Part shown: in pieces, positions 1-64,000 of the stretch
Layout: each line of letters begins with the position of its first letter
Numbering within the stretch: position 1 is the first letter of the stretch
NCBI GenBank assembly: GCA_024400835.1
Contig: JAKSMC010000005.1
Coordinates: forward strand, 27,456 to 91,455
Source of the DNA: Bacteroidales bacterium
GTDB lineage: Bacteria > Bacteroidota > Bacteroidia > Bacteroidales > WCHB1-69
DNA: 64,000 bases
Direction: 5' to 3'
Translations under genes and position numbers: made by a program
Notes under the pieces: generated by a model
Told to the model about the DNA's origin: nothing
The model's database searches: none
The model's input: only the letters and a program-made list of their open reading frames with translations

Positions 1-405
1 CAAAAAGCTATCATCGTAGGATGAAGAATAGCATCCGTCTGAATTAAGGGCGGTTTGTTTAAACCAATCGTATCCCCCATTGCACTTCATGATTACGCCA
101 ACAACGCCATTGGTGTGCGATGTTCTATCCTTACGCGTAATATTTTTCAAGCAGTATTCAATTTCCCAGTCAATCCATTTGCTCTCTTTCATTCGGGGAG
201 AAATGATTACGATGGTAACAGAAGTGTCATACATCATATCTCGCAGCACGCGTTTGATGTTCTCGGTAGAAGTATCTGTCAAATCGGGAGAATCACTGGT
301 TTCACCCTTGTAATAGGTGGCATCATCACCTAATGCATTTATGATGTCATCACGAAGCCCTTGCGCTTCATCATATTTGTACGAAATAAATGTTTTGTGT
401 GCCAT
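1..405 (-). CDS. TIR-like domain protein (ThsB / DUF1863 type), first 135 codons; gene runs off the left edge
   Basis: Own minus-strand translation from ATG at 405: MAHKTFISYKYDEAQGLRDD...SVTIVIISPRMKESKWIDWEIEYCL...GVVGVIMK. It is colinear with the FxSxxY start, the S-x-W-x2-WEI glutamate motif and the IIGI strand of ThsB-type TIR proteins. It is absent from the ORF track because it has no stop in the window. It starts 12 nt after the stop of the upstream gene. Confidence 0.6.
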   Translation of the reverse strand, partial: MAHKTFISYKYDEAQGLRDDIINALGDDATYYKGETSDSPDLTDTSTENIKRVLRDMMYDTSVTIVIISPRMKESKWIDWEIEYCLKNITRKDRTSHTNGVVGVIMKCNGGYDWFKQTALNSDGCYSSSYDDSFL

Positions 406-417
406 GGTTAACGAATA

Positions 418-828
418 TTAAAGTGTAAAATTTAATAATAATCCCAATAAAAGAAGTATGATTGTAATAGTGCCATACAATCCTATCATAGTTTTAGAAC
501 AGAATACTTTGAAGTAACTAACTTCGTATCGGCTTGTTCTCAGTTCAAAACGAGTTACATTTTTATCTTCAACAATGTCATTGTACAATTTGCGGTAAAG
601 TTTTTCTTGTTTGAGATAGTACGCATCCAAAGACCAAAAAGTAATGGATGGTGCTATAGCCACAAAAATATAAATAGCCTTTCCACTGCTTGCATATAAA
701 GCCAACAATGCGGATACAATGGCTATCATCCAGCCTTTAAGTTGGAATGAATTGGTGTTCAAACGAGTAATTACGTGTTGAACAAATTCTAAATGTTTAA
801 TTTTTTCTTCCATAATTAATGATTCCAT
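418..828 (-). CDS. Small multi-pass membrane protein (about 136 aa, three hydrophobic spans), unknown family
   Basis: ORF 418..843. The first ATG is at 828 (MESLIMEEK); the track start at 843 is TTG. Hydrophobic spans are WMIAIVSALLALYASS, IYIFVAIAPSITFWSL and IGLYGTITIILLLLGLLLNF. It looks operonic with the TIR gene. Confidence 0.6.
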   Translation of the reverse strand: MESLIMEEKIKHLEFVQHVITRLNTNSFQLKGWMIAIVSALLALYASSGKAIYIFVAIAPSITFWSLDAYYLKQEKLYRKLYNDIVEDKNVTRFELRTSRYEVSYFKVFCSKTMIGLYGTITIILLLLGLLLNFTL

Positions 829-914
829 TTTTTTGTTTTTCAATCTATCATTTCTTGTGTGACTTCCTGGTCTATTTTCATTATCTTATTAGTTGCCGGT
901 TGTATCTTGAAAGC

Positions 915-929
915 GTTACAATTTGTAAC
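915..929. promoter_or_regulatory. Perfect 7-1-7 palindrome GTTACAAtTTGTAAC in the leader of the TM-TIR operon (candidate operator)
   Basis: Read directly from the sequence. It lies between the only TAnnTTTG box (1047..1040) and the ATG at 828. Confidence 0.3.
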
Positions 930-1039
930 GGTTATTTTTTTCTCAGGTATCAGTCGTTTTTTTACGTACAATCCGTATGTTGGATTTGTTCTTCTTTCGT
1001 CATCAGTGATTTGTTGTTAGCGTGAGTTAACTGTTTTCG

Positions 1040-1066
1040 CAAAGATACAACTTTTCAAGATTATTG
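1040..1066 (-). promoter_or_regulatory. Bacteroidota-type -7 box (TATCTTTG on the minus strand, 1047..1040) preceded by the conserved motif CAATAATCTTGAAAAG (1066..1051)
   Basis: The minus strand reads CAATAATCTTGAAAAGTTGTATCTTTGCG. No other CAAAnnTA exists on the plus strand between 829 and 1040. Confidence 0.45.
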
Positions 1067-1079
1067 CCAATTGCTAATT

Positions 1080-2342
1080 TTATTGAAGTTCCGGCACTTT
1101 AATGTCGTATTTTGTCACGAGGTGGTCGTAGATGTCGTGCATCAGCTGGATATTATCTTCATTCAACATCGTGGGCTCAAACATCGTATTGCCAAAATGG
1201 GAGAGCACGTTGAGGGCGTTGGCGTGCAGGCGTTCAAATCCTTCGGTGTCCGCATCCTTTGCCGTAAATTCCTGTCCGCCAAAATGGAAGGTGATGTCGT
1301 CCAATATATGTCCGAGAGGCCCGTTCTTCATATTGCTTTGTCCCAACACTTGTGCGAACTGCTCCACGATGCCACGCATCACGTTAAAGTGATAACGTTG
1401 CAAACGGCAGGGCTCGCCATTGTCGTGGGCATCCAACTCTTTCTTAATCTGTGCCAGCATCGAAAGATGGTAAAACGATGGGGTATGCTCGGGCAGCGGC
1501 GAAGATTTGATATCGCCATTGCTGGATACATTGCGGTATAGATTAATGCCGAAACATCCTTTCAATCCGTTGCGCATTGTGTTGTAGAAAACAGTGTGGT
1601 GGGTTGAGATGATAAAGAAAGGTAGTCCCAATGTGTCTTGAATATTGGTGGCTTTGTAGTGGTTGAAGATGTCCTCGTGGCATTTGTTGATCAGCTCGAA
1701 AAGCTGGCTGGCAAAAAGGATGACGTTGTTGTCATCAAGCGAAGACATCGGGTCGTCGATGTAGATATATTTAATGTTCTTGAATTTGTCATCGCCCGTA
1801 ATCACCAGTTCCATAATGAAACGAAAAACACTCCATACGAAGAGTCGTTCTTCGCCGCGGGAGATTTTGATATAATCGGCTGTGTTCTTGTCGTCAATAT
1901 CGCGCGAAAACCAAACCTCGCGTGGAATATTGTCGCCCGTAACCACGATGTTGCCTTTCTCATCGTGATAATTGCTCTCAAAATGGGCCTTGAATCCGGC
2001 CAGCGTGCGGAGGTAGGCATTAATGCCTTCGCCATAATCATATCCGTCAAGGCCTTGTATGAGTTCCGAATCGGTGTTGATTACCATATATCGTTCGGCA
2101 TCGTTATCAAGGTCGTTGTGCCAGGTGAAGAGGTCCTCGGTAAAGGCATTGTAATAAAGCGTGTGATGCTGGTCATTCACTCTGTCTTGGTGAGCAAATT
2201 CGTATGAAAGTCGCGTCTTTCCAGTGCCGTTGAATGCAAACAGAAGCACGCAGTTGGTGAATTTCGTAACATTATTATTCGAATAAAAACCCAATCGGCT
2301 TTGAATGAACTTGACGATATTTTTGTATTCGTTTCTCTCCAT
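1080..2342 (-). CDS. AAA_13-type ABC-like ATPase, PrrC-like (candidate anticodon nuclease)
   Basis: ORF 1080..2348. The first ATG is at 2342 (MERNEYKN). Walker A is FNGTGKTRLS, the signature-like motif is SRGEERLF, and Walker B/D-loop is IYIDDPMSSLD. The C-terminal NVMRGIVEQF carries an R-x3-E spacing like the PrrC nuclease motif. It is adjacent to type I hsdR, as in the E. coli prr locus. Confidence 0.6.
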   Translation of the reverse strand: MERNEYKNIVKFIQSRLGFYSNNNVTKFTNCVLLFAFNGTGKTRLSYEFAHQDRVNDQHHTLYYNAFTEDLFTWHNDLDNDAERYMVINTDSELIQGLDGYDYGEGINAYLRTLAGFKAHFESNYHDEKGNIVVTGDNIPREVWFSRDIDDKNTADYIKISRGEERLFVWSVFRFIMELVITGDDKFKNIKYIYIDDPMSSLDDNNVILFASQLFELINKCHEDIFNHYKATNIQDTLGLPFFIISTHHTVFYNTMRNGLKGCFGINLYRNVSSNGDIKSSPLPEHTPSFYHLSMLAQIKKELDAHDNGEPCRLQRYHFNVMRGIVEQFAQVLGQSNMKNGPLGHILDDITFHFGGQEFTAKDADTEGFERLHANALNVLSHFGNTMFEPTMLNEDNIQLMHDIYDHLVTKYDIKVPELQ

Positions 2343-2347
2343 AATCA

Positions 2348-2385
2348 ATTGCTAATTTCTAATTGCACATTGCTAATTTCTAATT
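2348..2385. repeat. Tandem direct repeat, 2 x ATTGCTAATTTCTAATT with 21-bp period, filling the spacer between two genes
   Basis: Identical 17-mers at 2348..2364 and 2369..2385. Confidence 0.85.
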
Positions 2386-2395
2386 ACTTCAATCA

Positions 2396-3745
2396 TCATA
2401 ACAAAGGTGCCATATACAGAGGAAGGAACAGCATACCGTTTTCTTCTTTCAAATCGGCTCCATGCAACACGATCGGGGTTGTGAGGTATTCGCCGAATTT
2501 CTCCACACATTTTCGCAATGAAGAGAGCGTATAGCGCTGAGAGGATTTCACCTCAATAGGCGTGATGTTGTGCCTGGATGTCAATTTGCTTTTGGCGGTC
2601 AGGAAATCAATTTCCATACGTTCGCTTGCATCATCGCGGTTAGAATTGCTATAGAAATACAATTTGTGGCCATTGGAAGCAAGCATTTGGGCAACAATAT
2701 TTTCAACGAGCATACCTTCGTTCACTTCCAATTTGTTGAGTAGTAATTTCTGATAGAGTTCGATGGGCACTTTCCCGTTTTCGTCGAAAGCGTGGGCGAC
2801 AAGTAGCCCCGTATCGCCCATATAGCATTTGAGGGTGTTGCGTTCCATATTGAGGCGAAGCCCCACATTGGGTGCGGTACAGTTATAGCAGATGTTCACA
2901 ATGCCTGCGTCGGCAAGCCAGAAGAAGGCGTCGTCGTAGTCGCGGTAAGACGCGCCAGACTCCAATGCCGACAATCGGAATTTCTTCTCGTGTTTTTGAA
3001 GTTGAGAGGGAATCTGTTCAAAAATGCTTTTCACTTTGTGTTCCAAGCCTGCTGCGTATTTGGAAATATCGTTGGTATAAACCTGCAAAATTCCCCGTTT
3101 CACTTGGTCCACCTTGTCGAAATCCTTGGAGTTGACAAATGCTTGAACGGCTTGCGGCATTCCACCCACAATCATATAGGTGCGGAGATACTCCATTGCT
3201 TTGCGGTGGTGTGGCCCCATCTGCTGGCGTCTTTCGAAACATTGCCGTATATATGGCATCAATAAGTCATTGCCAATAGCCCAAAGAAATTCCTCGAAGT
3301 CCATCGGAAACATCGGTATGGCCTCCTCTTCGGAAGGAATGACAATGTCGCGCACATTTTTCTTGATGCTGACAAGCGAACCTGTTTCAATATAATGGAA
3401 TCGACCGTCAGCCACAAGATATTTGATGGCGGCACGGGCGCGTGGACAAAGCTGCACCTCGTCAAAAACTATGACAGATTTGCCCGGGGTGAGTCGCGTG
3501 CCGTAATGGATTTGCAGGTTCATCAGCAGTGTGTCGAGGTCTTCCAAGAGCGTGTCGAACCAGTTCCAAAGCACTTTATCGGCCTTGTTGAAGTCAATGA
3601 GTAGATATGAATCGTATTCGTTGCGGGCAAATTCCTCCACAATATAGCTTTTACCAATCCGTCGTGCCCCTTCTATCAGCACAGCTGTTGCACCATTTCG
3701 TTGTGTCTTCCACTCTAATAACTTATTGTAAATCTTTCTTTTCAT
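2396..3745 (-). CDS. AAA+ ATPase with C-terminal DUF4143 / PD-(D/E)xK-like domain (COG1373 type), copy 1
   Basis: ORF 2396..3790. The likely start is the ATG at 3745 (MKRKIYNKLLEW). Walker A is EGARRIGKS and Walker B is VIVFDEVQ. The C-terminal EIDFL...IEVKSS has a D...ExK pattern. Confidence 0.85.
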   Translation of the reverse strand: MKRKIYNKLLEWKTQRNGATAVLIEGARRIGKSYIVEEFARNEYDSYLLIDFNKADKVLWNWFDTLLEDLDTLLMNLQIHYGTRLTPGKSVIVFDEVQLCPRARAAIKYLVADGRFHYIETGSLVSIKKNVRDIVIPSEEEAIPMFPMDFEEFLWAIGNDLLMPYIRQCFERRQQMGPHHRKAMEYLRTYMIVGGMPQAVQAFVNSKDFDKVDQVKRGILQVYTNDISKYAAGLEHKVKSIFEQIPSQLQKHEKKFRLSALESGASYRDYDDAFFWLADAGIVNICYNCTAPNVGLRLNMERNTLKCYMGDTGLLVAHAFDENGKVPIELYQKLLLNKLEVNEGMLVENIVAQMLASNGHKLYFYSNSNRDDASERMEIDFLTAKSKLTSRHNITPIEVKSSQRYTLSSLRKCVEKFGEYLTTPIVLHGADLKEENGMLFLPLYMAPLL

Positions 3746-3757
3746 AAACAAACTCAG

Positions 3758-3839
3758 CTTTTCAAGATTATTGAACGTGCAAAAATACAACTTTTCAAGA
3801 TTATTGAAAGCACAAATTTACAACTTTTCAAGATTATTG
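3758..3839. repeat. Three tandem copies (33-bp period) of CTTTTCAAGATTATTG, two of them each followed by a -7-like box on the minus strand
   Basis: Motif copies at 3758..3773, 3791..3806 and 3824..3839. Minus-strand TATTTTTG is at 3787..3780 and TAAATTTG at 3820..3813. The array lies directly upstream of the ATPase ATG at 3745. Confidence 0.85.
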
Positions 3840-3873
3840 GTATTTTTCGTTGATAATTGCTCATTACTAATTG

Positions 3874-6828
3874 CTAATTAACATACGCGCTCAATCCTTC
3901 AATCTTACGTCCTGCGGCAAGGCGTTTGAAATGCGGAGCCAGGTCTTTCATAAGGTTCTCTTTGGCGGCCTTGCGTACTTTCCAACCCAGATTGATAAAG
4001 ATTTCGTTGAGCTTGTCTTCGTCAATACGGGCGAAACGAATGGTCTCGGTGATGAAGGCCAGCAGAACGTCCTTATCCACGCCGTAGTTATCCGCAATTT
4101 CGGCAAAGGTGTTGTTAATCATCTGCTCCTTGAATTGCTGATACCCGCTTTTGACTTCATCGTCAGACATTTCGGTGCCCAAGGGCAACGTATCTATGTA
4201 GGCGGAGACATACTCTTTCTCGTCGGCCATATCGGAACTGGAGATGAGGATGGAGAGCAGTTGTTCCTTGGTCATCTTCTGTTTGTGTGTTGGGCGCGTG
4301 TAGAGGGAAATCAGGTGCATAATGTAATCGTAATCCACCAGGGCAGAGGCGAAGAGCACCAACTCGAAATCATAATCTACGTATATGTGGTCGGATGAAT
4401 TGCCATCCAAGATTTTGGCTTTCACTTCTTTGGCCGTTTCCAGATAGGCGCCTCGGAAAGCGCGGAGGGTGTCTTCATCGAGGTCGTTTTCAATCGTCTC
4501 TTTCTGTTCAGGGGTGAGGTCGGTATATTGGTCCAGACGCGTTTTGAGCGCCTGCACTTTCTTGAAAGCGTCGATGAAGTCCATTTTGGCTTCGGTGCCG
4601 GAGAGGTTTCCAACTTCCTCGGGAGTGCAATCGAGCCCGTGCCCGTTCATAGTGGAAGCGAGCGCTTGCACGGCGTTGTGATAATCGCGAATCACCTCGG
4701 AGGCGGGCTCTACCAGCCAGATTTTCTTGTCCGCTTCCACATCGGTGCCGGAAAACAGCGTGATGGCTTCATCCACGCGGGCACGCAAATCGCGATAGCA
4801 AATGATATTGCCGTAGGGCTTGGTGGCGTTGAGAATACGGTTGGTTCTGGAAAATGCCTGGATGAGGGAGTGGTATTTGAGGTCTTTATCCACATAAAGT
4901 GTGTTGAGGTACTTGGAGTCGAAACCCGTCAGCAGCATATCCACGACAATGACGATGTCGATTTTTTGGTCTTGAGGGATGGAAGAATTGGGGAACTTTT
5001 GACTCTTGATACGTTTTTGCACATCACGGTAGTAGTCGTCGAAGTTGTTGATTGAGTGCGCCGTGCCAAACCGGCTGTTATACAGCGTGATGATGTTGTT
5101 GAGCGCCAACTTTTTGCCAGAAGGGTCCTTCTGAAGGTCCTGCTTTTCCTGCTCCAAATCATCCTGCAGTTGCTCAATGTCTTTATTGCCTTCGGCAGGA
5201 GGCGTGAAAACGCAAGCAATGTTCAGGTATTTGTAGTTCGGTTTGGTGACCATAAATTCCTCTTGTTTCTGCTCGAAAAGGCGGTGGTAGGCGATGGCCT
5301 CATCAATAGAGCTGGTGGCGAAGATGGCATTGAATTTGCGGTGGTTGGTGGCCGCATCGTGTTTCAGCAGAATGTTCTCCACAATGGCCTCTTGAGAAGG
5401 CTTAACGATTTGGTCTCCATTTTCTCCGTGGTAGTAGTCGATGTGAAATTGCAGTACATTTTTATCATCAATGGCATTGGTGATGGTATATTGGTGGAGT
5501 TGCTTTTGAAATACGTCTTTTGTGGTAACGTAGCTGGCCGTTGTTCCATCCACTCTGGTGTAGGAACTGTTGTCTTCAAAAATAGGTGTTCCCGTAAAAC
5601 CGAACATCTGGGCATTCGGGAAGAACTCCTCGATGGCACGACGGTTTTCGCCAAACTGGCTGCGATGGCATTCGTCGAAAATGAAGATGATGTGTTTGTC
5701 TTTGAGCTTGTGGAGGCGTTCCACATAGTTCTGACGGTTGTTGGGGTCCAGTGCCAGACCGAGTTTTTGGATGGTGGTCACAATCACTTTGTCGGCGTAG
5801 TCGTCCGAGCACAAGCGATTGACGAGTGCGCCGGTGTTGATGTTTTCTTCCACGCATCCTTCTTGGAACTTGTTGAATTCATCGCGGGTTTGGGTGTCCA
5901 AGTCTTTGCGATCAACCACAAAGATGCACTTTTCGACGTTTGTATTTTCCTTCAGCAGAGTAGAAGCCTTAAAAGAAGTCAGCGTCTTTCCGGAACCGGT
6001 TGTGTGCCAGATATAGCCATTGCCGGAATTTTGGTCAACGCATTGCAAGATACTTTCGACAGCGTAAATCTGGTACGGGCGCATCACCATCATCTGCCTG
6101 GTACTTTGTACGAGGACCATATAGCGGCTGATGAGGCGTCCGAGCGTACATTTCGGCAACATCAGGGAAGTAAAGGCGTGCAGATTCAGCACCTTGTGCC
6201 CTTCGTGGTTGGCAGCCCGACAAACCGGAAGGTATTGTTCGTCGGCATCAAATTTGAAAAACTCGTCATTATTGTTGGCGAAATAAAGCGTATTGGAAGC
6301 GCCGTTGCTCACAATGAACAGCTGCATAAAACACATCAGAGTGTTGGTATAGCCATTGCCACGATCTTTCTTATATTTTGCTATTTGTTCGATAGCTTTG
6401 ATTGGGGAGATGGTCACGTCCTTAAGTTCGATTTGTACCAGTGGAAGTCCATTGATAAGGATGACCACATCATAACGATGATTGCTGTCTTCCGTGTTGA
6501 TACGGAGCTGGTTGCACACCTCGTACGTGTTTTTGCACCAGTCTTTGATGTTGACGAGTGTATAGTTGAGCGGTGTGCCGTCGTCGCGAATGAACGTCTG
6601 CTTTTCACGAAGTGTTTGTGAAGCCTTGAACACATCCGGGGTGATGATGTCGCCAAGAAGTCTGTCAAATTCATGGTCGGAAAGGTGAACGAAATTCAGC
6701 TTCTCGAATTTCTCTCGGAAATTATTGCGAAGAGTTTCCGAATTGCGGATGTCGTTGCGATAAACGTAGTTTAACTCTTGAAGATGGCATATCAGTTCTT
6801 GTTCGATTGTTGATTCTTTAGCGCTCAT
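3874..6828 (-). CDS. hsdR: Type I restriction enzyme R subunit (HsdR)
   Basis: ORF 3874..6909. The likely start is the ATG at 6828 (MSAKESTIEQ), 45 nt downstream of a -7 box. N-terminal nuclease motif is YDVVILINGLPLVQIELK (D...ExK). SF2 motor motifs are HTTGSGKTLT and IFDECHRSQ. About 985 aa, long helical C-terminus. Confidence 0.9.
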   Translation of the reverse strand: MSAKESTIEQELICHLQELNYVYRNDIRNSETLRNNFREKFEKLNFVHLSDHEFDRLLGDIITPDVFKASQTLREKQTFIRDDGTPLNYTLVNIKDWCKNTYEVCNQLRINTEDSNHRYDVVILINGLPLVQIELKDVTISPIKAIEQIAKYKKDRGNGYTNTLMCFMQLFIVSNGASNTLYFANNNDEFFKFDADEQYLPVCRAANHEGHKVLNLHAFTSLMLPKCTLGRLISRYMVLVQSTRQMMVMRPYQIYAVESILQCVDQNSGNGYIWHTTGSGKTLTSFKASTLLKENTNVEKCIFVVDRKDLDTQTRDEFNKFQEGCVEENINTGALVNRLCSDDYADKVIVTTIQKLGLALDPNNRQNYVERLHKLKDKHIIFIFDECHRSQFGENRRAIEEFFPNAQMFGFTGTPIFEDNSSYTRVDGTTASYVTTKDVFQKQLHQYTITNAIDDKNVLQFHIDYYHGENGDQIVKPSQEAIVENILLKHDAATNHRKFNAIFATSSIDEAIAYHRLFEQKQEEFMVTKPNYKYLNIACVFTPPAEGNKDIEQLQDDLEQEKQDLQKDPSGKKLALNNIITLYNSRFGTAHSINNFDDYYRDVQKRIKSQKFPNSSIPQDQKIDIVIVVDMLLTGFDSKYLNTLYVDKDLKYHSLIQAFSRTNRILNATKPYGNIICYRDLRARVDEAITLFSGTDVEADKKIWLVEPASEVIRDYHNAVQALASTMNGHGLDCTPEEVGNLSGTEAKMDFIDAFKKVQALKTRLDQYTDLTPEQKETIENDLDEDTLRAFRGAYLETAKEVKAKILDGNSSDHIYVDYDFELVLFASALVDYDYIMHLISLYTRPTHKQKMTKEQLLSILISSSDMADEKEYVSAYIDTLPLGTEMSDDEVKSGYQQFKEQMINNTFAEIADNYGVDKDVLLAFITETIRFARIDEDKLNEIFINLGWKVRKAAKENLMKDLAPHFKRLAAGRKIEGLSAYVN

Positions 6829-6872
6829 TCTGATTGTATTCTTATGGTTTTGTCTGTTTTGATTTACGGCTG

Positions 6873-6908
6873 CAAAAATACAGCGGGGTTGTGCAATCTT
6901 TTTGCACA
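6873..6908 (-). promoter_or_regulatory. hsdR promoter -7 box (TATTTTTG, 6880..6873) preceded by inverted repeat TGTGCAA-N5-TTGCACA (6890..6908)
   Basis: Both elements were read directly. The inverted repeat sits right after the WYL gene stop (6911) and upstream of the -7 box. Confidence 0.4.
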
Positions 6909-6910
6909 AA

Positions 6911-7921
6911 TCATTCTTCCCTATATTTTTCTGTCATTTTTTCTGCAAATTCTGCCATTTTAAGTCGTACATCTGCTGGTTCAAGCACTTCAAGGTCTGG
7001 CCCGTATGCGAGGAGAAGTTGGTACAATTCCTTGTTCGGGATGACTTTTAATTCAATAATGCCCTCGGAGGCGCGATGGTTGCGCTGTGACGGGTGAAGT
7101 GGTTTGGAAAGGACGTACGGCAGGCGTTTCTGCGCAATGCGCAGGACTATATTCTTTATTTCTTCGTTGGTTTTTGTCACGCCGACAAAGTCTTCGAAAT
7201 ATTCACCAAAGTCGCAGAATGTGTTTTCGACAAATTCAACGGGTGCCGGTTTGAGGCTCTTGATTCTGTCTAAGGGCATATTGACAATGTTATTGTGAAT
7301 GCCATCGGTGGTGAATCCCAGTAGAAACCATCGATTGTTATATTGTTTTATAAAATATGGATGCACAATGCTTTCGAATGATGGTTTGCCGTATGGTTCG
7401 TAGGTGATGTGCAGAGGCTGCTTGCTGATGATGGCCTCAAACAGTGGGCTAAGATACTCTAAGCCGGAGGCCTCCTCGTTGGTGTCGAATGCGATTACGC
7501 TTTGCGGTGATGGTAATGTGAATCCATATTTATCCTCCAACTGTCCGACAATCTCCTGTATCCTTTCGAACTGCGGCAACCCGTGGAACTGTTGAAGGAG
7601 TAGCATAAGCGATTTCAGCTGCTCAAGCTGTTGCGCATTGAGATCATTCTTCCAAATGGAATAATTGGGGTCTGCATATCGGTAGAAACGTCTTCCTCCG
7701 TTGTAGCAGGGAGTTGCAAATACGACGTTCCAATCGTGGTTCGATTCCATTGCCCGGATGTCATATTGAACCGTGCGCTTTGAAACATTCGGTTGGTCGT
7801 TGTTCTCAAGAGTGCGGTTTACAGCTTTTAGCAAATCGTCTATATAATAGTATTTGACTCGGTCGCTGAAACAGCGGTCAAGGGCCTGGTAACGCAAAGT
7901 AGCAAGTTTGGTGTTTGGCAT
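6911..7921 (-). CDS. HTH-WYL domain transcriptional regulator (BrxR/CapW-like architecture)
   Basis: ORF 6911..7960. The likely start is the ATG at 7921 (MPNTKLATLRYQALD), downstream of TACTTTTG. It has an N-terminal wHTH-like segment. The central region YFIKQYNNRWFLLGF is typical of WYL domains. The C-terminal extension resembles WCX. Confidence 0.8.
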   Translation of the reverse strand: MPNTKLATLRYQALDRCFSDRVKYYYIDDLLKAVNRTLENNDQPNVSKRTVQYDIRAMESNHDWNVVFATPCYNGGRRFYRYADPNYSIWKNDLNAQQLEQLKSLMLLLQQFHGLPQFERIQEIVGQLEDKYGFTLPSPQSVIAFDTNEEASGLEYLSPLFEAIISKQPLHITYEPYGKPSFESIVHPYFIKQYNNRWFLLGFTTDGIHNNIVNMPLDRIKSLKPAPVEFVENTFCDFGEYFEDFVGVTKTNEEIKNIVLRIAQKRLPYVLSKPLHPSQRNHRASEGIIELKVIPNKELYQLLLAYGPDLEVLEPADVRLKMAEFAEKMTEKYREE

Positions 7922-7947
7922 TCGCGAAAGTGTTGGTTTTGATAGCG

Positions 7948-7955
7948 CAAAAGTA
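7948..7955 (-). promoter_or_regulatory. -7 box TACTTTTG for the WYL regulator gene
   Basis: The minus strand reads TACTTTTG, about 26 nt upstream of the ATG at 7921. Confidence 0.45.
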
Positions 7956-8182
7956 CGCATTTTTTTGTTGATATTTCAGTATGATAAGGAATAAAAAATG
8001 TTGTATTCTTCTTTTCTGGCAGAAAAAGGAGATGAAGCGAGAATTATGGTAAGCGTGCCTTGAAAACCGCCCAATGCAATCACAGAGACATTTGTTTTAT
8101 TTCGTCAGGTGTGGCCGAAATGACCAATCTGCTCGGACAATTTGCAAGAAAGAAAGGTCTGACTTTTTATTAAAATTATTAG

Positions 8183-8190
8183 TACTTTTG
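8183..8190 (+). promoter_or_regulatory. -7 box TACTTTTG for the nuclease gene
   Basis: Matches TAnnTTTG, 42 nt upstream of the ATG at 8232. Confidence 0.45.
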
Positions 8191-8231
8191 CGACTGAAAA
8201 TAGAAGTACGATAGAACCTTAATAAACCATT

Positions 8232-9059
8232 ATGAAACTAATATTCTTTTCATTTTTATTTGGCCTGTTCTCACTCTATTCATGTGAAAATAAACCCCAA
8301 ACAGTTTCGCCTCCAATGTTGGAAACAAAAACGGTTGAAGATAACAGTACTCATTCTGCTTCCCGTTCGATAGACCTTTCCCTCCTCGAAATACCTCAAG
8401 GCGGCTCCGAAGGGACTATCATTTCCCATCTCGGCTACGCCCTCTCTTACAACCACCAGAACCTCACTCCCAACTGGGTGGCGTACGAGCTGACCGCTGA
8501 GGAAGCAAACGGACAGGTCCCGCGAAGCAACTGCTATGCCGAAGACCCGGATATCAAAGGACGACAGGCTACATTGGACGATTACCGTGGCTCGGGCTGG
8601 GATAGGGGACACCTGGCACCCGCTGCCGATATGAAATGGTCGCCGCAAGCTATGGACGAGAGTTTCTACCTTTCCAATATGTGCCCGCAAAACCAAACCT
8701 TTAATGGCGGCTCTTGGGAAACCACCGAAAAGATGGGACGTCGCATCGCAAAGCAGTACGGCAAGGTCTATATCGTCTGCGGCCCAATCTATACGGACCA
8801 CCAATTCGGCACTATCGGGGCAAACAAAGTGGCTGTCCCGGATGCCTTCTTCAAGGCCTTCCTGATTGAGTCGAACGGCACGTATGCCGCCATCGGCTTC
8901 CTGATGCAGAATGTCCCCGAACACCAGGATCTGAAGGCGTCTTCTATGTCCATCGATGAGCTGGAAGACATCATCCATCTCGACCTTTTCCACAATTTGG
9001 ACGATGCCGTCGAAAACGAAATAGAAGCGCAGGTGGTGAAAAAATATTGGGGGATATAA
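8232..9059 (+). CDS. DNA/RNA non-specific endonuclease (NucA/EndoG beta-beta-alpha-Me family), lipoprotein-type signal
   Basis: Active-site motif is WDRGHLAPAADM, followed by SNMCPQ. The N-terminal signal has LFSLYSC (lipobox-like). Confidence 0.9.
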   Translation: MKLIFFSFLFGLFSLYSCENKPQTVSPPMLETKTVEDNSTHSASRSIDLSLLEIPQGGSEGTIISHLGYALSYNHQNLTPNWVAYELTAEEANGQVPRSNCYAEDPDIKGRQATLDDYRGSGWDRGHLAPAADMKWSPQAMDESFYLSNMCPQNQTFNGGSWETTEKMGRRIAKQYGKVYIVCGPIYTDHQFGTIGANKVAVPDAFFKAFLIESNGTYAAIGFLMQNVPEHQDLKASSMSIDELEDIIHLDLFHNLDDAVENEIEAQVVKKYWGI

Positions 9060-9072
9060 GGAGGATGTGTCT
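8767..9072 (+). repeat. Direct repeat copy A (306 bp): 3' end of the nuclease gene plus 13 bp
   Basis: Aligns base for base with 10568..10873 (offset 1801 bp). I counted 8 mismatches and no gaps. Confidence 0.95.
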
Positions 9073-9106
9073 GTATTTAAAGTCGAATTTTTTGAACTTA
9101 GAATTT

Positions 9107-10378
9107 TTACATATCTAATTGCAACCATTTCGTGGCAGGCACTACGTGGATGGTCTCGTTATCTTTCTCAATCACCTCCTCGGTATTGAATGTGATCAGG
9201 GTGAGTTTTCGGCAATTGAATTTCTTGGCGCCTTGCACCAAACCATTGATTTCGCGCTGGCGTGTTTTCTCGGACGTAATCTTGTAACTCACCTGTATCA
9301 GCTCCTGTACCATGCCGTTTTTGGCCACCAGAAAATCCACATCAAAAGACTTTTCCCTGTAGTAAAATATTTCGGCATATTGGTGATGATAGCGGCGCAG
9401 CAGTTCAATGCACACCACATTTTCCAATCGCCATCCCAAGTTTTCAAGCGAAAAGGTGTCGTTGCGCTCGCTTGCCATTGCCACATCCACCACATAGCAT
9501 TTCTCATTGCAGACTCGTTCGCGTGCCTTAAACGAGAACTTCTTCACCCCGACAAACAAAAAGGCCTCTTTCAAGTACCCGAAATACTTGTCTGCCGTAT
9601 GGTTGGAAATGCCAAATAACTTGCCGATAACCGTGGCCGAAAATTCCTGTGCGAAATTGTCAGCCAGATAGGCTGCCATTTTTCTCAATATTTCTTCTTG
9701 GCGGATTTTGAAACGACGTGCTATGTCATTGCGGATAATGGCATTGAACAATCCGTCGATATAGTTCTTGGGATTGTCCTCTTTCTGCAATTCGGGGAAT
9801 CCGCCAGTAGTAAGATATTTGTGCAGAGCATTTTGTCGCAACCCAACCGCCTTGGTGGTAATGGATGTGGTGTCAATGTTGTTTATGAGGCAATACTCGG
9901 CAAACGAAAAGGGATACAGCTCCACTTTGTTGTGGCGTCCGGTAAGGTGCGTGATGAGTTCATTGGACAGCAACTTGGAATTGGAACCCGTAAGGAATAT
10001 GCGTTTCTTTTGCCGGAGCAGGCGGTTTACAAACAACGGCCACGATTCCACATTCTGAATCTCATCAAAAAACAGGCAATCAACATTGCCATAGACAATA
10101 TAAATCGCTTCCAATAACTTGTTCAGATCGTCGGATTGCAGGGTTGCCAAGCGCTCATCGTCAAAGTTCACAAATGCGCATTCAATGGCATTGTCAACCA
10201 GGTATTTTGTGCAAAGGGTGGATTTTCCACTTCGCCTTACACCAATGACTACTTGTGCCAAACTGCTGTCTGGTGACAGTTGCGAAGCTTCGAGGCGTTC
10301 ACAGAAGGAACTCATGTCTTCGGACTTGATTTCCTCGCGTTGATCGGCTATTATCGTGGCTAATTCTTCTACTAACAT
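9107..10378 (-). CDS. AAA+ ATPase with DUF4143 domain (COG1373 type), copy 2
   Basis: Walker A is GVRRSGKS and Walker B is LFFDEIQ. The C-terminal DVDFLV...IQVSYK has Q and S in place of the ExK residues seen in copy 1. Confidence 0.85.
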   Translation of the reverse strand: MLVEELATIIADQREEIKSEDMSSFCERLEASQLSPDSSLAQVVIGVRRSGKSTLCTKYLVDNAIECAFVNFDDERLATLQSDDLNKLLEAIYIVYGNVDCLFFDEIQNVESWPLFVNRLLRQKKRIFLTGSNSKLLSNELITHLTGRHNKVELYPFSFAEYCLINNIDTTSITTKAVGLRQNALHKYLTTGGFPELQKEDNPKNYIDGLFNAIIRNDIARRFKIRQEEILRKMAAYLADNFAQEFSATVIGKLFGISNHTADKYFGYLKEAFLFVGVKKFSFKARERVCNEKCYVVDVAMASERNDTFSLENLGWRLENVVCIELLRRYHHQYAEIFYYREKSFDVDFLVAKNGMVQELIQVSYKITSEKTRQREINGLVQGAKKFNCRKLTLITFNTEEVIEKDNETIHVVPATKWLQLDM

Positions 10379-10381
10379 ACT

Positions 10382-10403
10382 CCGAAAATTTTCGGCAAAG
10401 ATA
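10382..10403 (-). promoter_or_regulatory. -7 box TATCTTTG (10403..10396) followed by perfect palindrome CCGAAAATTTTCGG (10395..10382) in the short leader of ATPase copy 2
   Basis: The minus strand reads TTGTATCTTTGCCGAAAATTTTCGGAGTATG. Confidence 0.45.
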
Positions 10404-10563
10404 CAATAAATTTCCTTATTTTCCTAAATTTATTATTGCAAACTTCCTTATTTTTCCAATTTTGTTATAGTAAAGTTCCTTGTTTTTCTATTGATTTTTA
10501 GTAATATATTGAAAATCATTTATATAAAAATAAACCACAAACTTTTCAAGATTATTCACATCA

Positions 10564-10860
10564 TTGATCTATATCGTCTGCGGCCCCATCTATACGAACC
10601 ACCAATACGGCACTATCGGGGCAAACAAAGTGGCTGTCCCGGATGCCTTCTTCAAGGCCTTCCTGATTGAGTCGAACGGCACGTATGCCGCCATCGGCTT
10701 CCTGATGCAGAATGTCCCCGAACACCAGGATCTGAAGGCGTCTTCTATGTCCATCGATGAGCTGGAAGACATCATCCATCTCGACCTTTTCCACAATTTG
10801 GACGATGCCGTCGAAAACGAAATAGAGGCGCAGGTGGTGAAAAGATATTGGGGAATATAG
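10564..10860 (+). pseudogene. Detached 3' fragment of the non-specific nuclease gene (last ~97 codons)
   Basis: The translation IYIVCGPIYTNHQYGTIGANKVAVPDAFF...VVKRYWGI is near-identical to the C-terminus of 8232..9059. It lacks the catalytic DRGH region and the signal peptide. Confidence 0.85.
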
Positions 10861-10873
10861 GGCGGATGTGTCT
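10568..10873 (+). repeat. Direct repeat copy B (306 bp)
   Basis: See copy A. The conserved CTTTTCAAGATTATT motif (10542..10556) lies immediately to its left. Confidence 0.95.
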
Positions 10874-11001
10874 CTCTACTTCTTACATTGACCTTTGGGG
10901 AGTCTCCCCACCTGAAACTTGAAACCTTGGCGCGGACGCAATTCATTGCGCAACCTCAACGCTATGTGTCGTCTGTGTGTTAGAATGAAGATCCTGAAAA
11001 A

Positions 11002-12300
11002 TCAATGGTCAAATTCGAACACCTGCTTTTTCTGCATCAGGAACATCACCAATCCGCGGAGGGTCAGGAAGATGAGGAAGGCAATCCAAAGGCCGTCGTT
11101 GCCCAATGGACCGCGCAAGATAAGATAGAAGACGAAAAATGCGCTCGTGGAGATGAACATGGTGTTGCGCATGGCGGCCGAGGCGGTGGCTCCAATGTAG
11201 ATGCCGTCGTAGATGAAGGCCGCAAATCCCGTGAAGGGCACTAATACGGTCCACAAGATGTACTCCATAGCAGTGTCAATGACCTGCTTGTCGTTGGTGA
11301 GTATCCACAACAGCCATTTGCCACAGGTTGCGTAAATCACCGTGAAGGTGGCGGCTAATCCCACACCCCATAAGAGCAACTTGCGCACGGACTCTTTCAA
11401 ACGTTCGCCGTCTCGCGCGCCAATGAAACGCCCTACCAATGACTCGCCGGCGTAGGCAAAGCCGTCCATGATGTAGGATAACAGCGTGAATAACTGCATG
11501 AGCAGCGTGTTGGCGGCTAAGATGTTGTCACCCATATTGGCGGAGATATACGGTATGAAGGTGAAGACGGCTATCAGGCAGATGGAGCGGAGGAAGATGT
11601 CGGAGTTGACTTTGAAGAAACGCACCATCTCATTGAGCTTCAGACTCTCTTTGATATGGATTTCGTATCGCAATTCGCCGTAGTGCTTGAACCACATGAA
11701 GGTGGCCATGGCCATGCCGCTGTATTGGGCAATGACCGTGCCCCAGGCGACGCCCGCGATGCCGGCATGGAAGGCAAATACGAATATCAACGAGCAGATG
11801 ATGTTGACGATGTTCAGCAGAATGGCTATCCACATCGGCGTCTTGGCGTCCTGCATCCCGATGAACCAGCCCTTGACCACATACAATCCCAGGGTGGCAG
11901 GCGCCGCCCAAATGCGTATGTAGAAGTATGTCAGCATTAATTCGATGGACTCCGGACTGCTGTGGATGAACCGCTTGCAAAGCAGTCCGATGGGCCACTG
12001 CAACAGGATGAGACAGACTGCCACGATGAGGGCAATGGCCATGCCGCGAACCAACACGTTCAGGTACTCGGCTCGGTCTTCGGCTCCGTAGGCTTGGGCA
12101 GTCAGACCGCTCGTGCCGGCGCGCAGGAACCCGAACCCCCAGTAGATGAGGTTGAACACCATCGTGGCCAACGCAATGGCCGCAATGTAACTGGCATTGC
12201 CGATGTGCCCGACAATGGCCACATCCACCATGCCCAGCAAGGGCACGGTGATGTTCGTGATGATGCTCGGCAATGCAAGACGGAGGATCTCCCGATTCAT
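11002..12300 (-). CDS. MATE family efflux transporter
   Basis: 432 aa with about 12 hydrophobic spans. The N-terminus MNREILRLALPSIITNITVPLLGMVDVAIVGHIG is typical of the MatE family. Confidence 0.9.
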   Translation of the reverse strand: MNREILRLALPSIITNITVPLLGMVDVAIVGHIGNASYIAAIALATMVFNLIYWGFGFLRAGTSGLTAQAYGAEDRAEYLNVLVRGMAIALIVAVCLILLQWPIGLLCKRFIHSSPESIELMLTYFYIRIWAAPATLGLYVVKGWFIGMQDAKTPMWIAILLNIVNIICSLIFVFAFHAGIAGVAWGTVIAQYSGMAMATFMWFKHYGELRYEIHIKESLKLNEMVRFFKVNSDIFLRSICLIAVFTFIPYISANMGDNILAANTLLMQLFTLLSYIMDGFAYAGESLVGRFIGARDGERLKESVRKLLLWGVGLAATFTVIYATCGKWLLWILTNDKQVIDTAMEYILWTVLVPFTGFAAFIYDGIYIGATASAAMRNTMFISTSAFFVFYLILRGPLGNDGLWIAFLIFLTLRGLVMFLMQKKQVFEFDH

Positions 12301-12354
12301 AGGGGCAAAAGGTTCAAAGTTTAAGGTTTAAAGTTTAAAAGCTAAAAACTGATA

Positions 12355-14418
12355 TTATTGGCGCGTGCTTCTTTCCTTGATAATCTCTTCCTGCTTAGCG
12401 GCTGGCATCGGCATATATTGGTAGAATTCCATAGAGTAGTTGGCGCGGCCGGAGGTTACGTTGCGCAGGGCTGTAGCATAGCCGAACATTTCCATCAGCG
12501 GACAGAAACCGTCCAGCTTTTGGGAACCCTTTCTGAAACGGCGCATGTTCTCGATGCGGCCGCGACGTTTGTTGAGGTCGCGGGTGACATTGCCGATGAA
12601 GTCGTCAGGGGTGTTGACTTCTATCTTCATGACCGGCTCCATGATGATGGGGTTGGCTTTGCGGAAGGCCTGTTTGAAACATTGCGCGGCGCAAAGTTGG
12701 AACGCCATGTCACTGGAGTCAACAGGATGGTAGCTGCCATCGACCAGTACGCACTTGACATCCACTACCGGGTATTCGGCAATAGGACTCTTCTCCATTG
12801 CTTTGCGCAAGCCCTTTTCAATAGACGGGATGTACTCTTTGGGGATGACGCCGCCCTTGGTGACATCCACAAACTCGAAGCCCTTGCCGGGGTTCGGTTC
12901 GAAGCGGATGACGGTGTTTGCAAATTGTCCCTTGCCACCGCTCTGCTTGACATGCTTGTAGGCATTTTCAACAGAGGTGGTGATTGTTTCGCGGAAGGAT
13001 ACGGAGGGCTCGCCAACGGAGATGGGCACCTTGAACTCGTCGCGGATGCGCTCCACGAGGATCTCCAAGTGCAGTTCGCCCATGCCGGCGATGATGGTCT
13101 CTTCCGTCTCTTCATCGTAATGGGAGTGGAAAGAGGGGTCTTCGTTTGTGAGCTTGGCTAAGGCTTCGCCCAGCTTGTCGCGGCTCTTCTTGTCTTCCAA
13201 GTTCACTTTCATCTCGATGACGGCAGGCGGCACGGAGATGGATTCCAAAAGAACGGGTTGGCTTTCGTCGCACAGGGTGTCGCCCGTGCGGGTGTATTTC
13301 ATACCGACGAGGGCGACGATTTCGCCGCAGCCGGCTTCTGTGATTTCCTGTCTCTCTTTCGCTTTGATGCGGAAGATTCGTCCGACGCGCTCGTTCTTGC
13401 CCTTGTTGGTGTTGTAAACACTCATGCCGCTGGTGAGCTTGCCGCTGACGATGCGGATGAAGGTCTGCTGGCCCACATACGGGTCGTTGATGAGCTTGAA
13501 TGCCAAGGCGGAGAATTTCTCGTTGTTGGACGGATTGCGTTGGATGGTCTTTTCTTCATCGTACGGGTCGTGTGCCATCACGGCGCCGATGTCGGTAGGG
13601 GAGGGCAGATAGTCCACGATGGCGTCGAGCAGCAACTGGATGCCCTTGTTTTTGTAGGCCGCACCGCAGAGCACTGGCGTGACCAGCAACTTGATGGTGG
13701 ATTCGCGGATGGCCTTCTTCAGCATCTCTTCCGAGATCTCGCCGTCTTCCAGATAAAGGGTGGCGATATCATCGTCAAAGTCGGCGAGTTTCTCAATCAT
13801 CGACTTGCGGGCTTCTGTGGCCGCTGCAACGAGTTCGGCGGGAATATCGCCCACGATGCGCTCTTTTTCGTTGAAGGTGATAGACTTCATAGTGACCAAG
13901 TCAATCATGCCTTGGAAGTCGCTTTCGGCCCCGATGGGAAGGTGGATGGGCATGGCGTTGGCGCCGAGGTATTTGTTCATCTGGCTGACCACCTCGTTGA
14001 AGTCGGCGCCCGTGCGGTCCATCTTGTTGACGAAGGCGATGCGGGGCACGCGGTATTTCTCGGATTGGTTCCAGACGGTTTCACTCTGCGGTTCCACGCC
14101 ACCTACGGCGCAGAATACGGCAACCATGCCGTCGATGACGCGCAGGGAACGCTCTACCTCGATGGTGAAATCGACGTGGCCCGGCGTGTCAATGAGGTTT
14201 ATCTGGTGATCTTTCCAGGTGGCCGTGATGGCGGCGGATGCGATGGTGATACCACGCTCCTGCTCTTGCTTCATGAAGTCCATGGTGGCTTGCCCGTCGT
14301 GGGTTTCACCTACTTTTCTATTTACACCTGTGAAAAATAATATTCTTTCTGATACAGTGGTCTTGCCTGCATCAATGTGTGCGGCGATGCCGATGTTTCT
14401 GAGTTTGGAGATTTGCAT
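12355..14418 (-). CDS. Elongation factor G paralog (translational GTPase)
   Basis: Motifs are [17 protein letters not shown] and NKMD. The EF-G-type segment is [23 protein letters not shown]. 687 aa. It is not in a ribosomal-protein (str) context. Confidence 0.9.
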
Positions 14419-14468
14419 TTTGGGAAAGTTAGAAGTGAGAAGTTAGAAGTGAGAGGTTTAAGGTTTAA

Positions 14469-15680
14469 TTAACGTTTTTCAAATGTCTTGGCGGCTTTCT
14501 TCATCTTTTCGCGGACGGATACAGCGAAGGGGCATCTGCTTTCGCAGGCACCGCAGCCGAAGCATTCGGATGCTTTGTGTTGGAGTGCGTCGTATTCCTT
14601 TTGCATTTCGGGGGTTACGTTGCCTTCCACTTCTGCTTGGTCGAGAAGTTTGTTGACTTTGTCAATGTCGATGCCTGCAGGACAAGGAGCGCAGTGGCCA
14701 CAGTAGATGCACTGATTTTTCCAAAATCCAGTTTTAGAGAAGACGACGGAGTAGTCTTTTTCAGCAGGAGTGGCGTTGATATAATGGAGGTCGGCCATCA
14801 GTTCTTCAACATTGCCGGCACCTGCCAAGATGGATGCCACGGCCGGTCTGTCCAAACCGTATTGGATGCACTGGCTTTCGGTCAAGGCCACGTGGATGGG
14901 CGATTTCTTTTCATCTAAAAGACGTCCGCCGTTGAAAGCCTTCATCACGGTGATGCCTACGCCCATCTGCGCACAGGTGTTGTATAACAAGGCACGGATG
15001 GAGTCGATGTTCTGCTGGCCTTCGCCAATGGGCGTTTTCCAGATGTTGGCGTCGCCGGGCAGCAAGTCGAAGGCCGGGTTTACACTGAACATCAGCACTT
15101 CGATAAGACCGCTTCTTACGGCTTCCAATGCGACGACGGCGTTATGGCTGCTCAGGCCGATGTGCTGGATTTTGCCCTCTTTTTTGAGTTGCTGGGCATA
15201 TTTCATGATGTCCCCGTTTTTGATGACGTTCCAGTCTTCAATATCGTCTGCAATGTGGATCATGCCGACTTCGATATGGTCGGTGTGCAGGCGGGTGAGC
15301 AGGTCTTCAAAACCGGCTTGCGCTTCGGCAAGGTCGCGGGTGCGCTTGTACTGGCCGTCTTTCCAACATACGCCGATGTGGCCCTGGATGTTCATCTTGT
15401 CGCGACGGCCCTTCAGTGAGTTGCCGAGGTTGTCGCGCGTGAGCGGATTGGAATCGTAAATATCTACATAGTTGACGCCGTATTTGATACAGGAATCCAT
15501 AAAGGCCATGGATTGTTCGGCGGAGAGTTTCTCAAAACAACTGCAGCCGATGCCGATTTCGCTAATCTGCATGCCGGTCTTGCCAAGAGGACGGTATTGC
15601 ATTTTGTTTTGAGCGTAAATACTTGAACTGACAATTGTTAAAACTGCCAAGAATAAAATTTTCAATGTGCTTTTTTTCAT
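14469..15680 (-). CDS. Aldo/keto reductase with C-terminal 4Fe-4S ferredoxin-type cysteine clusters
   Basis: ORF 14469..15743. The likely start is the ATG at 15680 (MKKSTLKILF). The AKR-like N-terminal region is YRPLGKTGMQISEIGIG. Cysteine motifs are CIYCGHCAPCP and CFGCGACESRCP. Confidence 0.8.
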   Translation of the reverse strand: MKKSTLKILFLAVLTIVSSSIYAQNKMQYRPLGKTGMQISEIGIGCSCFEKLSAEQSMAFMDSCIKYGVNYVDIYDSNPLTRDNLGNSLKGRRDKMNIQGHIGVCWKDGQYKRTRDLAEAQAGFEDLLTRLHTDHIEVGMIHIADDIEDWNVIKNGDIMKYAQQLKKEGKIQHIGLSSHNAVVALEAVRSGLIEVLMFSVNPAFDLLPGDANIWKTPIGEGQQNIDSIRALLYNTCAQMGVGITVMKAFNGGRLLDEKKSPIHVALTESQCIQYGLDRPAVASILAGAGNVEELMADLHYINATPAEKDYSVVFSKTGFWKNQCIYCGHCAPCPAGIDIDKVNKLLDQAEVEGNVTPEMQKEYDALQHKASECFGCGACESRCPFAVSVREKMKKAAKTFEKR

Positions 15681-15739
15681 TGGAATAGGGTTTCGTTTTG
15701 AACCCGCGAAAATACGAAAAAGTAACGAATCTTCATCTG

Positions 15740-17629
15740 TCACGTTTCACTCTTCACTATCCCGTTCTCATAAAAGTATTCTACTAACGTCTGGTAGAAT
15801 TCCGTCTGTCCGAGTGTCGAGCAGTTGCCGACGACAATGAGTTTGAGTCGGGCGCGGGTGATGGCGACGTTCATGCGACGGAGGTCCTTGAGGAATCCGA
15901 TGCTGCCTTGCTCGTTGTCGCGCACCATACTGATGAGGATGATGTCGCGCTCCTGCCCTTGGAACCCATCTACGGTGTTGACGGAAATGTGGTGGCGAAT
16001 GGGCGCCAAAGTGTGGCTCTTGCTGACCAGATGCCGCAGCAGGGAGATCTGTGCCTTGTATGGAGATATGATGCCGAAAGTGGTTTCAGTCAGCAGGCTG
16101 CTGTCAATGGCCATCTGGCGCACGTAGTCTTTCAGGATGTTGACGAGCAGTTTGGCCTCTTCACGATTGAGGCGGCTTTGCGAGGCGTTGGTCTTTTCCG
16201 AGAACTGGCTGTTGCTGGTGTCTATCCAAACCAAAGGGCAGTCCCAAGGTGCCAATGTGCGGTTGGCAACTTCAGGTGCGGCCTTGAGTTTGCCGCCGTA
16301 GAACCATTGGGAGGAGAACTCCATGATTTGTCGGTTCATGCGGTATTGCGTGTCCAAAAGGGTGACGACGTCAGGCTTGCTGTGGACAACTTTCTGCATT
16401 AATGTCTGGTCGAGTCCGGCGCGTGCGGCTTCCACGCATTTGATGGTAGGGGGCAACTGCTGGTGGTCGCCTGCGAATATCACCCGGTCGGCTTTTAATA
16501 TGGCGGCCCAGCAGGCTGCCTCCAAGGCTTGTGTCGCCTCGTCGATGAAAACCGTGCCGAAATGCCGGTAGTCGAGGACGTGGTTGGCACTGCCGATGAG
16601 GGTGCTGGCGATGACTTCCGCACTTTGCAGAATCTCTTCGTGGATTTTGGTTTCCAACTCGTCGGCCCGGCGATGCAGCCGCTGCAGTTGGCTGTGCTTC
16701 TGTTTGGAGTATGCCTGTGTCTGGTTGATGTCGCGAATCATCTTGCGGATGCTCCACAGTTCCGGATAGTCGGGATGAGCGGCATAGCGGCGCTCGTAAG
16801 TGCATTCCAACAGGGGCTTGTTGATGCGGAGAGGATTGCCGACGCGCAGCACGTCCACGCCGCGGTTGAGCAACTGCTCGCTAATCCAGTCGATGGCGGC
16901 GTTGCTGGGTGCGCATACCAAGACTTGCGGTTCCCGTCGCGTGGTCTCGATGATGGCTTCCACCAACGTCGTGGTCTTTCCCGTGCCCGGTGGACCGTGC
17001 ACGACGGCCACGTCGCGCGCCTCGACGATTTTCTGCACAGCGGTAGTCTGACTCCTGTTCAGCATCGGAAAATCCAACTTCGGGAGTTCTCGGAAAGTCG
17101 GCTCTTCATTGCCTATCAGCACTTCGCGAAGGTGTACCCATTTGTCGGTGTCCAGCTCGATGACTTTGTGCAAAGCATTTTCCATGACCTGGTAGGTCGT
17201 CTCGTCTATGCCTAACTGAACGCCGAGTTCCGATTTTTCGGACAAACGGTTCAGCAGAACCGGGAATGACGGGTCCGGCACGGCTAACTGTAGCACCCTG
17301 TTTTGTACTCGCTGGATAAAGCAATTGCCGGGCAGCGTTTTAACAGTCCCGTTTTTAGTCTCTTCTTTGTAGAAAAAAGTTACGGATTTGCCTGGCTCGA
17401 ATTCGCAGTCTTGGCTGATGGCATATTTGCCGGCGTACTCGATTTCCACCACAAACTGGTTGAGCGCGTTGTAATAACTGGTCCCTACGTGAATGGGAAA
17501 CCAGCAGTTGCTGTTGTTGTAACTGTGCAGAATGGATGACTTGAATGATTCTTCAAAAGATTTCCTGTCAAAATCCAGTTCCAGCCTCAGTAATTGCAGC
17601 TGTTTTTGTATGTTGTCGGTGGATTTCAT
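15740..17629 (-). CDS. SF1B helicase, Upf1/DNA2/IGHMBP2-like AAA domain protein
   Basis: Motifs are GPPGTGKTTT, FIDEATQ, DHQQLPPT, TQYRM, VDGFQGQERD and NVAITRAR. The start is ambiguous. The ATG at 17629 lies just after TACTTTTG (17644..17637). The track start is 17707. Confidence 0.8.
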   Translation of the reverse strand: MKSTDNIQKQLQLLRLELDFDRKSFEESFKSSILHSYNNSNCWFPIHVGTSYYNALNQFVVEIEYAGKYAISQDCEFEPGKSVTFFYKEETKNGTVKTLPGNCFIQRVQNRVLQLAVPDPSFPVLLNRLSEKSELGVQLGIDETTYQVMENALHKVIELDTDKWVHLREVLIGNEEPTFRELPKLDFPMLNRSQTTAVQKIVEARDVAVVHGPPGTGKTTTLVEAIIETTRREPQVLVCAPSNAAIDWISEQLLNRGVDVLRVGNPLRINKPLLECTYERRYAAHPDYPELWSIRKMIRDINQTQAYSKQKHSQLQRLHRRADELETKIHEEILQSAEVIASTLIGSANHVLDYRHFGTVFIDEATQALEAACWAAILKADRVIFAGDHQQLPPTIKCVEAARAGLDQTLMQKVVHSKPDVVTLLDTQYRMNRQIMEFSSQWFYGGKLKAAPEVANRTLAPWDCPLVWIDTSNSQFSEKTNASQSRLNREEAKLLVNILKDYVRQMAIDSSLLTETTFGIISPYKAQISLLRHLVSKSHTLAPIRHHISVNTVDGFQGQERDIILISMVRDNEQGSIGFLKDLRRMNVAITRARLKLIVVGNCSTLGQTEFYQTLVEYFYENGIVKSET

Positions 17630-17680
17630 GAGGGTGCAAAAGTACGAAATTAATGTGCTTCCCAATTTGGATTTTTTTAA

Positions 17681-17688
17681 TACCTTTG
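17681..17688 (+). promoter_or_regulatory. -7 box TACCTTTG for mnmA
   Basis: Lies 20 nt upstream of the ATG at 17708. It is divergent from the helicase promoter. Confidence 0.45.
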
Positions 17689-17707
17689 CGGCCTCAAATA
17701 CAGACAA

Positions 17708-18766
17708 ATGAAAACTCGCGTACTAATGGCAATGTCAGGCGGCATCGACAGCAGCGTGGCCGCACTCTTACTCCAGCAGCAGAACTACGATTTGGTTGGA
17801 GTAACTTTTTGTAATATGGATTCTTTTTGCCAAAATCAGCAGGGTGCCTCTGAATTGGATGAGGCCCGTGCGCTGGCAGACAAGTTGGGCATCGAACATC
17901 ACGTCTTGGACGTCAGGGAGGTGTTCCGCAAAACGGTTATTCAGAATTTTATTGACGAATACCTCTGCTGCAGGACCCCGAATCCGTGCGTGATTTGCAA
18001 TCCCGTCATCAAATGGGGACAGCTCCTGCAGTTCGCTGATGAAATGAATTGCCAATGGCTGGCAACAGGACATTATGCGCAGATAGGCTGCAAAAACGAC
18101 AGGCATTTTGTGAGAAAAGGAAAAGATGTCCGTAAGGACCAGTCTTATTTCCTGTGGAAACTGAAAGATGAGTTCCTCCGTCGTACCATTTTCCCGTTGG
18201 GCGGACTCACCAAACAGGAAGTCCGGGAACTGGCTGCCCAAAACGGATTCGTCAGCCTTTCCGAAAAAAAGGAGAGCGAGGAAATATGCTTTGTGCCTGA
18301 CGATAACTATAGGACTTTTTTGAAGGAGAATGTGCCGGATTTGGATGAGAAAATGAAACCGGGCAAAATGGTTGACAAAGAAGGCAAGGTGTTGGGGCAA
18401 CATTGCGGTCTGTACAATTATACTATCGGACAGCGCAGAGGCCTCGGCATTGCCCTGGGGATTCCTGCCTATGTGGTGGGCCTTGACGAGGAACGCAACC
18501 GCGTGATTATCGGTTCAAGAGAAGATTTGATGGGCAGAGAGTTGAGAGTGAGGGATGCCAATATCGTGAAATACCCTGATTTCAAGGACGGCCAGCAGGT
18601 CGGCTGCAGAATCCGCTATCGCAGTCGCGGCGTGCAGGCCCGCCTCTACCATGACGGTGACTATGTGCGCGTAGAACTGGAAGCCCCGGTCGATTCCATC
18701 ACCCCCGGACAAAGCGCTGTCTTCTATGAAGGCGATGACCTCTTAGGCGGCGGCATCATTATGTAG
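17708..18766 (+). CDS. mnmA: tRNA 2-thiouridine(34) synthase MnmA
   Basis: PP-loop motif is AMSGGIDSS. The length and conserved cysteine context (NPCVICN) are typical of MnmA. Confidence 0.9.
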   Translation: MKTRVLMAMSGGIDSSVAALLLQQQNYDLVGVTFCNMDSFCQNQQGASELDEARALADKLGIEHHVLDVREVFRKTVIQNFIDEYLCCRTPNPCVICNPVIKWGQLLQFADEMNCQWLATGHYAQIGCKNDRHFVRKGKDVRKDQSYFLWKLKDEFLRRTIFPLGGLTKQEVRELAAQNGFVSLSEKKESEEICFVPDDNYRTFLKENVPDLDEKMKPGKMVDKEGKVLGQHCGLYNYTIGQRRGLGIALGIPAYVVGLDEERNRVIIGSREDLMGRELRVRDANIVKYPDFKDGQQVGCRIRYRSRGVQARLYHDGDYVRVELEAPVDSITPGQSAVFYEGDDLLGGGIIM

Positions 18767-18793
18767 ATTTTTAACTGACAAAATTATAATATC

Positions 18794-19243
18794 ATGACAC
18801 TGGAACAACGTATTAACGACGACATCAAGGCTGCTATGCTGGCCCGTGAAAAAGAAAAACTCAACGCACTTCGTGCTATCAAGTCCGCAATCCTCCTTGC
18901 CAAAACTCAAAAGGGCGGCTCCGACGAACTGGACGAGGAAGCTGAAATCAAATTGCTCAAACAATTGGTGAAACAACGCCAGGATTCCGCTGAAATGTAC
19001 AAGGCCCAGAATCGCGAAGACCTTTATGCAGAGGAAAAAAGCCAACTCGACGTTATTTCAACATACCTCCCTCAGATGATGTCTGAAGAAGAAGTGGAAT
19101 CCACCCTCAAACAAATCATTGCCGACAACGGATTCGCCGGTATGAAGGATATGGGTAAGGTGATGGGCATGGCAACCAAAACTTTTGCTGGCAAGGCCGA
19201 TAATAAAATGGTCTCCGAAATCGTTAAACGCCTGCTTTCCTAA
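18794..19243 (+). CDS. GatB/YqeY domain protein
   Basis: 149 aa. The N-terminus LEQRINDDIKAAMLAREKEKLNALRAIKSAI matches the YqeY family pattern. Confidence 0.85.
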   Translation: MTLEQRINDDIKAAMLAREKEKLNALRAIKSAILLAKTQKGGSDELDEEAEIKLLKQLVKQRQDSAEMYKAQNREDLYAEEKSQLDVISTYLPQMMSEEEVESTLKQIIADNGFAGMKDMGKVMGMATKTFAGKADNKMVSEIVKRLLS

Positions 19244-19302
19244 TTCCGAACTTGAAACTTGGATCTTGAAACTTGAAACCATAACATCCCCTTCCTGACA
19301 AT

Positions 19303-20427
19303 ATGAAATACTATATCGTGGCTGGCGAGGCATCCGGCGATTTACATGCCTCGAATCTGATGAAGGCTCTCAAAGCCCGCGACCCTGAAGCTGATTTCCG
19401 CTGTTGGGGAGGCGATTTGATGCAGGCTGAAGGTGGCGACTTGGTCAAGCATTACAAAGAAATGTCCTTTATGGGCTTCTGGGAGGTGTTTGTCCATTTG
19501 AATGCCATCCTCCGAAATATCCGCATTTGCGAGACTGACATCCTGCTTTACGAACCGGATGTGCTCATCCTCGTTGACTATCCCGGTTTCAATCTGCGGA
19601 TTGCTGAGTTCGCCAAATCGAACCATATCAAAGTCTGCTACTATATCTCTCCGCAGATTTGGGCTTGGAAGAAAGGCAGAATCAAGAAAATCAAGAGGGA
19701 TGTGGATGAGATGATGGTCATCCTTCCCTTTGAAGAAAAATTCTATGCCGAGCAAGGTATGAAGGTGAACTACGTCGGTCACCCATTGCTGGATGCGGTC
19801 AGCAAAGATTTGCACGACAGCGATGAGGTCAAGCAGTTCCGCTCGCAGCACGGCTTTGATGATAGAGAAATCATCGCACTGCTGCCCGGAAGCCGCAAGC
19901 AGGAAATCACAGCTCTTCTGCCTCAGATGCTCAAGATGGTGGCTCTTTTCCCACAATACCAATTTGCCGTTTCCGTAGTCTCTTGGCAGCCGAAGTCCCT
20001 GTACGAAAAGTACATCAAAGACACCCCTGTCAAGATGGTGGAAGGCAGCGCGTATCCTTTGCTGGCCAATGCCAAAGCAGCTATCGTGACTTCTGGCACG
20101 GCCACCCTTGAAACCGCTATGATCGGCACTCCCGAAGTGGTATGCTATGCAGGCAATGAACTCTCCTACCTGATTGCCAAACAACTTATCCACGGCATCA
20201 ATTACATCTCGCTGGTGAATTTGATTATGGACAAAAAGGTGGTTACCGAACTGATTCAACATGATTACAACACCCAACATCTCCAAGAGGAGTTGGTTGC
20301 CATTACGGAAGATGAAGCCAATGTGGCCCGTATCAAGGACGAGTACCGCCAACTGTATGCGCTGCTGGGCGACGGCTCTGCTTCGGCAAAGGCCGCCGAG
20401 GTTGTCATTAATCTTGCTAAACGATAA
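19303..20427 (+). CDS. lpxB: Lipid-A-disaccharide synthase
   Basis: The N-terminus MKYYIVAGEASGDLHASNLMKAL is the LpxB signature. 374 aa. Confidence 0.9.
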   Translation: MKYYIVAGEASGDLHASNLMKALKARDPEADFRCWGGDLMQAEGGDLVKHYKEMSFMGFWEVFVHLNAILRNIRICETDILLYEPDVLILVDYPGFNLRIAEFAKSNHIKVCYYISPQIWAWKKGRIKKIKRDVDEMMVILPFEEKFYAEQGMKVNYVGHPLLDAVSKDLHDSDEVKQFRSQHGFDDREIIALLPGSRKQEITALLPQMLKMVALFPQYQFAVSVVSWQPKSLYEKYIKDTPVKMVEGSAYPLLANAKAAIVTSGTATLETAMIGTPEVVCYAGNELSYLIAKQLIHGINYISLVNLIMDKKVVTELIQHDYNTQHLQEELVAITEDEANVARIKDEYRQLYALLGDGSASAKAAEVVINLAKR

Positions 20428-20431
20428 AGAA

Positions 20432-21016
20432 ATGAAACGAATCGCCTTGTTCTGTTCCCTTTTGATGTTCGTATGGATGAATCTTTGCGCTCAGGAAAGC
20501 ATTGACACACTGCCTCCTGTCGCTAAGGACTATCAGTGGATTTCCTATCGCGGGAAGGCCGACATCATCGACACGGGCGGCACCCGCTCCTGCAACTTCT
20601 TTATGGTGAACAGGACGGACAGCCTTCTCTACCTGAATGTCCATGCGTCGGGAATAGAGCTGATTCGTATGGTCTTCACACCCGATACCGTGACCTATGT
20701 GAATAAACTCACGTATCAATATTATAAAGGTTCGTATGCGCCGTTCCGTATGCTGACACATCTACCCATCGATTTCGAAATGGTGCAGGCAGCCTTCAAT
20801 GGCGACTCGGAAAAACTGCCACAGCGCCAGAAACTCTCTTTCGAATATAGCAATTTTGTGGCCGTGGACTCTTCCCAGTCTTTTTTCACGGAAATGTCTT
20901 TTAAAGATTTGGACCACGTGCTTGAGATCAGGGCTGCATTGAAGAATGTTAAACTGAACACGCCGGGTCCTACAAGTATTCGAATCCCTGAAAAGTTCGA
21001 AGAGTTGAAGTTCTAA
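20432..21016 (+). CDS. Secreted hypothetical protein (possibly DUF4292/LolB-like; family not verified)
   Basis: ORF 20261..21016 overlaps lpxB. The internal ATG at 20432 gives MKRIALFCSLLMFVWMNLCAQ, a signal peptide, directly after the lpxB stop. Confidence 0.6.
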   Translation: MKRIALFCSLLMFVWMNLCAQESIDTLPPVAKDYQWISYRGKADIIDTGGTRSCNFFMVNRTDSLLYLNVHASGIELIRMVFTPDTVTYVNKLTYQYYKGSYAPFRMLTHLPIDFEMVQAAFNGDSEKLPQRQKLSFEYSNFVAVDSSQSFFTEMSFKDLDHVLEIRAALKNVKLNTPGPTSIRIPEKFEELKF

Positions 21017-21022
21017 TCCGAT

Positions 21023-21934
21023 ATGCTCTTTTCGGCCAATACAATAAAGGAATTAGCTTGTGCGGCTGGGTTTTCCAGTTGTGGCATAGCGCGTGCCCGT
21101 TCGTTGGAGGTGGCACGCGGACAATTTGAAGATGCTTTGGCCCAGGGACGTCAGGCATCCATGCGTTTTTTGGAAAGAGATGTGGACAAACGTTTCAATC
21201 CGGAAAAATTGCTGCCAGGCTGCCAAAGCGTCATTGTCGTCACATATAATTATTGTATAGATGAAGAACCTGCTTCCGATAAGTATCGCACAGCCCGTTA
21301 CACCTGGATTGAAGATTACCACGTTGTCGTCAAAGAACTTTTAGATAGGGTGGTGGAGCAGATGAAGACCATAACGGATTGCCAGTGCAGAGTGACTGTT
21401 GACAGTTCCTGTATATCTGAAAAGAACTGGGCCGTCGAGGCAGGAATCGGATGCTACGGTAAAAACGGATTGATTCATAATGACTCGGGCTCCTTTTTTG
21501 TCATCGGGACGATCCTGACGGATATCGAATTTGATTGCTACGACACGGCTTGTGAATCCGATTGCGGAGACTGCCGACTCTGCGTTGAAAGTTGCCCCGC
21601 GCACGCGCTGGAAACCCCGTTTTGTGTGGATGCCCGCAAGTGCTTCTCGTTCCATACGGTAGAGAACAAAGACGCGGATCGGGAATTGCTCGGGAAGGCT
21701 CCGCTGCTCTTCGGCTGCGATGTGTGCCAGGAGGTTTGCCCAAGGAATCAGAAAAAGAGAACTTCGGTGTCGGGCAAACCGAAAACTTCATTATTTTTGC
21801 GCCTCCAAAACGAGCAGTTCGAAAACCTCTCTAAAGAGGATTTCAAACGCTATTTTGGGAACACTTCAATTGCTAGACGGAAATACGATCGCTTCATTGA
21901 GGCGGTTCAAACTCGAAATAAGGAATCTCAATAA
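21023..21934 (+). CDS. queG: Epoxyqueuosine reductase QueG
   Basis: About 300 aa. It has the ferredoxin motif CGDCRLCVESCP plus a second cluster CDVCQEVCP and a QueG-like N-terminal domain. Confidence 0.8.
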   Translation: MLFSANTIKELACAAGFSSCGIARARSLEVARGQFEDALAQGRQASMRFLERDVDKRFNPEKLLPGCQSVIVVTYNYCIDEEPASDKYRTARYTWIEDYHVVVKELLDRVVEQMKTITDCQCRVTVDSSCISEKNWAVEAGIGCYGKNGLIHNDSGSFFVIGTILTDIEFDCYDTACESDCGDCRLCVESCPAHALETPFCVDARKCFSFHTVENKDADRELLGKAPLLFGCDVCQEVCPRNQKKRTSVSGKPKTSLFLRLQNEQFENLSKEDFKRYFGNTSIARRKYDRFIEAVQTRNKESQ

Positions 21935-22911
21935 TGAATAAGTTGGATAGAAACGCTGAAATTTTGGGCTATGCCAGCCAGGTGCTGTTGGATGAGGCAG
22001 AAGCCGTGAATAAGATACGCCAGTACTTGAATGATGATTTCACCAAGAGTGTGGAAACTATTCTGCGCTCAAATGGCCGTTTGATTGTTACCGGTATTGG
22101 GAAAAGTGCCATCATCGGGCAGAAAATCGTGGCCACGCTTAACTCCACGGGCACCCCGGCCATATTTATGCACGCAGCCGACGCTATACACGGTGACTTG
22201 GGCATCATCCAACCTGATGATGTGGTGCTTTGCATCTCGAAAAGCGGCAATACTCCTGAAATCTCTCAGTTAACGCCCTTCCTTAAAAAGAATGGGAACA
22301 TCCTGATTGCTATGGTGGGCAATACCGATTCATTTTTGGCTCGCGAGGCATCTTATGTGCTTAACTGCACCGTTGAGCGCGAGGCCAGCCCCAACAATCT
22401 GGCTCCTACCTGCAGTTCGACTGCCCAGTTGGCCTTAGGCGACGCACTCGCATCAACACTCATCAAACTGCGCGGTTTTACTTCTCAGGATTTCGCAAAA
22501 CTGCATCCCGGCGGCATCCTCGGAAAACGTCTTATTATGAAGGTCAGCGACCTCTACAAATATAACGAAGTCCCTGCCGTTACCGCAGATGCCCCAATGC
22601 AGCAGGTGATCCTCGAAATCTCAGGAAAGTGTCTGGGCGTTACGGCTGTCGTGGAAGGTGACAGGGTGATTGGTGCCATTACCGACGGAGACCTCCGCCG
22701 TATGCTCCAAAAGAATCCTGATTATGTAAACCTCAAAGCGGCCGATGTGATGACGGTAAATCCGAAGTTTATCCAGGAAGACACCCTCGCAGTGGATGCT
22801 CTCGAACTGATGAAGGAGAAGAACATCACCAATTTGTTCGTGGTTGACCACGAGGGCCGTTATCGCGGAGTCATTCATATTCACGATATTATAAAGGAAG
22901 GAATCGTGTAG
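21934..22911 (+). CDS. KpsF/GutQ/KdsD family arabinose-5-phosphate isomerase (SIS + 2 CBS)
   Basis: SIS motifs are VTGIGKSAIIGQKIVATLNSTG and ISKSGNT. C-terminal CBS pair. Confidence 0.9.
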   Translation: MNKLDRNAEILGYASQVLLDEAEAVNKIRQYLNDDFTKSVETILRSNGRLIVTGIGKSAIIGQKIVATLNSTGTPAIFMHAADAIHGDLGIIQPDDVVLCISKSGNTPEISQLTPFLKKNGNILIAMVGNTDSFLAREASYVLNCTVEREASPNNLAPTCSSTAQLALGDALASTLIKLRGFTSQDFAKLHPGGILGKRLIMKVSDLYKYNEVPAVTADAPMQQVILEISGKCLGVTAVVEGDRVIGAITDGDLRRMLQKNPDYVNLKAADVMTVNPKFIQEDTLAVDALELMKEKNITNLFVVDHEGRYRGVIHIHDIIKEGIV

Positions 22912-22978
22912 GAGATTCATTGGAGAAAGTTTTTTTCGAAATCGAACCTGCAGGTGTTGGATGTTTCGAAAAAAATAC

Positions 22979-22986
22979 TATTTTTG
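22979..22986 (+). promoter_or_regulatory. -7 box TATTTTTG for tRNA-Leu
   Basis: Lies 37 nt upstream of the tRNA 5' end. Confidence 0.4.
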
Positions 22987-23022
22987 CGCCCGCTTTCAAA
23001 AAGGGAAGCATGTCCGAAAAAA

Positions 23023-23104
23023 GCCCGGATGGCGGAATTGGTAGACGCGTACGTTTCAGGTGCGTATGCCGCAAGGTGTGCAGGTTCAAGTCCTGTTCCG
23101 GGCA
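23023..23104 (+). tRNA. tRNA-Leu (anticodon CAG), type II with long variable arm
   Basis: Hand fold. The acceptor GCCCGGA pairs with TCCGGGC. The anticodon stem is TACGT/GCGTA with loop TTCAGGT. The T-loop is GGTTCAAGTCC. CCA is not encoded. Confidence 0.9.
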
Positions 23105-23112
23105 CGAAAGAA

Positions 23113-23139
23113 AGAAGACTAAGGTCTTCTTTTTTTTTA
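23113..23139 (+). terminator. Intrinsic terminator after tRNA-Leu
   Basis: Hairpin AGAAGAC-TAAG-GTCTTCT followed by T9. Confidence 0.8.
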
Positions 23140-23255
23140 TGTCTTTTAGAGAGATTTGCAGTGTCATACATTAAAATAAATAAAATTATTGAAATTATTT
23201 TTAATGTGTTTTAATAATTTTAATGAAGCGCACGCCGCAGGCGGAGAAACAACTG

Positions 23256-23332
23256 CCCACGAATTTTCACTAATTATCACGAATGAAAATTAGCCTCAAT
23301 AAAATTCGTGTCCATTCGTGCTAATTCGTGGG
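23256..23332. repeat. CACGAAT palindromic repeat element, copy 1 (MITE/REP-like, ~77 bp)
   Basis: Termini CCCACGAATT ... AATTCGTGGG are reverse complements. The right arm holds three ATTCGTG heptamers at ~10-bp spacing. Confidence 0.8.
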
Positions 23333-23342
23333 AAAATAACCA

Positions 23343-23420
23343 CCCACGAATTTTCACTAATTATCACGAATGAAGATTATCCAATACATAATTCGTACCC
23401 ATTCGTGCCCATTCGTGGGG
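23343..23420. repeat. CACGAAT palindromic repeat element, copy 2
   Basis: Same termini and internal CACGAATGAAGATTAT core. It is tandem to copy 1 with a 10-bp spacer. Confidence 0.8.
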
Positions 23421-23652
23421 AAAAGCAAGTGGAGCAACTAATTGGTTCTCAACTATATAAAATAAATTTTCAAAAAAATGCATTTTTGTTGTAACAAAAT
23501 GCCCCACTCATTACGTCCTTACAATAAAGGAACATTGGCATCTGCCTCGCAACTGCAAAGACTTAACACATAACCTTCCAAATACTGAACTCATTGACAC
23601 ATTGCCATATAGCCGTATCACCCTTTGATTATTAACTTTAAATTTTAATATT

Positions 23653-25686
23653 ATGAAAAAGCACTTTACCCTTATTTTCACGTTATTCCTAATTCTCCTC
23701 CAAATTTCCGCCTCCGCCCAGGGCGAGTGGAAGTGGGCCAACTACTGGACGGGCAACGACGACCTGTTGAATCCATCTCACGCATATAACTATGTGGTGC
23801 GCACCGCCTTTGATGATGACGGAAACGTTTATGTTTTCGGCAGCTTTGGCGGAAATGCCTTTCTGTATGACCAAAACCAGGAAATCAGATTCTCCGACAT
23901 TCCCATTATTGAGTCTAATAGTTCTCCAGGCAATGTTTTGGCAAAATTCAACGCGCAAGGTGACTTGCTTTGGTATAAGTTTATCAAAAGCACAAATGGC
24001 GATTGTCTTCCGTATGATATGGTTATCAAAGACAGTGTCATTTTAATTGCTGGTGAATATAGTTGGACCTATGCTCTGAACAAACCGTTTTGGTTTTTTG
24101 ACACGCTTATCACAGAGCAAACAGCACTTTCATATGGGAATGGAGCCTACCAACCTCCATTCACTTTTGGCAATTACTCTTACTTTGTTTATTTTGACCC
24201 TAATGGCGATATCATTCAAAAACATTTTGTACAAACCAAATCGAGAGAATGCTATGGGAATACGCATGCAATAGCTCCACTAGGAAGCAGGTTTATAGGA
24301 GGCTATCCTATTTGTATAGATAACGACAACAACATCTACATCGCAGTAAGTATGCAATACGAAGGCAATGAATCTGACCCTTACGGCATAATAATAGATT
24401 GTGACACCGCAAATATGTATAACATATATTTGCCAGGCAACTATTGTGGTTTGTCTCTAAACAATATTATGTTATATAAATTCGCTCCAGATTGGAGTTT
24501 GGTTTGGGGGAAACCATTGGTCCATCATACCGAAGGATTGTCCCCTGCAATCCCCACAGATACGGTGAATCCAAGTTTTAGGCCTTTTGTTGGGGGAATG
24601 AGCATTGATAATCAGGGGAACCTCTATATATCTGGTTATTTAATGGATATGTTTCTTACTGATCAATACAACCAGTACCCAATGTATATTTATTGGGACA
24701 ACGTACATCGTGCAATCATAGATGACCACGGATTGGCATTTTGCTTACCCTTTATAGTAAAATATGATTCTGCGGGAACGGTACAATGGTCGAATCAGGC
24801 TTTTATGAAACACGCACCCACGGCTACATGGTACAATAAGATATACTGGACAGACAACTGTGTCACAGGAAACAGTGTCTATCTTTTGGGAGACACAAGA
24901 GTGACTGAAGGTTATAGTACTTTGTACTATTTTGACAATGAAAATAATAACATGGATATTTCCCAATCATCATGCTATTTTGCCAGATTTAATAGAGATA
25001 ATGGTAGTTTTGAAAATAGCGGCGTTTTCCCTGGGGAAAAAACTTGTTCAGGGGAAACAGCTAAGCCTGCTGTTGTTAACAATCATCTTTTATGCTTGTC
25101 CAAAGATTTTTTCAACAGATATTTCATTTTAGGACAATTCAATACGAATGGCACATTTAAAAAAGGAGATACGATTGTAAACAATAGTGGTACAATGTCC
25201 GCTAATCAAGGAATTGTCTTAAACGAAACGGGATATCTTTTGAATAGTTTTATTTCAACTCAAGACCTGACTTTCGGCCATGACCTCACCCTCAATTTTG
25301 ACGACCACCAACACAGTCACGCTGTTGTCGCATTACGTTACGACCCGTCCATCTTGGAACCCTACCCCGAAGACTCCACGGGCATTGCCGACCGGGAGAG
25401 TCTGAGTCGTGCCGTGGTGCGCGCGTACCCCAATCCTGCCACGGACAAGGTCACGGTGGAAGTGATGATGCCCCTTGAGGATGGCGAAATCTATTTGGGA
25501 GACGTCACCAGCAACTTCACAATGGAGCGCGTCACGGTCACGGACCTTGCGGGGAAAGTGGTCTTGCAGCGCGCCGTGAGTGGCACCCGCGCGGAACTGG
25601 ACTTCAGCGCCCTGCCCGCCGGCACCTACATCATCACCGCAAGCGGCGAGATGGGCGAGTGGGAAGGCAAGGTGGTGAAGAAGTGA
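23653..25686 (+). CDS. Secreted protein with T9SS C-terminal sorting domain (beta-propeller-like repeats)
   Basis: Signal peptide is MKKHFTLIFTLFLILLQISASAQ. The C-terminus YPNPATDKVTVEV...LPAGTYIITASGE...GKVVKK fits the T9SS type A CTD. Confidence 0.85.
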   Translation: MKKHFTLIFTLFLILLQISASAQGEWKWANYWTGNDDLLNPSHAYNYVVRTAFDDDGNVYVFGSFGGNAFLYDQNQEIRFSDIPIIESNSSPGNVLAKFNAQGDLLWYKFIKSTNGDCLPYDMVIKDSVILIAGEYSWTYALNKPFWFFDTLITEQTALSYGNGAYQPPFTFGNYSYFVYFDPNGDIIQKHFVQTKSRECYGNTHAIAPLGSRFIGGYPICIDNDNNIYIAVSMQYEGNESDPYGIIIDCDTANMYNIYLPGNYCGLSLNNIMLYKFAPDWSLVWGKPLVHHTEGLSPAIPTDTVNPSFRPFVGGMSIDNQGNLYISGYLMDMFLTDQYNQYPMYIYWDNVHRAIIDDHGLAFCLPFIVKYDSAGTVQWSNQAFMKHAPTATWYNKIYWTDNCVTGNSVYLLGDTRVTEGYSTLYYFDNENNNMDISQSSCYFARFNRDNGSFENSGVFPGEKTCSGETAKPAVVNNHLLCLSKDFFNRYFILGQFNTNGTFKKGDTIVNNSGTMSANQGIVLNETGYLLNSFISTQDLTFGHDLTLNFDDHQHSHAVVALRYDPSILEPYPEDSTGIADRESLSRAVVRAYPNPATDKVTVEVMMPLEDGEIYLGDVTSNFTMERVTVTDLAGKVVLQRAVSGTRAELDFSALPAGTYIITASGEMGEWEGKVVKK

Positions 25687-25860
25687 TGAGGGTTCAGGGT
25701 ATAGGGTTCAGGGTTTAGGTGGGTGGCGACGTAAATCGGAGGCGGTTGTAGGGACGCGATTCATCGCGTCAGCCGTGGTGCGCTACCGAATGACGTCGCG
25801 CAATTTACAATGGGATTCCGCTGCGCTCTCTTCGGTCACTGGGTGACGTGGTTAACGTTG

Positions 25861-26054
25861 GAGATTCCGCTTCGACTGCTGCGCAGCCTTGCGGAATGGT
25901 GGGAGGACCGCTCAGGGAAAAAAACAGATGGACGGCGGCGCACGCATAGAGATGTTGTCACACTCGTGGTGCCGCCGCCCATTATGTCCCCCGCTCCCAC
26001 AATGCGCGCGCACCATTCCGCAAGACCGACGGTAGGAGGTCGAAGCGGAATCTC
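25861..26054. repeat. GC-rich long imperfect hairpin (~194 nt)
   Basis: The outer arms GAGATTCCGCTTCGAC (25861..25876) and GTCGAAGCGGAATCTC (26039..26054) are perfect complements. Inner complementary blocks are CTTGCGGAATGGTG / CACCATTCCGCAAG and GGCGGCG / GCCGCC. Confidence 0.7.
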
Positions 26055-26060
26055 AATATG

Positions 26061-26166
26061 ATTCGTGCTAATTCGTGGGGAAAAAACTGTCCACGAATTT
26101 TCACCAATTAACACGAATGAAGATTATCTAATACATAATTCGTGCCATTCGTGCTAATTCGTGGGG
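26061..26166. repeat. CACGAAT element: right-arm fragment (26061..26080) plus full copy 3 (26090..26166)
   Basis: Copy 3 is near-identical to copy 2 (CACGAATGAAGATTATCTAATACATAATTCGTGCCATTCGTGCTAATTCGTGGGG). Confidence 0.8.
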
Positions 26167-26330
26167 AAAAGTAAGCAGAGCTCTCTTTGTATATATTCAC
26201 CTGATTTCATCATATACGTGTTAATAAAAAGAACCAACCTCTTTGTCGGATGACTTTGCTTTTTTTGCATCTTTGTGCGGTTGACACCCGATGGAAACAC
26301 CATCGGAAAGAACGTATAGAATAGCTGAAA

Positions 26331-28613
26331 ATGAAAAAGATAGTTATCGCGTTTGCGGCATTGCTGGCTGCATTGTCTGGCCCGGGATATGCGCAGGAGG
26401 GCAAAGGCCTTCCTCGGCTTGGGATAAGTTCGTTTGACGCAGTGCTGGCTGCCATGACCCTTGAGGAGAAAGCCGGATTGCTTGTTGGAGATCACGAATT
26501 TGACTACTACAAGAACGGGACCGTCAAGGAGAAGGTGCCCGGAGTGGCAGGGACGAGCCTGGCTATACCTCGCCTGGGTATCACCGCTACCTATTCCACC
26601 GACGGCCCTGCAGGCGTGAATCTGTGGGCGGAAGGTCAGGAAGAACCATATGCCTGCACCGCATTTCCCATCGGCTCGCTCTTGGCTTGCACGTGGGATG
26701 CCGAACTGGTGAAGGAGATTGGCGGGGCCATTGGAAACGAAGCGTTCGAGTATGGATGCGACATTGTGCTTGCCCCCGCCATCAACATTCAGAGAAATCC
26801 CCTTTGCGGCAGGAACTTCGAGTATTATTCCGAGGATCCGCTTTTGACGGGAAAGTTAGGCGCCGCTTTCGTGAACGGCATCCAGTCCCAGAAAGTCGGA
26901 GCCTCTGTCAAACATTTCGCCGTCAACAATCAGGAGACCTACCGTCGGGAAAACGATGCCCGAGTGTCCCAAAGGGCTTTGCGCGAAATCTATCTCAAGA
27001 ATTTTGAGATTGTCGTGAAGGAATCGCATCCCTGGACCGTCATGTCTTCCTACAATAGAATCAACGGCATGCCGACACAGGATAGCTATCCGTTGATGAC
27101 GACTATCCTTCGCGACGAATGGGGATTCAATGGCGTCGTGATGACCGACTGGACACGCCAGCTTAGGCACACGGCCCTACAACTCTTCTCGGGAAATGAA
27201 CTGCTCATGCCCGGTATGCCCGAGCAGATTGAGGATATTATTGCGTGTGTCAAGAACGGACGTCTGGCAGAGGAAACCTTAAATCTATCTGTCAGGAGAA
27301 TGTTGGAACTCATTGTCCGCACACCCACCTTCAAGCAGCTTCCGTACAGCAAGAACCCGGACCTCAAGGCCCACGCCGAGATAGCGAGAAGGGCCGCCAC
27401 TGAGGGAATGGTGCTTCTAAAGAACGAAGCAAGCACACTCCCTCTGGACGGGAAGAATCAGACAGTCGCACTCTTCGGACTGGGCTCGTACGACTTCTGT
27501 GCCACAGGCGTTGGGTCGGGCGAGGTGCAATCGACCCACGTCGTCAATCTGGTGGAAGGATTGGAAAATGCGGGATACAGGGTGCAGCCCGACATCAAGG
27601 CACTATATGCCAGCATTGGCGAAAAGAAATCCGAATACAAGCAGTTCGCCGATATGGTGGCTGAAGAGGAGATACACATCAGCAAGGCGTACGCCGCTGA
27701 AAGGGCGAAGGATGCAGACTTCGCTGTCATTACCATCCGAAGAACGGCTGGTGAGTACATAGACCGCCACAATATAGAAGGCGATTTTCAACTCACGCAG
27801 ACAGAGCAACTTCTTCTCAAGAATGTTTCCGAGGCATTCCACGCAGAAGGGAAGAAGGTCATCGTGGTCCTCAACACCGGCGGCGTTATCGAAACCTCGT
27901 CATGGAAGGATTATGCCGATGCCATTCTGCTGGCCTGGCAGGCAGGCATCGAGGGCGGAAACTCTGTGACGGACATTCTCACCGGCAAGAAGAATCCTTC
28001 GGGAAAACTTACGATGACTTGGCCTGTGGATTATTTCGATGTTCCATCCTCCGCCAATTTTCCCTACGACTTCTTCGGAAACAGTTGGAGAGAAGATTGG
28101 AAGAAATGGGACCCGTACAAAAAGAACACTGGCTATACCAACTACGACGAAGGAATCTGGGTGGGATACCGCTTCTTCAACACGAAGAAGGTCGCCGTCT
28201 CATTTCCTTTCGGATTCGGTTTGTCTTATACTACGTTTGAATACAGCGATGCCAACATCAAGCAGACGAAAGACACATACACTGTAACAGTTACGATTAC
28301 AAATACGGGTAAGGTCGCTGGTAAGGAGGTCGTCGAATTGTATGTCGCTGCCCCTGCCAACACAATGGAAAAGCCGTCGCGCGAGCTCAAAGCCTTTGCC
28401 AAAACCAAAGAACTCCAACCTGGGGAAAGCGAAACCGTGAGCATGACGTTTTCGAACTACGACATCGCATCTTTCAGCGAGGGCCGGAATTGTTGGATTA
28501 CCGAGGCAGGTACATACTATGCTGAAATCGGAGCCTCCGTGGAAGACATACGCCAAAGGGTAGCGTTCAAAGTGAGCAAGCAGCATACTACCGAAGTGTT
28601 GACAAGGCTGTAG
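26331..28613 (+). CDS. Glycoside hydrolase family 3 (beta-glucosidase/BglX-like)
   Basis: Motifs are KHFAVNNQE and GFNGVVMTDW (nucleophile Asp context). C-terminal Fn3-like domain, 760 aa, signal peptide. Confidence 0.9.
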   Translation: MKKIVIAFAALLAALSGPGYAQEGKGLPRLGISSFDAVLAAMTLEEKAGLLVGDHEFDYYKNGTVKEKVPGVAGTSLAIPRLGITATYSTDGPAGVNLWAEGQEEPYACTAFPIGSLLACTWDAELVKEIGGAIGNEAFEYGCDIVLAPAINIQRNPLCGRNFEYYSEDPLLTGKLGAAFVNGIQSQKVGASVKHFAVNNQETYRRENDARVSQRALREIYLKNFEIVVKESHPWTVMSSYNRINGMPTQDSYPLMTTILRDEWGFNGVVMTDWTRQLRHTALQLFSGNELLMPGMPEQIEDIIACVKNGRLAEETLNLSVRRMLELIVRTPTFKQLPYSKNPDLKAHAEIARRAATEGMVLLKNEASTLPLDGKNQTVALFGLGSYDFCATGVGSGEVQSTHVVNLVEGLENAGYRVQPDIKALYASIGEKKSEYKQFADMVAEEEIHISKAYAAERAKDADFAVITIRRTAGEYIDRHNIEGDFQLTQTEQLLLKNVSEAFHAEGKKVIVVLNTGGVIETSSWKDYADAILLAWQAGIEGGNSVTDILTGKKNPSGKLTMTWPVDYFDVPSSANFPYDFFGNSWREDWKKWDPYKKNTGYTNYDEGIWVGYRFFNTKKVAVSFPFGFGLSYTTFEYSDANIKQTKDTYTVTVTITNTGKVAGKEVVELYVAAPANTMEKPSRELKAFAKTKELQPGESETVSMTFSNYDIASFSEGRNCWITEAGTYYAEIGASVEDIRQRVAFKVSKQHTTEVLTRL

Positions 28614-28674
28614 TCGGCAGCTTTGTTCGTTTTGACCTATCTCACTGTACAAATTTGTCTGTCAGCTGCCAATG

Positions 28675-30093
28675 CTAATTATTAGTCGGTTGCTTGCTGT
28701 TTACCGCCTCCTGTTTGCAGTCAATCGCATCATCAAAGACGATGGCTTCGCGGTAGTCGCTCTTGCGGGCTGTGAGGGTGATGTTTTTCAGGAGCACGTT
28801 TTTGGCGTGTCGCACGTAGATGCCCCACGCGGGCAACTCCTTGTGCTGTGAGAATTCGGGGTAGGCCTCAGGCATCTCTGGAACTTTGTCTAACTCGTTG
28901 GTGCGCACGCAGGCCACGTTGGTGTCGCCGCCGCCCGGATAACTGAGGGTGATGTTTTCCAATGTTACGTTTTCAATGTAGTTGCCCTTCAACCCGATGA
29001 TGGAGGATGGCGAAGGATTGCGCGGGTAGTCCTCTACGGGCCCTTCGTATTCGTAGCCGGCATCGGCTTTGCCGTCGGGCACTTCGCAGTAGAGGTTGCG
29101 TATGGTGATGTCGTGCATGGAACTTCGACGTCCGCGGCGCTCGCCCACCACTAAGTAGAACGGGTTGCTGGTGTGTACGGCGTGCAGACTGTCCACCAAA
29201 ATGTCCTCGCAGATGCCGCCATCCACGCTCTGTATGGTGATGGCGCTGCGATGGGTGTCATATACTTTGTTGTTGACAATCTTGATGTTCTTGAATCCGC
29301 CCAATCCGAAGGTGCCCAACTTAATGCCGCTGGCGCTGGAGCGAGCCACGCAGTTGCGCACTTCCACGTTCTGACAGAGGTGGTCTCTGCTGTGCGATTT
29401 CAGGCAGATGGCGTCGTCGCTGGAGTTAAAATAGCTGTTGCTGAGCAGAAAATCGTCACAATCTACGATGTCGATGCCGTCGTTGTTCCAGAATGCTAAG
29501 CTCTCCACGTGGATATTATCGACCACCACGTGCTGGCACTGGTCGTAGGTCTGCACCCAGTCGGCGGCGTCTTTGAGCCAGATGCCGCTGATGTGGAGGT
29601 TTTGGCACTCACGGAAATAGACCAGTCGGGCGCGGCCGCCCACACGGTCGTATTTCAGCGGGTCTTTGAGGATGCCGTCGTAAACGGCCTGCGTGAAGTT
29701 GTTGGCTAATTCGCGACCGTTGCCCACGATGCAGCCCTTGCCGAAGATGCGGATGTCGTGCTCCTTCTCGGCAATGACCAACGCATAGCAGCCGGCCACC
29801 TTGTCGTAGTCGTACGGGTTGGTGGAGCCCACCAGGATGGCGCCCTCTTGCAGGTCGAGGTTGACGTTGCTGCGCAGGTGGATGCTGCCGGTAAGGTAGC
29901 GCCCCACCCAGAAACGGAGCGTGCCACCCCCTTGCTCCGAAATCCAGTCGATGGCTTTCTGTATGGAACGGGTGTTCATAGTGATTCCGTCGCTGCGGAT
30001 GCCGAACTTGGAGGCATTGTAAACGGTGTCCTGTGCGGCAAAGGCACAACTGATGAAGAGGAGGAACAGGAGGGTGATGGTCGCTTTTTTCAT
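28675..30093 (-). CDS. Glycoside hydrolase family 28 (polygalacturonase/rhamnogalacturonase-like, parallel beta-helix)
   Basis: The motif NNDGIDIVDC...SSDDAICLKS corresponds to the GH28 NTDG / G-DD-I-K motifs. Signal peptide present. Confidence 0.85.
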   Translation of the reverse strand: MKKATITLLFLLFISCAFAAQDTVYNASKFGIRSDGITMNTRSIQKAIDWISEQGGGTLRFWVGRYLTGSIHLRSNVNLDLQEGAILVGSTNPYDYDKVAGCYALVIAEKEHDIRIFGKGCIVGNGRELANNFTQAVYDGILKDPLKYDRVGGRARLVYFRECQNLHISGIWLKDAADWVQTYDQCQHVVVDNIHVESLAFWNNDGIDIVDCDDFLLSNSYFNSSDDAICLKSHSRDHLCQNVEVRNCVARSSASGIKLGTFGLGGFKNIKIVNNKVYDTHRSAITIQSVDGGICEDILVDSLHAVHTSNPFYLVVGERRGRRSSMHDITIRNLYCEVPDGKADAGYEYEGPVEDYPRNPSPSSIIGLKGNYIENVTLENITLSYPGGGDTNVACVRTNELDKVPEMPEAYPEFSQHKELPAWGIYVRHAKNVLLKNITLTARKSDYREAIVFDDAIDCKQEAVNSKQPTNN

Positions 30094-30135
30094 TTGTCGG
30101 TGTTTTTTGCGGTCGCAAATATAATAAATTGTTGG

Positions 30136-33003
30136 CTATTTCAAATGGTGCAGATACACGCTTCCCATCATGCCCATCGGCTTCAACGGCTGGGCCTTGC
30201 TGCCTTTGTTGGTCCAATATTGCGCAACGGGATTGTCGGTCAGACTTCTTACATAGTTGCCCATCGTGGTGATGACACGGATTTCTATCGTGTTTTTCCC
30301 TTTGTGCATGAATTTCTTGGGCAATGGGATTGGGGTGAAGAATTCGTCGAACAACAATAGGCGTTCGCCACAGAGCAAGGTGTCAACCACGTTGCCGTTT
30401 AGGAGGATGACTGCGGTGCCTTCGATGTAGGATATGCCTAATGAGTAGTCTTTGCCACGCTTGGCGTGGAAGTCCTTGACATAGGTGATCGTGCCTGAAA
30501 AATTGGGACGTAATGTGGCCATGTCCACTAAACTGTCCAATCGTAATTGTTCGATTGTGTCCAGTTGGGCGTGGGTTAGGGTGACCTTCCAATCATGGCT
30601 GATGTTTTTGCCCAACAGGTCAATCTCGGGTATGGCTGCCGTCTCAGGGATGGCGAGTGGGGTGGTGACATATAGGTAAGAGGTCGCCGATTTGATGAAG
30701 AAGGAGGGCTTCGGATGATAGGTGCCGTGCAGGGGGTCCCAGCAACTCAGTGATTTCCCGTGAATAGTGTCGGTAAGAGAGAGTCCGGGAGCCTTTTGGT
30801 CAACCGCGTCGCTGTTGCACACGAAAAAGATGTCTTCGCCGTCATCGGTTTTGTAGTGTATCTGCATCAGGTAGGGGTTGGGGTTGGCTATGGTGAGTGC
30901 GTGCGGCAAATGATACTCTTCTTGCAATTCTCGATACCAGCTCAAATAGTTGTTGTCGGGTTTGTCAACCATGTGGAAATGCTGTGGGTGATTTGCGGCC
31001 ATCCGCTCTATGCAGCCCTGTACGAGACTGTCGTTGCCCAGCAACCCGAGCGCCTTGTCGGGAACACTGTCGATGCAGAACAGCGTGCCGCCGCTTTCCA
31101 CAAACCGCTCCAACTGCTGGGCGCTCTCTGCCGACAGACTGCGCACGCCCAGAAGGAAAATCGTCCCGTAGCGTTGTTGCTTGTAGCAGAGTTGCCCGTC
31201 TTGGATGGTGGCATTGCGGATGATTTCTTCGGAAATATAGTCGCTGCTGCCTCCGTTTTTCATGATGGCTTCCCAAACCAAGGGCCTCCATTGGGCAAAC
31301 TGCTGGTTGGGGAAAGGCTCGTTCTGCATCCCGATTTGGCTCCACATGTCGCCGTCGGGGTTCAGGATGGCGATGTCTGCGTAGTGGGTGCAGTTTTGCA
31401 GCACGGCATACACGCGGGCTTTGTAGTCGTTGTAGGCCTTGAAGTAGGGCCACCAGTTGTTGCGCTCGTTGTAGTAGGCCCCGTAGCGAATCCATCCTGG
31501 GAAGGGCGCGTTAGGCGGCATATAGTTGAACCCGTGGTAGATACTTTGCGTCACGCCCGAGCAGATGCTCATGTCTCCGCCAATCTTGAGTTCCTTGAGG
31601 TCCATGTTGAAAACGTGGTAGGTGTTGGTCATCTCCTCGCAACTTACAATGTGCCTGCCTTCCAGGTGGGCGGCGGAGCTGACGTATTTGTTGACCATCG
31701 TGTAGGCCCGCCCCCGACGATAGTCGTGCTCCGGCATCTCAAAGCCGGGACGGTGGTGCAGGTAGTTGGTGGTCCACGATTCGCACTCGGGCATATCGAT
31801 GAGTTGGCTGCTCTCCAAGGGGAAGAAACCGCGCCCGTAGGCCTGCGCCCGCGATTGCAGCCCCATCCGGTGGCACCATTCCGTGTAAGGGATGGTGAAA
31901 TTCTCACGCAGGAGTTCTGCTTTGGTCAGTTCGAAGTCGTAACGCACGTGCTGCAACTGGTCGCGCAGACTGTCGCAAACGGGCACGAGCGGCTGGTAGG
32001 AGACGGGGTCCCCCATGCCTCTCGTAGGCCAGAGTATGTAGTTGAGGTACGGTACGATGTCGTAACCACGGCGTCGTTGAAATTCTTCCCGGAAGTGGTC
32101 GCTCCAGTTGGCGCCTTCTAATTCCATACTGTCCATGAACATTGCCCGCAGATAGACGCGCAGGGCGTCGGGCAAGGCCGTGGTGAGCGCGTCGCCCATG
32201 CGGTTGAGGTAGCGGTCAACGGCCGCGCGGTTGAAGTGGTCAACCACCGGTCCGTTGGCGCCGGGCGCCCCGTCAATGACGCGCATGAAGTCGCGGATTT
32301 GTACGATAGCGGACAGGATGAACTTGCCCTCGGGAATGGTGATGGCGTAGCGTCCGTTGCCGTCGTGTTGGGCAGAGACATCTACTCCTTGGCTGAGGTC
32401 GGTGCAGGGATTGGGGATGAGTTGTAAGGAAAATATCGAAAACTGGCGCGCTGGATTCGGGGAGGTGATTTTGGGGTCGGCACTGCGGAAGATCGTGGTG
32501 TCGAAGATGGTGAAGACTTGCGGACCTTCGATTTCGAGGGCGTACGGACAGAGAATCTGGGCGCGTTCCTTTTCGGGGACGAAAGTGCCTCCGATGGGCC
32601 AGCCCGAGCCTACCAGCAGGTCGCAGCCCATGCCCATCGCGCGGGCGCTGTCGAGCGTGGTGCGCAATACCGATAGCCATTCGTCGGAAAGCCAGGGTAG
32701 GGAAGCGATGCCCATACTGTCGTCGCCGTGTGTGGGAAACTCGATGGGGTTGATTTCCACGCCTCCGATGCCGGCCTCTTTCAAAAGGTGCAGCTCGCGA
32801 ACTAATTCATCTGCGTTGACTTTGTTGCCGTTCCACCACCAGCGTACCCACGGACGGTATTGCGTTGGAGGGTTTTGAAAAAGCTCGTACAAGGCGCTGA
32901 CGGTGGACGAGGGCTCCGACTGCTGCGCGTGGCTTGACAGAGGACCGCAAATCGTCAGTGACAGCAATAAGCAGGTGAGTATAGAGCGTGAAAAACGATT
33001 CAT
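30136..33003 (-). CDS. Large secreted glycoside hydrolase, tentatively GH106-like (alpha-L-rhamnosidase family)
   Basis: 955 aa with a signal peptide. The N-terminal YRPWVRWWWNGNKV...GIGGVEINPIEF is a pattern I associate with this family. The family assignment is not verified. Confidence 0.65.
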   Translation of the reverse strand: MNRFSRSILTCLLLSLTICGPLSSHAQQSEPSSTVSALYELFQNPPTQYRPWVRWWWNGNKVNADELVRELHLLKEAGIGGVEINPIEFPTHGDDSMGIASLPWLSDEWLSVLRTTLDSARAMGMGCDLLVGSGWPIGGTFVPEKERAQILCPYALEIEGPQVFTIFDTTIFRSADPKITSPNPARQFSIFSLQLIPNPCTDLSQGVDVSAQHDGNGRYAITIPEGKFILSAIVQIRDFMRVIDGAPGANGPVVDHFNRAAVDRYLNRMGDALTTALPDALRVYLRAMFMDSMELEGANWSDHFREEFQRRRGYDIVPYLNYILWPTRGMGDPVSYQPLVPVCDSLRDQLQHVRYDFELTKAELLRENFTIPYTEWCHRMGLQSRAQAYGRGFFPLESSQLIDMPECESWTTNYLHHRPGFEMPEHDYRRGRAYTMVNKYVSSAAHLEGRHIVSCEEMTNTYHVFNMDLKELKIGGDMSICSGVTQSIYHGFNYMPPNAPFPGWIRYGAYYNERNNWWPYFKAYNDYKARVYAVLQNCTHYADIAILNPDGDMWSQIGMQNEPFPNQQFAQWRPLVWEAIMKNGGSSDYISEEIIRNATIQDGQLCYKQQRYGTIFLLGVRSLSAESAQQLERFVESGGTLFCIDSVPDKALGLLGNDSLVQGCIERMAANHPQHFHMVDKPDNNYLSWYRELQEEYHLPHALTIANPNPYLMQIHYKTDDGEDIFFVCNSDAVDQKAPGLSLTDTIHGKSLSCWDPLHGTYHPKPSFFIKSATSYLYVTTPLAIPETAAIPEIDLLGKNISHDWKVTLTHAQLDTIEQLRLDSLVDMATLRPNFSGTITYVKDFHAKRGKDYSLGISYIEGTAVILLNGNVVDTLLCGERLLLFDEFFTPIPLPKKFMHKGKNTIEIRVITTMGNYVRSLTDNPVAQYWTNKGSKAQPLKPMGMMGSVYLHHLK

Positions 33004-33026
33004 AAGATGTCTTTGGAATGAGGTTG

Positions 33027-33075
33027 CAAAGGTAGAAAATAGTTTTTTTAGATACGCGCTTTTTTTCTACCTTTG
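33027..33075. promoter_or_regulatory. Divergent promoter pair, TACCTTTG on both strands (33034..33027 minus; 33068..33075 plus)
   Basis: Each box lies 14-24 nt upstream of its ATG (33003 minus, 33090 plus). Confidence 0.45.
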
Positions 33076-33089
33076 CGCGTTTTATTGAA

Positions 33090-33932
33090 ATGGTTATGCA
33101 ATCGCCTAAAGAACTGAATCTTAATGAAAAACTGCTGGACATTACTCGTGAACTGGTATGTCTGACTCCCGATAATGATGAACTGCCTTTGCGCGTGATG
33201 CGTACTCTGATTGAGGATCCTGAAATCCAGGCCGTGCAGGAATATGCCAACGCAGTGGCTATTGTGCGACTTGGCTTTAATGATCATGGTCCTGTGCACA
33301 TGCGCACGGTTTGTCGTAATGCACTCAAAATGCTCCGCATTCTGCATCAAGCAGGTGTGAAAACCAGTCTCGAGACTGAACAAACAGGTTCCTTTGCCGA
33401 CAGCATTACCGCTGTGATGCTCGCCGGATTCTTGCATGATTATGGTATGAGCATTACCCGTCAGGACCACGAACTCTACTCCGGCATCATGACTTATTCA
33501 GTTATCAACCGAATCTTGGATGAATGTTTGCCGTCACCTAAGGATATCAATCGTCGTGTGGCTGTTCGTTCAATAGCAATGGAAGCTATACTCGGTCATA
33601 TGGGCGGACGCAAAATCCATACCCTCGAAGCTGGTCTCATCCTTATCGCTGATGGCTGTGATATGACCAAGGGTAGGGCTCGTATCCCTATGGAAATCAA
33701 CACGAAACCTATGGTTGGTGATATCCATAAGTATTCTGCAAATTCTATCGAAACGGTTCATATCACCAAAGGCGAGCAAAAACCTATCAAGATTGAGGTC
33801 ATGATGAGTTCAGATGTCGGCTTCTTCCAAATCGAAGAGGTGCTCATCCCTAAAATCAACGCCAGCCCGGCCAAGAATCTGGTAGAACTCTATGCCGGTG
33901 TTATTGAACAAGAACCTAAGAAATATCTGTAG
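33090..33932 (+). CDS. HD domain phosphohydrolase-like protein
   Basis: Has H...HD spacing (GPVHMRTV ... FLHDYGMS). 280 aa. Confidence 0.65.
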   Translation: MVMQSPKELNLNEKLLDITRELVCLTPDNDELPLRVMRTLIEDPEIQAVQEYANAVAIVRLGFNDHGPVHMRTVCRNALKMLRILHQAGVKTSLETEQTGSFADSITAVMLAGFLHDYGMSITRQDHELYSGIMTYSVINRILDECLPSPKDINRRVAVRSIAMEAILGHMGGRKIHTLEAGLILIADGCDMTKGRARIPMEINTKPMVGDIHKYSANSIETVHITKGEQKPIKIEVMMSSDVGFFQIEEVLIPKINASPAKNLVELYAGVIEQEPKKYL

Positions 33933-33935
33933 TAT

Positions 33936-34604
33936 ATGAAACTTTATATCGTACCTACGCCAATTGGCAACCTCGAAGATATTACGCTACGTGCGCTCAA
34001 CGTGCTAAAGTCGGTGGACTTTATCTTGTGTGAGGATACGCGCACTACACGTAATCTGTTGAAACATTATGAAATAGACAAGCGATGCATGGCTTACCAT
34101 ATCTTCAACGAACACGAGCAGCTCGGGCACTATATCAATCAAATCAAGGCTTGCGAAAGTGTTGCTCTGGTGAGCGATGCCGGCACGCCGGGCATCTCTG
34201 ACCCCGGATTCCTTATAGCTCGAGAATGTATCGCCAACGACATTGAGGTGGAGTGCCTGCCGGGTGCGACGGCTTTCGTGCCTGCGATTGTCCAGTCCGG
34301 GCTTCCGTGCAGCAGCTTCTATTTTTACGGGTTCCTTCCTCATAAGAAAGGAAAAGAGTCCTTGCTGAAGCGCGTGGCGGAAATGGAAGAGACGGTCATC
34401 TTCTACGAGTCACCGCATCGCCTGCTCAAATCCCTGGAGAAAATGATGGAAATCATTGGCCCAGATAGAAGAATCTCCATCTCTAAGGAGTTGACTAAAA
34501 TCTACAATTATACCTTTCGTGGCACCATCGCTGAAGCGGTCGAATTCTTTGGCCAGAAAGAGGTGAAAGGAGAGTTCGTCATGGTGCTCGCAGGTAAAAA
34601 CTAA
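33936..34604 (+). CDS. rsmI: 16S rRNA (cytidine1402-2'-O)-methyltransferase RsmI
   Basis: The N-terminus LYIVPTPIGNLEDITLRALNVLKSVDFILCEDTRTT is the RsmI signature. Confidence 0.9.
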   Translation: MKLYIVPTPIGNLEDITLRALNVLKSVDFILCEDTRTTRNLLKHYEIDKRCMAYHIFNEHEQLGHYINQIKACESVALVSDAGTPGISDPGFLIARECIANDIEVECLPGATAFVPAIVQSGLPCSSFYFYGFLPHKKGKESLLKRVAEMEETVIFYESPHRLLKSLEKMMEIIGPDRRISISKELTKIYNYTFRGTIAEAVEFFGQKEVKGEFVMVLAGKN

Positions 34605-34607
34605 CCA

Positions 34608-35360
34608 ATGAATATGATGTCATGCAGACGGAAACATTCTGTTCTATGTTCACTACGGATGATCATTGTAGGAGCATTCATTCTTTATTTGCTGCCAGTC
34701 TCCTCTTTCGGGCAGACGGACAATACCTCCAAGGGCTATCAAAAAGGGATTGAGTTTAATTATTCCGCCTTGGCAGGTTATTGGGGTGGTCGCAATGCGA
34801 ATGATAGAGATTGCCATGATGGTATACAAATAACCTCCTTCGTGCACTCTTATATTCGGTCAAACCTCTCGTTCAACCTTTGTTTTGTGAATGGCTATCG
34901 CCTTAATTCCTATCTGTTTATGGGCGGTGGGATTGGACTCTCTGGTGTTTTCTTCAAAGAAGTTGAGCATGTCTATTTTGAACACTATAACGGTGAGTTT
35001 GGTGGCCCGTACAACCAGATTTTCGAATATGAGGAGTACTCATTGCAGATTCCGCTCTTTGCTCGCTTTCAGGTGGATTTCCTATCCAAGAAGTGCTCTC
35101 CTTTTTTCTCGCTGGATTTGGGTGGTAACTTTTGCGTTCATAATGCTTTAATGGATTATAAAGAGTGGTGTGATCTCAAAGGGGATTTCTATGGGCACAA
35201 CGTCATTATCCGACCGGCCGTGGGCTTGAAAGTCCATTTTAAGCAGAATCAATCCCTATACCTTGCCTTCGTGTACGATCGGACATATACGCCAGATGGT
35301 GAAACCTATTCCCAACATATAAACCACTCCCTCGGTGCCCGCCTGGGCTTTGAATTTTGA
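34608..35360 (+). CDS. Hypothetical outer-membrane beta-barrel-like protein
   Basis: Has an N-terminal hydrophobic signal and alternating aromatic pattern. The C-terminal LGARLGFEF ends in Phe, as in OMP beta-signals. Confidence 0.5.
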   Translation: MNMMSCRRKHSVLCSLRMIIVGAFILYLLPVSSFGQTDNTSKGYQKGIEFNYSALAGYWGGRNANDRDCHDGIQITSFVHSYIRSNLSFNLCFVNGYRLNSYLFMGGGIGLSGVFFKEVEHVYFEHYNGEFGGPYNQIFEYEEYSLQIPLFARFQVDFLSKKCSPFFSLDLGGNFCVHNALMDYKEWCDLKGDFYGHNVIIRPAVGLKVHFKQNQSLYLAFVYDRTYTPDGETYSQHINHSLGARLGFEF

Positions 35361-35439
35361 ACTTTGGATTTTGATGTAGTTGAATTTTTTAGGCAAATAT
35401 ATACTTGTTGACCCGAATATTTTGATTTTATAATGATTT

Positions 35440-35870
35440 GGGCGGCCCGGCACCACCTACCCGCAATCCAACGCGGTGCCGTCGCGCTTTTTGCCCTAAC
35501 TTGCTGCCCACCCACATGCGCCGTCAGGCGCAAATTCGTTTCAGATTTGCAAAGATTTGCTTCCATATAAAACACCCCGTCCTCCCACCCGCACGCAAGT
35601 AAATGGGCTCCAATCGCTGCCGCGGTCCCACATAGCATAGACCGTGGGTCTTATTTGTGTCCGATTTGCATAGATTTGCTTCCCCTACAGGCGGCGACAG
35701 CAGGTATTTCCTTCGGCGCATGCTATCCCGCGCCGCCACCACCGTACCTCGCCATTCCTCCCCGGATTGCGCCCTTCATTACATTCCAGGCTACAGAGAT
35801 TCAACCCCTAACGGGGTTGCTGAAGGCACGGCTGCGCCGTGATATTTTTTGGAACAGGTAAAGTAGTATA
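35440..35870. other. GC-rich non-coding island with internal 21-bp direct repeats and several short hairpins
   Basis: GATTTGCAaAGATTTGCTTCC is at 35544..35564 and GATTTGCAtAGATTTGCTTCC at 35663..35683. Hairpins include GCGCC-GTCA-GGCGC and CCCAC...GTGGG. Only short overlapping ORFs on both strands. Confidence 0.5.
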
Positions 35871-35888
35871 TAGTTGCCATTTTTTTTA

Positions 35889-35896
35889 TATCTTTG
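35889..35896 (+). promoter_or_regulatory. -7 box TATCTTTG for eno
   Basis: Lies 31 nt upstream of the ATG at 35927. Confidence 0.5.
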
Positions 35897-35905
35897 CCCG
35901 ATTAA

Positions 35906-37216
<1,311 letters not shown>

Positions 37217-37240
37217 TCCTTTGTTGATGATAAAAGAAAA

Positions 37241-37270
37241 AGGCCGCTCATTGAGTGGCCTTTTTCTTTT
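37241..37270. terminator. Hairpin plus T-run between convergent eno and the response regulator gene
   Basis: AGGCCGCTCA-T-TGAGTGGCCT followed by TTTTTCTTTT, with an A-run on the left. Confidence 0.7.
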
Positions 37271-37289
37271 TATGTTGTATATATAAATG

Positions 37290-37970
37290 CTACATGACAA
37301 ATTTGAATCCAGTACCATGTACATTGATGATCTGGATTTGCGGCTCGCTCTTGAAGTATTTGCGAAGTTTTGTGATGTACACATCCATGTTTCGTGCATT
37401 GTAAAAACTGTCATCACCCCAGATCTTCTTGAGGGCGTATCCGCGTTCCAAAATGTCGTTCTTCTTGTCGACAAGCATTTCCAACAATTGAGCCTCTCTT
37501 GTGGTGATGCGCTTTTCTTCACCTTTGATGATGAGTACCTGACGCTTTTTGTCGAAAATAATACTGCCTAATTCAACGGTGTCGCTCTTCTCTTCTTGAC
37601 TGATTGTGCGGCGAAGCAATGCCTGAATACGGGCTAAAAGCACGTCGATGGCAAATGGCTTTGTGATGTAGTCGTCACCTCCTATGGAAAGCCCTTTGAT
37701 CATATCTTCCTGTAAATTTTTGGCAGTTAGGAAGATGATAGGTATCTTCTTGTCTCGCTTACGTATTTCTTGTGCCAACGTGAAACCGTCCATAAGGGGC
37801 ATCATCACGTCAATGATACAGATGTCAAAAGTGCCGGTGCAGAACATCTCATATGCGATTTCTCCGTTGGTGGCGTGGCTTATACTGAACCCTTTGCCTG
37901 TCAGGTAGGTGGTCAACACTTTGCCTAAGTTGACATCGTCTTCTGCAAATAGTATCTTTATAGCGTCCAT
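37290..37970 (-). CDS. OmpR/PhoB-type response regulator (receiver + winged helix), no kinase gene adjacent
   Basis: ORF 37290..38111. The likely start is the ATG at 37970 (MDAIKILFAEDD). The phospho-acceptor context is DICIIDVMMP. C-terminal trans_reg_C-like region. Confidence 0.85.
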   Translation of the reverse strand: MDAIKILFAEDDVNLGKVLTTYLTGKGFSISHATNGEIAYEMFCTGTFDICIIDVMMPLMDGFTLAQEIRKRDKKIPIIFLTAKNLQEDMIKGLSIGGDDYITKPFAIDVLLARIQALLRRTISQEEKSDTVELGSIIFDKKRQVLIIKGEEKRITTREAQLLEMLVDKKNDILERGYALKKIWGDDSFYNARNMDVYITKLRKYFKSEPQIQIINVHGTGFKFVM

Positions 37971-38158
37971 GACTTGTTGTTTTTGTTGCCGCAAAAATAT
38001 AAAAAAATCATGAAAAAAAATTTTATGATAAATATTTTTAATAATTAAAATCATATTAAAAAATTGTATATTTGCAGCGTTTTTGTGCGCATGTTCTGAA
38101 ATGGTCAACATGTTGTAAAACGTGTTGATATAGTGTTTTATAACAAAATTTTAATCGT

Positions 38159-39709
38159 ATGAAAAAAATTAATATTTTGCAAATCAGAACTGCTACGTTG
38201 ATTTTGGCGCTCTTCTCGGTCAATATGCTATTGCATGCTCAGACTACTCTTTATCAGGAAAATTGTGGCACGCCGACGGCGACTACACTTATTCAAAACT
38301 ACACGGGCTGGCAGAATGCCAATGTCTTATATACAGGCAATGGAACTTGCGATGTCCGTACTTCTTCAGCCTCATCTGGCTATGGCCTTGCTTCCGGAGG
38401 TGGCAATGTTATGATCAATGATACAGTGAAATGGTTCCAAATTTCCGGCATCAATACAAGTGCTGATACAAATATCTCGCTATATTGCGGACTTAGAAAG
38501 ACTACGGCCGAAAATGGCTCGAACTTCGTCGTCGAAGTTTCTGCTGATAGTGTGCAGTGGCAGAGAATCGTGCTTGAAGATACGCTCCCCTCAGGAACTG
38601 GAACGTCCGGATGGTATCGCGTGCGCTTCCCCGGTGTTATCTCTTGTCCGAATCTGCATATCCGTTTCTCCAACCTTTCTTCAGCGGAATATCGTATTGA
38701 TGACATCGCGTTGGTAGTGGGGGAGGAGACGGTCTTGCAAACGGTGGCAAAACCGACTTTTTCTCCTGCTGGAGGCACCTATTACGAACCCAAAACGGTG
38801 ACGATTTCTTCTGCCACTGAAGGCTCTACTATTTATTTTACTATGGACGGCTCTACACCTTCGACTAATTCTAACTTGTATCAAGGACCGTTGACAATTA
38901 ATAACCCGGTCACGGTGAAGACTTTTGCTGTTCATGCTGGAATGTATGACAGTGAAGTCGCTACGGCTTCCTATGTGATATTGGATACTAATTCTTTGGT
39001 GGCACTGCCGTTAGATCTGTCTACGAATAGTGAGACAGGTCATCAGGATATCACTCAGATGCCGGGCTTCCGGGGGTATCATTTGGGCTCTTCCTATGCT
39101 GATGGCTCGGTGAAGTTCGAATCTTCTCACGCCGGTGAGGCTATGCTGATAGCTCATCTGGACAGCGCTCCCGACCAACTTGTCTTTGAGATGAAAGGCA
39201 AGAACGGAGGCTCGAATCCCTCTGCTTATGAAGGCGTTTCCATGGAAATCGCTGAATCCGCTGACGGACAGCAGTGGAATTCGTTGATGACACTTTCTGA
39301 AAACGATATTTCGATAGAAGATTTCATCCGCTTTAATGGGATTACTTTGAATGAGAACACTCGTTATATTCGATGGAAGTTGTTGGCTTCGACGAAAGGC
39401 AATACTCAGTTGAACAACATTGCTATTTCCAAACGAGAAGAAATCCCAGTAGATACTACTGCTATTTTGGACTATAATAGTGCGCTTGTCGCTCTTTATC
39501 CTAATCCTACTAATGCGTACCTGAATGTGGTCAGCTGCGGCATTGACATTACTTCTTGTATCTTGTTTGATTTGAACGGGCAAGAAGTAAAAAGTTGGAA
39601 TGGCCCAAATTACAGAAAGATGTCAGTCTCTAATATTCCTGCGGGAATGTACATCCTTCATATCCATACTCCTGAAGGAATGTTCCAAAGAAAGGTCGTT
39701 AAGTATTAG
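38159..39709 (+). CDS. Secreted protein with chitobiase/Fn3-associated-like domain and T9SS C-terminal sorting domain
   Basis: Signal peptide present. FSPAGGTYYEPKTVTISSATEGSTIYFTMDGSTP is a CHB_HEX_C-like motif. The C-terminus is LYPNPTNAYLNV...IPAGMYILHIHT...RKVVKY. Confidence 0.8.
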   Translation: MKKINILQIRTATLILALFSVNMLLHAQTTLYQENCGTPTATTLIQNYTGWQNANVLYTGNGTCDVRTSSASSGYGLASGGGNVMINDTVKWFQISGINTSADTNISLYCGLRKTTAENGSNFVVEVSADSVQWQRIVLEDTLPSGTGTSGWYRVRFPGVISCPNLHIRFSNLSSAEYRIDDIALVVGEETVLQTVAKPTFSPAGGTYYEPKTVTISSATEGSTIYFTMDGSTPSTNSNLYQGPLTINNPVTVKTFAVHAGMYDSEVATASYVILDTNSLVALPLDLSTNSETGHQDITQMPGFRGYHLGSSYADGSVKFESSHAGEAMLIAHLDSAPDQLVFEMKGKNGGSNPSAYEGVSMEIAESADGQQWNSLMTLSENDISIEDFIRFNGITLNENTRYIRWKLLASTKGNTQLNNIAISKREEIPVDTTAILDYNSALVALYPNPTNAYLNVVSCGIDITSCILFDLNGQEVKSWNGPNYRKMSVSNIPAGMYILHIHTPEGMFQRKVVKY

Positions 39710-39787
39710 AATTTGTGGGGATTGGAATCGGTATCAGACATGTAGAAGGCAAGTGAACAAAGGACTGGTTCCAATCTCTCTTTTTTG

Positions 39788-39795
39788 TATCTTTG
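39788..39795 (+). promoter_or_regulatory. -7 box TATCTTTG
   Basis: TTTTGTATCTTTGCGCCCCT, 22 nt upstream of the ATG at 39817. The same 20-mer recurs at 62449. Confidence 0.5.
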
Positions 39796-39816
39796 CGCCC
39801 CTATTATTATGTTGTT

Positions 39817-40479
39817 ATGAAAGGCAAATTTCTTATCTTGTGCGCAATTGCAATGACGATGGTTTCTTGTTCCAAAACGGAAACTACTTACTATCCTGAC
39901 GGCCATGTGCAGTCCACTATTCACTATCGTTTCGGCAAAGAAACAGGGAAGTCAGTCTATTATTATGATGTCCCCAATACGGTGGAAATAGAAGTTGAAA
40001 TGAAAAGAGGCAAACGTAATGGTGAATTTTATCGCTATTTTGAAAACGGTCTTCTGGATACGCATTGCCAATATAAAAACGATTCTATTGAAGGCGTGGA
40101 AATCAATTATACGCCTAATGGAGAGAAAATGCAAGAATTCACTTACGTCAATGGTGTCAAAAACGGACCTCATAAGGCCTATCACTTGTCTGGGGAGACA
40201 AAAATCACAGGCTCCTTTAAAAACGATAAGTTTGATGGAGAATGGAAATACTATGACGAACGTGGCGTGATGGTAGGTGAGGGCTCTTTTAACGAAGGCT
40301 CTGGCGATGTCACTTTCTACGATCAAAGAGGTTTGCCCAGTCGGAAGACTCATTACAAAGACAATAAAAAAGATGGCGCTGAGGAGTATTTTACTCCGAC
40401 CGGATCTACTTATAAAACTATTGTATTCGAGCAGGATAGAATCATTTCAACTTCGGTAGATTCATCCCTTATTAGATAA
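39817..40479 (+). CDS. MORN-repeat-variant lipoprotein (YwqK-like family)
   Basis: The start at 39817 gives MKGKFLILCAIAMTMVSCSK (lipobox). It has repeated G-x-G-x-Y-Y-x-NG units. Confidence 0.7.
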   Translation: MKGKFLILCAIAMTMVSCSKTETTYYPDGHVQSTIHYRFGKETGKSVYYYDVPNTVEIEVEMKRGKRNGEFYRYFENGLLDTHCQYKNDSIEGVEINYTPNGEKMQEFTYVNGVKNGPHKAYHLSGETKITGSFKNDKFDGEWKYYDERGVMVGEGSFNEGSGDVTFYDQRGLPSRKTHYKDNKKDGAEEYFTPTGSTYKTIVFEQDRIISTSVDSSLIR

Positions 40480-40484
40480 CTATA

Positions 40485-42014
40485 ATGCGGAAATTCCTGG
40501 TAATACTTTTTCTCATCGTTGCAGTGTTAGGTGTCTCTAATGCTCAAGGAGGTCATAAAATCAAATACCGTGCAGATATGGGGTATTATGACGAGGAAGT
40601 GCTCAATGGCGCCCAACGCCTTATCGGGAATGTCGCTTTTGCACAAGACAATGTCAGAGGATATTGTGACAGCGCTTACCTATATGAACAAGACAACTAC
40701 ATTATTGCCTTCGGTGACAAAGTGAAAATCCTTGTCGGTGATTCGGTTCGCCTCTATGGCCGCAGGGCTTATTATGACGGAGATGAAAAAACTGCTTCTA
40801 TTGCAGTTAATGTCCGTTTGGAAAAAGGCCAGGCGTATCTTCTCACGGATAGTATTATTTACAATACCAAACAAGAAGTTGGATATTATCTGACTGGTGG
40901 TAAGTTGATAAATGATAAAGATACTATGACAAGCCAAGAGGGCCTTTACTATACCAAAACAGACATTGCTATAGCTAAAAAGAATGTTCTTTTGTGGAAT
41001 GATACGTACCACGTGGACTGTGATTCTCTGAAATACAATGCGGCTTCCAAAATCGCCTATTTCATTTCACGTACGCATCTTACTTCAGATGAACATGAAA
41101 TTTTCACGACATCAGGTTGGTATGATACTGAACATGAAATATCCACTTTGGCGCAGGATGTTCAATTGTTTAGTGGCTCGCAATCTATGACAGCGGATAG
41201 TGTTTATTATGACCGGGCGCTTCGTTATGGCCGAGGTTGGAATAATGCAACCATTGTTGACACGGCGAAGAAGTATGTTGTGAAAGGCAATTATGTGGAG
41301 CATCATGAAAAGGAGGGAATTTCCCTGGCTACCGATAGCAATCTCCTTGTTTTAATTGATGACAACCAGGATTCGCTGTTCCTTCATTCGGATACGATAA
41401 TGGTATATTTCGACGAAGAACATGAGTTGCAGTGGGCACGGGCATACAATAAGGTGAAATTCTATAGGGAAGATATGCAGGGCGCTTGTGACTCTTTAGC
41501 GGTGCTTAAAGAAGACTCTACCTTGTTTATGTTCTATAATCCAGTCATTTGGACCGAATCCTATCAGTTGACGGGAGATACCATTCGATATATGGCGCTT
41601 GATTCTGTAAATTCGCAAGTGGATCTTATTAAAGCAGGTTTTGTTGTCGGAAGTTTGTATGACGATACTGAGTTCAATCAAATCAAAGGTGTGAATATCA
41701 CGGGATTTTTAACGGACCAGAATTTGTATAGAGTTGATGTGGTCGGTAATGCAGAATGCGTTTATTATTTGCAGGAGGAGGATAGTACGCTGATTGGTAT
41801 TAACACTTCAATGACAAGTGAGATGCGCGTTCTTTTGGACAGCAATAAGATTCAACAGATTCGCTTTTATGACTCGCCTGATGGTAAGGTATATCCTGAC
41901 GAGCAGTTTGAAAACAAGGACCGCAAACTACAGGATTTCCGATGGTTGATAGATTATCGCCCGAGAAACATTATGGATCTGTACGTTAAGCCAATTCCGC
42001 GCTACAAAGATTAG
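40485..42014 (+). CDS. Secreted protein, OstA/LptD-N-terminal-like (tentative)
   Basis: Signal peptide present. The N-terminal region LIGNVAFAQDNVRGYCDSAYLYEQDN resembles OstA-like beta-jellyroll repeats. 509 aa. Confidence 0.5.
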   Translation: MRKFLVILFLIVAVLGVSNAQGGHKIKYRADMGYYDEEVLNGAQRLIGNVAFAQDNVRGYCDSAYLYEQDNYIIAFGDKVKILVGDSVRLYGRRAYYDGDEKTASIAVNVRLEKGQAYLLTDSIIYNTKQEVGYYLTGGKLINDKDTMTSQEGLYYTKTDIAIAKKNVLLWNDTYHVDCDSLKYNAASKIAYFISRTHLTSDEHEIFTTSGWYDTEHEISTLAQDVQLFSGSQSMTADSVYYDRALRYGRGWNNATIVDTAKKYVVKGNYVEHHEKEGISLATDSNLLVLIDDNQDSLFLHSDTIMVYFDEEHELQWARAYNKVKFYREDMQGACDSLAVLKEDSTLFMFYNPVIWTESYQLTGDTIRYMALDSVNSQVDLIKAGFVVGSLYDDTEFNQIKGVNITGFLTDQNLYRVDVVGNAECVYYLQEEDSTLIGINTSMTSEMRVLLDSNKIQQIRFYDSPDGKVYPDEQFENKDRKLQDFRWLIDYRPRNIMDLYVKPIPRYKD

Positions 42015-42035
42015 AACGGTCTGTTAGATGAAAAT

Positions 42036-42074
42036 AAAAAGAGCTTCATTAGACAACTAATGAAGCTCTTTTTG
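42036..42074. terminator. Bidirectional terminator shared by the 40485 gene and tmRNA
   Basis: AGAGCTTCATTA-GACAAC-TAATGAAGCTCT is flanked by an A-run and a T-run. Confidence 0.8.
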
Positions 42075-42080
42075 CTTTTG

Positions 42081-42468
42081 TGGAGCCGGAGGGAGTCGAA
42101 CCCTCGTCCAAACAAGCCGCAAGAATGCTTTCTACAAGTTTAGTCTTCGTTTACTTTTCGTCTGCTGTATGGTACGAGACCGACCTCACAGTAGCTTATC
42201 TTCTAAAATTTCGCTTGCGCATCGAAGCCTACGCTTGCTATCTGTCCTTTTATGACACTTCGTACCGGACGTTGGACGGAATAACTTCCGGGGAAGCGCC
42301 CGCGGCTACAGACCTTGTCTGCGCGGCAGGATCCGCAACAATTACGCTGCGAATGCATAAGAAGTTTCGCCGTTTATTGGCATCGAGAGTTAACTTTTAA
42401 CGGAATCAGCTCACAAACTCCGACCTGCTTACATTCCCCCGTTCTCGCTGTCAAAACCAAACGACCCC
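42081..42468 (-). ncRNA. ssrA: tmRNA (SsrA), tag reading frame GETSYAFAA-stop at 42371..42342
   Basis: The minus-strand 5' end is GGGGTCGTTTGGTTTTGACAGCGAGA. The 3' end is a tRNA-like T arm, GGGTTCGACTCCCTCCGGCTCCA. The acceptor pairing includes G3:U. The tag resembles the Bacteroidota GE(N/T)NYALAA tags. Confidence 0.92.
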
Positions 42469-42486
42469 AGGAGAAAAAGGTGAGGT

Positions 42487-42909
42487 CTATTTGACCTCGC
42501 CTTTGAGTTGCAATATGACTCTGTCCGTATTTGCGTTGGACAGTACTGTGATTCTCTTGCTGATGAGACCAGGATTCTTGGCGGTATATGTCGCCTTGAT
42601 CGTGCCTTTCTTACCAGGCATGACTGGTTGCTTTGACCAAGTCACTGTGGTACAGTCGCAGGATGATATCACATCGTCTAAAATCAACGGCTTTTTACCG
42701 ATGTTTGTGTAAGTAATTGTGACTACTTTAACATCTTTGACCTTCAATGTACCAAAATCAACTGTCAGCTTGTCGAACTTGATTTCAGCACCTGTTCCTT
42801 TGTAGGTAGATGTTGTTTTTGATGAGGACTTGCTTGATGTCTTTGATGATTGAGCCTGTACTGCTACGAAACTGCATATAATCATGCAAAGAATGAGTAA
42901 CTTTTTCAT
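42487..42909 (-). CDS. DUF1573 domain protein (secreted)
   Basis: Signal peptide present. FDFGTL...NIGKKPLILDDVISSCDCTTVTW...PGKKGTIKATY is the DUF1573 pattern. Confidence 0.85.
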   Translation of the reverse strand: MKKLLILCMIICSFVAVQAQSSKTSSKSSSKTTSTYKGTGAEIKFDKLTVDFGTLKVKDVKVVTITYTNIGKKPLILDDVISSCDCTTVTWSKQPVMPGKKGTIKATYTAKNPGLISKRITVLSNANTDRVILQLKGEVK

Positions 42910-42936
42910 TGGTATATTGAATTAAAGGTTGATATT

Positions 42937-43392
42937 TTATTTTACTTTTACGGCACCGCCTTCGTTGGAAGGAGCAGCTTCAGCCGGTTTTGTGGATACG
43001 TTGCCCTTGATGTTAAGAACTACGCGGTTATTTGTTGCGTTAGACTCAACTGTGATGCTCTTGTTGATGGCACCGATACGTTGGGTGTTGTATTTCACTT
43101 TGATGACGGATTTCTTACCAGGAGCGATGGGGTCTTTCGGCCATTCGGGCACTGTGCAGCCACAACTGGAACGGCAATTCGTGAGCACTAAATCGGCTTT
43201 GCCAGTGTTTTTGAATACGAATTCGCAGGTGCCGTTGTCGCCTTGTTGAATGTTACCGTAATCGTGAACTAACTTTTCAAATGTGATTTCCGGTTCTTTG
43301 ACTTTCTTAGGTTTTGCTTGGGTTGTAGCATCTTGTGCAACTGCGGCAAAAACAAATGCCATGACAATTAATAAACTAAATGCTTTTTTCAT
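42937..43392 (-). CDS. DUF1573 domain protein (secreted), paralog
   Basis: HDYGNIQQG...NTGKADLVLTNCRSSCGCTVPEWPKDPIAPGKKSVIKVKY. Confidence 0.85.
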   Translation of the reverse strand: MKKAFSLLIVMAFVFAAVAQDATTQAKPKKVKEPEITFEKLVHDYGNIQQGDNGTCEFVFKNTGKADLVLTNCRSSCGCTVPEWPKDPIAPGKKSVIKVKYNTQRIGAINKSITVESNATNNRVVLNIKGNVSTKPAEAAPSNEGGAVKVK

Positions 43393-43465
43393 AACGTTGT
43401 TTTTTTGTAGTTTTATGTAATGTTGTTAATTTCTAAAAAACGAGTCCAAAGACGACGATTTCTTT

Positions 43466-43921
43466 CTATAGTTTAATGTTTTTGTTTTTTTTCTTCTTGA
43501 TGGCTTCTACTGCAAGATGATAGCTGTCCAATCCAAATCCGGATATGCTCCCCACACAAACAGATGCGAGCATTGATTCTCTACGATACTGTTCTCGTCC
43601 GAAGATGTTGCTGATGTGGACTTCGATTACGGGGCAACTGGTTGCTCCTACCGCATCGGCCAGTATTATGGATGTGTGCGTATAGGCTCCTGCATTCAAT
43701 AGGATCCCGTCATAGTCTTTTGCTTTAGCAATGTGCTTCGCCAATTGTGTTTCATCGTCTTCTTGCAGATATTCGAATTTGCAGTCCGGATGAATGGCTT
43801 TAAGCTCATCCAGATATTCTTCAAAGGAGACATCCCCATAGATGTTAATCTCCCGTGAGCCTAACTGTCCGAGGTTGACGCCATTGGCGATGAGGATACT
43901 ATATTTATACGTCTTATTCAT
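43466..43921 (-). CDS. aroQ: Type II 3-dehydroquinate dehydratase
   Basis: Motifs are NGVNLGQLGSRE, NAGAYTHTS and HISNI...RE. 151 aa. Confidence 0.9.
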   Translation of the reverse strand: MNKTYKYSILIANGVNLGQLGSREINIYGDVSFEEYLDELKAIHPDCKFEYLQEDDETQLAKHIAKAKDYDGILLNAGAYTHTSIILADAVGATSCPVIEVHISNIFGREQYRRESMLASVCVGSISGFGLDSYHLAVEAIKKKKNKNIKL

Positions 43922-44213
43922 GTACTATGATGAACACATCTTCACTCTCTCTGTGCATATTCAGATGTTCGCGAGCATATTTCTCAAGAAGGTTGGAATC
44001 GGCATGCAACTGGTCGAAAGTGTACACGTTGCCCACTTGATTCTTAGTGTACGTGATCTTGCTTTCCAAATTGTCTATTTTCCTATTCAGCTCATGATGA
44101 GTTTTAATCGTATGGTCTGAAATGAAGAAAAAGTAAATTGCAAAGACTATGATCGTTGCACTGTAAAGTATCAAGAAAAGGTGCTTTCGGTGTTTGTTGG
44201 ATCCCTTTTCCAT
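43914..44213 (-). CDS. Septum formation initiator (FtsB/DivIC-like) protein
   Basis: 99 aa with one N-terminal TM span, then a coiled coil and the LEKYAREHLNM motif. Confidence 0.7.
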   Translation of the reverse strand: MEKGSNKHRKHLFLILYSATIIVFAIYFFFISDHTIKTHHELNRKIDNLESKITYTKNQVGNVYTFDQLHADSNLLEKYAREHLNMHRESEDVFIIVHE

Positions 44214-44222
44214 TGGTATAGA

Positions 44223-45764
44223 TTATCTAGCGTAGTTTACGGAACGAGTTTCTCTAATAACGGTGATCTTGATTTGGCCGGGATAGGTCATCTCGTTCTG
44301 GATTTTCTTGGAAAGATCCATGGAAATCTGAGTTGCTTCAGCATCCGTGACCTTTTCAGCACCCACGATGACGCGCAATTCGCGGCCTGCTTGGATGGCG
44401 TATGTCTTGACAACACCAGGGTAGGTGAGGGCAAGGTTCTCAAGGTCGTTGAGTCGTTTCATGTAGGCTTCTACGACTTCGCGACGAGCGCCGGGACGAG
44501 CACCGGAGATAGCATCGCAAACTTGTACGATAGGGGCAATCAATGTGGTCATTTCCATTTCGTCGTGGTGTGCGCCGATGGCGTTCACGATTTCCGGACG
44601 TTCCTTGTATTGCTCAGCCAAACGGGCTCCGAAGAGTGCGTGCGGCATTTCGGGTTCTGTATCGGGCACTTTGCCAATATCGTGCAAGAGACCTGCGCGG
44701 CGGGCGATTTTTGGATTGAGACCCAGTTCTGCAGCCATTGTGGCACTGAGGTTTGCAACTTCTTTGGCATGTTGCAGCAGGTTCTGTCCGTAAGAGGAAC
44801 GATAGCGCATCTTACCTACCATGCGCATCAGTTCGTGCGGCATGTTGTTGATGCCCAAGTCGATGCAGGTTCTCTTACCTAATTCGGCGATTTCCTGTTC
44901 GATCTGCTTCTTGGTTTTAGCGACCACTTCCTCGATACGTGCGGGATGGATACGTCCGTCTGAGATGAGTTTCTTCAGAGATTGGCTTGCGATCTCACGT
45001 CTGACAGGGTCGAAACTTGACAGCAGGATTGCGTCTGGCGAGTCGTCAATGATGACGTCAACGCCAGTGAGGTTCTCCAGAGTTCTGATGTTACGGCCTT
45101 CACGTCCGATGATACGGCCCTTGATTTCGTCGTTTTCGATGTTGAAGACGGAAACCGTATTTTCAACAGCTGCTTCAACACCAGTGCGTTGCAATGCGCT
45201 CACAACGACTTTCTTGGCTTCCAAGTTGGCAGTGGCCTTAGCTTCGTCGACGATATCCTTGATAAGGACCATGGCGTCGGCTTTGGCTTCCTCCTGCATT
45301 AATGTCATGAGTTGCTCTTTGGCCTGTTCTGCTGTGAGCTCTGCTATGGATTCCAATTTGGCCTTTTGGATAGCCGTTTGGTTTTCAAGCTCTTTCTGCT
45401 TTTGTGCGGCAGCCTGGAGCTGTTTGTTAAGATTGTCTTTCAGTGTGTTGTTCTCATTGGTTTTGCGGTTGAGATCCTCCATCTTCTGATTGAGGGTGTT
45501 CTCTTTTTGTTTTATTCTGTTCTCAGCTGAAGCCAGTTGCTGGTTGCGTTCGTTTACGGTTTTTTCGTAATCGCTTTTAAGTTGGAGGAATTTCTCTTTA
45601 GCTTGAAGTATTTTCTCCTTCTTTAATAATTCGCCGTCTTCTTCTGCTTTTTTCAATGCTTCACGGCCTTCTTTCGTAAGTTGTTTTTTCAAAAGAGTAT
45701 AGGCAATACCCATGCCGGCAGCGATGCCTATCAGTATGCCTATTACGATCCAAAGTACTGTCAT
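44223..45764 (-). CDS. rny: Ribonuclease Y
   Basis: Has an N-terminal TM span, a long coiled coil, a KH domain ([12 protein letters not shown]) and an HD domain (LLHDIGK). 513 aa. Confidence 0.95.
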
Positions 45765-45835
45765 AATATATTATTGTAATTAGTTAGAAATTAAGTTTAT
45801 TATCCTTTATAATTACAACAGATTGGCTGGAGAAA

Positions 45836-46030
45836 GAAAAAACCGCATAAGTTCCAAGGGGTTTCGAAAAACTCCTAAATGATATGGTCGAAGGTGCCGT
45901 CCTACTTCGAGCGTCCCCGGGCTGTGCGCCATCCTTACGGATTCGGGCCTGTTCTAGGTCTGACCAAGCGTCCCCTTCGTTTGTAAATGTGTTGAGTTTA
46001 ACAAACGGTATCAGAACTTATGCGGGATGG
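45836..46030 (-). ncRNA. Candidate structured ncRNA (~185-190 nt), 6S-like by size and position; identity unverified
   Basis: A 12-bp closing helix pairs CCGCATAAGTTC (45843..45854) with GAACTTATGCGG (46014..46025). Internal helices on the minus strand are CGUUUGU/ACAAACG, UCGAAG/CUUCGA and AUCC-GUAA-GGAU. A U6 tract follows the closing helix. It starts about 20 nt after the zapA stop. Confidence 0.4.
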
Positions 46031-46046
46031 GTTTTTCAAAGAACGT

Positions 46047-46343
46047 CTAATCAATTTCCAATTTGTCAGAAAGTGTCTTAAGTGATTCCATCATCGGCTC
46101 TATCTCTTCCTCATATCCTTTCAGCCTTTCCTCATCGGCGAGCCATTTCACTACAAAATCGACTAATATTTTTGACATCAAGTCTATTTGGTCACTATAT
46201 GTCCATTTCTTGGCGAATTCCAAAAAACTATCATTGATTACTTTTTCGGCTTCTCTGAAGTAGTGCTCCCATTCTTTTTGAATCACAACGGTCAATGGCC
46301 TTTGGCCAACCTGTATTGTGATTTTCATCTTTCCATCATCCAT
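46047..46343 (-). CDS. zapA: Cell division protein ZapA-like
   Basis: The likely start is the ATG at 46343 (MDDGKMKITIQVGQRPLTVVI...EAEKVINDSF), 2 nt after the upstream stop. The pattern and the ~98-aa length fit ZapA. Confidence 0.65.
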   Translation of the reverse strand: MDDGKMKITIQVGQRPLTVVIQKEWEHYFREAEKVINDSFLEFAKKWTYSDQIDLMSKILVDFVVKWLADEERLKGYEEEIEPMMESLKTLSDKLEID

Positions 46344-46345
46344 GA

Positions 46346-46636
46346 CTACTTGTTTTTGAGAAGTGCTATGCAATTATCTATCTCCCGCACCCAATCGTTG
46401 ATTTGCTTTTTTGTTTGTTTTGTATCTTCTTTATATAGTACTGTTTTTGTTACAACTAATAATTTTAATTTATTTTCGGCGTCTTCGACTTTCTTGCGTA
46501 ACTCCTCCGTCTCTTTTTCCAGCGCCGCTTTCTCGTTCTTCAATCGATCGTTTTCCTTACGCAATTCGGCCATTCGCAGCAGTGCCGCCTTTACATTATA
46601 TTCAATCTTATTATATAGAATATCAAATTTAGCCAT
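46346..46636 (-). CDS. Small coiled-coil protein (ZapB-like position), unknown family
   Basis: 96 aa with a heptad-rich ELRKENDRLKNEKAALEKETEELRKKVEDAENKLK. A -7 box TATTTTTG lies at 46662..46655. Confidence 0.55.
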   Translation of the reverse strand: MAKFDILYNKIEYNVKAALLRMAELRKENDRLKNEKAALEKETEELRKKVEDAENKLKLLVVTKTVLYKEDTKQTKKQINDWVREIDNCIALLKNK

Positions 46637-46825
46637 TGCTACTTTTTAGACGTGCAAAAATACACTTTTTTGTTGTTCTTTTTAAACCTACCTGCCCATT
46701 TTTTTATCTTTTCGCTTTCGATACTTTTTATTTAGTTAATCGACAAAACTTTAAGCCCCATTATAAACACTGCTATGTTTTTTTCTTTTTTTTTTAAGAT
46801 TTTGTTCGTGCTATTAAAAAAAATG

Positions 46826-46833
46826 TATTTTTG
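46826..46833 (+). promoter_or_regulatory. -7 box TATTTTTG for the sigma factor gene (~105-nt leader)
   Basis: AAAATGTATTTTTGCTGC. An SD-like AAAGGAG lies at 46927..46933. Confidence 0.4.
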
Positions 46834-46939
46834 CTGCATTATTTTTTAACGTAATCTATTAATCAATTTATAAGGAGAACCGCTATCGACGAATTTGTAC
46901 TTTCTTAGTTTCTAACCACTTAAAAGAAAGGAGTTCCAG

Positions 46940-47521
46940 ATGAACGCTGCAAAGTTGTCTGACAATGAATTGATATTACGTTATCAATCCGGTGATGAAT
47001 CTGCTTTAAAAGCCCTAATTGATCGCTATCAGAAGCGGTTGTTTTCCTATATCCTCATTTCTGTAAAGAACAAGGAATTGGCGGAAGACATCTTCCAAGA
47101 CACCTTTATTAAGGTGATTAACACCATACGCTCTGGAAACTACCACGAAGAAGGTAAGTTCTTCCAGTGGATTATGCGTATTGCCAACAATTTGAAAATC
47201 GACTACTACCGAAAAGTCCAACGTATGCCCATGTTTGAGAGCAATGGGGAATACGACATCTTTGACCTGATTGGAAGCAAAGAGGATTCTGTTGAGCAGA
47301 AGTTGTTCAAAGAACAGGTCTATTCTGATCTGACGCGTTTGGTGGAATACCTTCCGGAAGAACAGAAGTCGGTGATTCGATTGCGCATTTATCAGGATTA
47401 CAGTTTCAAGGAGATTGCCGCCATGACAGGCGTGAGCATTAACACCGCCTTGGGCAGAATGCGTTATGCCCTTATCAATTTGAGAAAAATCATAGAGAAG
47501 AACAATGTTGTTATAGAATAA
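46940..47521 (+). CDS. Sigma-70 family (ECF-type) RNA polymerase sigma factor
   Basis: Region 2 is RYQKRLFSYILISV...AEDIFQDTFIKV. The region 4 HTH is SFKEIAAMTGVSINTALGRMRYA. Confidence 0.85.
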   Translation: MNAAKLSDNELILRYQSGDESALKALIDRYQKRLFSYILISVKNKELAEDIFQDTFIKVINTIRSGNYHEEGKFFQWIMRIANNLKIDYYRKVQRMPMFESNGEYDIFDLIGSKEDSVEQKLFKEQVYSDLTRLVEYLPEEQKSVIRLRIYQDYSFKEIAAMTGVSINTALGRMRYALINLRKIIEKNNVVIE

Positions 47522-47563
47522 CATGCTCTTGTGAGACCGTAATTTAAAAATTAAAATCCCTTA

Positions 47564-47607
47564 TCGGGCGCAAAGAAAAAAAATGTACTTTTGCGCCCGA
47601 TTTTTTT
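47564..47607 (+). terminator. Terminator hairpin whose descending arm contains the efp -7 box
   Basis: TCGGGCGCAAA (47564..47574) pairs with TTTGCGCCCGA (47590..47600), followed by T7. TACTTTTG at 47586..47593 overlaps the right arm. Confidence 0.65.
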
Positions 47608-47628
47608 AACTAAAATAGAATTAATTAT

Positions 47629-48198
47629 ATGGCAACAACAGCTGATTTTAAGAATGGATTGTGCATTGTGCATAACAATGAATTGTGGACAATCGTAGAA
47701 TTTCAACATGTAAAACCTGGTAAGGGCAATACTTTCGTTCGTACGAAACTCAAACACATCAAGTCTGGTCGTGTACTCGAATTCCGTTTCGATGCAGGTG
47801 TCAAAGTCGAACTCGCCCGTGTAGAACGCCGCCCGTATCAGTTCCTCTATAAGGAAGGTGAAACCACCTATAATTTCATGCATACTGAAACTTACGAGCA
47901 ACTCGCTATCGAAAAGGACTTGATCAACAACCCTGGTCTTTTGAAAGAAGGACAAACCGTTGAAATCATGTATCATACCGATACCGACACCCCGCTTACT
48001 TGTGAATTGCCTCCATTCGTTGAATTGGAAATCATCGAAGCAGATCCCGGCATCAAGGGCGATACTGCTACGAACTCTCTGAAACGTGCTGTCGTTGAAA
48101 CAGGTGCTGATGTTTATGTGCCTCTGTTTATCAATGTTGGCGAAAAAATCAGAGTCGATACTCGTGATAATAAATACTCAGAAAGAGTTAAGGAATAA
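47629..48198 (+). CDS. efp: Elongation factor P
   Basis: VEFQHVKPGKGNTFVRTKLK is the EF-P loop with the conserved Lys. 189 aa. Confidence 0.95.
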   Translation: MATTADFKNGLCIVHNNELWTIVEFQHVKPGKGNTFVRTKLKHIKSGRVLEFRFDAGVKVELARVERRPYQFLYKEGETTYNFMHTETYEQLAIEKDLINNPGLLKEGQTVEIMYHTDTDTPLTCELPPFVELEIIEADPGIKGDTATNSLKRAVVETGADVYVPLFINVGEKIRVDTRDNKYSERVKE

Positions 48199-49169
48199 TG
48201 AAGTTTCCCCAACCCATTTCAGTTGAAGAACTCGTCCGAATCATCGGAATGCCCGTGACGCGTAGGGGTGACTTTGCTGGCCAAGTGGTCGGAATCAATG
48301 AATTGCATTCCGTGGAACCTGGCGAGGTTACTTTCGTGGACTGCGACAAATACTACAGCCGCGTTTTGCAAAGTCCTGCTTCTGTCGTCATCATCAATAA
48401 GGTGGATGTGGATTGCCCTGAAAACAAGGTCTTGTTGTTCAGCGAGGATCCCTTGCGCGACTATCTGTCTGTGGTCAAGCATTTCAAAAGCTATGAGCCC
48501 CAGCAAGTCAACATTCATCCAACTGCCGTTATTGGCGAAGGAACCGTTTTGGAACCTTTCGTCTTCGTCGGCAGGAATGTGAAAATAGGTAAGAACTGCA
48601 TTATTCATTCCAATGTGTCTATTTATGAGGACACAACGATTGGAGATGATGTCATTATCCATTCCAATACTACCATAGGCGGTGATGCGTGCTATTTTCA
48701 GAAACGTGCTGACCGTTGGATCAAATTGGAGTCCTGTGGCAGCACCTTCATTGGAAATGATGTCGAAGTAGGTTGCAATTGCTGCATTGATAAAGGCGTG
48801 TCAGGCGTGACCTATATAGGCGACGGAACGAAGTTTGACAATCTTGTCCAAATCGGTCACGACACCCATATCGGCAAGCGAGTGCTCCTTGGCGCTCAGT
48901 CTGGTGTCGCAGGCTGCACCTATGTGGATGACGACTGCAAGATCTGGGCCAAGGCATGCGTGAATAAGGACCTGTATGTGGCCAAAAACACCGTGCTGTA
49001 CGCACTTTCTGCAATTGACAAAAGTGTGGAAGTGGAAGGCCAGACGCTCTTCGGCATTCCCGCGGATGATGCCAAAAAGAAATGGAGAGAACTCGCATAT
49101 TTACGAAAACTCTCCACTTTGGTAGACGATGTGAACGAACTGAAAAAAGAAATAAAAAGCAGGAATTAA
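48198..49169 (+). CDS. lpxD: UDP-3-O-acylglucosamine N-acyltransferase (LpxD family)
   Basis: Has an N-terminal LpxD-type domain followed by left-handed beta-helix hexapeptide repeats. The ATG overlaps the efp stop by 1 nt. Confidence 0.75.
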   Translation: MKFPQPISVEELVRIIGMPVTRRGDFAGQVVGINELHSVEPGEVTFVDCDKYYSRVLQSPASVVIINKVDVDCPENKVLLFSEDPLRDYLSVVKHFKSYEPQQVNIHPTAVIGEGTVLEPFVFVGRNVKIGKNCIIHSNVSIYEDTTIGDDVIIHSNTTIGGDACYFQKRADRWIKLESCGSTFIGNDVEVGCNCCIDKGVSGVTYIGDGTKFDNLVQIGHDTHIGKRVLLGAQSGVAGCTYVDDDCKIWAKACVNKDLYVAKNTVLYALSAIDKSVEVEGQTLFGIPADDAKKKWRELAYLRKLSTLVDDVNELKKEIKSRN

Positions 49170-49185
49170 ATTCCTGCTTTTTTTT
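49154..49185. terminator. Bidirectional terminator overlapping the lpxD stop codon
   Basis: AGCAGGAA-TTAAA-TTCCTGCT is flanked by A4 and T7. The lpxD TAA lies in the loop. Confidence 0.75.
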
Positions 49186-49828
49186 ATTTCAGTTGTTTTT
49201 TGACACTTTTAAGTTCGGATTCGACTTGCTCGATTTCTGATTCTTTGTTGGTGATGTCTTTCTTGTTCTTTTCGAGCTCTTTGTTCAATTTTTCAATTTG
49301 TTTGTTGATTTTCTCTTGCTCTTTGGTCAGATCTTTCTTCTCTTTGGTGAGTTTTGAAATCTGATCTTCCAAACTTTTTGCTTTCTGCTGAAGGGCGTAT
49401 TCATTAACGTAGTTTACGAAATCACGAAGGAACACTTTGACATAATCAGCTGTTTCAGGATTGTTCTGAGAAGTGATAGTGTTCTTGTTGCCAGAACAAA
49501 CGATAAGTGAAAGCTGAGTGGTTCTGTTCTTCTTCTTGCCATATTCACCGACGGTGAAATAGATGTCGTAGTTCTCTTTGCCAAACGGAGAGAACGGTTG
49601 GTTTAAGTAGGCACGGAAACCGCTTTCTTTGGAAGCTTTGAGATTATATTGCTTCTCGAGTTTGTCTCGGAAGGCGGCCTCAACAGTTTTCACATCGGCA
49701 TTAGGAACGTCAATCAAGTAGCCGGCGAGTTGCTGTTTGCCGAAATTGATCATTGATTCTTTGGCGTTTTGAGCGGAAATGGAAAGTACCGCACAAAAAA
49801 TAACGGTTAGAATAGTTAGTTTTTTCAT
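49184..49828 (-). CDS. Secreted hypothetical protein with C-terminal coiled coil
   Basis: Signal peptide is MKKLTILTVIFCAVLSISAQ. The C-terminal K/E-rich heptads are LTKEKKDLTKEQEKINKQIEKLNKELEK. Confidence 0.6.
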   Translation of the reverse strand: MKKLTILTVIFCAVLSISAQNAKESMINFGKQQLAGYLIDVPNADVKTVEAAFRDKLEKQYNLKASKESGFRAYLNQPFSPFGKENYDIYFTVGEYGKKKNRTTQLSLIVCSGNKNTITSQNNPETADYVKVFLRDFVNYVNEYALQQKAKSLEDQISKLTKEKKDLTKEQEKINKQIEKLNKELEKNKKDITNKESEIEQVESELKSVKKQLK

Positions 49829-49902
49829 TGGTGTTTTATTTGATTAATAATTGATTTTTTCTCGAGCGGCAAAAATAAAAAAAATTATTTTTGCCGCCTC
49901 AA

Positions 49903-50880
49903 ATGACAATGGCGATAAAGGAATTGATTTCTAAGATTGACTTCCCTGTCTATCTGGCCCCTATGGAGGGCGTGACGGATGGAGCGTTTCGTCGTATGTG
50001 CAAAACTAAGGGCGCTGATGTGCTGATATCGGAATTCATTTCATCGGATGCGCTTTCCCGTGAGGTGGATAAAAGCATTCGGAAAATGGATTTCGAAGAG
50101 TCCGAACGCCCTTTCGGTGTCCAGATATTCGGTCATGACGAGCAGTCTCTTATAGCGGCGGCAAGGATGGCTGAGAACTGTCATCCTGACTTTATCGATA
50201 TTAACTGGGGCTGTCCGGTTAAGAAAGTGGTCAATAAAGGAGCTGGGTCTGCGGCATTGCAGGATGTTCCCCGGATGGCCAGATTGACAGAAGCTGTCGT
50301 TAAGGCTGTGTCGTTGCCCGTAACTATCAAAACCAGGTTGGGATGGGACAGCAGCAGCAAGCCCATCATGGAAGTCGCGGAACGCATGCAGGATGTCGGT
50401 GTGCAGGCTATCGCCATTCACGGCAGGACCCGTGCGCAAATGTATGGCGGTGTGGCCGACTGGGACATGATAGGGGAGGTGAAGTCCAATCCGCGTATTG
50501 AAATTCCTGTTATTGGTAATGGGGACATTGACAGTGCGGAGAAAGCTATCGAATATAAAAAACGCTATGGCGTGGATGCCATCATGGTAGGCCGTGCGGC
50601 AATTGGAAATCCTTGGATCTTCCAGCAGATAAAGGATGCCTTTTATGGGCGCGAGTCTGTCATCCCCGGCTATGAGGAGCGTGTGCGCACTGTCATAGAA
50701 CAGCTTGAAATCGCGGCCGAAATGAAAGGCGAGCGACGTGCGGTTTGCGAAATGCGGTCTCAATATGCAGGCTATTTCAAAGGGTTGTATAATTTCAAGC
50801 CGGTTCGAATGAACCTGATGAATGCGACCACAATTGAAGAGTGTAAAGCCATTCTTCGAACATATCATACTGATATATAG
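49903..50880 (+). CDS. dusB: tRNA-dihydrouridine synthase (DusB-like)
   Basis: Motifs are LAPMEGVTDGAFR, DINWGCP and HGRTR. The track start at 49891 is TTG. The first ATG is at 49903, after TATTTTTG. Confidence 0.85.
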   Translation: MTMAIKELISKIDFPVYLAPMEGVTDGAFRRMCKTKGADVLISEFISSDALSREVDKSIRKMDFEESERPFGVQIFGHDEQSLIAAARMAENCHPDFIDINWGCPVKKVVNKGAGSAALQDVPRMARLTEAVVKAVSLPVTIKTRLGWDSSSKPIMEVAERMQDVGVQAIAIHGRTRAQMYGGVADWDMIGEVKSNPRIEIPVIGNGDIDSAEKAIEYKKRYGVDAIMVGRAAIGNPWIFQQIKDAFYGRESVIPGYEERVRTVIEQLEIAAEMKGERRAVCEMRSQYAGYFKGLYNFKPVRMNLMNATTIEECKAILRTYHTDI

Positions 50881-50939
50881 TTTCTTATTTCGTTATTTTT
50901 TTTTGATAAAAAACTATTTGGCAAAAAGCAAAAAAAATG

Positions 50940-50947
50940 TATTTTTG
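50940..50947 (+). promoter_or_regulatory. -7 box TATTTTTG for the giant ORF
   Basis: AAAATGTATTTTTGTCGG, 70 nt upstream of the ATG at 51017. Confidence 0.4.
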
Positions 50948-51016
50948 TCGGCTTATTGTATTTTATGCAATAAATATTTTATATGCAAAAAAAATAATAA
51001 TTAATACTATACAAAA

Positions 51017-54000
51017 ATGAAAAAACTTCACTTACTGTTTGTGGCTTTATGCTTGCCATTTGCGATTTTTGCACAACAGATGGACACAGTTAACGTGCTA
51101 TTTGAGGATTTCGACGACCCCAATGCAACGTGCCACATGTCCACGTCCTATGTCCTTGGTGGCATGGACGGCGACTGGAGGCGAGATGCAACGTTGTATT
51201 CCTCTGCACCGTACTCATTTCATTCTCCGGTTTATACCGTTTCTCAAAACTCACAATTGTCTTCGGACGCTATTTCGTTGGAGGGCACCAGCCTATCACA
51301 AGTCAACAGAGTTTATCTGTATTTTGACCATATTTGCAAAGTGAGCCAACGTGATCAATCTTATTTGTGTTACTCTTTAGGCTATATCGACCAGTCGGGT
51401 AACTACCAGTGGGCTACACCGCAGACAATAAGCTTTACGGAAACCAGTGATTTCTATTATGGAGATGCTGTTTCCGTGACAGGCGGTAAATTCAGCGATA
51501 ACATGTATGGTACGGCCACGACGGGTACATGGAATCCGAATAACATGTCCGCGGTTCCCAATAACACATGGTGGCGACATGAATATTTTGATATTTCCCA
51601 ATTTGTGTTGGGCAAAACCATCACTGTGTTAGGTGTATCTCACCCGGTTACGCACTTCAGAATCATTTTCAGAACGAATAAGTCTTCCACATCCACTTCT
51701 GGAACTGAAGCCTGTGCTGGTTGGTACGTTGACAATGTCAAGTGCGTGTTCTCTAATTGTGAACTTGTGCAACCTAAAATCGAACTCCAACCCACAGTTT
51801 ATGTGAACAAGAACAACAGTTTGCTGAACAATATCGGACCTTATACTATTAAGGCCAAAATTACCGATAACGACACTTTGAATGTGAATTCCCTGGCCTT
51901 CACATACTCCATCAACAGTGGAGCACCCGTGACTGTTCCGAACAACATTACCAGCAACACTCGCCCGTCAGGAACCCATCAGCTATTGGCTCAATGGGAT
52001 CTTCCGAGCATCTGCTACTATGATACCATCCGTTATCACATTGGTATTAACGACGTTCACGGTAGTACTGCTTTGCCTATAGACACCCCGTTGATTGCAT
52101 GGCACAACCAAACGAACATTCATCAGAACGACTGTCACTTGGATAGTTTGAATACTTTCCCGCATTGCTTCATTACTGGCGTCGCTGAACCTGTGACTGT
52201 TTATTTCAAAAACAAGAGTGATGCTGTCAATTCACTTGGTGGACCATATCAGACTGGTTTGAATGTCACCTTGAAAGTTGAGAATGAAAACCATCAGCAA
52301 ACACATAGCTCTTCTCATGATTGGACGGGCTCCCTTTGCTTCGATGAAAGAGACAACCTCTCCTTGGGCACATTTACTCCGACACATGGTTTCAACTACA
52401 TCACTGTCTATATTAACACTCGTAATGGCCAGCCTGATGGTTTCCACGGCACAGGTGCTGTTCCGACTACTTGGAGTGATACTATCCGCGTGGTGGGCTA
52501 TGCGTGCGACAGCTTGCTGCATGGTGACTACACAGTGGGTGGCACCAATCCGGACTTCGCTTCTATGAACGAAGTCAAGGCCGCTTTGTCATATTGCGGT
52601 GTGAACGGACCTACCACTTTCCATCTCCGTCCAGGAACCTATCAAGATTTCGATTTCCGCACCAAATACGAAGGTGTTTCCGCAACGAATACCATTACGT
52701 TCCAAGGAGATAATGCTAACACTGTAATTGTAACGAACAACCATCCTGATACAAACAATAACATCTATGGTGCCGTTACTTTGATTGGCGTTGACAACAT
52801 CTATTTTAAGAATCTGAAGATTCAAGGTGCTACCAATGCTGTCTCCCGTGCTGTTGTCTTGAGAGGCAACGGAAGTAGAAACATCGTCTTCGACGGCTGT
52901 AACATTGTGGCCAACTCGACAAACTCTACCGCAAATACCAGTTTCGCATTAGGCCGTGCCACAGCTGCTGCTGCCACAGCAGGCCAACCTGCAGTTTCCG
53001 ATACTGTCACCATCCGCAATTGTAGGTTCACAGGCGGTAACTACGGTATTTACTACATGGGTTCAACAGCTCGTAGAAACCAACTTACCATTCAAGACAA
53101 CGATATCACCTCCTGTTACAAAGGTATCTACACAAGCTATTGTAATTCCTTGGTCAAGGGCAACCACATTAAGCAGATTGCTGCAAACACCCATATGAAC
53201 TTTACGGGTATCAATGTTGAACAGACCACTGGTATTGATATCGATGGCAATACGATTGACAGCACTTTCGATGTTGAATATGGTATTTTGTTGAAAACAG
53301 CTTCTGTTAATGATTTCTATGTTCGCAACAACCATGTTCTTGTAGGCAATTCCAATTTCGGTATTGATATCGAAAGTAGTAACTCCTCAGCAACGGATAC
53401 CGGCTATATCTACAACAACGAAGTGATTCTCTATCCTGTGACGGCTGCTGCATCCTATGCTGTTCAAATTAAGTCTTGTAACGGATTGAAGTTGACGAAC
53501 AACAGTTTCTATGTCAAATCAGATGCTCCGTATAGCAATACCGCCGCATTGAGAATTGAAAACAACAATAATACATTTTTAAACAATAATATATTATTAA
53601 ACTATACTAATTGTAGCGACAATACGAACTATCCTCTTTACTTGAATGGAACATCTTCATTCAAAGGTACGTATAATGATTTGATTTCTGCATCTGGTGT
53701 CATTGCTTATAAGACTGTAGCAAGAAATACTATTGAGGAATTGGAAAGTGCCGTTAATGGTACGAACAACTTCACCAGCCACAATATTAGCGTACTTCCT
53801 CCTATTGCAGACCCGACAAGTAGTTTGCTTCCTACAGACTTCACCGGTTTGGAATGTGGTAAGAACATGGATGTAGCTACAGATATTCGTGGCACAGAAC
53901 GTACTGACCTTACCTATATGGGTGCGTATGCTAATCAGATTGCTGCTACCGATGCTGCAGTTGTTGCTATGACAAATCCCGCTTCTGGAACCTGCCCGCA

Positions 54001-57000
54001 GGGTTCTTACAATATTACCGTTTCAATTGCCAACAAGGGCTCTCAAGCTCTGAACTTCGCAAGCCACAATGCTACGGTGACAGTTCATTCTGACACATTG
54101 AACCTCACACAAACTGCTAACATAAATACGGGTTCTATTCCTGTCTTGGGTTCAATTTCCAAGGTGATTGCAAATAACATTGCTATTCCTGTCAATCAAA
54201 CTATAGACTTCACTTTCATTATTCATACCAATGGTGATGCCAACTATTTGAACGACACACTGCGTACATTCTTCGTGTTAGAAGCTGCTGTTCCTGATTA
54301 TGAAGAAGATTTCAGCAATGGTACAAAACAAACTTGGACCATTATGCAAACCAGTACGTCCGGTGCTGGTAACTGGACATTCCAGGAAGGTACGGGCGTT
54401 AACCCCGCCATTGCTCCTGTTTATGGTACTGGCCGCCTCTTCTTCAACTCAAAGGCTTTTGCTAATAACACAGAATCTCGTGCTATCATGCCTGTCGTTG
54501 ACTTGGCTAACTCCGTTAATCCTATTTTGGAAGTCTGGTTCGCTCATGACAATACGGCCAACAAAACTGCTGAGGGTGTTACTGTGAAGATTTCTACCGA
54601 TGGCGGTACTACCTTCAATGCTATCAATCCTCAAGGTCAGAACACTTCTCTGTTGAAGAGATATCTTGCCACTGCAACTACTCCGCAATGGACACTGTAT
54701 ACTTATGATCTTTCCAACTATGTTTCCTCTGGTTGCGTCTATATCGCATTTGATGCCAAATCACAACAAGGTAATAACATTAACATCGACCGTATCCGTC
54801 TGAGAAATCTTTGCAACAATGATGTCGCTGTTACCAATGTTTATGCTCAGGGTGAAACTCCCGCACAGTATTCTTTGGATGGTGTTGTCAAAGCAATGGT
54901 TCGTAACGAAGGCCGTCAGACACAGAACAACGTTAAGGTATATCTTAATGTAACTGGTAGCGCCGAACAATATCATGACTCATTGACTGTCGCTTCCCTT
55001 GCTTCTGGTGCAGAAACAATAGTTACATTCCCACTTCATCATTATAATGTCACAGAAGTGAAGAACGTCGAAGTTCGTTCTCGTAATGATGAAAACAATG
55101 CCAACAATGCATCCAATTGGAGAATGGTTACCACTCAGAATGTCGTCAATTATGCAGACACCTCTGCAGTCGCTTTGAAGACTGGTGACTATACTGCTGT
55201 TATTCGTCCTTGTGTTCGCTATAGAGCCACCGATGAATTGGTCGTCAGTGCTGTGAAATATTACTATGATCAATCATACATCGCCAATCCGAGTGCCGGC
55301 TTCAGAGCTTTCGTCGCCAATGCTGCTGGCAATATCGTGGCCACATCTGACCTCGTGAACTTCAACGACCTGACGCAAGGTGATTGGAATATCATTCCTA
55401 TCAATAATTTCGCATTGTCTAACATGCATGATATGTATGTCGGTATCGAAATGCTTGCCAATGGTGACTACCTCTGCTCACAGGTTGAAACTCCGCTGAG
55501 AGATTCTACATTCTATTATCTCAACAATGGTTTATACGAACCGCAGACATTCGGCCGTTTCATGATTGGTGCTGTTATTGATACACCTCATGTTCATGAT
55601 TTCGCAATCCTTGATCTCCAAAATCCTACTACACGTTGTGATCTTGGTCATGAGCAAATTACCGTGGGCATCACCAACAACGGTTCTCAGGATATTCCTG
55701 CCGGTACTGTGTTGAAGTATTCTGTAAATGGTGCTTCTCCTGTTTCCGAAACGCTTACAATGGCTATCCCGAGTCATGCAACGACGAATTATGCTTTCAA
55801 CACGATTTATGACTTTACAAACAACCAAGTCAACATCGATGACAATTACAATATCAAAGTTTGGGTCGTGAAAGATGCGCAGGATCGTTTGCAATACAAT
55901 GATACTTTGAATATGACGATTTCCTCTCTCGGAAAATCTGCTACTCCTATCTTGGCTCAGGATACTGTCAACGTCAACTATTACACTACAGGAACATTGA
56001 CAGCAACTATGCCGTCATCCATTTCCGAAGGTGTGTTCGGCTGGTTTACCAACAGCGGTTATGAACAGTGGAACTTGCTGACCTACGGCAATACGTATAC
56101 TACTCCTGTCACATTCTTTGACACTGTATATTATGTGAATGCAAATCCGGGTTCAATCCATGACACTATCGTCGGCACTGGAACACTTACAGGTGCACAG
56201 CCGTTTATCTTCACCAATGGCTACTCCAGAGGACGCAGTATTTACGATGCAACGGAAATCGGACACAACGGTATGATTACTCAAATCGGCCTCTACGTCA
56301 ACAATGCTGCTACTGGCCAAGACGGTATTCCTATCAAACTTTACATGAAGCAGACCGACATGAGCCTTCTTCCTACTGCAGCTGCAGCTGTGGATTGGGC
56401 TTCAGAAACCGCTTCCGCAACTCTGGTCTATGATGGTAGAATCTTCTTCAACCACACAGGCTGGTTCTATATTGACCTTATGACTCCGTTTGAATATACG
56501 GATGGCAATCTTATCGTTATGACTGAAACCAATTGCGCTGATTATTGTACAGGCACAGGTTCTCAATGTAATAACTGCGGTCAATATGTTTCTGGTTCAA
56601 CTGGTTACCCTGTCTTCCGTCAGACTCAATTAGCCGGAGGTTCTCAATACAAGAGCGGCAACACCCTCGCTTCTCTTGAAAGCAACTACACCGCTTATAA
56701 CAGACGCCTTAATATGTCATTCCGCGTAGTTGACCTTGAATGCGGTAGTGAAAAGGTTCCTATCTACGTTCACGTTCCGGATATTCCGACATACGATGTG
56801 AAGACGATGTCTATGGATTACCCGACTTATGAGGCTCAAGGTATTTGTGCCCTGTATGATGAAAATATCCAAGTCAGTGTGAAGAACTTGCTGAATGTTC
56901 CTATTCCTGCAAACAAGGTTATGGTTCACGCAATCATCAATGGTACACACCTCACACAACTGATTACAGAACCGTTTGCTTCTGAAGAACTGAAAACAGT

Positions 57001-60000
57001 CACATTCACTACTCCGTACAACTTCGCTTCTCCTGGTACTACCAATACTACATTCAACTACACAATCTACACGGATATGCCGGATGAAGCTGTCGTTTAT
57101 CGTGGCAATGATACTATCACCGGTAGTGTTGTTTCCAAGGGTACTGCTGGCTTGCAGGCATCTTATACTTACACTGGCGAATATTCCCATGACATGGAAA
57201 TTCTTCAAGTGAACGACCGCTTGCCTATGACGGGTACTACTGCCCAGATTACGAAATATCTCTTCTACAACGATGCCACAACAACTACACCGATCACTCT
57301 GACTCCTGCTACTGCTCAGTTCTATACCACTCCTGTTCTTTATGATTCCGTTACCTATTGGGTGGCTGCTATCACGAAGACTACGAACTGTACAACTAGA
57401 AGAGTTCCTATCTACATTAATGTCTTCAGTCCGCAATATGATTTGATCACGAACGGTCTTACCTCTCCTAATGACTATCAGTGCGGTCTTGCTACTTCTC
57501 CTCAAATCCAGGTTAATGTTGGCAATTTGAATCCGACCAGTTCCAATGTGATTCCGGCTGGCACTTTTGGATTGACTGCTGACTTTACAGGCTCAAGTCA
57601 TGTGACTGGCAACACTACGATCTCCACACCGATCAGTTCTATGCAGAACCAGAATGTGGCTATCACAATCAACAATATGAGTTCCACCACGCAGAATAGA
57701 ACATATCAGTACACTATCTATTCTGATCCTACCAATAGCAATATGCCAGTTTATCGTAACAACGATACGATTACAGGTGTGTTGCATGTTCCGGCAAATC
57801 CGACGGCTCCTCAGGCTCTGACTTTCACAGCTCCTTATGGTTTGCCTTATACGATTACGCCGAACAACAACACTTTGGATTATTACTATTTCTATGAGAA
57901 TGCTAATGGTGATGCCATCGGCCAAGGCACAAGCTATACGACCGAACCTATTTATGGTACTACAACGTATTACTATAGCGGTCGTATCGAAGATCCTGAT
58001 TTCGCTGCTACGGTTCAAGTCGGTACGGGTACAGTTAACAATGCTGCTCCGTTCAATACCGCACAAGGACATTCCTATGCTAAGATCCTGTATTCAGCAA
58101 GTGAAGTAGGACCTGCCGGTAGAATTGATACTATCAAGGTCAATGTCTTGGCTGCTAATACCAGTGGCGTTGGCATTCCTGTTAAGATCTGGTTGAAGAA
58201 CGGTGCGGATGCAGAATGCCTTACTGCCGCTTCTCTGAACTGGGCAAACGAGACCAATGGCGCTAAGTTGGTATTCGATGGCGAACTGAAGTTCGACCAA
58301 GTGGGTTGGGTCGCAATCCCTGTCCCTGGCGGTTTTGACTATACTGGTGCCGGCCTCTATATGTACACAGAACACAACTGCGGTGACAATACTCCTTGTA
58401 CAACAGGCCTGGGCGTTAACCCCGAACCTAAGTTCCAAAACTCTCAGTACACTGTTGCAAACCAAAAGAAGACTCTCCAAAAGGTCAATGCAACTGCAAT
58501 TACCAATGTCGCTTTCTCCTTGATCAACTTCCGTTGGAATACGCAATTCAAGTTCAACTATACTTGCGAGTCTCCGAAGAGCACGATTACGATCAACACC
58601 TCTATGCCGCAACATGATGTTGGTGTTGTCGATATTCTCAGACCTGTTCAAACAGCAACCAACCGTACTGCTACAGAACAAGTTCAAGTAACAATTAAGA
58701 ACTTCGGTTCCGCTGCTGCTTCCAACTTCCCTGTATCTTATCGTTTCAATAACGGCACTCCTGTTACTCAGAACTTCACGGGTACAATTGCTGCAGGTGC
58801 TACGGCTAACATGACTTTCACGCAGACCGTTGACCTCACAGACGTTTACTACTGCTTGCCGTTTGCTGCTTACACAGACATGTCTGGCGATTCCTTCCAT
58901 GGTAATGATACCTTGACTGTTGAACTTTGCAACGCTGATCCTTGTATTTCTCAGCCTACTGCTACATTGACTGACGGTGCTGATATCTCTAACGTCACCT
59001 TCGCTGGTATCAACAATGGTACGGGTACTCCGTATGTGAACTATCCGCTGCCTGCTGGTTGCAACGGTTTGTATACCGACTATACGAACTTGGCTCCGGC
59101 ACAAATCGTCAAGGGCCAGGTTTACCCGTTGTCCGTTACACACTCCTTTACAACAGCTACAGGTGCTACCGTTTATAAGAAAGTCTACATTGACTACAAC
59201 CGCGATGGTGACTTCTCTGACGCTGACGAATGTGTGTTCACATCTCCAGCTGTTCCGTATGCTGCTGGTGGCGCTAATGCAACAACCACGACTAATATTA
59301 CCATTCCGACAACTGCTACTCTGGGCTTGACTCGTATGCGTGTCATCTGTGCCGCTGGTGCTCTTAACAACAACAACTCTCCTTGTGGTATCTATAACTA
59401 CAGAGGTGAAACCGAAGACTATGCTGTTGAAATCATGCAACCTTACAACAGAGACCTTGGTATCTTGTCTTATGTACACCCAGTTGGCGATGTCTGCCCG
59501 GATACCAATGCTAAGATTCGTGTCCTCATTAAGAACTTCGGTACTGAGGCTCAATCATTCAATGCTACAAATGAGGCTGTCCTGACAACTGTAGTCACCG
59601 GACCGGTTCCTGGTACTTATACAACATCTTTGAGCTCCGGCACAATGATGTCTGGCGAATCTTATCAATGTGTGATGAATAATGTCAACTTCAGTATTCC
59701 TGGCTCATACAGATTGGTTACCACACTTACTTACAATGGTGATACGTATGCGATGAATGATACGATGTCAATTGTCGCCCAAGTCATGAATACGGCTATC
59801 GCTCCGATTCCTTATGGCCAGAATTTCGATGACAACAATAATGAAGATGCTAACTGGCTGCCTGCAGGTTGGTCCCTCGAAAATTCCAACAACAACTACA
59901 AGTGGAAAGTCTACTCCGGTTCCAGCCCTAACAGCGGTAGCGGCGCAGGCCCGACACATGACCACACTTATCCGAACTCTTCTATCGGACATTTTGCAGC

Positions 60001-61003
60001 TGTAGCTAACGCTAACGTCACTACTTATCGTACGCAATACACTGCTTTGACTTCCGGTTGTGTGAACTTGCATTACCACAATGGCTATCCTATCGAAGTC
60101 GCATTCTATCAGTACTTCCTCGGTGCTAACAATGCTGATTTCATTATGACGGTCGAAGCTGGTTCTGGTTCTTATTATGTTCCGGTTGATACTGTTACTA
60201 AGGCCGATGGCGGACAAACCTCTGTCAACTCAGATTGGTCTCGTCATGTTTCTGCATTCAATGATTATGACGAAGTCGGTCGAATCCGTTTCAAAGTCAC
60301 TGACCAACATTACAGAATCGATGCTTCTATCGATGACGTAAGCACTGAATACGGCTTGCCTGACTTGGCTGTTGAATCTATTGAATATCCTTACGACTTC
60401 AGAGATACTGTAGAACATCCTGATCCGTGTCTCGTTGTTGGTGATACGATTTATCCGAGAGTCGTACTCAGAAACAATGGCTATTCTCAACTGACAAGCT
60501 TTGACGTTATCGCCATTATGCAAGTCGGTATGTGGAAAGATACGATTGTTGAACATATCAATGAAATCATCCGCCCGAATTCTACGTTTGAGTACACCTT
60601 CACTCAAGGCTTCGAATTGTATGACATCGGTAATGTCCAATTCAGTATCTATTGTGATATTCCTTATGATAAGAATCACGACAACGATACCAAGCGTGTC
60701 ATTACTTGTACCAACAGCGGTATTGATGATTATGAAGTGGGTGGTGGCATGGTTCTCTATCAGAATATTCCTAACCCGGCTAACACCACAACGAAGATTC
60801 TCTACCTGCTTGCAGAACCTTCAAAGACTACGCTGAATATCTATTCGACTACGGGTCAGTTGGTCTACTCTGACAGCCAAGACGCTTATGATGGCAATAA
60901 CTACTATGAGGTGAATGTCGCTAACTTCGCTGATGGTATTTATTACTACAAAGTCACAAGTGCTACAGGTACGTTAACCAAGAAGATGGTTATCCAAAAA
61001 TAA
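51017..61003 (+). CDS. Giant (3328 aa) secreted multi-domain protein, T9SS cargo
   Basis: One uninterrupted ORF with signal peptide MKKLHLLFVALCLPFAIFAQ.
- Parallel beta-helix-like region at ~52.5-53.7 kb.
- At least 8 CARDB-like Ig modules (xD-hydrophobic ... N-x-G).
- MAM-like domains at ~54.3-54.8 kb and ~59.8-60.3 kb (GAGPTHDHT).
- GEVED-like motif RGETEDYAVEI at ~59.4 kb.
- T9SS CTD NIPNPANTTTKILY...DGIYYYKV...KKMVIQK. Confidence 0.9.
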   Translation: MKKLHLLFVALCLPFAIFAQQMDTVNVLFEDFDDPNATCHMSTSYVLGGMDGDWRRDATLYSSAPYSFHSPVYTVSQNSQLSSDAISLEGTSLSQVNRVYLYFDHICKVSQRDQSYLCYSLGYIDQSGNYQWATPQTISFTETSDFYYGDAVSVTGGKFSDNMYGTATTGTWNPNNMSAVPNNTWWRHEYFDISQFVLGKTITVLGVSHPVTHFRIIFRTNKSSTSTSGTEACAGWYVDNVKCVFSNCELVQPKIELQPTVYVNKNNSLLNNIGPYTIKAKITDNDTLNVNSLAFTYSINSGAPVTVPNNITSNTRPSGTHQLLAQWDLPSICYYDTIRYHIGINDVHGSTALPIDTPLIAWHNQTNIHQNDCHLDSLNTFPHCFITGVAEPVTVYFKNKSDAVNSLGGPYQTGLNVTLKVENENHQQTHSSSHDWTGSLCFDERDNLSLGTFTPTHGFNYITVYINTRNGQPDGFHGTGAVPTTWSDTIRVVGYACDSLLHGDYTVGGTNPDFASMNEVKAALSYCGVNGPTTFHLRPGTYQDFDFRTKYEGVSATNTITFQGDNANTVIVTNNHPDTNNNIYGAVTLIGVDNIYFKNLKIQGATNAVSRAVVLRGNGSRNIVFDGCNIVANSTNSTANTSFALGRATAAAATAGQPAVSDTVTIRNCRFTGGNYGIYYMGSTARRNQLTIQDNDITSCYKGIYTSYCNSLVKGNHIKQIAANTHMNFTGINVEQTTGIDIDGNTIDSTFDVEYGILLKTASVNDFYVRNNHVLVGNSNFGIDIESSNSSATDTGYIYNNEVILYPVTAAASYAVQIKSCNGLKLTNNSFYVKSDAPYSNTAALRIENNNNTFLNNNILLNYTNCSDNTNYPLYLNGTSSFKGTYNDLISASGVIAYKTVARNTIEELESAVNGTNNFTSHNISVLPPIADPTSSLLPTDFTGLECGKNMDVATDIRGTERTDLTYMGAYANQIAATDAAVVAMTNPASGTCPQGSYNITVSIANKGSQALNFASHNATVTVHSDTLNLTQTANINTGSIPVLGSISKVIANNIAIPVNQTIDFTFIIHTNGDANYLNDTLRTFFVLEAAVPDYEEDFSNGTKQTWTIMQTSTSGAGNWTFQEGTGVNPAIAPVYGTGRLFFNSKAFANNTESRAIMPVVDLANSVNPILEVWFAHDNTANKTAEGVTVKISTDGGTTFNAINPQGQNTSLLKRYLATATTPQWTLYTYDLSNYVSSGCVYIAFDAKSQQGNNINIDRIRLRNLCNNDVAVTNVYAQGETPAQYSLDGVVKAMVRNEGRQTQNNVKVYLNVTGSAEQYHDSLTVASLASGAETIVTFPLHHYNVTEVKNVEVRSRNDENNANNASNWRMVTTQNVVNYADTSAVALKTGDYTAVIRPCVRYRATDELVVSAVKYYYDQSYIANPSAGFRAFVANAAGNIVATSDLVNFNDLTQGDWNIIPINNFALSNMHDMYVGIEMLANGDYLCSQVETPLRDSTFYYLNNGLYEPQTFGRFMIGAVIDTPHVHDFAILDLQNPTTRCDLGHEQITVGITNNGSQDIPAGTVLKYSVNGASPVSETLTMAIPSHATTNYAFNTIYDFTNNQVNIDDNYNIKVWVVKDAQDRLQYNDTLNMTISSLGKSATPILAQDTVNVNYYTTGTLTATMPSSISEGVFGWFTNSGYEQWNLLTYGNTYTTPVTFFDTVYYVNANPGSIHDTIVGTGTLTGAQPFIFTNGYSRGRSIYDATEIGHNGMITQIGLYVNNAATGQDGIPIKLYMKQTDMSLLPTAAAAVDWASETASATLVYDGRIFFNHTGWFYIDLMTPFEYTDGNLIVMTETNCADYCTGTGSQCNNCGQYVSGSTGYPVFRQTQLAGGSQYKSGNTLASLESNYTAYNRRLNMSFRVVDLECGSEKVPIYVHVPDIPTYDVKTMSMDYPTYEAQGICALYDENIQVSVKNLLNVPIPANKVMVHAIINGTHLTQLITEPFASEELKTVTFTTPYNFASPGTTNTTFNYTIYTDMPDEAVVYRGNDTITGSVVSKGTAGLQASYTYTGEYSHDMEILQVNDRLPMTGTTAQITKYLFYNDATTTTPITLTPATAQFYTTPVLYDSVTYWVAAITKTTNCTTRRVPIYINVFSPQYDLITNGLTSPNDYQCGLATSPQIQVNVGNLNPTSSNVIPAGTFGLTADFTGSSHVTGNTTISTPISSMQNQNVAITINNMSSTTQNRTYQYTIYSDPTNSNMPVYRNNDTITGVLHVPANPTAPQALTFTAPYGLPYTITPNNNTLDYYYFYENANGDAIGQGTSYTTEPIYGTTTYYYSGRIEDPDFAATVQVGTGTVNNAAPFNTAQGHSYAKILYSASEVGPAGRIDTIKVNVLAANTSGVGIPVKIWLKNGADAECLTAASLNWANETNGAKLVFDGELKFDQVGWVAIPVPGGFDYTGAGLYMYTEHNCGDNTPCTTGLGVNPEPKFQNSQYTVANQKKTLQKVNATAITNVAFSLINFRWNTQFKFNYTCESPKSTITINTSMPQHDVGVVDILRPVQTATNRTATEQVQVTIKNFGSAAASNFPVSYRFNNGTPVTQNFTGTIAAGATANMTFTQTVDLTDVYYCLPFAAYTDMSGDSFHGNDTLTVELCNADPCISQPTATLTDGADISNVTFAGINNGTGTPYVNYPLPAGCNGLYTDYTNLAPAQIVKGQVYPLSVTHSFTTATGATVYKKVYIDYNRDGDFSDADECVFTSPAVPYAAGGANATTTTNITIPTTATLGLTRMRVICAAGALNNNNSPCGIYNYRGETEDYAVEIMQPYNRDLGILSYVHPVGDVCPDTNAKIRVLIKNFGTEAQSFNATNEAVLTTVVTGPVPGTYTTSLSSGTMMSGESYQCVMNNVNFSIPGSYRLVTTLTYNGDTYAMNDTMSIVAQVMNTAIAPIPYGQNFDDNNNEDANWLPAGWSLENSNNNYKWKVYSGSSPNSGSGAGPTHDHTYPNSSIGHFAAVANANVTTYRTQYTALTSGCVNLHYHNGYPIEVAFYQYFLGANNADFIMTVEAGSGSYYVPVDTVTKADGGQTSVNSDWSRHVSAFNDYDEVGRIRFKVTDQHYRIDASIDDVSTEYGLPDLAVESIEYPYDFRDTVEHPDPCLVVGDTIYPRVVLRNNGYSQLTSFDVIAIMQVGMWKDTIVEHINEIIRPNSTFEYTFTQGFELYDIGNVQFSIYCDIPYDKNHDNDTKRVITCTNSGIDDYEVGGGMVLYQNIPNPANTTTKILYLLAEPSKTTLNIYSTTGQLVYSDSQDAYDGNNYYEVNVANFADGIYYYKVTSATGTLTKKMVIQK
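56171..56536 (+). repeat. Internal paralogous module 1 (~122 aa) of the giant ORF
   Basis: VGTGTLTGAQPF...GIPIKLYMK...LVYDGRIFFNHTGWFYI...MTETNC is colinear with module 2. Confidence 0.8.
58019..58381 (+). repeat. Internal paralogous module 2 (~121 aa) of the giant ORF
   Basis: VGTGTVNNAAPF...GIPVKIWLK...LVFDGELKFDQVGWVAI...YTEHNC. Confidence 0.8.
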
Positions 61004-61024
61004 TCCGTCTTTTTAACATATCGC

Positions 61025-61059
61025 GAACTACCCGAGTAACATCGGGTAGTTCTTTTTTT
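61025..61059 (+). terminator. Intrinsic terminator after the giant ORF
   Basis: GAACTACCCGA-GTAACA-TCGGGTAGTTC followed by T7. Confidence 0.85.
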
Positions 61060-61139
61060 ATCAATACCGTGTTGGGTGAGCAGTGAATAGTGAACAGAAT
61101 AATCATTGGCACATTATTAAGTTTTAAGAGAAGTTAGAT

Positions 61140-62399
61140 ATGACAATCGAAATTCGGAAATCCTTGTTTGTGTTAGCAATACTATGCTGCACGATTAGTC
61201 TGAAGGCACAGCGCCCCGGTGCTTGTCAAGTGGATGAATATTTGTCTTTGCTTCAAGGTAAGCGCGTGGCTGTATGCGCCAACCAGACTTCCCTGGTTGA
61301 CCAAACGCATTTGGTCGATACGCTGCTCTCCTATAGAATCAATGTGAAGAAAATCTTTTGCCCTGAGCACGGCTTCCGCGGGAAGGCTGAGGCTGGCGCC
61401 CATATCGCTTCTTCTACGGATCCCCGAACAGGACTGCCCATCATTTCGCTTTATGGCAATAATAAGAAACCACTCCCTGAGCAGATGAAAGATTTGGATG
61501 TCGTTGTCTTCGACCTCCAAGATGTGGGCTGCCGTTTTTACACCTACATTTCCACTTTGCACTATGTGATGGAGGCCGCCGCCGAGAACCATGTGCAAGT
61601 GGTCGTTCTGGACCGTCCCAATCCCAATGGTTATTTTGTAGATGGCCCGGTGCTGGAACCCAAGTACCGTTCTTTCGTGGGTATGCATCCCGTGCCGGTT
61701 GTCTATGGCATGACGATAGGGGAGTATGCCCAGATGATCAATGGCGAAGGCTGGCTGGCCAATGGCGCTCAGTGCGACTTGACGGTTGTTCCTATCGCAT
61801 TCTACAATCATGACACGAGATATGCACTTCCTGTGGCTCCTTCTCCTAACCTGCCAACGGAAGAGTCCATCTACTTATATCCCTCGTTGTGCTTTTTTGA
61901 AGGCACGAACATCAGTATCGGTCGTGGCACATCCACACCGTTTGAAATCTATGGCTCTCCGTCATTCCAAGAAGGCGATTATACTTTTACTCCGAAACCC
62001 ATTCCGGGCGTTTCTGAAAATCCTCCTTGCAAAAACCAAACCTGTATAGGATTCCAATTGACGGAAATCGCCAAAGAGGGACTTCGTAAGGGCGACAATC
62101 AGTTGCAGTTGGATTACCTGTTGAATGCCTATCGTTTGTGTCCCAACAAGGAGAATTTTTTCACCAATGCTTCTTTCTTCGACAAGTTGGCAGGTACAGA
62201 CCAGCTGCGCAAGCAGATTGCCGCAGGCAAAACGGCTGAGGAAATTCGACAAAGCTGGAAGTCGGGGTTAGACTCCTTTATGCTGGTTAGAGAAAGATAT
62301 CTGCTCTATCCGGATTTTTCAAAATATGAGAATCAAATTGACGAAATGAAGGAAAAATTTGATTCAGAGGAGCACGGAAAGATTGATTCCAAGGAGTAA
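61140..62399 (+). CDS. DUF1343 domain protein (NamZ-like exo-muramidase family)
   Basis: Signal peptide present. LQGKRVAVCANQTS...IFCPEHGFRG is the typical DUF1343 N-terminal pattern. 419 aa. Confidence 0.75.
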   Translation: MTIEIRKSLFVLAILCCTISLKAQRPGACQVDEYLSLLQGKRVAVCANQTSLVDQTHLVDTLLSYRINVKKIFCPEHGFRGKAEAGAHIASSTDPRTGLPIISLYGNNKKPLPEQMKDLDVVVFDLQDVGCRFYTYISTLHYVMEAAAENHVQVVVLDRPNPNGYFVDGPVLEPKYRSFVGMHPVPVVYGMTIGEYAQMINGEGWLANGAQCDLTVVPIAFYNHDTRYALPVAPSPNLPTEESIYLYPSLCFFEGTNISIGRGTSTPFEIYGSPSFQEGDYTFTPKPIPGVSENPPCKNQTCIGFQLTEIAKEGLRKGDNQLQLDYLLNAYRLCPNKENFFTNASFFDKLAGTDQLRKQIAAGKTAEEIRQSWKSGLDSFMLVRERYLLYPDFSKYENQIDEMKEKFDSEEHGKIDSKE

Positions 62400-62452
62400 T
62401 GGACATTCTAAAACCGCTTCGAAATTCTCTGCATACACATCACTATTTTTTG

Positions 62453-62460
62453 TATCTTTG
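62453..62460 (+). promoter_or_regulatory. -7 box TATCTTTG for kamA
   Basis: TTTTGTATCTTTGCGCCCCT, 54 nt upstream of the ATG at 62514. Confidence 0.5.
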
Positions 62461-62513
62461 CGCCCCTAAAATAGAATTTCAAATTATCTATAAAAACAAT
62501 AAAACAATACAAT

Positions 62514-63752
62514 ATGCCTAGCAGAAGAAAAGAATTATTTCCCAATGTTACCGATGCAGAATGGAACGATTGGAGATGGCAGGTCCGCAATAGAGTAGAG
62601 ACCTTGGATGAATTGAAAAAATACATCAAACTTACGCCTGCAGAAGAAGAAGGCGTTGCAAAATCCTTGCAAACCCTCCGTATGGCTATCACTCCGTACT
62701 ACTTGAGTTTGATTGATCCTAACAATCCGAAATGCCCGGTTCGTCGTCAGGCTATCCCGACCGCAGCCGAAGTTCATCAATCCGCAGCTGACCTTTTGGA
62801 TCCGCTTCACGAAGATGAAGACTCCCCAGTTCCTGGTTTGACCCATCGTTATCCGGATAGAGTTCTCTTCCTCATCACCGATATGTGCTCTATGTACTGC
62901 CGTCACTGCACCCGCAGAAGATTTGCCGGCCAACACGACTGCGAATCCACACAGGATCGTATCCAAGCCGCTATCGACTACATCGCACGCACTCCGCAAG
63001 TACGCGACGTCCTCCTTTCCGGTGGCGACGCTTTGATGGTTGGCGACGAAATGCTCGAATCCATCATCCAAAGACTGAGAGCTATTCCTCACGTTGAAAT
63101 CATTCGTCTCGGTACCCGTACGCCGGTGGTTTGCCCGCAGCGTATCACACCCGAACTCTGCAATATGTTGAAGAAATATCATCCGATTTGGATCAATACC
63201 CACTTCAACCACTCCAATGAAGTTACTCCTGAGTCTGCTGCTGCTTGCGCAAGATTGGCCGACGCCGGTGTTCCATTGGGCAACCAAACCGTTTTGTTGC
63301 GCGGCGTAAACGATGATCCTAAGATCATGATGGACCTCGTTCACAACCTCGTCAAAATGCGTGTTCGTCCGTACTACATCTATCAATGCGACCTCTCTAT
63401 GGGTCTCGAACATTTCCGTACCCCAGTTTCCAAGGGTGTTGAAATTATGGAAAGCCTCCGCGGCCACACTTCCGGATTCTGCGTTCCTACTTTCGTGGTG
63501 GATGCTCCTGGCGGTGGCGGTAAGATCCCTGTGATGCCGCAGTATATGATTTCCCAAAGCCCGAATCGCGTGATTCTGCGCAACTACGAAGGCGTCATCA
63601 CCACTTACACCGAACCTACGGACTATGTGGAAAACACCTGCGACAATCATCCTGAAGAACACAAGACGGAAGGCGTTGCCGCACAATTGCACGGCGATTT
63701 CATGGCCATCGAACCTGCAGAATTGGATCGTAAAAAACGTCATAGAAAATAA
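62514..63752 (+). CDS. kamA: Lysine 2,3-aminomutase (KamA family radical SAM enzyme)
   Basis: The radical SAM motif is [12 protein letters not shown]. The N-terminal W-x-D-W-R-W-Q motif and the 412-aa length are typical of full-length KAM rather than the shorter EpmB. Confidence 0.85.
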
Positions 63753-63769
63753 ATTAACCCGTATATTTT

Positions 63770-63805
63770 GTAGAGACGTGGCACGCCGCGTCTCTACATT
63801 TTTTA
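63770..63805 (+). terminator. Intrinsic terminator after kamA
   Basis: A 16-bp stem GTAGAGACGTGG / CCGCGTCTCTAC (one G-U pair) with loop CACG, followed by a T-run. Confidence 0.85.
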
Positions 63806-63816
63806 TATAAAAAGGT

Positions 63817-64000
63817 ATGATAGCATTTGAAAACCAACGGAACTTTTTCCTGATTGCCGGCCCCTGTGTGGTGGAAGGCGAGGAAATTACTTTGCGCATT
63901 GCTCGCGAAATCAAGGCGATTTGTGAAGAATTGGATATCCCGTATCTTTTCAAAGCGTCATATAAAAAGGCAAACCGCTCTTCTTTGCACTCGTTCACCG
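63817..64000 (+). CDS. kdsA: 3-deoxy-8-phosphooctulonate synthase KdsA, first 61 codons (runs off the right edge)
   Basis: Own translation: [56 protein letters not shown]. The AGPC...E and FKASY-KANRSS motifs are typical of KdsA. Confidence 0.85.

Follow-up and report, generated by a model that had tools for sequence, protein, structure and literature searches.

Why should a type I restriction subunit stand in a row of defence genes with neither a methyltransferase nor a specificity subunit in sight? The question is raised by a six-gene, same-strand island at one end of a 64,000-nucleotide stretch of Bacteroidales DNA, referred to here as the window. A preliminary description made from the sequence had left two answers: either hsdM and hsdS lie beyond the last gene, a TIR gene, and are separated from hsdR by unrelated defence genes, or HsdR is stranded or re-used. 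The island is very probably the promoter-proximal portion of a single type I R-M operon (EcoR124/EcoprrI-like, type IC family) of a gut Bacteroidales, cut inside the TIR gene. Its full order would read WYL, hsdR, DUF4143 ATPase, PrrC-like gene, 3-TM effector plus ThsB TIR, hsdS and hsdM. The apparent lack of HsdM and HsdS partners would then come from where the window ends and not from biology.

Gene content of the island

All six minus-strand ORFs given in the preliminary description were found at their coordinates, and Pfam and PADLOC agreed with its gene identities. Genes called independently on L001, a contig identical to the window, have the same starts in all six cases. These genes, together with a related ATPase gene outside the operon, are as follows.

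6911..7921, minus strand: BrxR/CapW-like transcriptional regulator of 336 aa with WYL (Pfam 42 bits, PADLOC 94 bits) and WCX (Pfam 39 bits) domains
3874..6828, minus strand: hsdR, intact gene for a 984-aa type I restriction subunit (EcoR124/type IC family); Pfam, PADLOC, TIGR00348 and PDB matches
2396..3745, minus strand: AAA_14 plus DUF4143 ATPase (PADLOC candidate PDC-S01), 449 aa; PADLOC 379 bits
1080..2342, minus strand: PrrC-like ABC-ATPase, putative anticodon nuclease, 420 aa; PADLOC PrrC 279 bits
418..828, minus strand: 3-TM protein of 136 aa (PDC-M50A) and candidate Thoeris effector; PADLOC 140 bits
1..405, minus strand: ThsB-type TIR gene of 220 codons, of which the window contains the first 135; Pfam ThsB_TIR, PADLOC ThsB 204 bits
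9107..10378, minus strand: second DUF4143 ATPase of the PDC-S01 type (S01b), outside the operon; Pfam, PADLOC

The TIR gene is cut by the window edge, and its remaining codons lie past coordinate 1. The intergenic gaps measure 53 bp between the ATPase and PrrC-like genes, 12 bp between the TM and TIR genes and 15 bp between the TIR gene and hsdS; 128 bp precede the ATPase gene and 251 bp the TM gene. At the island edge we found no tRNA or other RNA gene, the nearest being a tRNA-Leu gene at 23023. Base composition was set aside as evidence of transfer, the difference between positions 1-10860 (G+C 0.447) and the rest of the window (0.469) being too small. A MATE gene flanks the island; an exact-protein look-up matched only a 2.3-kb contig, on which no island-free "empty site" was found.

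HsdR and the genes past the window edge

As the preliminary description had held, the HsdR frame is intact, because the protein matches the PADLOC REase_I model nearly from end to end (1002 bits, model positions 5-971 of 976) and the TTGSGKT, DECH and D...ELK motifs are visible in its translation. Its Pfam domains are HSDR_N, SWI2_SNF2, T1R_D3-like and EcoR124_C, it scores 384 bits on TIGR00348 (hsdR; cut-off 285), and its closest solved structure is the EcoR124I HsdR (2W00, 376 bits). The HsdR proteins of two relatives, L162 and L002, are of equal length and 97-98% identical to it.

The absence of a methyltransferase or specificity gene extends to the entire 64-kb window, as searched by tblastn with the HsdM and HsdS of relatives. 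The sequence beyond coordinate 1 had been named as the first thing to check, and it is supplied by L001, a 9-kb contig that is 100% identical to positions 1-8642 of the window and continues past its edge. On this contig the TIR gene is complete (220 aa), and 15 bp after its stop an ORF opens with MTTNNNNRVPQLRFPGFTGEWVVKKLG, a typical start of an HsdS protein that matches the N-termini of HsdS in L003/L004 and L162; the contig covers the first 27 codons of this hsdS. Identical copies of the PrrC-like and TM proteins turned up only on L001 and in the assembly GCA_024500545.1. The sibling contig L162, 97.8% identical to the window across positions 9001-1070 and 410-1, carries the complete operon in the order WYL-HsdR-S01-PrrC-TIR195-TM-TIR165-TIR220-HsdS-HsdM, and the same order was found in L164-L167. 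Its HsdS (396 aa, Methylase_S) has the same N-terminus as the ORF on L001, and its HsdM (538 aa, HsdM_N plus N6_Mtase) scores 314 bits against the M subunit of EcoR124II vs 51 bits against that of EcoKI. Since L162 departs from the window locus precisely in the Thoeris module, more differences downstream are possible; the presence of hsdM in the window strain is predicted from this 97.8% sibling and from related loci. Together, HsdR, HsdM and HsdS would form a normal methylation-dependent restriction complex.

We surveyed 62 loci encoding relatives of this HsdR with at least 5 kb of downstream sequence. In 61 of them hsdM lies downstream and in 60 hsdS, both being present in 59. That HsdR is a solitary helicase-nuclease, recruited by the ATPases or the TIR protein into a methylase-independent system, would fit a 64-kb window without hsdM or hsdS and three unrelated genes straight after hsdR, but it is extremely improbable given the hsdS that opens on L001, the complete hsdS-hsdM pair in L162, the two partners lying downstream on the same strand in 59/62 related loci, and the fact that the surveyed contigs with hsdR alone end shortly past it. 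The first of the two original answers, with hsdM and hsdS beyond the TIR gene and unrelated defence genes between, is the one that held: hsdS starts a short way beyond the window edge, hsdM is found in the sibling, and the remaining genes are catalogued or candidate systems.

Embedded genes were present in 56 of the 59 loci that have both hsdS and hsdM, only 3 being without any, which makes embedding the rule in this HsdR clade. A PrrC-like gene occurs in 36/62 loci, and the cargo of other surveyed loci includes DUF1016/YhcG, RhuM/Bro-N, PIN, GmrSD, Schlafen/AlbA_2, Fic, AbiJ and DUF4143 genes. Type I R-M loci with defence genes inside them have been described before, PrrC being almost exclusively embedded there (10.1101/2024.01.29.577857). 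The window likewise has co-oriented genes between hsd genes, as in the "guilt-by-embedding" cargo (PADLOC PDC candidates; Payne et al. 2024 preprint), and its cargo matches both PDC-S01 and PDC-M50A, models that derive from embedding of this very type. Nothing essential differs from the published loci; here there are three modules, in an uncultured Bacteroidales lineage. The parts are catalogued or candidate systems and their embedding is already published, so that the locus is an ordinary but instructive instance, and a clean example of type I R-M operons as carriers of embedded abortive-infection modules.

Embedded modules between hsdR and hsdS

The first module is the ATPase at 2396..3745, which combines AAA_14 with DUF4143; PDC-S01 is a single-gene candidate defence family in PADLOC. 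A 93% identical ATPase fills the same slot in L003, and a protein 91% identical to S01b sits in the hsdR-hsdS slot of L004. No PDB sequence matched this ATPase at E <= 0.01. Its gene is one more candidate defence.

The PrrC-like gene lies between hsdR and hsdS, as in L162. Its protein matches the PADLOC PrrC model over positions 32-347 of 372 (279 bits), scores 31.4 on Pfam AAA_13, below the gathering score of 36, and gave no match at E <= 0.01 in a PDB sequence search; it is 28-39% identical to the other sampled PrrC-like proteins. We aligned 41 PrrC-like proteins from type I loci, E. coli PrrC not included. The NTPase motifs G41-K42-T43, S161-R-G-E164 and D196-D197-P198...D203 were invariant in 41/41, and the C-terminal R323-x3-E327 and H382 (also H318) fall in invariant columns as well. 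We infer that R323/E327/H382 are equivalent to the nuclease triad residues of E. coli PrrC, which we take to be Arg320/Glu324/His356. The Arg-x3-Glu ... His set of the PrrC nuclease has been called a "putative catalytic triad" (PMC3874168).

The E. coli prr locus (EcoprrI) shares with the window locus an HsdR of the type IC family and a PrrC gene inside the hsd operon, and with the sibling L162 also an HsdM of that family. It differs in that here the order is hsdR...hsdS-hsdM with PrrC before hsdS, and two more modules and a WYL regulator are added; the commonest order in the HsdR clade, hsdR-hsdS-prrC-hsdM, is also unlike that of the window locus. By analogy with EcoprrI, the PrrC-like protein would act as a guard that cuts tRNA once the R-M complex is inhibited, a logic described for PrrC (PMC12707154, 10.1101/2024.01.29.577857).

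The last module pairs the small membrane protein with the TIR protein, and it resembles a Thoeris module whose effector is a membrane protein, similar to type V. Thoeris type V consists of a TIR protein and a 3-TM effector, uses a 3'cADPR signal and is enriched in Bacteroidota; a TIR cluster that pairs alternatively with ThsA or with the TM protein has been reported in the same work (10.64898/2025.12.03.692087). With type V (ThsB plus ThsF/DUF2270) the window shares a ThsB_TIR gene beside the gene for a small three-helix membrane protein, and the alternative ThsA/TM pairing was also found for close ThsB homologues of the window TIR. Homologues 78-83% identical to it adjoin a SIR2-STALD ThsA, and the genes directly upstream of its close homologues (n=75) comprised 45 SIR2-SLOG ThsA genes, 15 other TIR genes and 13 genes for the 3-TM protein. 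The locus is in this respect a clean example of Thoeris TIR sensors re-paired with different effectors. The window TIR, a partial protein, scores 48 bits on PF08937. On the PADLOC PDC-M50 pair, the TM protein reaches 140 bits on M50A and the window TIR only 30 bits on M50B; the M50B-type gene is TIR165 of L162 (200 bits), which is absent from the window.

The type V effector is a DUF2270 protein, whereas the window TM protein had no Pfam match, PF10028 (DUF2270) included. Among its relatives, 5/13 matched PF10028 below threshold (best E 0.0029), and these matches were partial (profile positions 23-87 of 184); the relatives score better on 8xMP (PF24838) than on PF10028, PF24838 likewise staying below cut-off. 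Relatives of the TM protein fall into at least 1818 clusters. An AF2 model of the TM protein (pLDDT 86.6) has three long helices, 2-48, 52-86 and 112-135, a hydropathy scan gave 2-3 TM helices in its close homologues (L083, L085 and others), and a fold search of the PDB with the model returned a best E of 1.3. By analogy with type V, the TIR protein would produce a cyclic ADP-ribose-type signal on infection, in response to which the small membrane protein would damage the membrane; the pairing of the same ThsB clade with SLOG-containing ThsA points indirectly to such signalling. L083 and L085 likewise have a TM-TIR pair in the hsdR-hsdS interval.

How closely this cargo is tied to the R-M operon bears on a somewhat unlikely alternative, accidental juxtaposition, in which selfish cargo with its own promoters occupies a tolerant slot and has no functional tie to R-M. 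Such a slot would account for the cassette-specific -7 boxes (below), for cargo that varies among sibling and related loci, for an ATPase of the same type outside the operon (9107-10378), and for the many non-R-M contexts in which TM-TIR and TIR homologues are also found. It fits poorly with PrrC, whose gene is embedded in more than half of the loci of the HsdR clade and which in the literature is almost exclusively type I-embedded and, in EcoprrI, functionally coupled. It also fits poorly with the co-orientation of all genes and the very short TM-TIR and TIR-hsdS gaps, from which it follows that transcription of hsdS must either run on across the cargo or start within it. As an embedded set of modules, the locus is of modest practical value: it is a compact natural operon from an uncultured gut Bacteroidales, in which putative PrrC-type guarding, a candidate defence of the DUF4143 type and a Thoeris variant with a membrane effector could be studied together.

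Promoter boxes, candidate operator and junction repeats

The Bacteroidetes -7 promoter consensus is TAnnTTTG, and boxes were located by a regex scan for this sequence. The boxes and repeats of the locus are as follows.

7948..7955, minus strand: -7 box TACTTTTG of the WYL gene (regex scan), 27 nt upstream of the ATG at 7921
6889..6909, no strand assigned: perfect inverted repeat TTGTGCAA-N5-TTGCACAA, candidate operator, flanked by the WYL stop codon and the -7 box of hsdR
6873..6880, minus strand: -7 box TATTTTTG of hsdR (regex scan), its column conserved in L162, L002, L003 and L085
3753..3838, minus strand: three tandem junction repeats AATAATCTTGAAAAGTTGTA with a 33-bp period, two copies with -7 boxes (3820-3813, 3787-3780)
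1046..1065, minus strand: single junction repeat where PrrC borders on TM-TIR; the -7 box TATCTTTG (1047-1040) is made up of its 3' end and the next bases
10537-10556: junction repeat near S01b (repeat scan)

Because its -7 box lies 27 nt from the ATG at 7921, the 336-aa start of the WYL protein is favoured, which is also the start of the independent gene call. Both WYL and WCX are above the Pfam cut-offs. No HTH model matched the N-terminal ~60 residues at E <= 0.01, and an HTH is proposed there from a "SKRTVQYDIRAME"-type sequence. Against PDB sequences, including the solved BrxR/CapW, the protein gave no match at E <= 0.01. Among the 80-odd sampled hsdR loci, the WYL gene is restricted to this Bacteroidales sub-lineage. 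BrxR-family WYL regulators have been found beside type I enzymes in 34/210 cases (PMC9122601), and the locus is a clean example of such regulators heading type I R-M operons. With BrxR/CapW regulators it shares the WYL and WCX domains, the first-gene, same-strand position and an inverted repeat with a 5-bp spacer by a promoter; it differs in the place of the candidate operator, which is found at the hsdR promoter, downstream of the regulator gene. The inverted repeat is present in a single copy in the window, with none upstream of the WYL gene, and L002 carries a duplication that takes in both repeat and promoter. The WYL proteins of L003/L085 are only 35-36% identical, and another inverted repeat (GTTCA-N7-TGAAC) occupies the same place there, so that the candidate operator appears to co-vary with the regulator across lineages. 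The WYL protein may repress the hsdR promoter via the repeat at 6889-6909.

The preliminary description had seen a promoter-like box at every junction and, from this, a mosaic of independently expressed cassettes. Boxes do precede the WYL, hsdR, ATPase and TM genes, but the gaps between ATPase and PrrC (53 bp) and between TM and TIR (12 bp) contain no TAnnTTTG, and PrrC and TIR each probably share a transcript with the preceding gene. The boxes before WYL, hsdR, ATPase and TM-TIR make partly independent expression plausible, with the ATPase-PrrC block and the TM-TIR block each having its own -7 promoter. The mosaic is partly supported, by cassette-specific boxes and by cassette swaps from strain to strain.

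A single WYL-controlled operon, with one transcript from the hsdR promoter to hsdM and incidental TAnnTTTG boxes, is rather unlikely. The common strand, the short gaps and the operator-like inverted repeat at the hsdR promoter only are what such a transcript would predict, as is the lack of convincing terminators, terminator-like sites being at chance (14 vs 12.0 expected). Its difficulty lies with the junction repeat, which carries the -7 box and is far above chance (5 copies of the 20-mer in the window vs 0.01 expected), coincides exactly with the 5' boundaries of cassettes in five related lineages and follows the hsdR stop in L002, L003, L004 and L162; the gaps of 128 bp and 251 bp before the ATPase and TM genes also speak against it. 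For the embedded type I operon preferred here, we suggest that cargo is swapped between strains by recombination at this lineage-specific 33-bp repeat carrying the -7 promoters.

A stronger version would make the locus a cassette platform, with the 33-bp repeat and a WYL-gated hsdR promoter as its working parts and, separately, the TM protein as an effector family distinct from DUF2270/ThsF; we consider it quite unlikely. The repeat (core AATAATCTTGAAAAGTTGTA, ending in the -7 box) would mark the 5' edge of each cargo block and supply both an autonomous promoter and homology for swapping, duplicating and exporting cassettes. It is found on both sides of the ATPase-PrrC block and at the edge of the ATPase copy beside nucA. 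A fast-evolving WYL repressor with its co-varying operator would gate the hsdR promoter, and the 136-aa membrane protein could read the same signal as SIR2-SLOG ThsA. The candidate WYL operator and the cassette-junction repeat offer material for work on the regulation and exchange of embedded cargo.

The usual spacing between -33 and -7 elements is 19-21 nt; a -33 element within the 33-bp repeats was rejected, its spacing of ~25 nt being a misfit, and a complete promoter is not claimed. Matches of the junction repeat in viral contigs were likewise set aside, the 7 single-copy matches being about chance by a rough estimate. Sigma-70-type promoter matches, scored by a consensus unsuited to Bacteroidetes, were in modest excess (30 vs 19.5 in shuffled sequence, sd 4.2).

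Gene content of the island and location of hsdS and hsdM

The preliminary description had claimed a same-strand, six-gene defence island with an intact HsdR. All six ORFs were present on the minus strand, with starts that agreed with an independent gene call on L001, a contig identical to the window, and domains and motifs were found as described.

Table. Minus-strand genes of the window island
7921–6911, minus: WYL + WCX regulator (profile searches)
6828–3874, minus: HsdR, complete, with HSDR_N, SWI2_SNF2, T1R_D3-like and EcoR124_C (profile searches)
3745–2396, minus: AAA_14 + DUF4143 ATPase, PADLOC candidate PDC-S01 (379 bits)
2342–1080, minus: PrrC-like protein (PADLOC PrrC, 279 bits; Pfam AAA_13 under its cut-off)
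828–418, minus: 136-aa membrane protein (TM), PDC-M50A (PADLOC, 140 bits)
405–1, minus: ThsB-type TIR, first 135 codons only (profile searches)

HsdR matched the PADLOC type I REase model end to end (1002 bits) and scored above the TIGR00348 cut-off, and the TTGSGKT, DECH and D...ELK motifs were seen in its translation. A tblastn search with HsdM and HsdS queries from relatives gave no match elsewhere in the 64 kb, in agreement with the claim that neither gene is in view. The tRNA-Leu(CAG) (23023–23105) and tmRNA (42078–42468; tag peptide GETSYAFAA) genes are ordinary and distant from the island.

Two explanations had been offered for the missing subunits: either hsdM and hsdS lie beyond the TIR gene with defence genes interposed, or HsdR is stranded or re-used. 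L001 is 100% identical to window 1–8642 and extends 356 bases beyond coordinate 1; on it, the TIR gene is 220 aa in full length, with its stop beyond coordinate 1, and an ORF opening with MTTNNNNRVPQLRFPGFTGEWVVKKLG, the conserved N-terminus of HsdS proteins in related loci, starts 15 bases past its end. Proteins identical to the PrrC-like and TM proteins of the window are also encoded in assembly GCA_024500545.1. Searching with the complete TIR protein identified a sibling operon, L162, which carries a 98%-identical protein and is 97.8% identical to window 9001–1070 and 410–1. This operon is whole and encodes WYL, HsdR (984 aa), ATPase (449 aa), PrrC-like protein (420 aa), TIR195, TM136, TIR165, TIR220, HsdS (396 aa, Methylase_S, N-terminus MTTNNNNRVPELRFPGFTGEWEVKKLG) and HsdM (538 aa, HsdM_N + N6_Mtase), followed by a 222-aa ORF; four further loci (L164–L167) have the same order plus a Schlafen/HATPase_c_4 gene between hsdS and hsdM. 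Because hsdS begins on L001 and the operon is complete in L162, HsdR is most probably not stranded, and the window ends inside cargo.

An ORF of 222–224 aa is conserved directly 3′ of hsdM (L162 13490–14158; L164 10205–10879). It had only a sub-threshold Trypsin_2 match (20.9 bits versus a cut-off of 27.6) and, in L162 and L164, no PADLOC match, and could be one more cargo gene, placed last in the operon.

Type IC family and embedded cargo

The best solved relative of HsdR was EcoR124I HsdR (376 bits), and the HsdM of the sibling operon scored 314 bits to EcoR124II M versus 51 bits to EcoKI M. On these sequence matches, the system is assigned to the type IC family, that of EcoprrI.

We mapped hsdS, hsdM and PrrC-like genes onto 80 HsdR relatives from a scan of species-representative genomes and restricted the counts to the 62 loci in which the sequence continues for 5 kb or more past hsdR. 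hsdM was found in 61 of these, hsdS in 60 and both on the same strand in 59; loci with hsdR alone were contigs ending soon after hsdR. A gap of at least 400 bp was missing in only 3/62. PrrC-like genes were present in 36/62, mostly between hsdS and hsdM, and the other gap ORFs (DUF1016/YhcG nucleases, RhuM/Bro-N, PIN, GmrSD, Schlafen/AlbA_2, Fic, AbiJ, AbiTii, HTH-M78 and DUF4143 ATPases) are likewise classical embedded cargo. The nearest two species with complete flanks, represented by L003 and L004 (HsdR 85% identical), have the orders WYL-hsdR-DUF4143-hsdS-DUF4062/HATPase_c_4-hsdM-RmuC and hsdR-DUF4143-hsdS-HTH/M78+170aa-hsdM-AAA_21-RmuC, respectively.

The order hsdR-hsdS-prrC-hsdM recurs, with HsdR 55–60% identical, in Pseudomonadota, Bacillota, Bacteroidota, Campylobacterota and Chloroflexota, and also in an archaeal MAG (L007, Halobacteriota). 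This recurrence indicates that the PrrC-bearing type IC operon has spread horizontally and widely.

When aligned with 40 PrrC-like proteins from the surveyed type I loci, the window protein kept all invariant residues, among them Walker A G41-K42-T43, signature S161-R-G-E164, Walker B D196-D197-P198 and the C-terminal R323-x3-E327 and H382. These residues fit the layout of an ABC-NTPase with a nuclease triad described for PrrC (PMC3874168), which lies inside EcoprrI, a type IC locus, and guards its R-M enzyme (PMC12707154; PMC3874168). The neighbouring ATPase belongs to PDC-S01, a very abundant PADLOC family of candidate defence proteins in which an ATPase is fused to a PD-(D/E)xK domain (PMC12988326).

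Defence genes are systematically embedded in type I R-M loci, a pattern that yielded the PDC candidates; PrrC occurs almost only in embedded form, and co-orientation holds for 96.7% of the embedded genes (10.1101/2024.01.29.577857). Re-pairing of TIR sensors with membrane effectors has also been described (10.64898/2025.12.03.692087). Every layer of the locus is already published, and the locus is a new instance combining them, not a new kind of system. The preliminary description was right in its observation and, of its two alternatives, the one that puts hsdM and hsdS beyond the TIR gene is supported. By the standard that it set itself, the island is a juxtaposition of known systems, with hsdS and, on the evidence of the sibling operon, hsdM adjacent past the window edge and the other genes in catalogued or candidate systems.

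The membrane protein–TIR pair

Of 75 metagenome loci with TIR proteins 76–83% identical to that of the window, 45 had a SIR2 + STALD(SLOG) ThsA gene directly upstream, 15 had a further TIR gene there and 13 a gene for a three-TM protein of 131–149 aa. A TM-TIR pair also lies between hsdR and hsdS in two other loci, L083 and L085. The TM family is large (at least 1818 clusters) and has conserved polar residues; the predicted structure consists of three long helices (pLDDT 86.6), and a fold search with this model returned no solved relative. Thoeris type V comprises ThsB and a three-TM DUF2270 effector (ThsF), is triggered by 3′cADPR and is enriched in Bacteroidota, and one TIR cluster partners with either SIR2-SLOG or DUF2270 (10.64898/2025.12.03.692087). 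The window pair closely resembles this type, but DUF2270 matches were found in 5 of 13 TM relatives, all sub-threshold (best E 0.0029), and 8xMP matches were sub-threshold as well (best E 6.7e-6). Because the Pfam link is sub-threshold, we describe the pair as Thoeris type V-like, with putative membership; the 136-aa protein may be related to ThsF or represent a Thoeris effector family of its own, which is a residual point of interest.

At 7919–9813, which corresponds to window 1069–411, the 97.8%-identical sibling operon L162 carries TIR195-TM-TIR165-TIR220, where the window has only TM-TIR220, and the TM proteins of the two are only 63% identical. The Thoeris-like module has therefore probably been exchanged or shortened through recombination of operons that are nearly identical elsewhere.

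Junction repeats, probable cassette exchange and the WYL regulator

The Bacteroidetes −7 promoter consensus is TAnnTTTG. Boxes of this form lie upstream of the WYL gene, hsdR, the ATPase (two boxes) and the TM gene. The 20-mer AATAATCTTGAAAAGTTGTA, whose 3′ end opens a −7 box, occurs in 5 copies in the window versus 0.01 expected.

Table. Junction repeat in the window and in related loci
3753–3838: tandem array of three copies with a period of 33 bp, in the hsdR–ATPase gap
1046–1065: one copy, between PrrC and the TM gene
10537–10556: one copy, edge of the second DUF4143 ATPase (9107–10378, minus)
L002, L003 and L004, ~13005–13104: repeat 3′ of the hsdR stop
L162, 5150–5235 and 7950–8002: repeat 3′ of the hsdR stop and on both sides of the ATPase-PrrC block

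In L162 and L164–L167 the repeat stands on both sides of the ATPase-PrrC block. Within this lineage it marks only the 5′ edges of cargo cassettes, and it was not found in the other 70-odd hsdR loci sampled. The cargo that follows differs: the ATPase is of S01 type in the window and in L003 and of S01b type in L002 and in L004, and TM-TIR of the window has its counterpart in TIR-TM-TIR-TIR of L162. Junction repeats with −7 boxes, together with differing cargo, argue that the cassettes own predicted promoter-bearing junctions and are swapped between strains; this repeat is a second point of residual interest. The earlier proposal of a mosaic of independently expressed cassettes fits the box-bearing junctions at the ATPase and TM genes and the cargo swaps, but not PrrC or TIR, before which no box was found.

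The second ATPase cassette is flanked by a 306-bp direct repeat (8767–9072 and 10568–10873, 97.4% identical) that spans the 3′ end of a nucA-like DNA/RNA non-specific endonuclease gene (8232–9059, plus), a footprint that would be expected of a single homologous crossover (Campbell-type) insertion. Its outer edge carries the junction 20-mer (10537–10556) and, upstream of this, ~15 nt similar to the stretch after hsdR in L004.

Past the WYL stop and ahead of the −7 box of hsdR lies a perfect inverted repeat, TTGTGCAA-N5-TTGCACAA (6889–6909), the sole copy in the window. L002, a horse-faeces Bacteroidales MAG with HsdR 98% identical, has this repeat and promoter in two copies, before a two-gene insert between WYL and hsdR and before hsdR. 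In L003 and L085 the WYL proteins share only 35–36% identity with that of the window, and another repeat, GTTCA-N7-TGAAC, stands at the same place. This co-variation of regulator and putative operator, also of residual interest, would place the hsdR promoter under the control of the WYL protein. In the sampled hsdR loci, a WYL gene was seen solely in this Bacteroidales sub-lineage; BrxR-family WYL regulators lie beside a type I enzyme in 34 of 210 cases (PMC9122601).

The L002 insert (6236–9555) encodes an 834-aa protein, in which a C-terminal HATPase_c accompanies regions weakly resembling mad2 and HsdS, and a 270-aa protein with no hits; the left neighbour of the island there is tgt, not nucA. 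In L004, the stop-to-stop frame of hsdR opens with ~30 codons (9911–10001) that match the WYL profile at its C-terminal end (E 2.7e-6), a remnant that suggests loss of the regulator by deletion.

What the first reader, a model, noticed from the sequence alone, without database searches (positions are those of the whole stretch)
8767..10873. 1.5-kb ATPase cassette bracketed by 306-bp direct repeats of the nuclease gene 3' end (Campbell-type insertion signature)
8767..9072 and 10568..10873 align without gaps. I counted 8 mismatches, including silent-looking and conservative codon changes and TAA versus TAG stops.

Between them lie 1495 bp containing only the DUF4143 ATPase gene and its promoter region.

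The left copy completes an intact nuclease ORF. The right copy is a detached 97-codon fragment.

This is the topology expected if a circular molecule carrying the ATPase gene plus a ~300-bp piece of a homologous nuclease gene integrated by a single crossover. It is also consistent with an 1801-bp tandem-duplication intermediate.

The topology implies that this COG1373-type ATPase gene moves as a self-contained, promoter-bearing cassette. It also predicts precise excision by recombination between the repeats.
Basis: seen in the sequence. Interest (0 to 1): 0.7.

Follow-up and report, generated by a model that had tools for sequence, protein, structure and literature searches.

The report
Nuclease-gene relic beside a portable defence gene
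A candidate anti-phage ATPase gene in an uncultured Bacteroidales genome sits between an intact secreted-nuclease gene and a leftover 3' piece of a second nuclease allele; this is a real, stable recombination scar in a fast-changing defence island, not demonstrated self-mobility of the ATPase.

Summary
Window 8767-9072 and 10568-10873 are 306-bp direct repeats with 8 mismatches. They bracket 1495 bp that hold one AAA_14+DUF4143 ATPase gene.

It is not an assembly artefact. The same arrangement occurs in a second conspecific strain and, partly eroded, in another genomic context. Five different alleles of the 98-aa fragment all begin MIYIVCG, which suggests they share the same junction.

The ATPase is a PADLOC PDC-S01 defence candidate under purifying selection. 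Copies with about 95.5% nucleotide identity lie inside type I restriction-modification (RM) operons elsewhere (hsdR-ATPase-prrC). So the gene is an exchangeable, promoter-bearing module, but with boundaries at about 9118-10556, not the repeat edges.

The right repeat plus 77 bp downstream matches a different nuclease allele lineage (L006 type) at both of its ends. Neither copy shows the chimerism expected from a crossover inside the repeat.

In this strain the central 219 bp of the two copies are identical (P=0.0003). In the sister strain the differences are spread along the repeat. That points to later gene conversion.

No empty site or excision product was found, although a nuclease-to-Y junction exists in another context.

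Best reading: a recombination scar with one illegitimate joint. A Campbell-type origin remains possible but is neither needed nor favoured. Interest is low to moderate.

The parts
8232..9059 (+). Intact DNA/RNA non-specific endonuclease gene (275 aa). It has a lipoprotein-type signal ending LYSC and a DRGH active-site motif. It behaves as a discrete module (8225-9073) found in several unrelated contexts.
   Evidence: Pfam Endonuclease_NS, E=2e-54. EndoG/NucA/Serratia nuclease structures match. DRGH at residues 124-127. Homology blocks in L004, L005, L008 and L094 start at 8225 and end at 9064-9073.
8767..9072 (+). Left copy of the 306-bp direct repeat: codons 179-275 of the nuclease, the TAA stop, and 13 bp beyond it.
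9072..9112 (.). A 41-bp 'tail' that belongs to the nuclease module, not to the ATPase cassette. It matches DNA about 1.5 kb downstream of the L006-type nuclease.
   Evidence: Window 9072-9112 matches L006 12362-12402 at 85% over 41 bp, E=9e-8.
9107..10378 (-). AAA_14 + DUF4143 ATPase gene (423 aa), a PADLOC PDC-S01 phage-defence candidate. It is intact and under purifying selection.
   Evidence: Pfam AAA_14 E=2e-32 and DUF4143 E=2e-20. PADLOC PDC-S01 E=1e-97. dN/dS about 0.05-0.12 against L010, L009, L093 and L004.
9118..10556 (-). Core of the portable ATPase module: the block shared with copies embedded in type I RM operons. It runs from the upstream motif to 3-4 codons before the stop.
   Evidence: L010 3617-5055 and L009 7823-9268 match window 10556-9118/9111 at 95.5%. 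Each context supplies its own C-terminal tail after TGG TTG CAA.
10396..10403 (-). Bacteroidetes-type -7 promoter element TATCTTTG (consensus TAnnTTTG), starting 25 nt upstream of the ATPase start codon. Promoter function is inferred.
   Evidence: Motif search. The region is conserved in L010.
10408..10471 (.). Two tandem 32-bp repeats in the region upstream of the ATPase. Function unknown; possibly an operator.
   Evidence: Family D3. Present in L010.
10542..10556 (-). Motif AATAATCTTGAAAAG, which marks the upstream edge of the ATPase module. The same motif follows hsdR (three copies) and prrC in this window.
   Evidence: 5 exact copies, all on the minus strand, against 0.28 expected. Homology to L009/L010 switches at this motif.
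10557..10567 (.). An 11-bp filler (CACATCATTGA) of unassigned origin at the illegitimate joint between the ATPase module and the truncated nuclease copy. It supplies the TTG start of the 98-aa ORF.
10568..10873 (+). Right copy of the repeat: a 5'-truncated nuclease pseudogene (98-aa ORF at 10564-10860, no catalytic motif), of the L006 allele type.
   Evidence: It is 5-6 differences from the L006 full-length allele, whereas in L004 the left and right copies differ from each other at 11 sites.
10874..10950 (+). A 77-bp stretch ('Y77'), the native downstream flank of the L006-type nuclease allele. It is contiguous with the right copy.
   Evidence: L006 10548-10930 matches window 10568-10950 at 97.1% over 383 bp.
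11002..12300 (-). MATE efflux gene, the first gene beyond the relic on the conserved (core) side.
   Evidence: Pfam MatE. Conserved with EF-G in L004 and L088.
8063..8181 (.). A 119-bp gene remnant upstream of the nuclease. The same remnant lies downstream of the nuclease module in L006, so the module is circularly permuted between the two loci.
   Evidence: 95% to L006 12515-12633. Weak protein similarity to the C-terminal part of an AlbA_2 protein of L008.
1080..7960 (-). Neighbouring defence operon: WYL regulator (6911-7960), hsdR (3874-6909), a second and very different PDC-S01 ATPase (2396-3790, 464 aa), and PrrC (1080-2348). In L010 the hsdR/prrC slot holds the 423-aa-type ATPase instead.
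   Evidence: Pfam and PADLOC. L010 blocks match window 6819-3788, 10556-9118 and 2373-1079. The two ATPases are about 20% identical.

Best explanation
The repeat is a recombination scar in a hypervariable defence island. It is not the footprint of an autonomously moving ATPase.

**What is joined to what.** A single-gene defence candidate (PDC-S01: an AAA+ ATPase fused to a PD-(D/E)XK-type DUF4143 domain, with its own promoter) normally sits inside type I RM operons between hsdR and prrC or hsdS. Here it is joined on its stop-codon side to an intact nuclease module (nuclease plus 41-bp tail). On its promoter side it is joined, through an illegitimate joint at 10557-10567/10568, to the 3' third of a second nuclease allele of the L006 type. 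That allele still carries its own downstream flank (10874-10950).

**Most likely event (inferred).** DNA carrying nuclease, tail and ATPase recombined with a resident nuclease-Y77-MATE locus. There was one homologous exchange in or upstream of the nuclease. There was also one illegitimate end-join at nuclease position 8767. This is homology-facilitated illegitimate recombination. An equivalent route is replacement of the DNA between two neighbouring nuclease modules.

**Afterwards.** The arrangement was inherited by several strains. In the window strain the central 219 bp of the two copies were later homogenised by gene conversion, with at least one left-to-right footprint.

**Function.** The ATPase is a functional gene. 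The right-hand nuclease fragment is a pseudogene.

**Shown:** the anatomy, the allele affinities, the stability, the other contexts of the ATPase, and purifying selection on it. **Inferred:** the order of events and the type of recombination.
For: - **Real and stable.** The arrangement is also in L004/L086 and L005+L088. It is in L093 as window 8981-10868 at 98%, next to unrelated genes. Five 98-aa fragment alleles all begin MIYIVCG.
- **Two allele lineages.** The right copies are 5-6 differences from the L006 full-length nuclease. In L004 the left and right copies differ at 11 sites in the coding part. The right copies share the L006 states at repeat positions 20, 40, 293 and 296, and the following 77 bp. 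The left copies have their own states.
- **The ATPase module's own boundaries (9118-10556) differ from the repeat edges.** It lies in hsdR-X-prrC (L010) and hsdR-X-...-hsdS (L009) at 95.5%, and in L011-L016 at 83%. The window's own hsdR/prrC slot holds a paralogue about 20% identical.
- **The 41 bp at 9072-9112 belong to the nuclease module**.
- **Similar scars elsewhere.** The island holds another gene remnant at 8063-8181. Other nuclease truncations exist elsewhere: the 121-aa fragment in L089-L092 starting at window 8730, and a 92-bp remnant in L093.
- **Gene conversion.** There is a 219-bp mismatch-free core (P=0.0003). The L004 copies differ at 8 sites within that core. The window's right copy carries the left-type T at repeat position 179.
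- **No mobility genes or ends.** The insert has no recombinase, and no inverted repeats or tRNA were found.
- **The ATPase is functional.** dN/dS is 0.05-0.12.
- **Literature.** PDC-S01 is a known embedded defence candidate, and the single most frequent defence locus type called in rumen genomes and MAGs (bioRxiv 10.1101/2024.01.29.577857; PMC13356809; PMC12988326).
Against: - No genome with the presumed precursor states was recovered. Neither nuclease-Y77-MATE at this locus nor nuclease-tail-ATPase without the relic was seen, so the direction and number of events are inferred.
- Nuclease alleles are mosaic (D/N, F/Y and K/R combinations assort freely) and gene conversion is active. The allele-uniformity argument against an internal crossover could therefore have been erased or created secondarily.
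- No clear microhomology is visible at the 10567/10568 joint.
- Only a few conspecific contigs exist in the collections searched.
Confidence: 0.55

Rival explanations
1. Campbell-type integration. A 1.8-kb circle carrying the ATPase gene plus about 306 bp of nuclease 3' end integrated by a single homologous crossover into a resident nuclease gene. It can excise again by recombination between the repeats.
For: - The topology fits exactly: an intact copy, the insert, then a 5'-truncated copy.
- The copies come from different alleles, as expected if one is foreign.
- L093 carries the unit ATPase + right repeat (plus a 92-bp left remnant) in a different genomic context.
- The nuclease-to-Y77 'empty' junction exists in L006/L007.
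- The repeats do interact, as the gene conversion shows.
Against: - Neither copy is chimeric in L004. The right copy shares the L006-type states from repeat position 20 to 296, so a crossover would have to lie in the first 19 or last 10 bp.
- The circle itself would first need the same illegitimate ATPase|nuclease joint, so the model adds a step.
- No empty site at the MATE locus was found in the conspecific contigs.
- In its other contexts the ATPase module carries no nuclease arm.
- No plasmid, phage or viral-contig relative was found.
Confidence: 0.2
2. Two complete nuclease modules once lay side by side, as a heteroallelic tandem. The ATPase cassette then replaced the DNA between the tail of the first module and the middle of the second, truncating the second copy.
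For: - The nuclease module is circularly permuted between the window (119-bp remnant, nuclease, tail41) and L006 (nuclease ... tail41, 112 bp, 119-bp remnant). A tandem or circular history of the nuclease module would explain this.
- Other 5'-truncations of the nuclease with a new defence cassette upstream exist, as in L089 compared with L008.
Against: - No locus with two complete nuclease genes was recovered.
- The model needs two illegitimate joints in one lineage, plus a prior heteroallelic duplication.
Confidence: 0.15
3. In-situ duplication. The 306 bp were duplicated from one and the same gene, either as a very long target-site duplication when the cassette inserted or as part of an 1801-bp tandem-duplication intermediate.
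For: In the window strain the copies are 97.4% identical, with an identical 219-bp core.
Against: - In the sister strain the copies differ at 11 sites in the coding part of the repeat, spread along it. The right copy groups with a nuclease allele from another locus, including its downstream flank.
- The sequence after the right copy does not repeat the ATPase unit.
Confidence: 0.05
4. Assembly artefact: a mis-joined or expanded repeat in a metagenome-assembled genome.
For: The source is a MAG. Short-read assemblies of another sample break inside this region: L005 ends at window 9718 and L088 ends at window 9954.
Against: - A unitig spans both junctions and carries copy-specific SNPs.
- Independent assemblies give the same order with diverged copies.
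Confidence: 0.02

Closest known systems
PDC-S01, the PADLOC 'phage defence candidate' found by guilt-by-embedding in type I RM, BREX and DISARM loci (Payne et al., bioRxiv 10.1101/2024.01.29.577857)
   Same: The ATPase matches the PDC-S01 HMM at E=1e-97 and has the AAA_14 + DUF4143 architecture. DUF4143 is listed in the PD-(D/E)XK superfamily (PMC3424549). Its closest relatives are embedded between hsdR and prrC or hsdS.
   Different: In this window the copy is not embedded. It lies about 1.1 kb outside the WYL-hsdR operon, between a nuclease gene and a nuclease relic. Anti-phage activity of PDC-S01 has not been validated (PMC12988326).
Campbell-type single-crossover integration of a circular DNA that carries a 3'-terminal gene fragment
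   Same: Direct repeats of the homologous segment flank the insert, with one intact and one 5'-truncated gene copy.
   Different: Neither repeat copy is chimeric. No circle, replicon or empty site was found. The truncated copy keeps its own allele type and its native downstream flank.
Homology-facilitated illegitimate recombination, in which foreign DNA is acquired through one homologous anchor and one illegitimate joint. It is described for naturally transformable bacteria; this comparison rests on my own knowledge and was not checked in the library.
   Same: There is one side of homology (the nuclease) and one non-homologous joint with a few bases of filler (10557-10567). Donor-type and resident-type alleles are juxtaposed.
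   Different: Classical cases usually give insertion with deletion rather than a 306-bp duplication. The transformability of this organism is unknown.
[quoted passage not shown]
   Same: The window operon is WYL, hsdR, PDC-S01, PrrC (PADLOC PrrC E=1e-83). The slot after hsdR holds different cassettes in different genomes.
   Different: The finding concerns a copy that left that slot. Short repeated linkers (AATAATCTTGAAAAG and AGCAATT runs) mark the block boundaries here. I did not find these linkers described in the papers I consulted.
Genomic islands that integrate into the 3' end of a gene and carry a replacement 3' end (attL/attR duplications)
   Same: The target gene stays intact, and a displaced 3' end lies on the far side of the insert.
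   Different: The insert has no integrase. The repeat is 306 bp and diverged, not a short identical att core. The insert is a single gene.

Membership tests
Campbell-type (single-crossover) insertion | Direct repeats of one homologous segment flank the inserted DNA, with one complete and one truncated gene copy. | tested here: met
   8767-9072 and 10568-10873. There is an intact 275-aa ORF and a 98-aa fragment.
Campbell-type (single-crossover) insertion | The crossover lies inside the homology, so when donor and resident alleles differ both copies are reciprocal chimeras. | tested here: not met
   In L004 the right copy shares the L006-type states at repeat positions 20, 40, 293 and 296. The left copy has its own states. 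No switch point is visible. Caveat: mosaic alleles and gene conversion could mask a switch point.
Campbell-type (single-crossover) insertion | A circular donor molecule exists, together with empty sites or excision products in the population. | tested here: inconclusive
   All conspecific contigs are filled. The nuclease-to-Y77 junction is seen only in another context. Reads could not be searched.
PDC-S01 defence candidate (AAA_14 + DUF4143) | A match to the PADLOC PDC-S01 models, with the AAA_14 + DUF4143 domain order. | tested here: met
   PDLC04787 E=1e-97 over 385 of 412 profile positions. Pfam AAA_14 at residues 41-163 and DUF4143 at 217-357.
PDC-S01 defence candidate (AAA_14 + DUF4143) | Embedded in or next to other defence systems. 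| tested here: met
   Relatives with 98% and 90% protein identity lie inside type I RM operons. The window copy is next to a WYL-hsdR-PDC-S01-PrrC operon.
PDC-S01 defence candidate (AAA_14 + DUF4143) | Protects against phage. | not testable with these tools
Site-specific integrative element targeting a gene's 3' end | Integrase or recombinase gene inside the element, and a short identical att core. | tested here: not met
   The ATPase is the only gene in the insert, and its only Pfam families are AAA_14 and DUF4143. The repeat is 306 bp and diverged.
Transposon or insertion sequence | A transposase, terminal inverted repeats, and a short target-site duplication. | tested here: not met
   No inverted repeats at 9073 or 10567. 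No transposase domain.
DNA/RNA non-specific endonuclease (Endonuclease_NS, EndoG/NucA type) | A Pfam match that includes the DRGH catalytic motif. | tested here: met
   The left gene has E=2e-54 and DRGH at residues 124-127. The right fragment covers only profile positions 138-222 and lacks the motif.

The most novel reading that the evidence does not exclude
The ATPase plus its 306-bp nuclease arm is an integrase-free, homology-guided mobile defence cassette. Recombination between the repeats releases a 1.8-kb circle. Host homologous recombination then re-inserts the circle into any of the nuclease alleles that are common in the defence islands of these Bacteroidales. This would make a widespread gene serve as a landing pad for PDC-S01. 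The presence of the unit in a second genomic context (L093) and the active exchange between the repeats do not exclude this.
Probability: 0.1. Interest if true: 0.6.

Novelty: new member of a known kind. Interest (0 to 1): 0.3.

Why it matters
How single defence genes come to be embedded in, and leave, other defence systems is still open. The paper that defined PDC-S01 says the significance of embedding remains to be explored.

This locus gives a base-pair-level snapshot of that process. The same promoter-bearing PDC-S01 module is seen in three contexts with the same upstream edge. One context is a scar that juxtaposes two nuclease alleles, which have since been homogenised by gene conversion.

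The locus is a useful worked example of defence-island turnover and a caution against reading repeat-insert-repeat topology as evidence of mobility. It does not reveal a new mechanism.

Tried and rejected
- **A decayed nuclease 5' end just upstream of the right copy.** The 25-bp similarity between 8278-8302 and 10518-10542 (D5) scores 30. Shuffles give a mean of 21.9 and a maximum of 35. I treat it as chance.
- **Empty-site search via core genes.**
  - The exact EF-G look-up gave only filled or truncated contigs.
  - The MATE scan of JGI metagenomes returned only relatives with at most 79% protein identity over a full-length match (one 76-residue fragment reached 84%), and none had a nuclease or ATPase nearby.
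  - The GTDB scan with the nuclease gave two loci. Only one is close, and it lies in an unrelated context.
- **Nuclease allele P0134, chosen as a possible empty site.** It turned out to be the L008-type context, with a different ATPase downstream.
- **Mobile-element carriers.** There was no DNA match to phages and only an 88-bp nuclease match to one Bacteroides plasmid. No relatives were found on viral contigs.
- **RNA genes.** There is no tRNA in window 1-20000. The only Rfam hit in 7900-11100 was a sub-threshold cow-rumen-4 match (24.6 bits against a 48.5-bit threshold) in the ATPase upstream repeats.
- **Sigma-70 promoter and terminator scan.** It found no more sites than in shuffled sequence.
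- **Solved structures.** None is related to the ATPase by sequence.
- **The idea that DUF4143 ATPases target the nuclease gene.** The ATPase next to the nuclease in L008, L089 and L094 is a 24%-identical paralogue on the other strand. PDC-S01 is the commonest defence locus in rumen genomes (PMC13356809). I therefore treat the adjacency as coincidence.


Full report
**1. Observation**

Window 8767-9072 and 10568-10873 align without gaps over 306 bp. The 8 mismatches are at 8786, 8796, 8806, 9026, 9043, 9053, 9059 and 9062, and similarity stops abruptly on both sides.

- The left copy is the 3' end of a 275-aa Endonuclease_NS gene (8232-9059). That gene has a lipoprotein-type signal and a DRGH motif.
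- The right copy is a 98-aa ORF (10564-10860). It covers only the C-terminal part of the domain and lacks the catalytic motif.
- Between them lie 1495 bp with one gene, a 423-aa AAA_14+DUF4143 ATPase on the minus strand (9107-10378). Its upstream region carries a Bacteroidetes-type -7 box (TATCTTTG) starting 25 nt before the start codon.
- The mismatches are clustered. Three lie in the first 40 bp and five in the last 47 bp, leaving a 219-bp identical core. The chance of this under random placement is P=0.0003.

**2. Not an artefact, and not recent**

- A Logan unitig from SRR17543908 equals window 8996-10637 at 100%. It ends exactly 30 nt beyond the last copy-specific SNP on each side, as a k=31 graph would at a repeat.
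- The source appears to be a Bacteroidales MAG, GCA_024500545.1. Its nuclease and 98-aa fragment are NCBI proteins MCQ2275759 and MCQ2275761.
- An independent ENA assembly (L004/L086) has nuclease, ATPase, 98-aa fragment, MATE, EF-G and onward in the same order, at 98.7% identity over 10.8 kb. A second sample holds the same strain (L005 + L088).
- In that strain the two copies differ at about a dozen positions (11 in the coding part), spread along the repeat.
- The protein cluster holds five different 98-aa alleles. All start MIYIVCG, and that start codon lies in the 11-bp filler at the junction. So the same joint appears widespread.
- No empty site at the MATE locus was found.

**3. What the ATPase is**

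Both this ATPase and a second, about 20%-identical one in the window (2396-3790) match PADLOC PDC-S01, at E=1e-97 and E=7e-114.

- PDC-S01 is a candidate defence gene found by 'guilt-by-embedding' in type I RM, BREX and DISARM loci (bioRxiv 10.1101/2024.01.29.577857).
- It is an ATPase fused to a PD-(D/E)XK-superfamily domain (PMC3424549, PMC12988326).
- It is the single most frequent defence locus type called in rumen genomes and MAGs (PMC13356809). It has not been validated experimentally.

The window to the left of the nuclease is a defence operon on the minus strand: WYL (6911-7960), hsdR (3874-6909), PDC-S01 of 464 aa, and PrrC (1080-2348; PADLOC PrrC E=1e-83).

**4. Where else the ATPase occurs**

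- Proteins 98% identical lie in L009 and L010 directly after hsdR. Relatives 90% identical in protein (83% in DNA) lie in L011-L016 as WYL, hsdR, PrrC-like, ATPase, hsdS, hsdM.
- At the DNA level, L010 is hsdR (96.4% to window 6819-3788), then ATPase (95.5% to window 10556-9118), then prrC (93.8% to window 2373-1079).
- The ATPase is therefore an exchangeable module. In the window its usual slot is occupied by the 464-aa paralogue.
- The upstream edge of the module is the motif AATAATCTTGAAAAG (10542-10556). The downstream edge lies 3-4 codons before the stop, and each context supplies a different tail.
- The gene is under purifying selection in all contexts, with dN/dS 0.05-0.12.

**5. What the nuclease pieces are**

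The nuclease gene is itself a shuffled module. Blocks homologous to window 8225-9064/9073 occur with unrelated flanks on one or both sides in L008 and L094 (followed by a different, 24%-identical DUF4143 ATPase on the plus strand). A nuclease 94% identical in L002 also sits beside unrelated DNA. The L006/L007 allele has a different 5' part.

- **The right copy.** In L006/L007 the nuclease 3' end runs directly into the sequence that follows the right copy here. L006 10548-10930 matches window 10568-10950 at 97.1%. So the right copy plus 77 bp is the tail of an L006-type allele with its native flank.
- **Distances.** The right copies are 5-6 differences from L006. In L004 the left and right copies differ from each other at 11 sites.
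- **Informative sites.** The right copies share the L006 states at repeat positions 20, 40, 293 and 296, that is, at both ends. The left copies have their own states (T at 179, A at 293).
- **The 41-bp tail.** The 41 bp after the left copy (9072-9112) match L006 DNA downstream of its nuclease-Fic unit. They belong to the nuclease module, not to the ATPase.
- **Circular permutation.** A 119-bp gene remnant upstream of the nuclease (8063-8181) lies downstream of that tail in L006. The nuclease module is therefore circularly permuted between the two loci.
- **Other truncations.** L089-L092 keep the nuclease from window 8730 onward behind a different defence cassette. L093 keeps only 92 bp of the left copy, followed by the ATPase and the right copy, between a PLD-helicase/methylase system and an alpha-2-macroglobulin gene.

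**6. Interpretation**

The anatomy is: nuclease (275-aa type) + tail41 | ATPase module (inverted) | 11-bp filler | L006-type nuclease 3' third + Y77 | MATE.

- **In-situ duplication is excluded** by the allele affinities.
- **A Campbell crossover is disfavoured.** A crossover inside the repeat between different alleles must give reciprocal chimeras, and none is seen. It would have to lie in the first 19 or last 10 bp. The Campbell model also first needs an illegitimate joint to make the circle.
- **The most economical reading** is one homologous exchange in or upstream of the nuclease plus one illegitimate end-join at nuclease position 8767. An equivalent route is replacement of the DNA between two neighbouring nuclease modules.
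- **I cannot separate these variants,** because no precursor genome was recovered, and because nuclease alleles are mosaic and recombining. The nuclease is 3.9% diverged between the two conspecific strains, against about 1% elsewhere and 0.7% in the ATPase block.
- **The identical 219-bp core in the window strain is best explained by later gene conversion.** In the sister strain the copies differ at 8 sites within that core. The window's right copy carries the left-type T at repeat position 179. So the repeats do recombine, but what is observed is conversion, not excision.

**7. Comparison with known systems, and verdict**

- The ATPase is a member of the PDC-S01 candidate family. The sequence and architecture tests are met; function is untested.
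- The operon next door is a classical type I RM with embedded PrrC.
- The repeat structure looks like a Campbell insertion but fails the chimera test. It has no integrase, no transposase and no inverted repeats.
- It resembles homology-facilitated illegitimate recombination and the gene remnants typical of defence islands.
- It is a new example of a known kind of event. Its interest lies in showing, at base-pair resolution, how a very common embedded defence candidate relocates.

Noticed in passing
window 1051-1065, 3758-3838, 10542-10556 (all minus strand): The motif AATAATCTTGAAAAG occurs 5 times exactly, against 0.28 expected. Three copies form 33-bp tandem repeats between hsdR and the 464-aa ATPase, one follows prrC, and one lies at the edge of the ATPase module. 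Homology blocks between the window and L009/L010 switch at this motif. The copy number after hsdR is 1 in L009, 2 in L010 and 3 here. It may be a regulatory site or a recombination linker.
   Followed up: partly
window 1063-1074, 2348-2380, 3863-3874 (minus strand); L009 and L010: Runs of an AGCAATT-like heptamer sit at each intercistronic junction of the type I RM operon. The ATPase's altered C-terminal tail in the window could derive from a short deletion between ATTGC repeats in such a run (my reading of the sequences; not tested).
   Followed up: partly
window 2396-3790 (-) compared with L010 3795-5057: The slot between hsdR and prrC holds a 464-aa PDC-S01 paralogue here. In L010 it holds the 423-aa-type ATPase (a 420-aa protein there), although the flanking hsdR and prrC are 94-96% identical. 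The two ATPases are about 20% identical. This is allelic replacement of one defence candidate by a distant paralogue in the same slot.
   Followed up: partly
window 8063-8181; L006 12515-12633; L008 3672-3753: A 119-bp intergenic remnant is shared at 95% with L006 and at 78% with part of an AlbA_2 (Schlafen-like) gene in L008. It appears to be a pseudogene fragment, and it ends 2 bp before the nuclease's putative -7 promoter box TACTTTTG (8183-8190).
   Followed up: partly
L006 10900-10930 and 12160-12190: In L006 the Fic gene downstream of the nuclease is bracketed by a 31-bp direct repeat, equal to window 10920-10950, which contains a CGCAA/TTGCG hairpin. This is another small cassette flanked by repeats in the same module.
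   Followed up: no
window 8225: Homology between the window and the conspecific strain (L004/L005) starts 7 bp before the nuclease start codon. Upstream, the other strain has an L008/L094-type gene instead of the WYL-hsdR operon. The island to the left of the nuclease is therefore replaced between strains that are 98.7% identical.
   Followed up: partly
window 10408-10471 and 10437-10491: Two tandem 32-bp repeats lie upstream of the ATPase promoter and are conserved in L010. They overlap a sub-threshold Rfam match to cow-rumen-4 RNA (24.6 bits against a 48.5-bit threshold, E=0.54), which is probably chance.
   Followed up: no
L011-L013, about 12500-17000: Relatives of the ATPase locus carry a CBASS-like set (SMODS cyclase, TIR-STING) and an AAA_15/RloB pair immediately after the type I RM operon. 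This illustrates how dense these islands are in defence genes.
   Followed up: no
window 51017-61003 (+): A giant 3328-aa ORF with GEVED and CARDB domains and a C-terminal type IX secretion sorting domain. It is unrelated to the finding.
   Followed up: no
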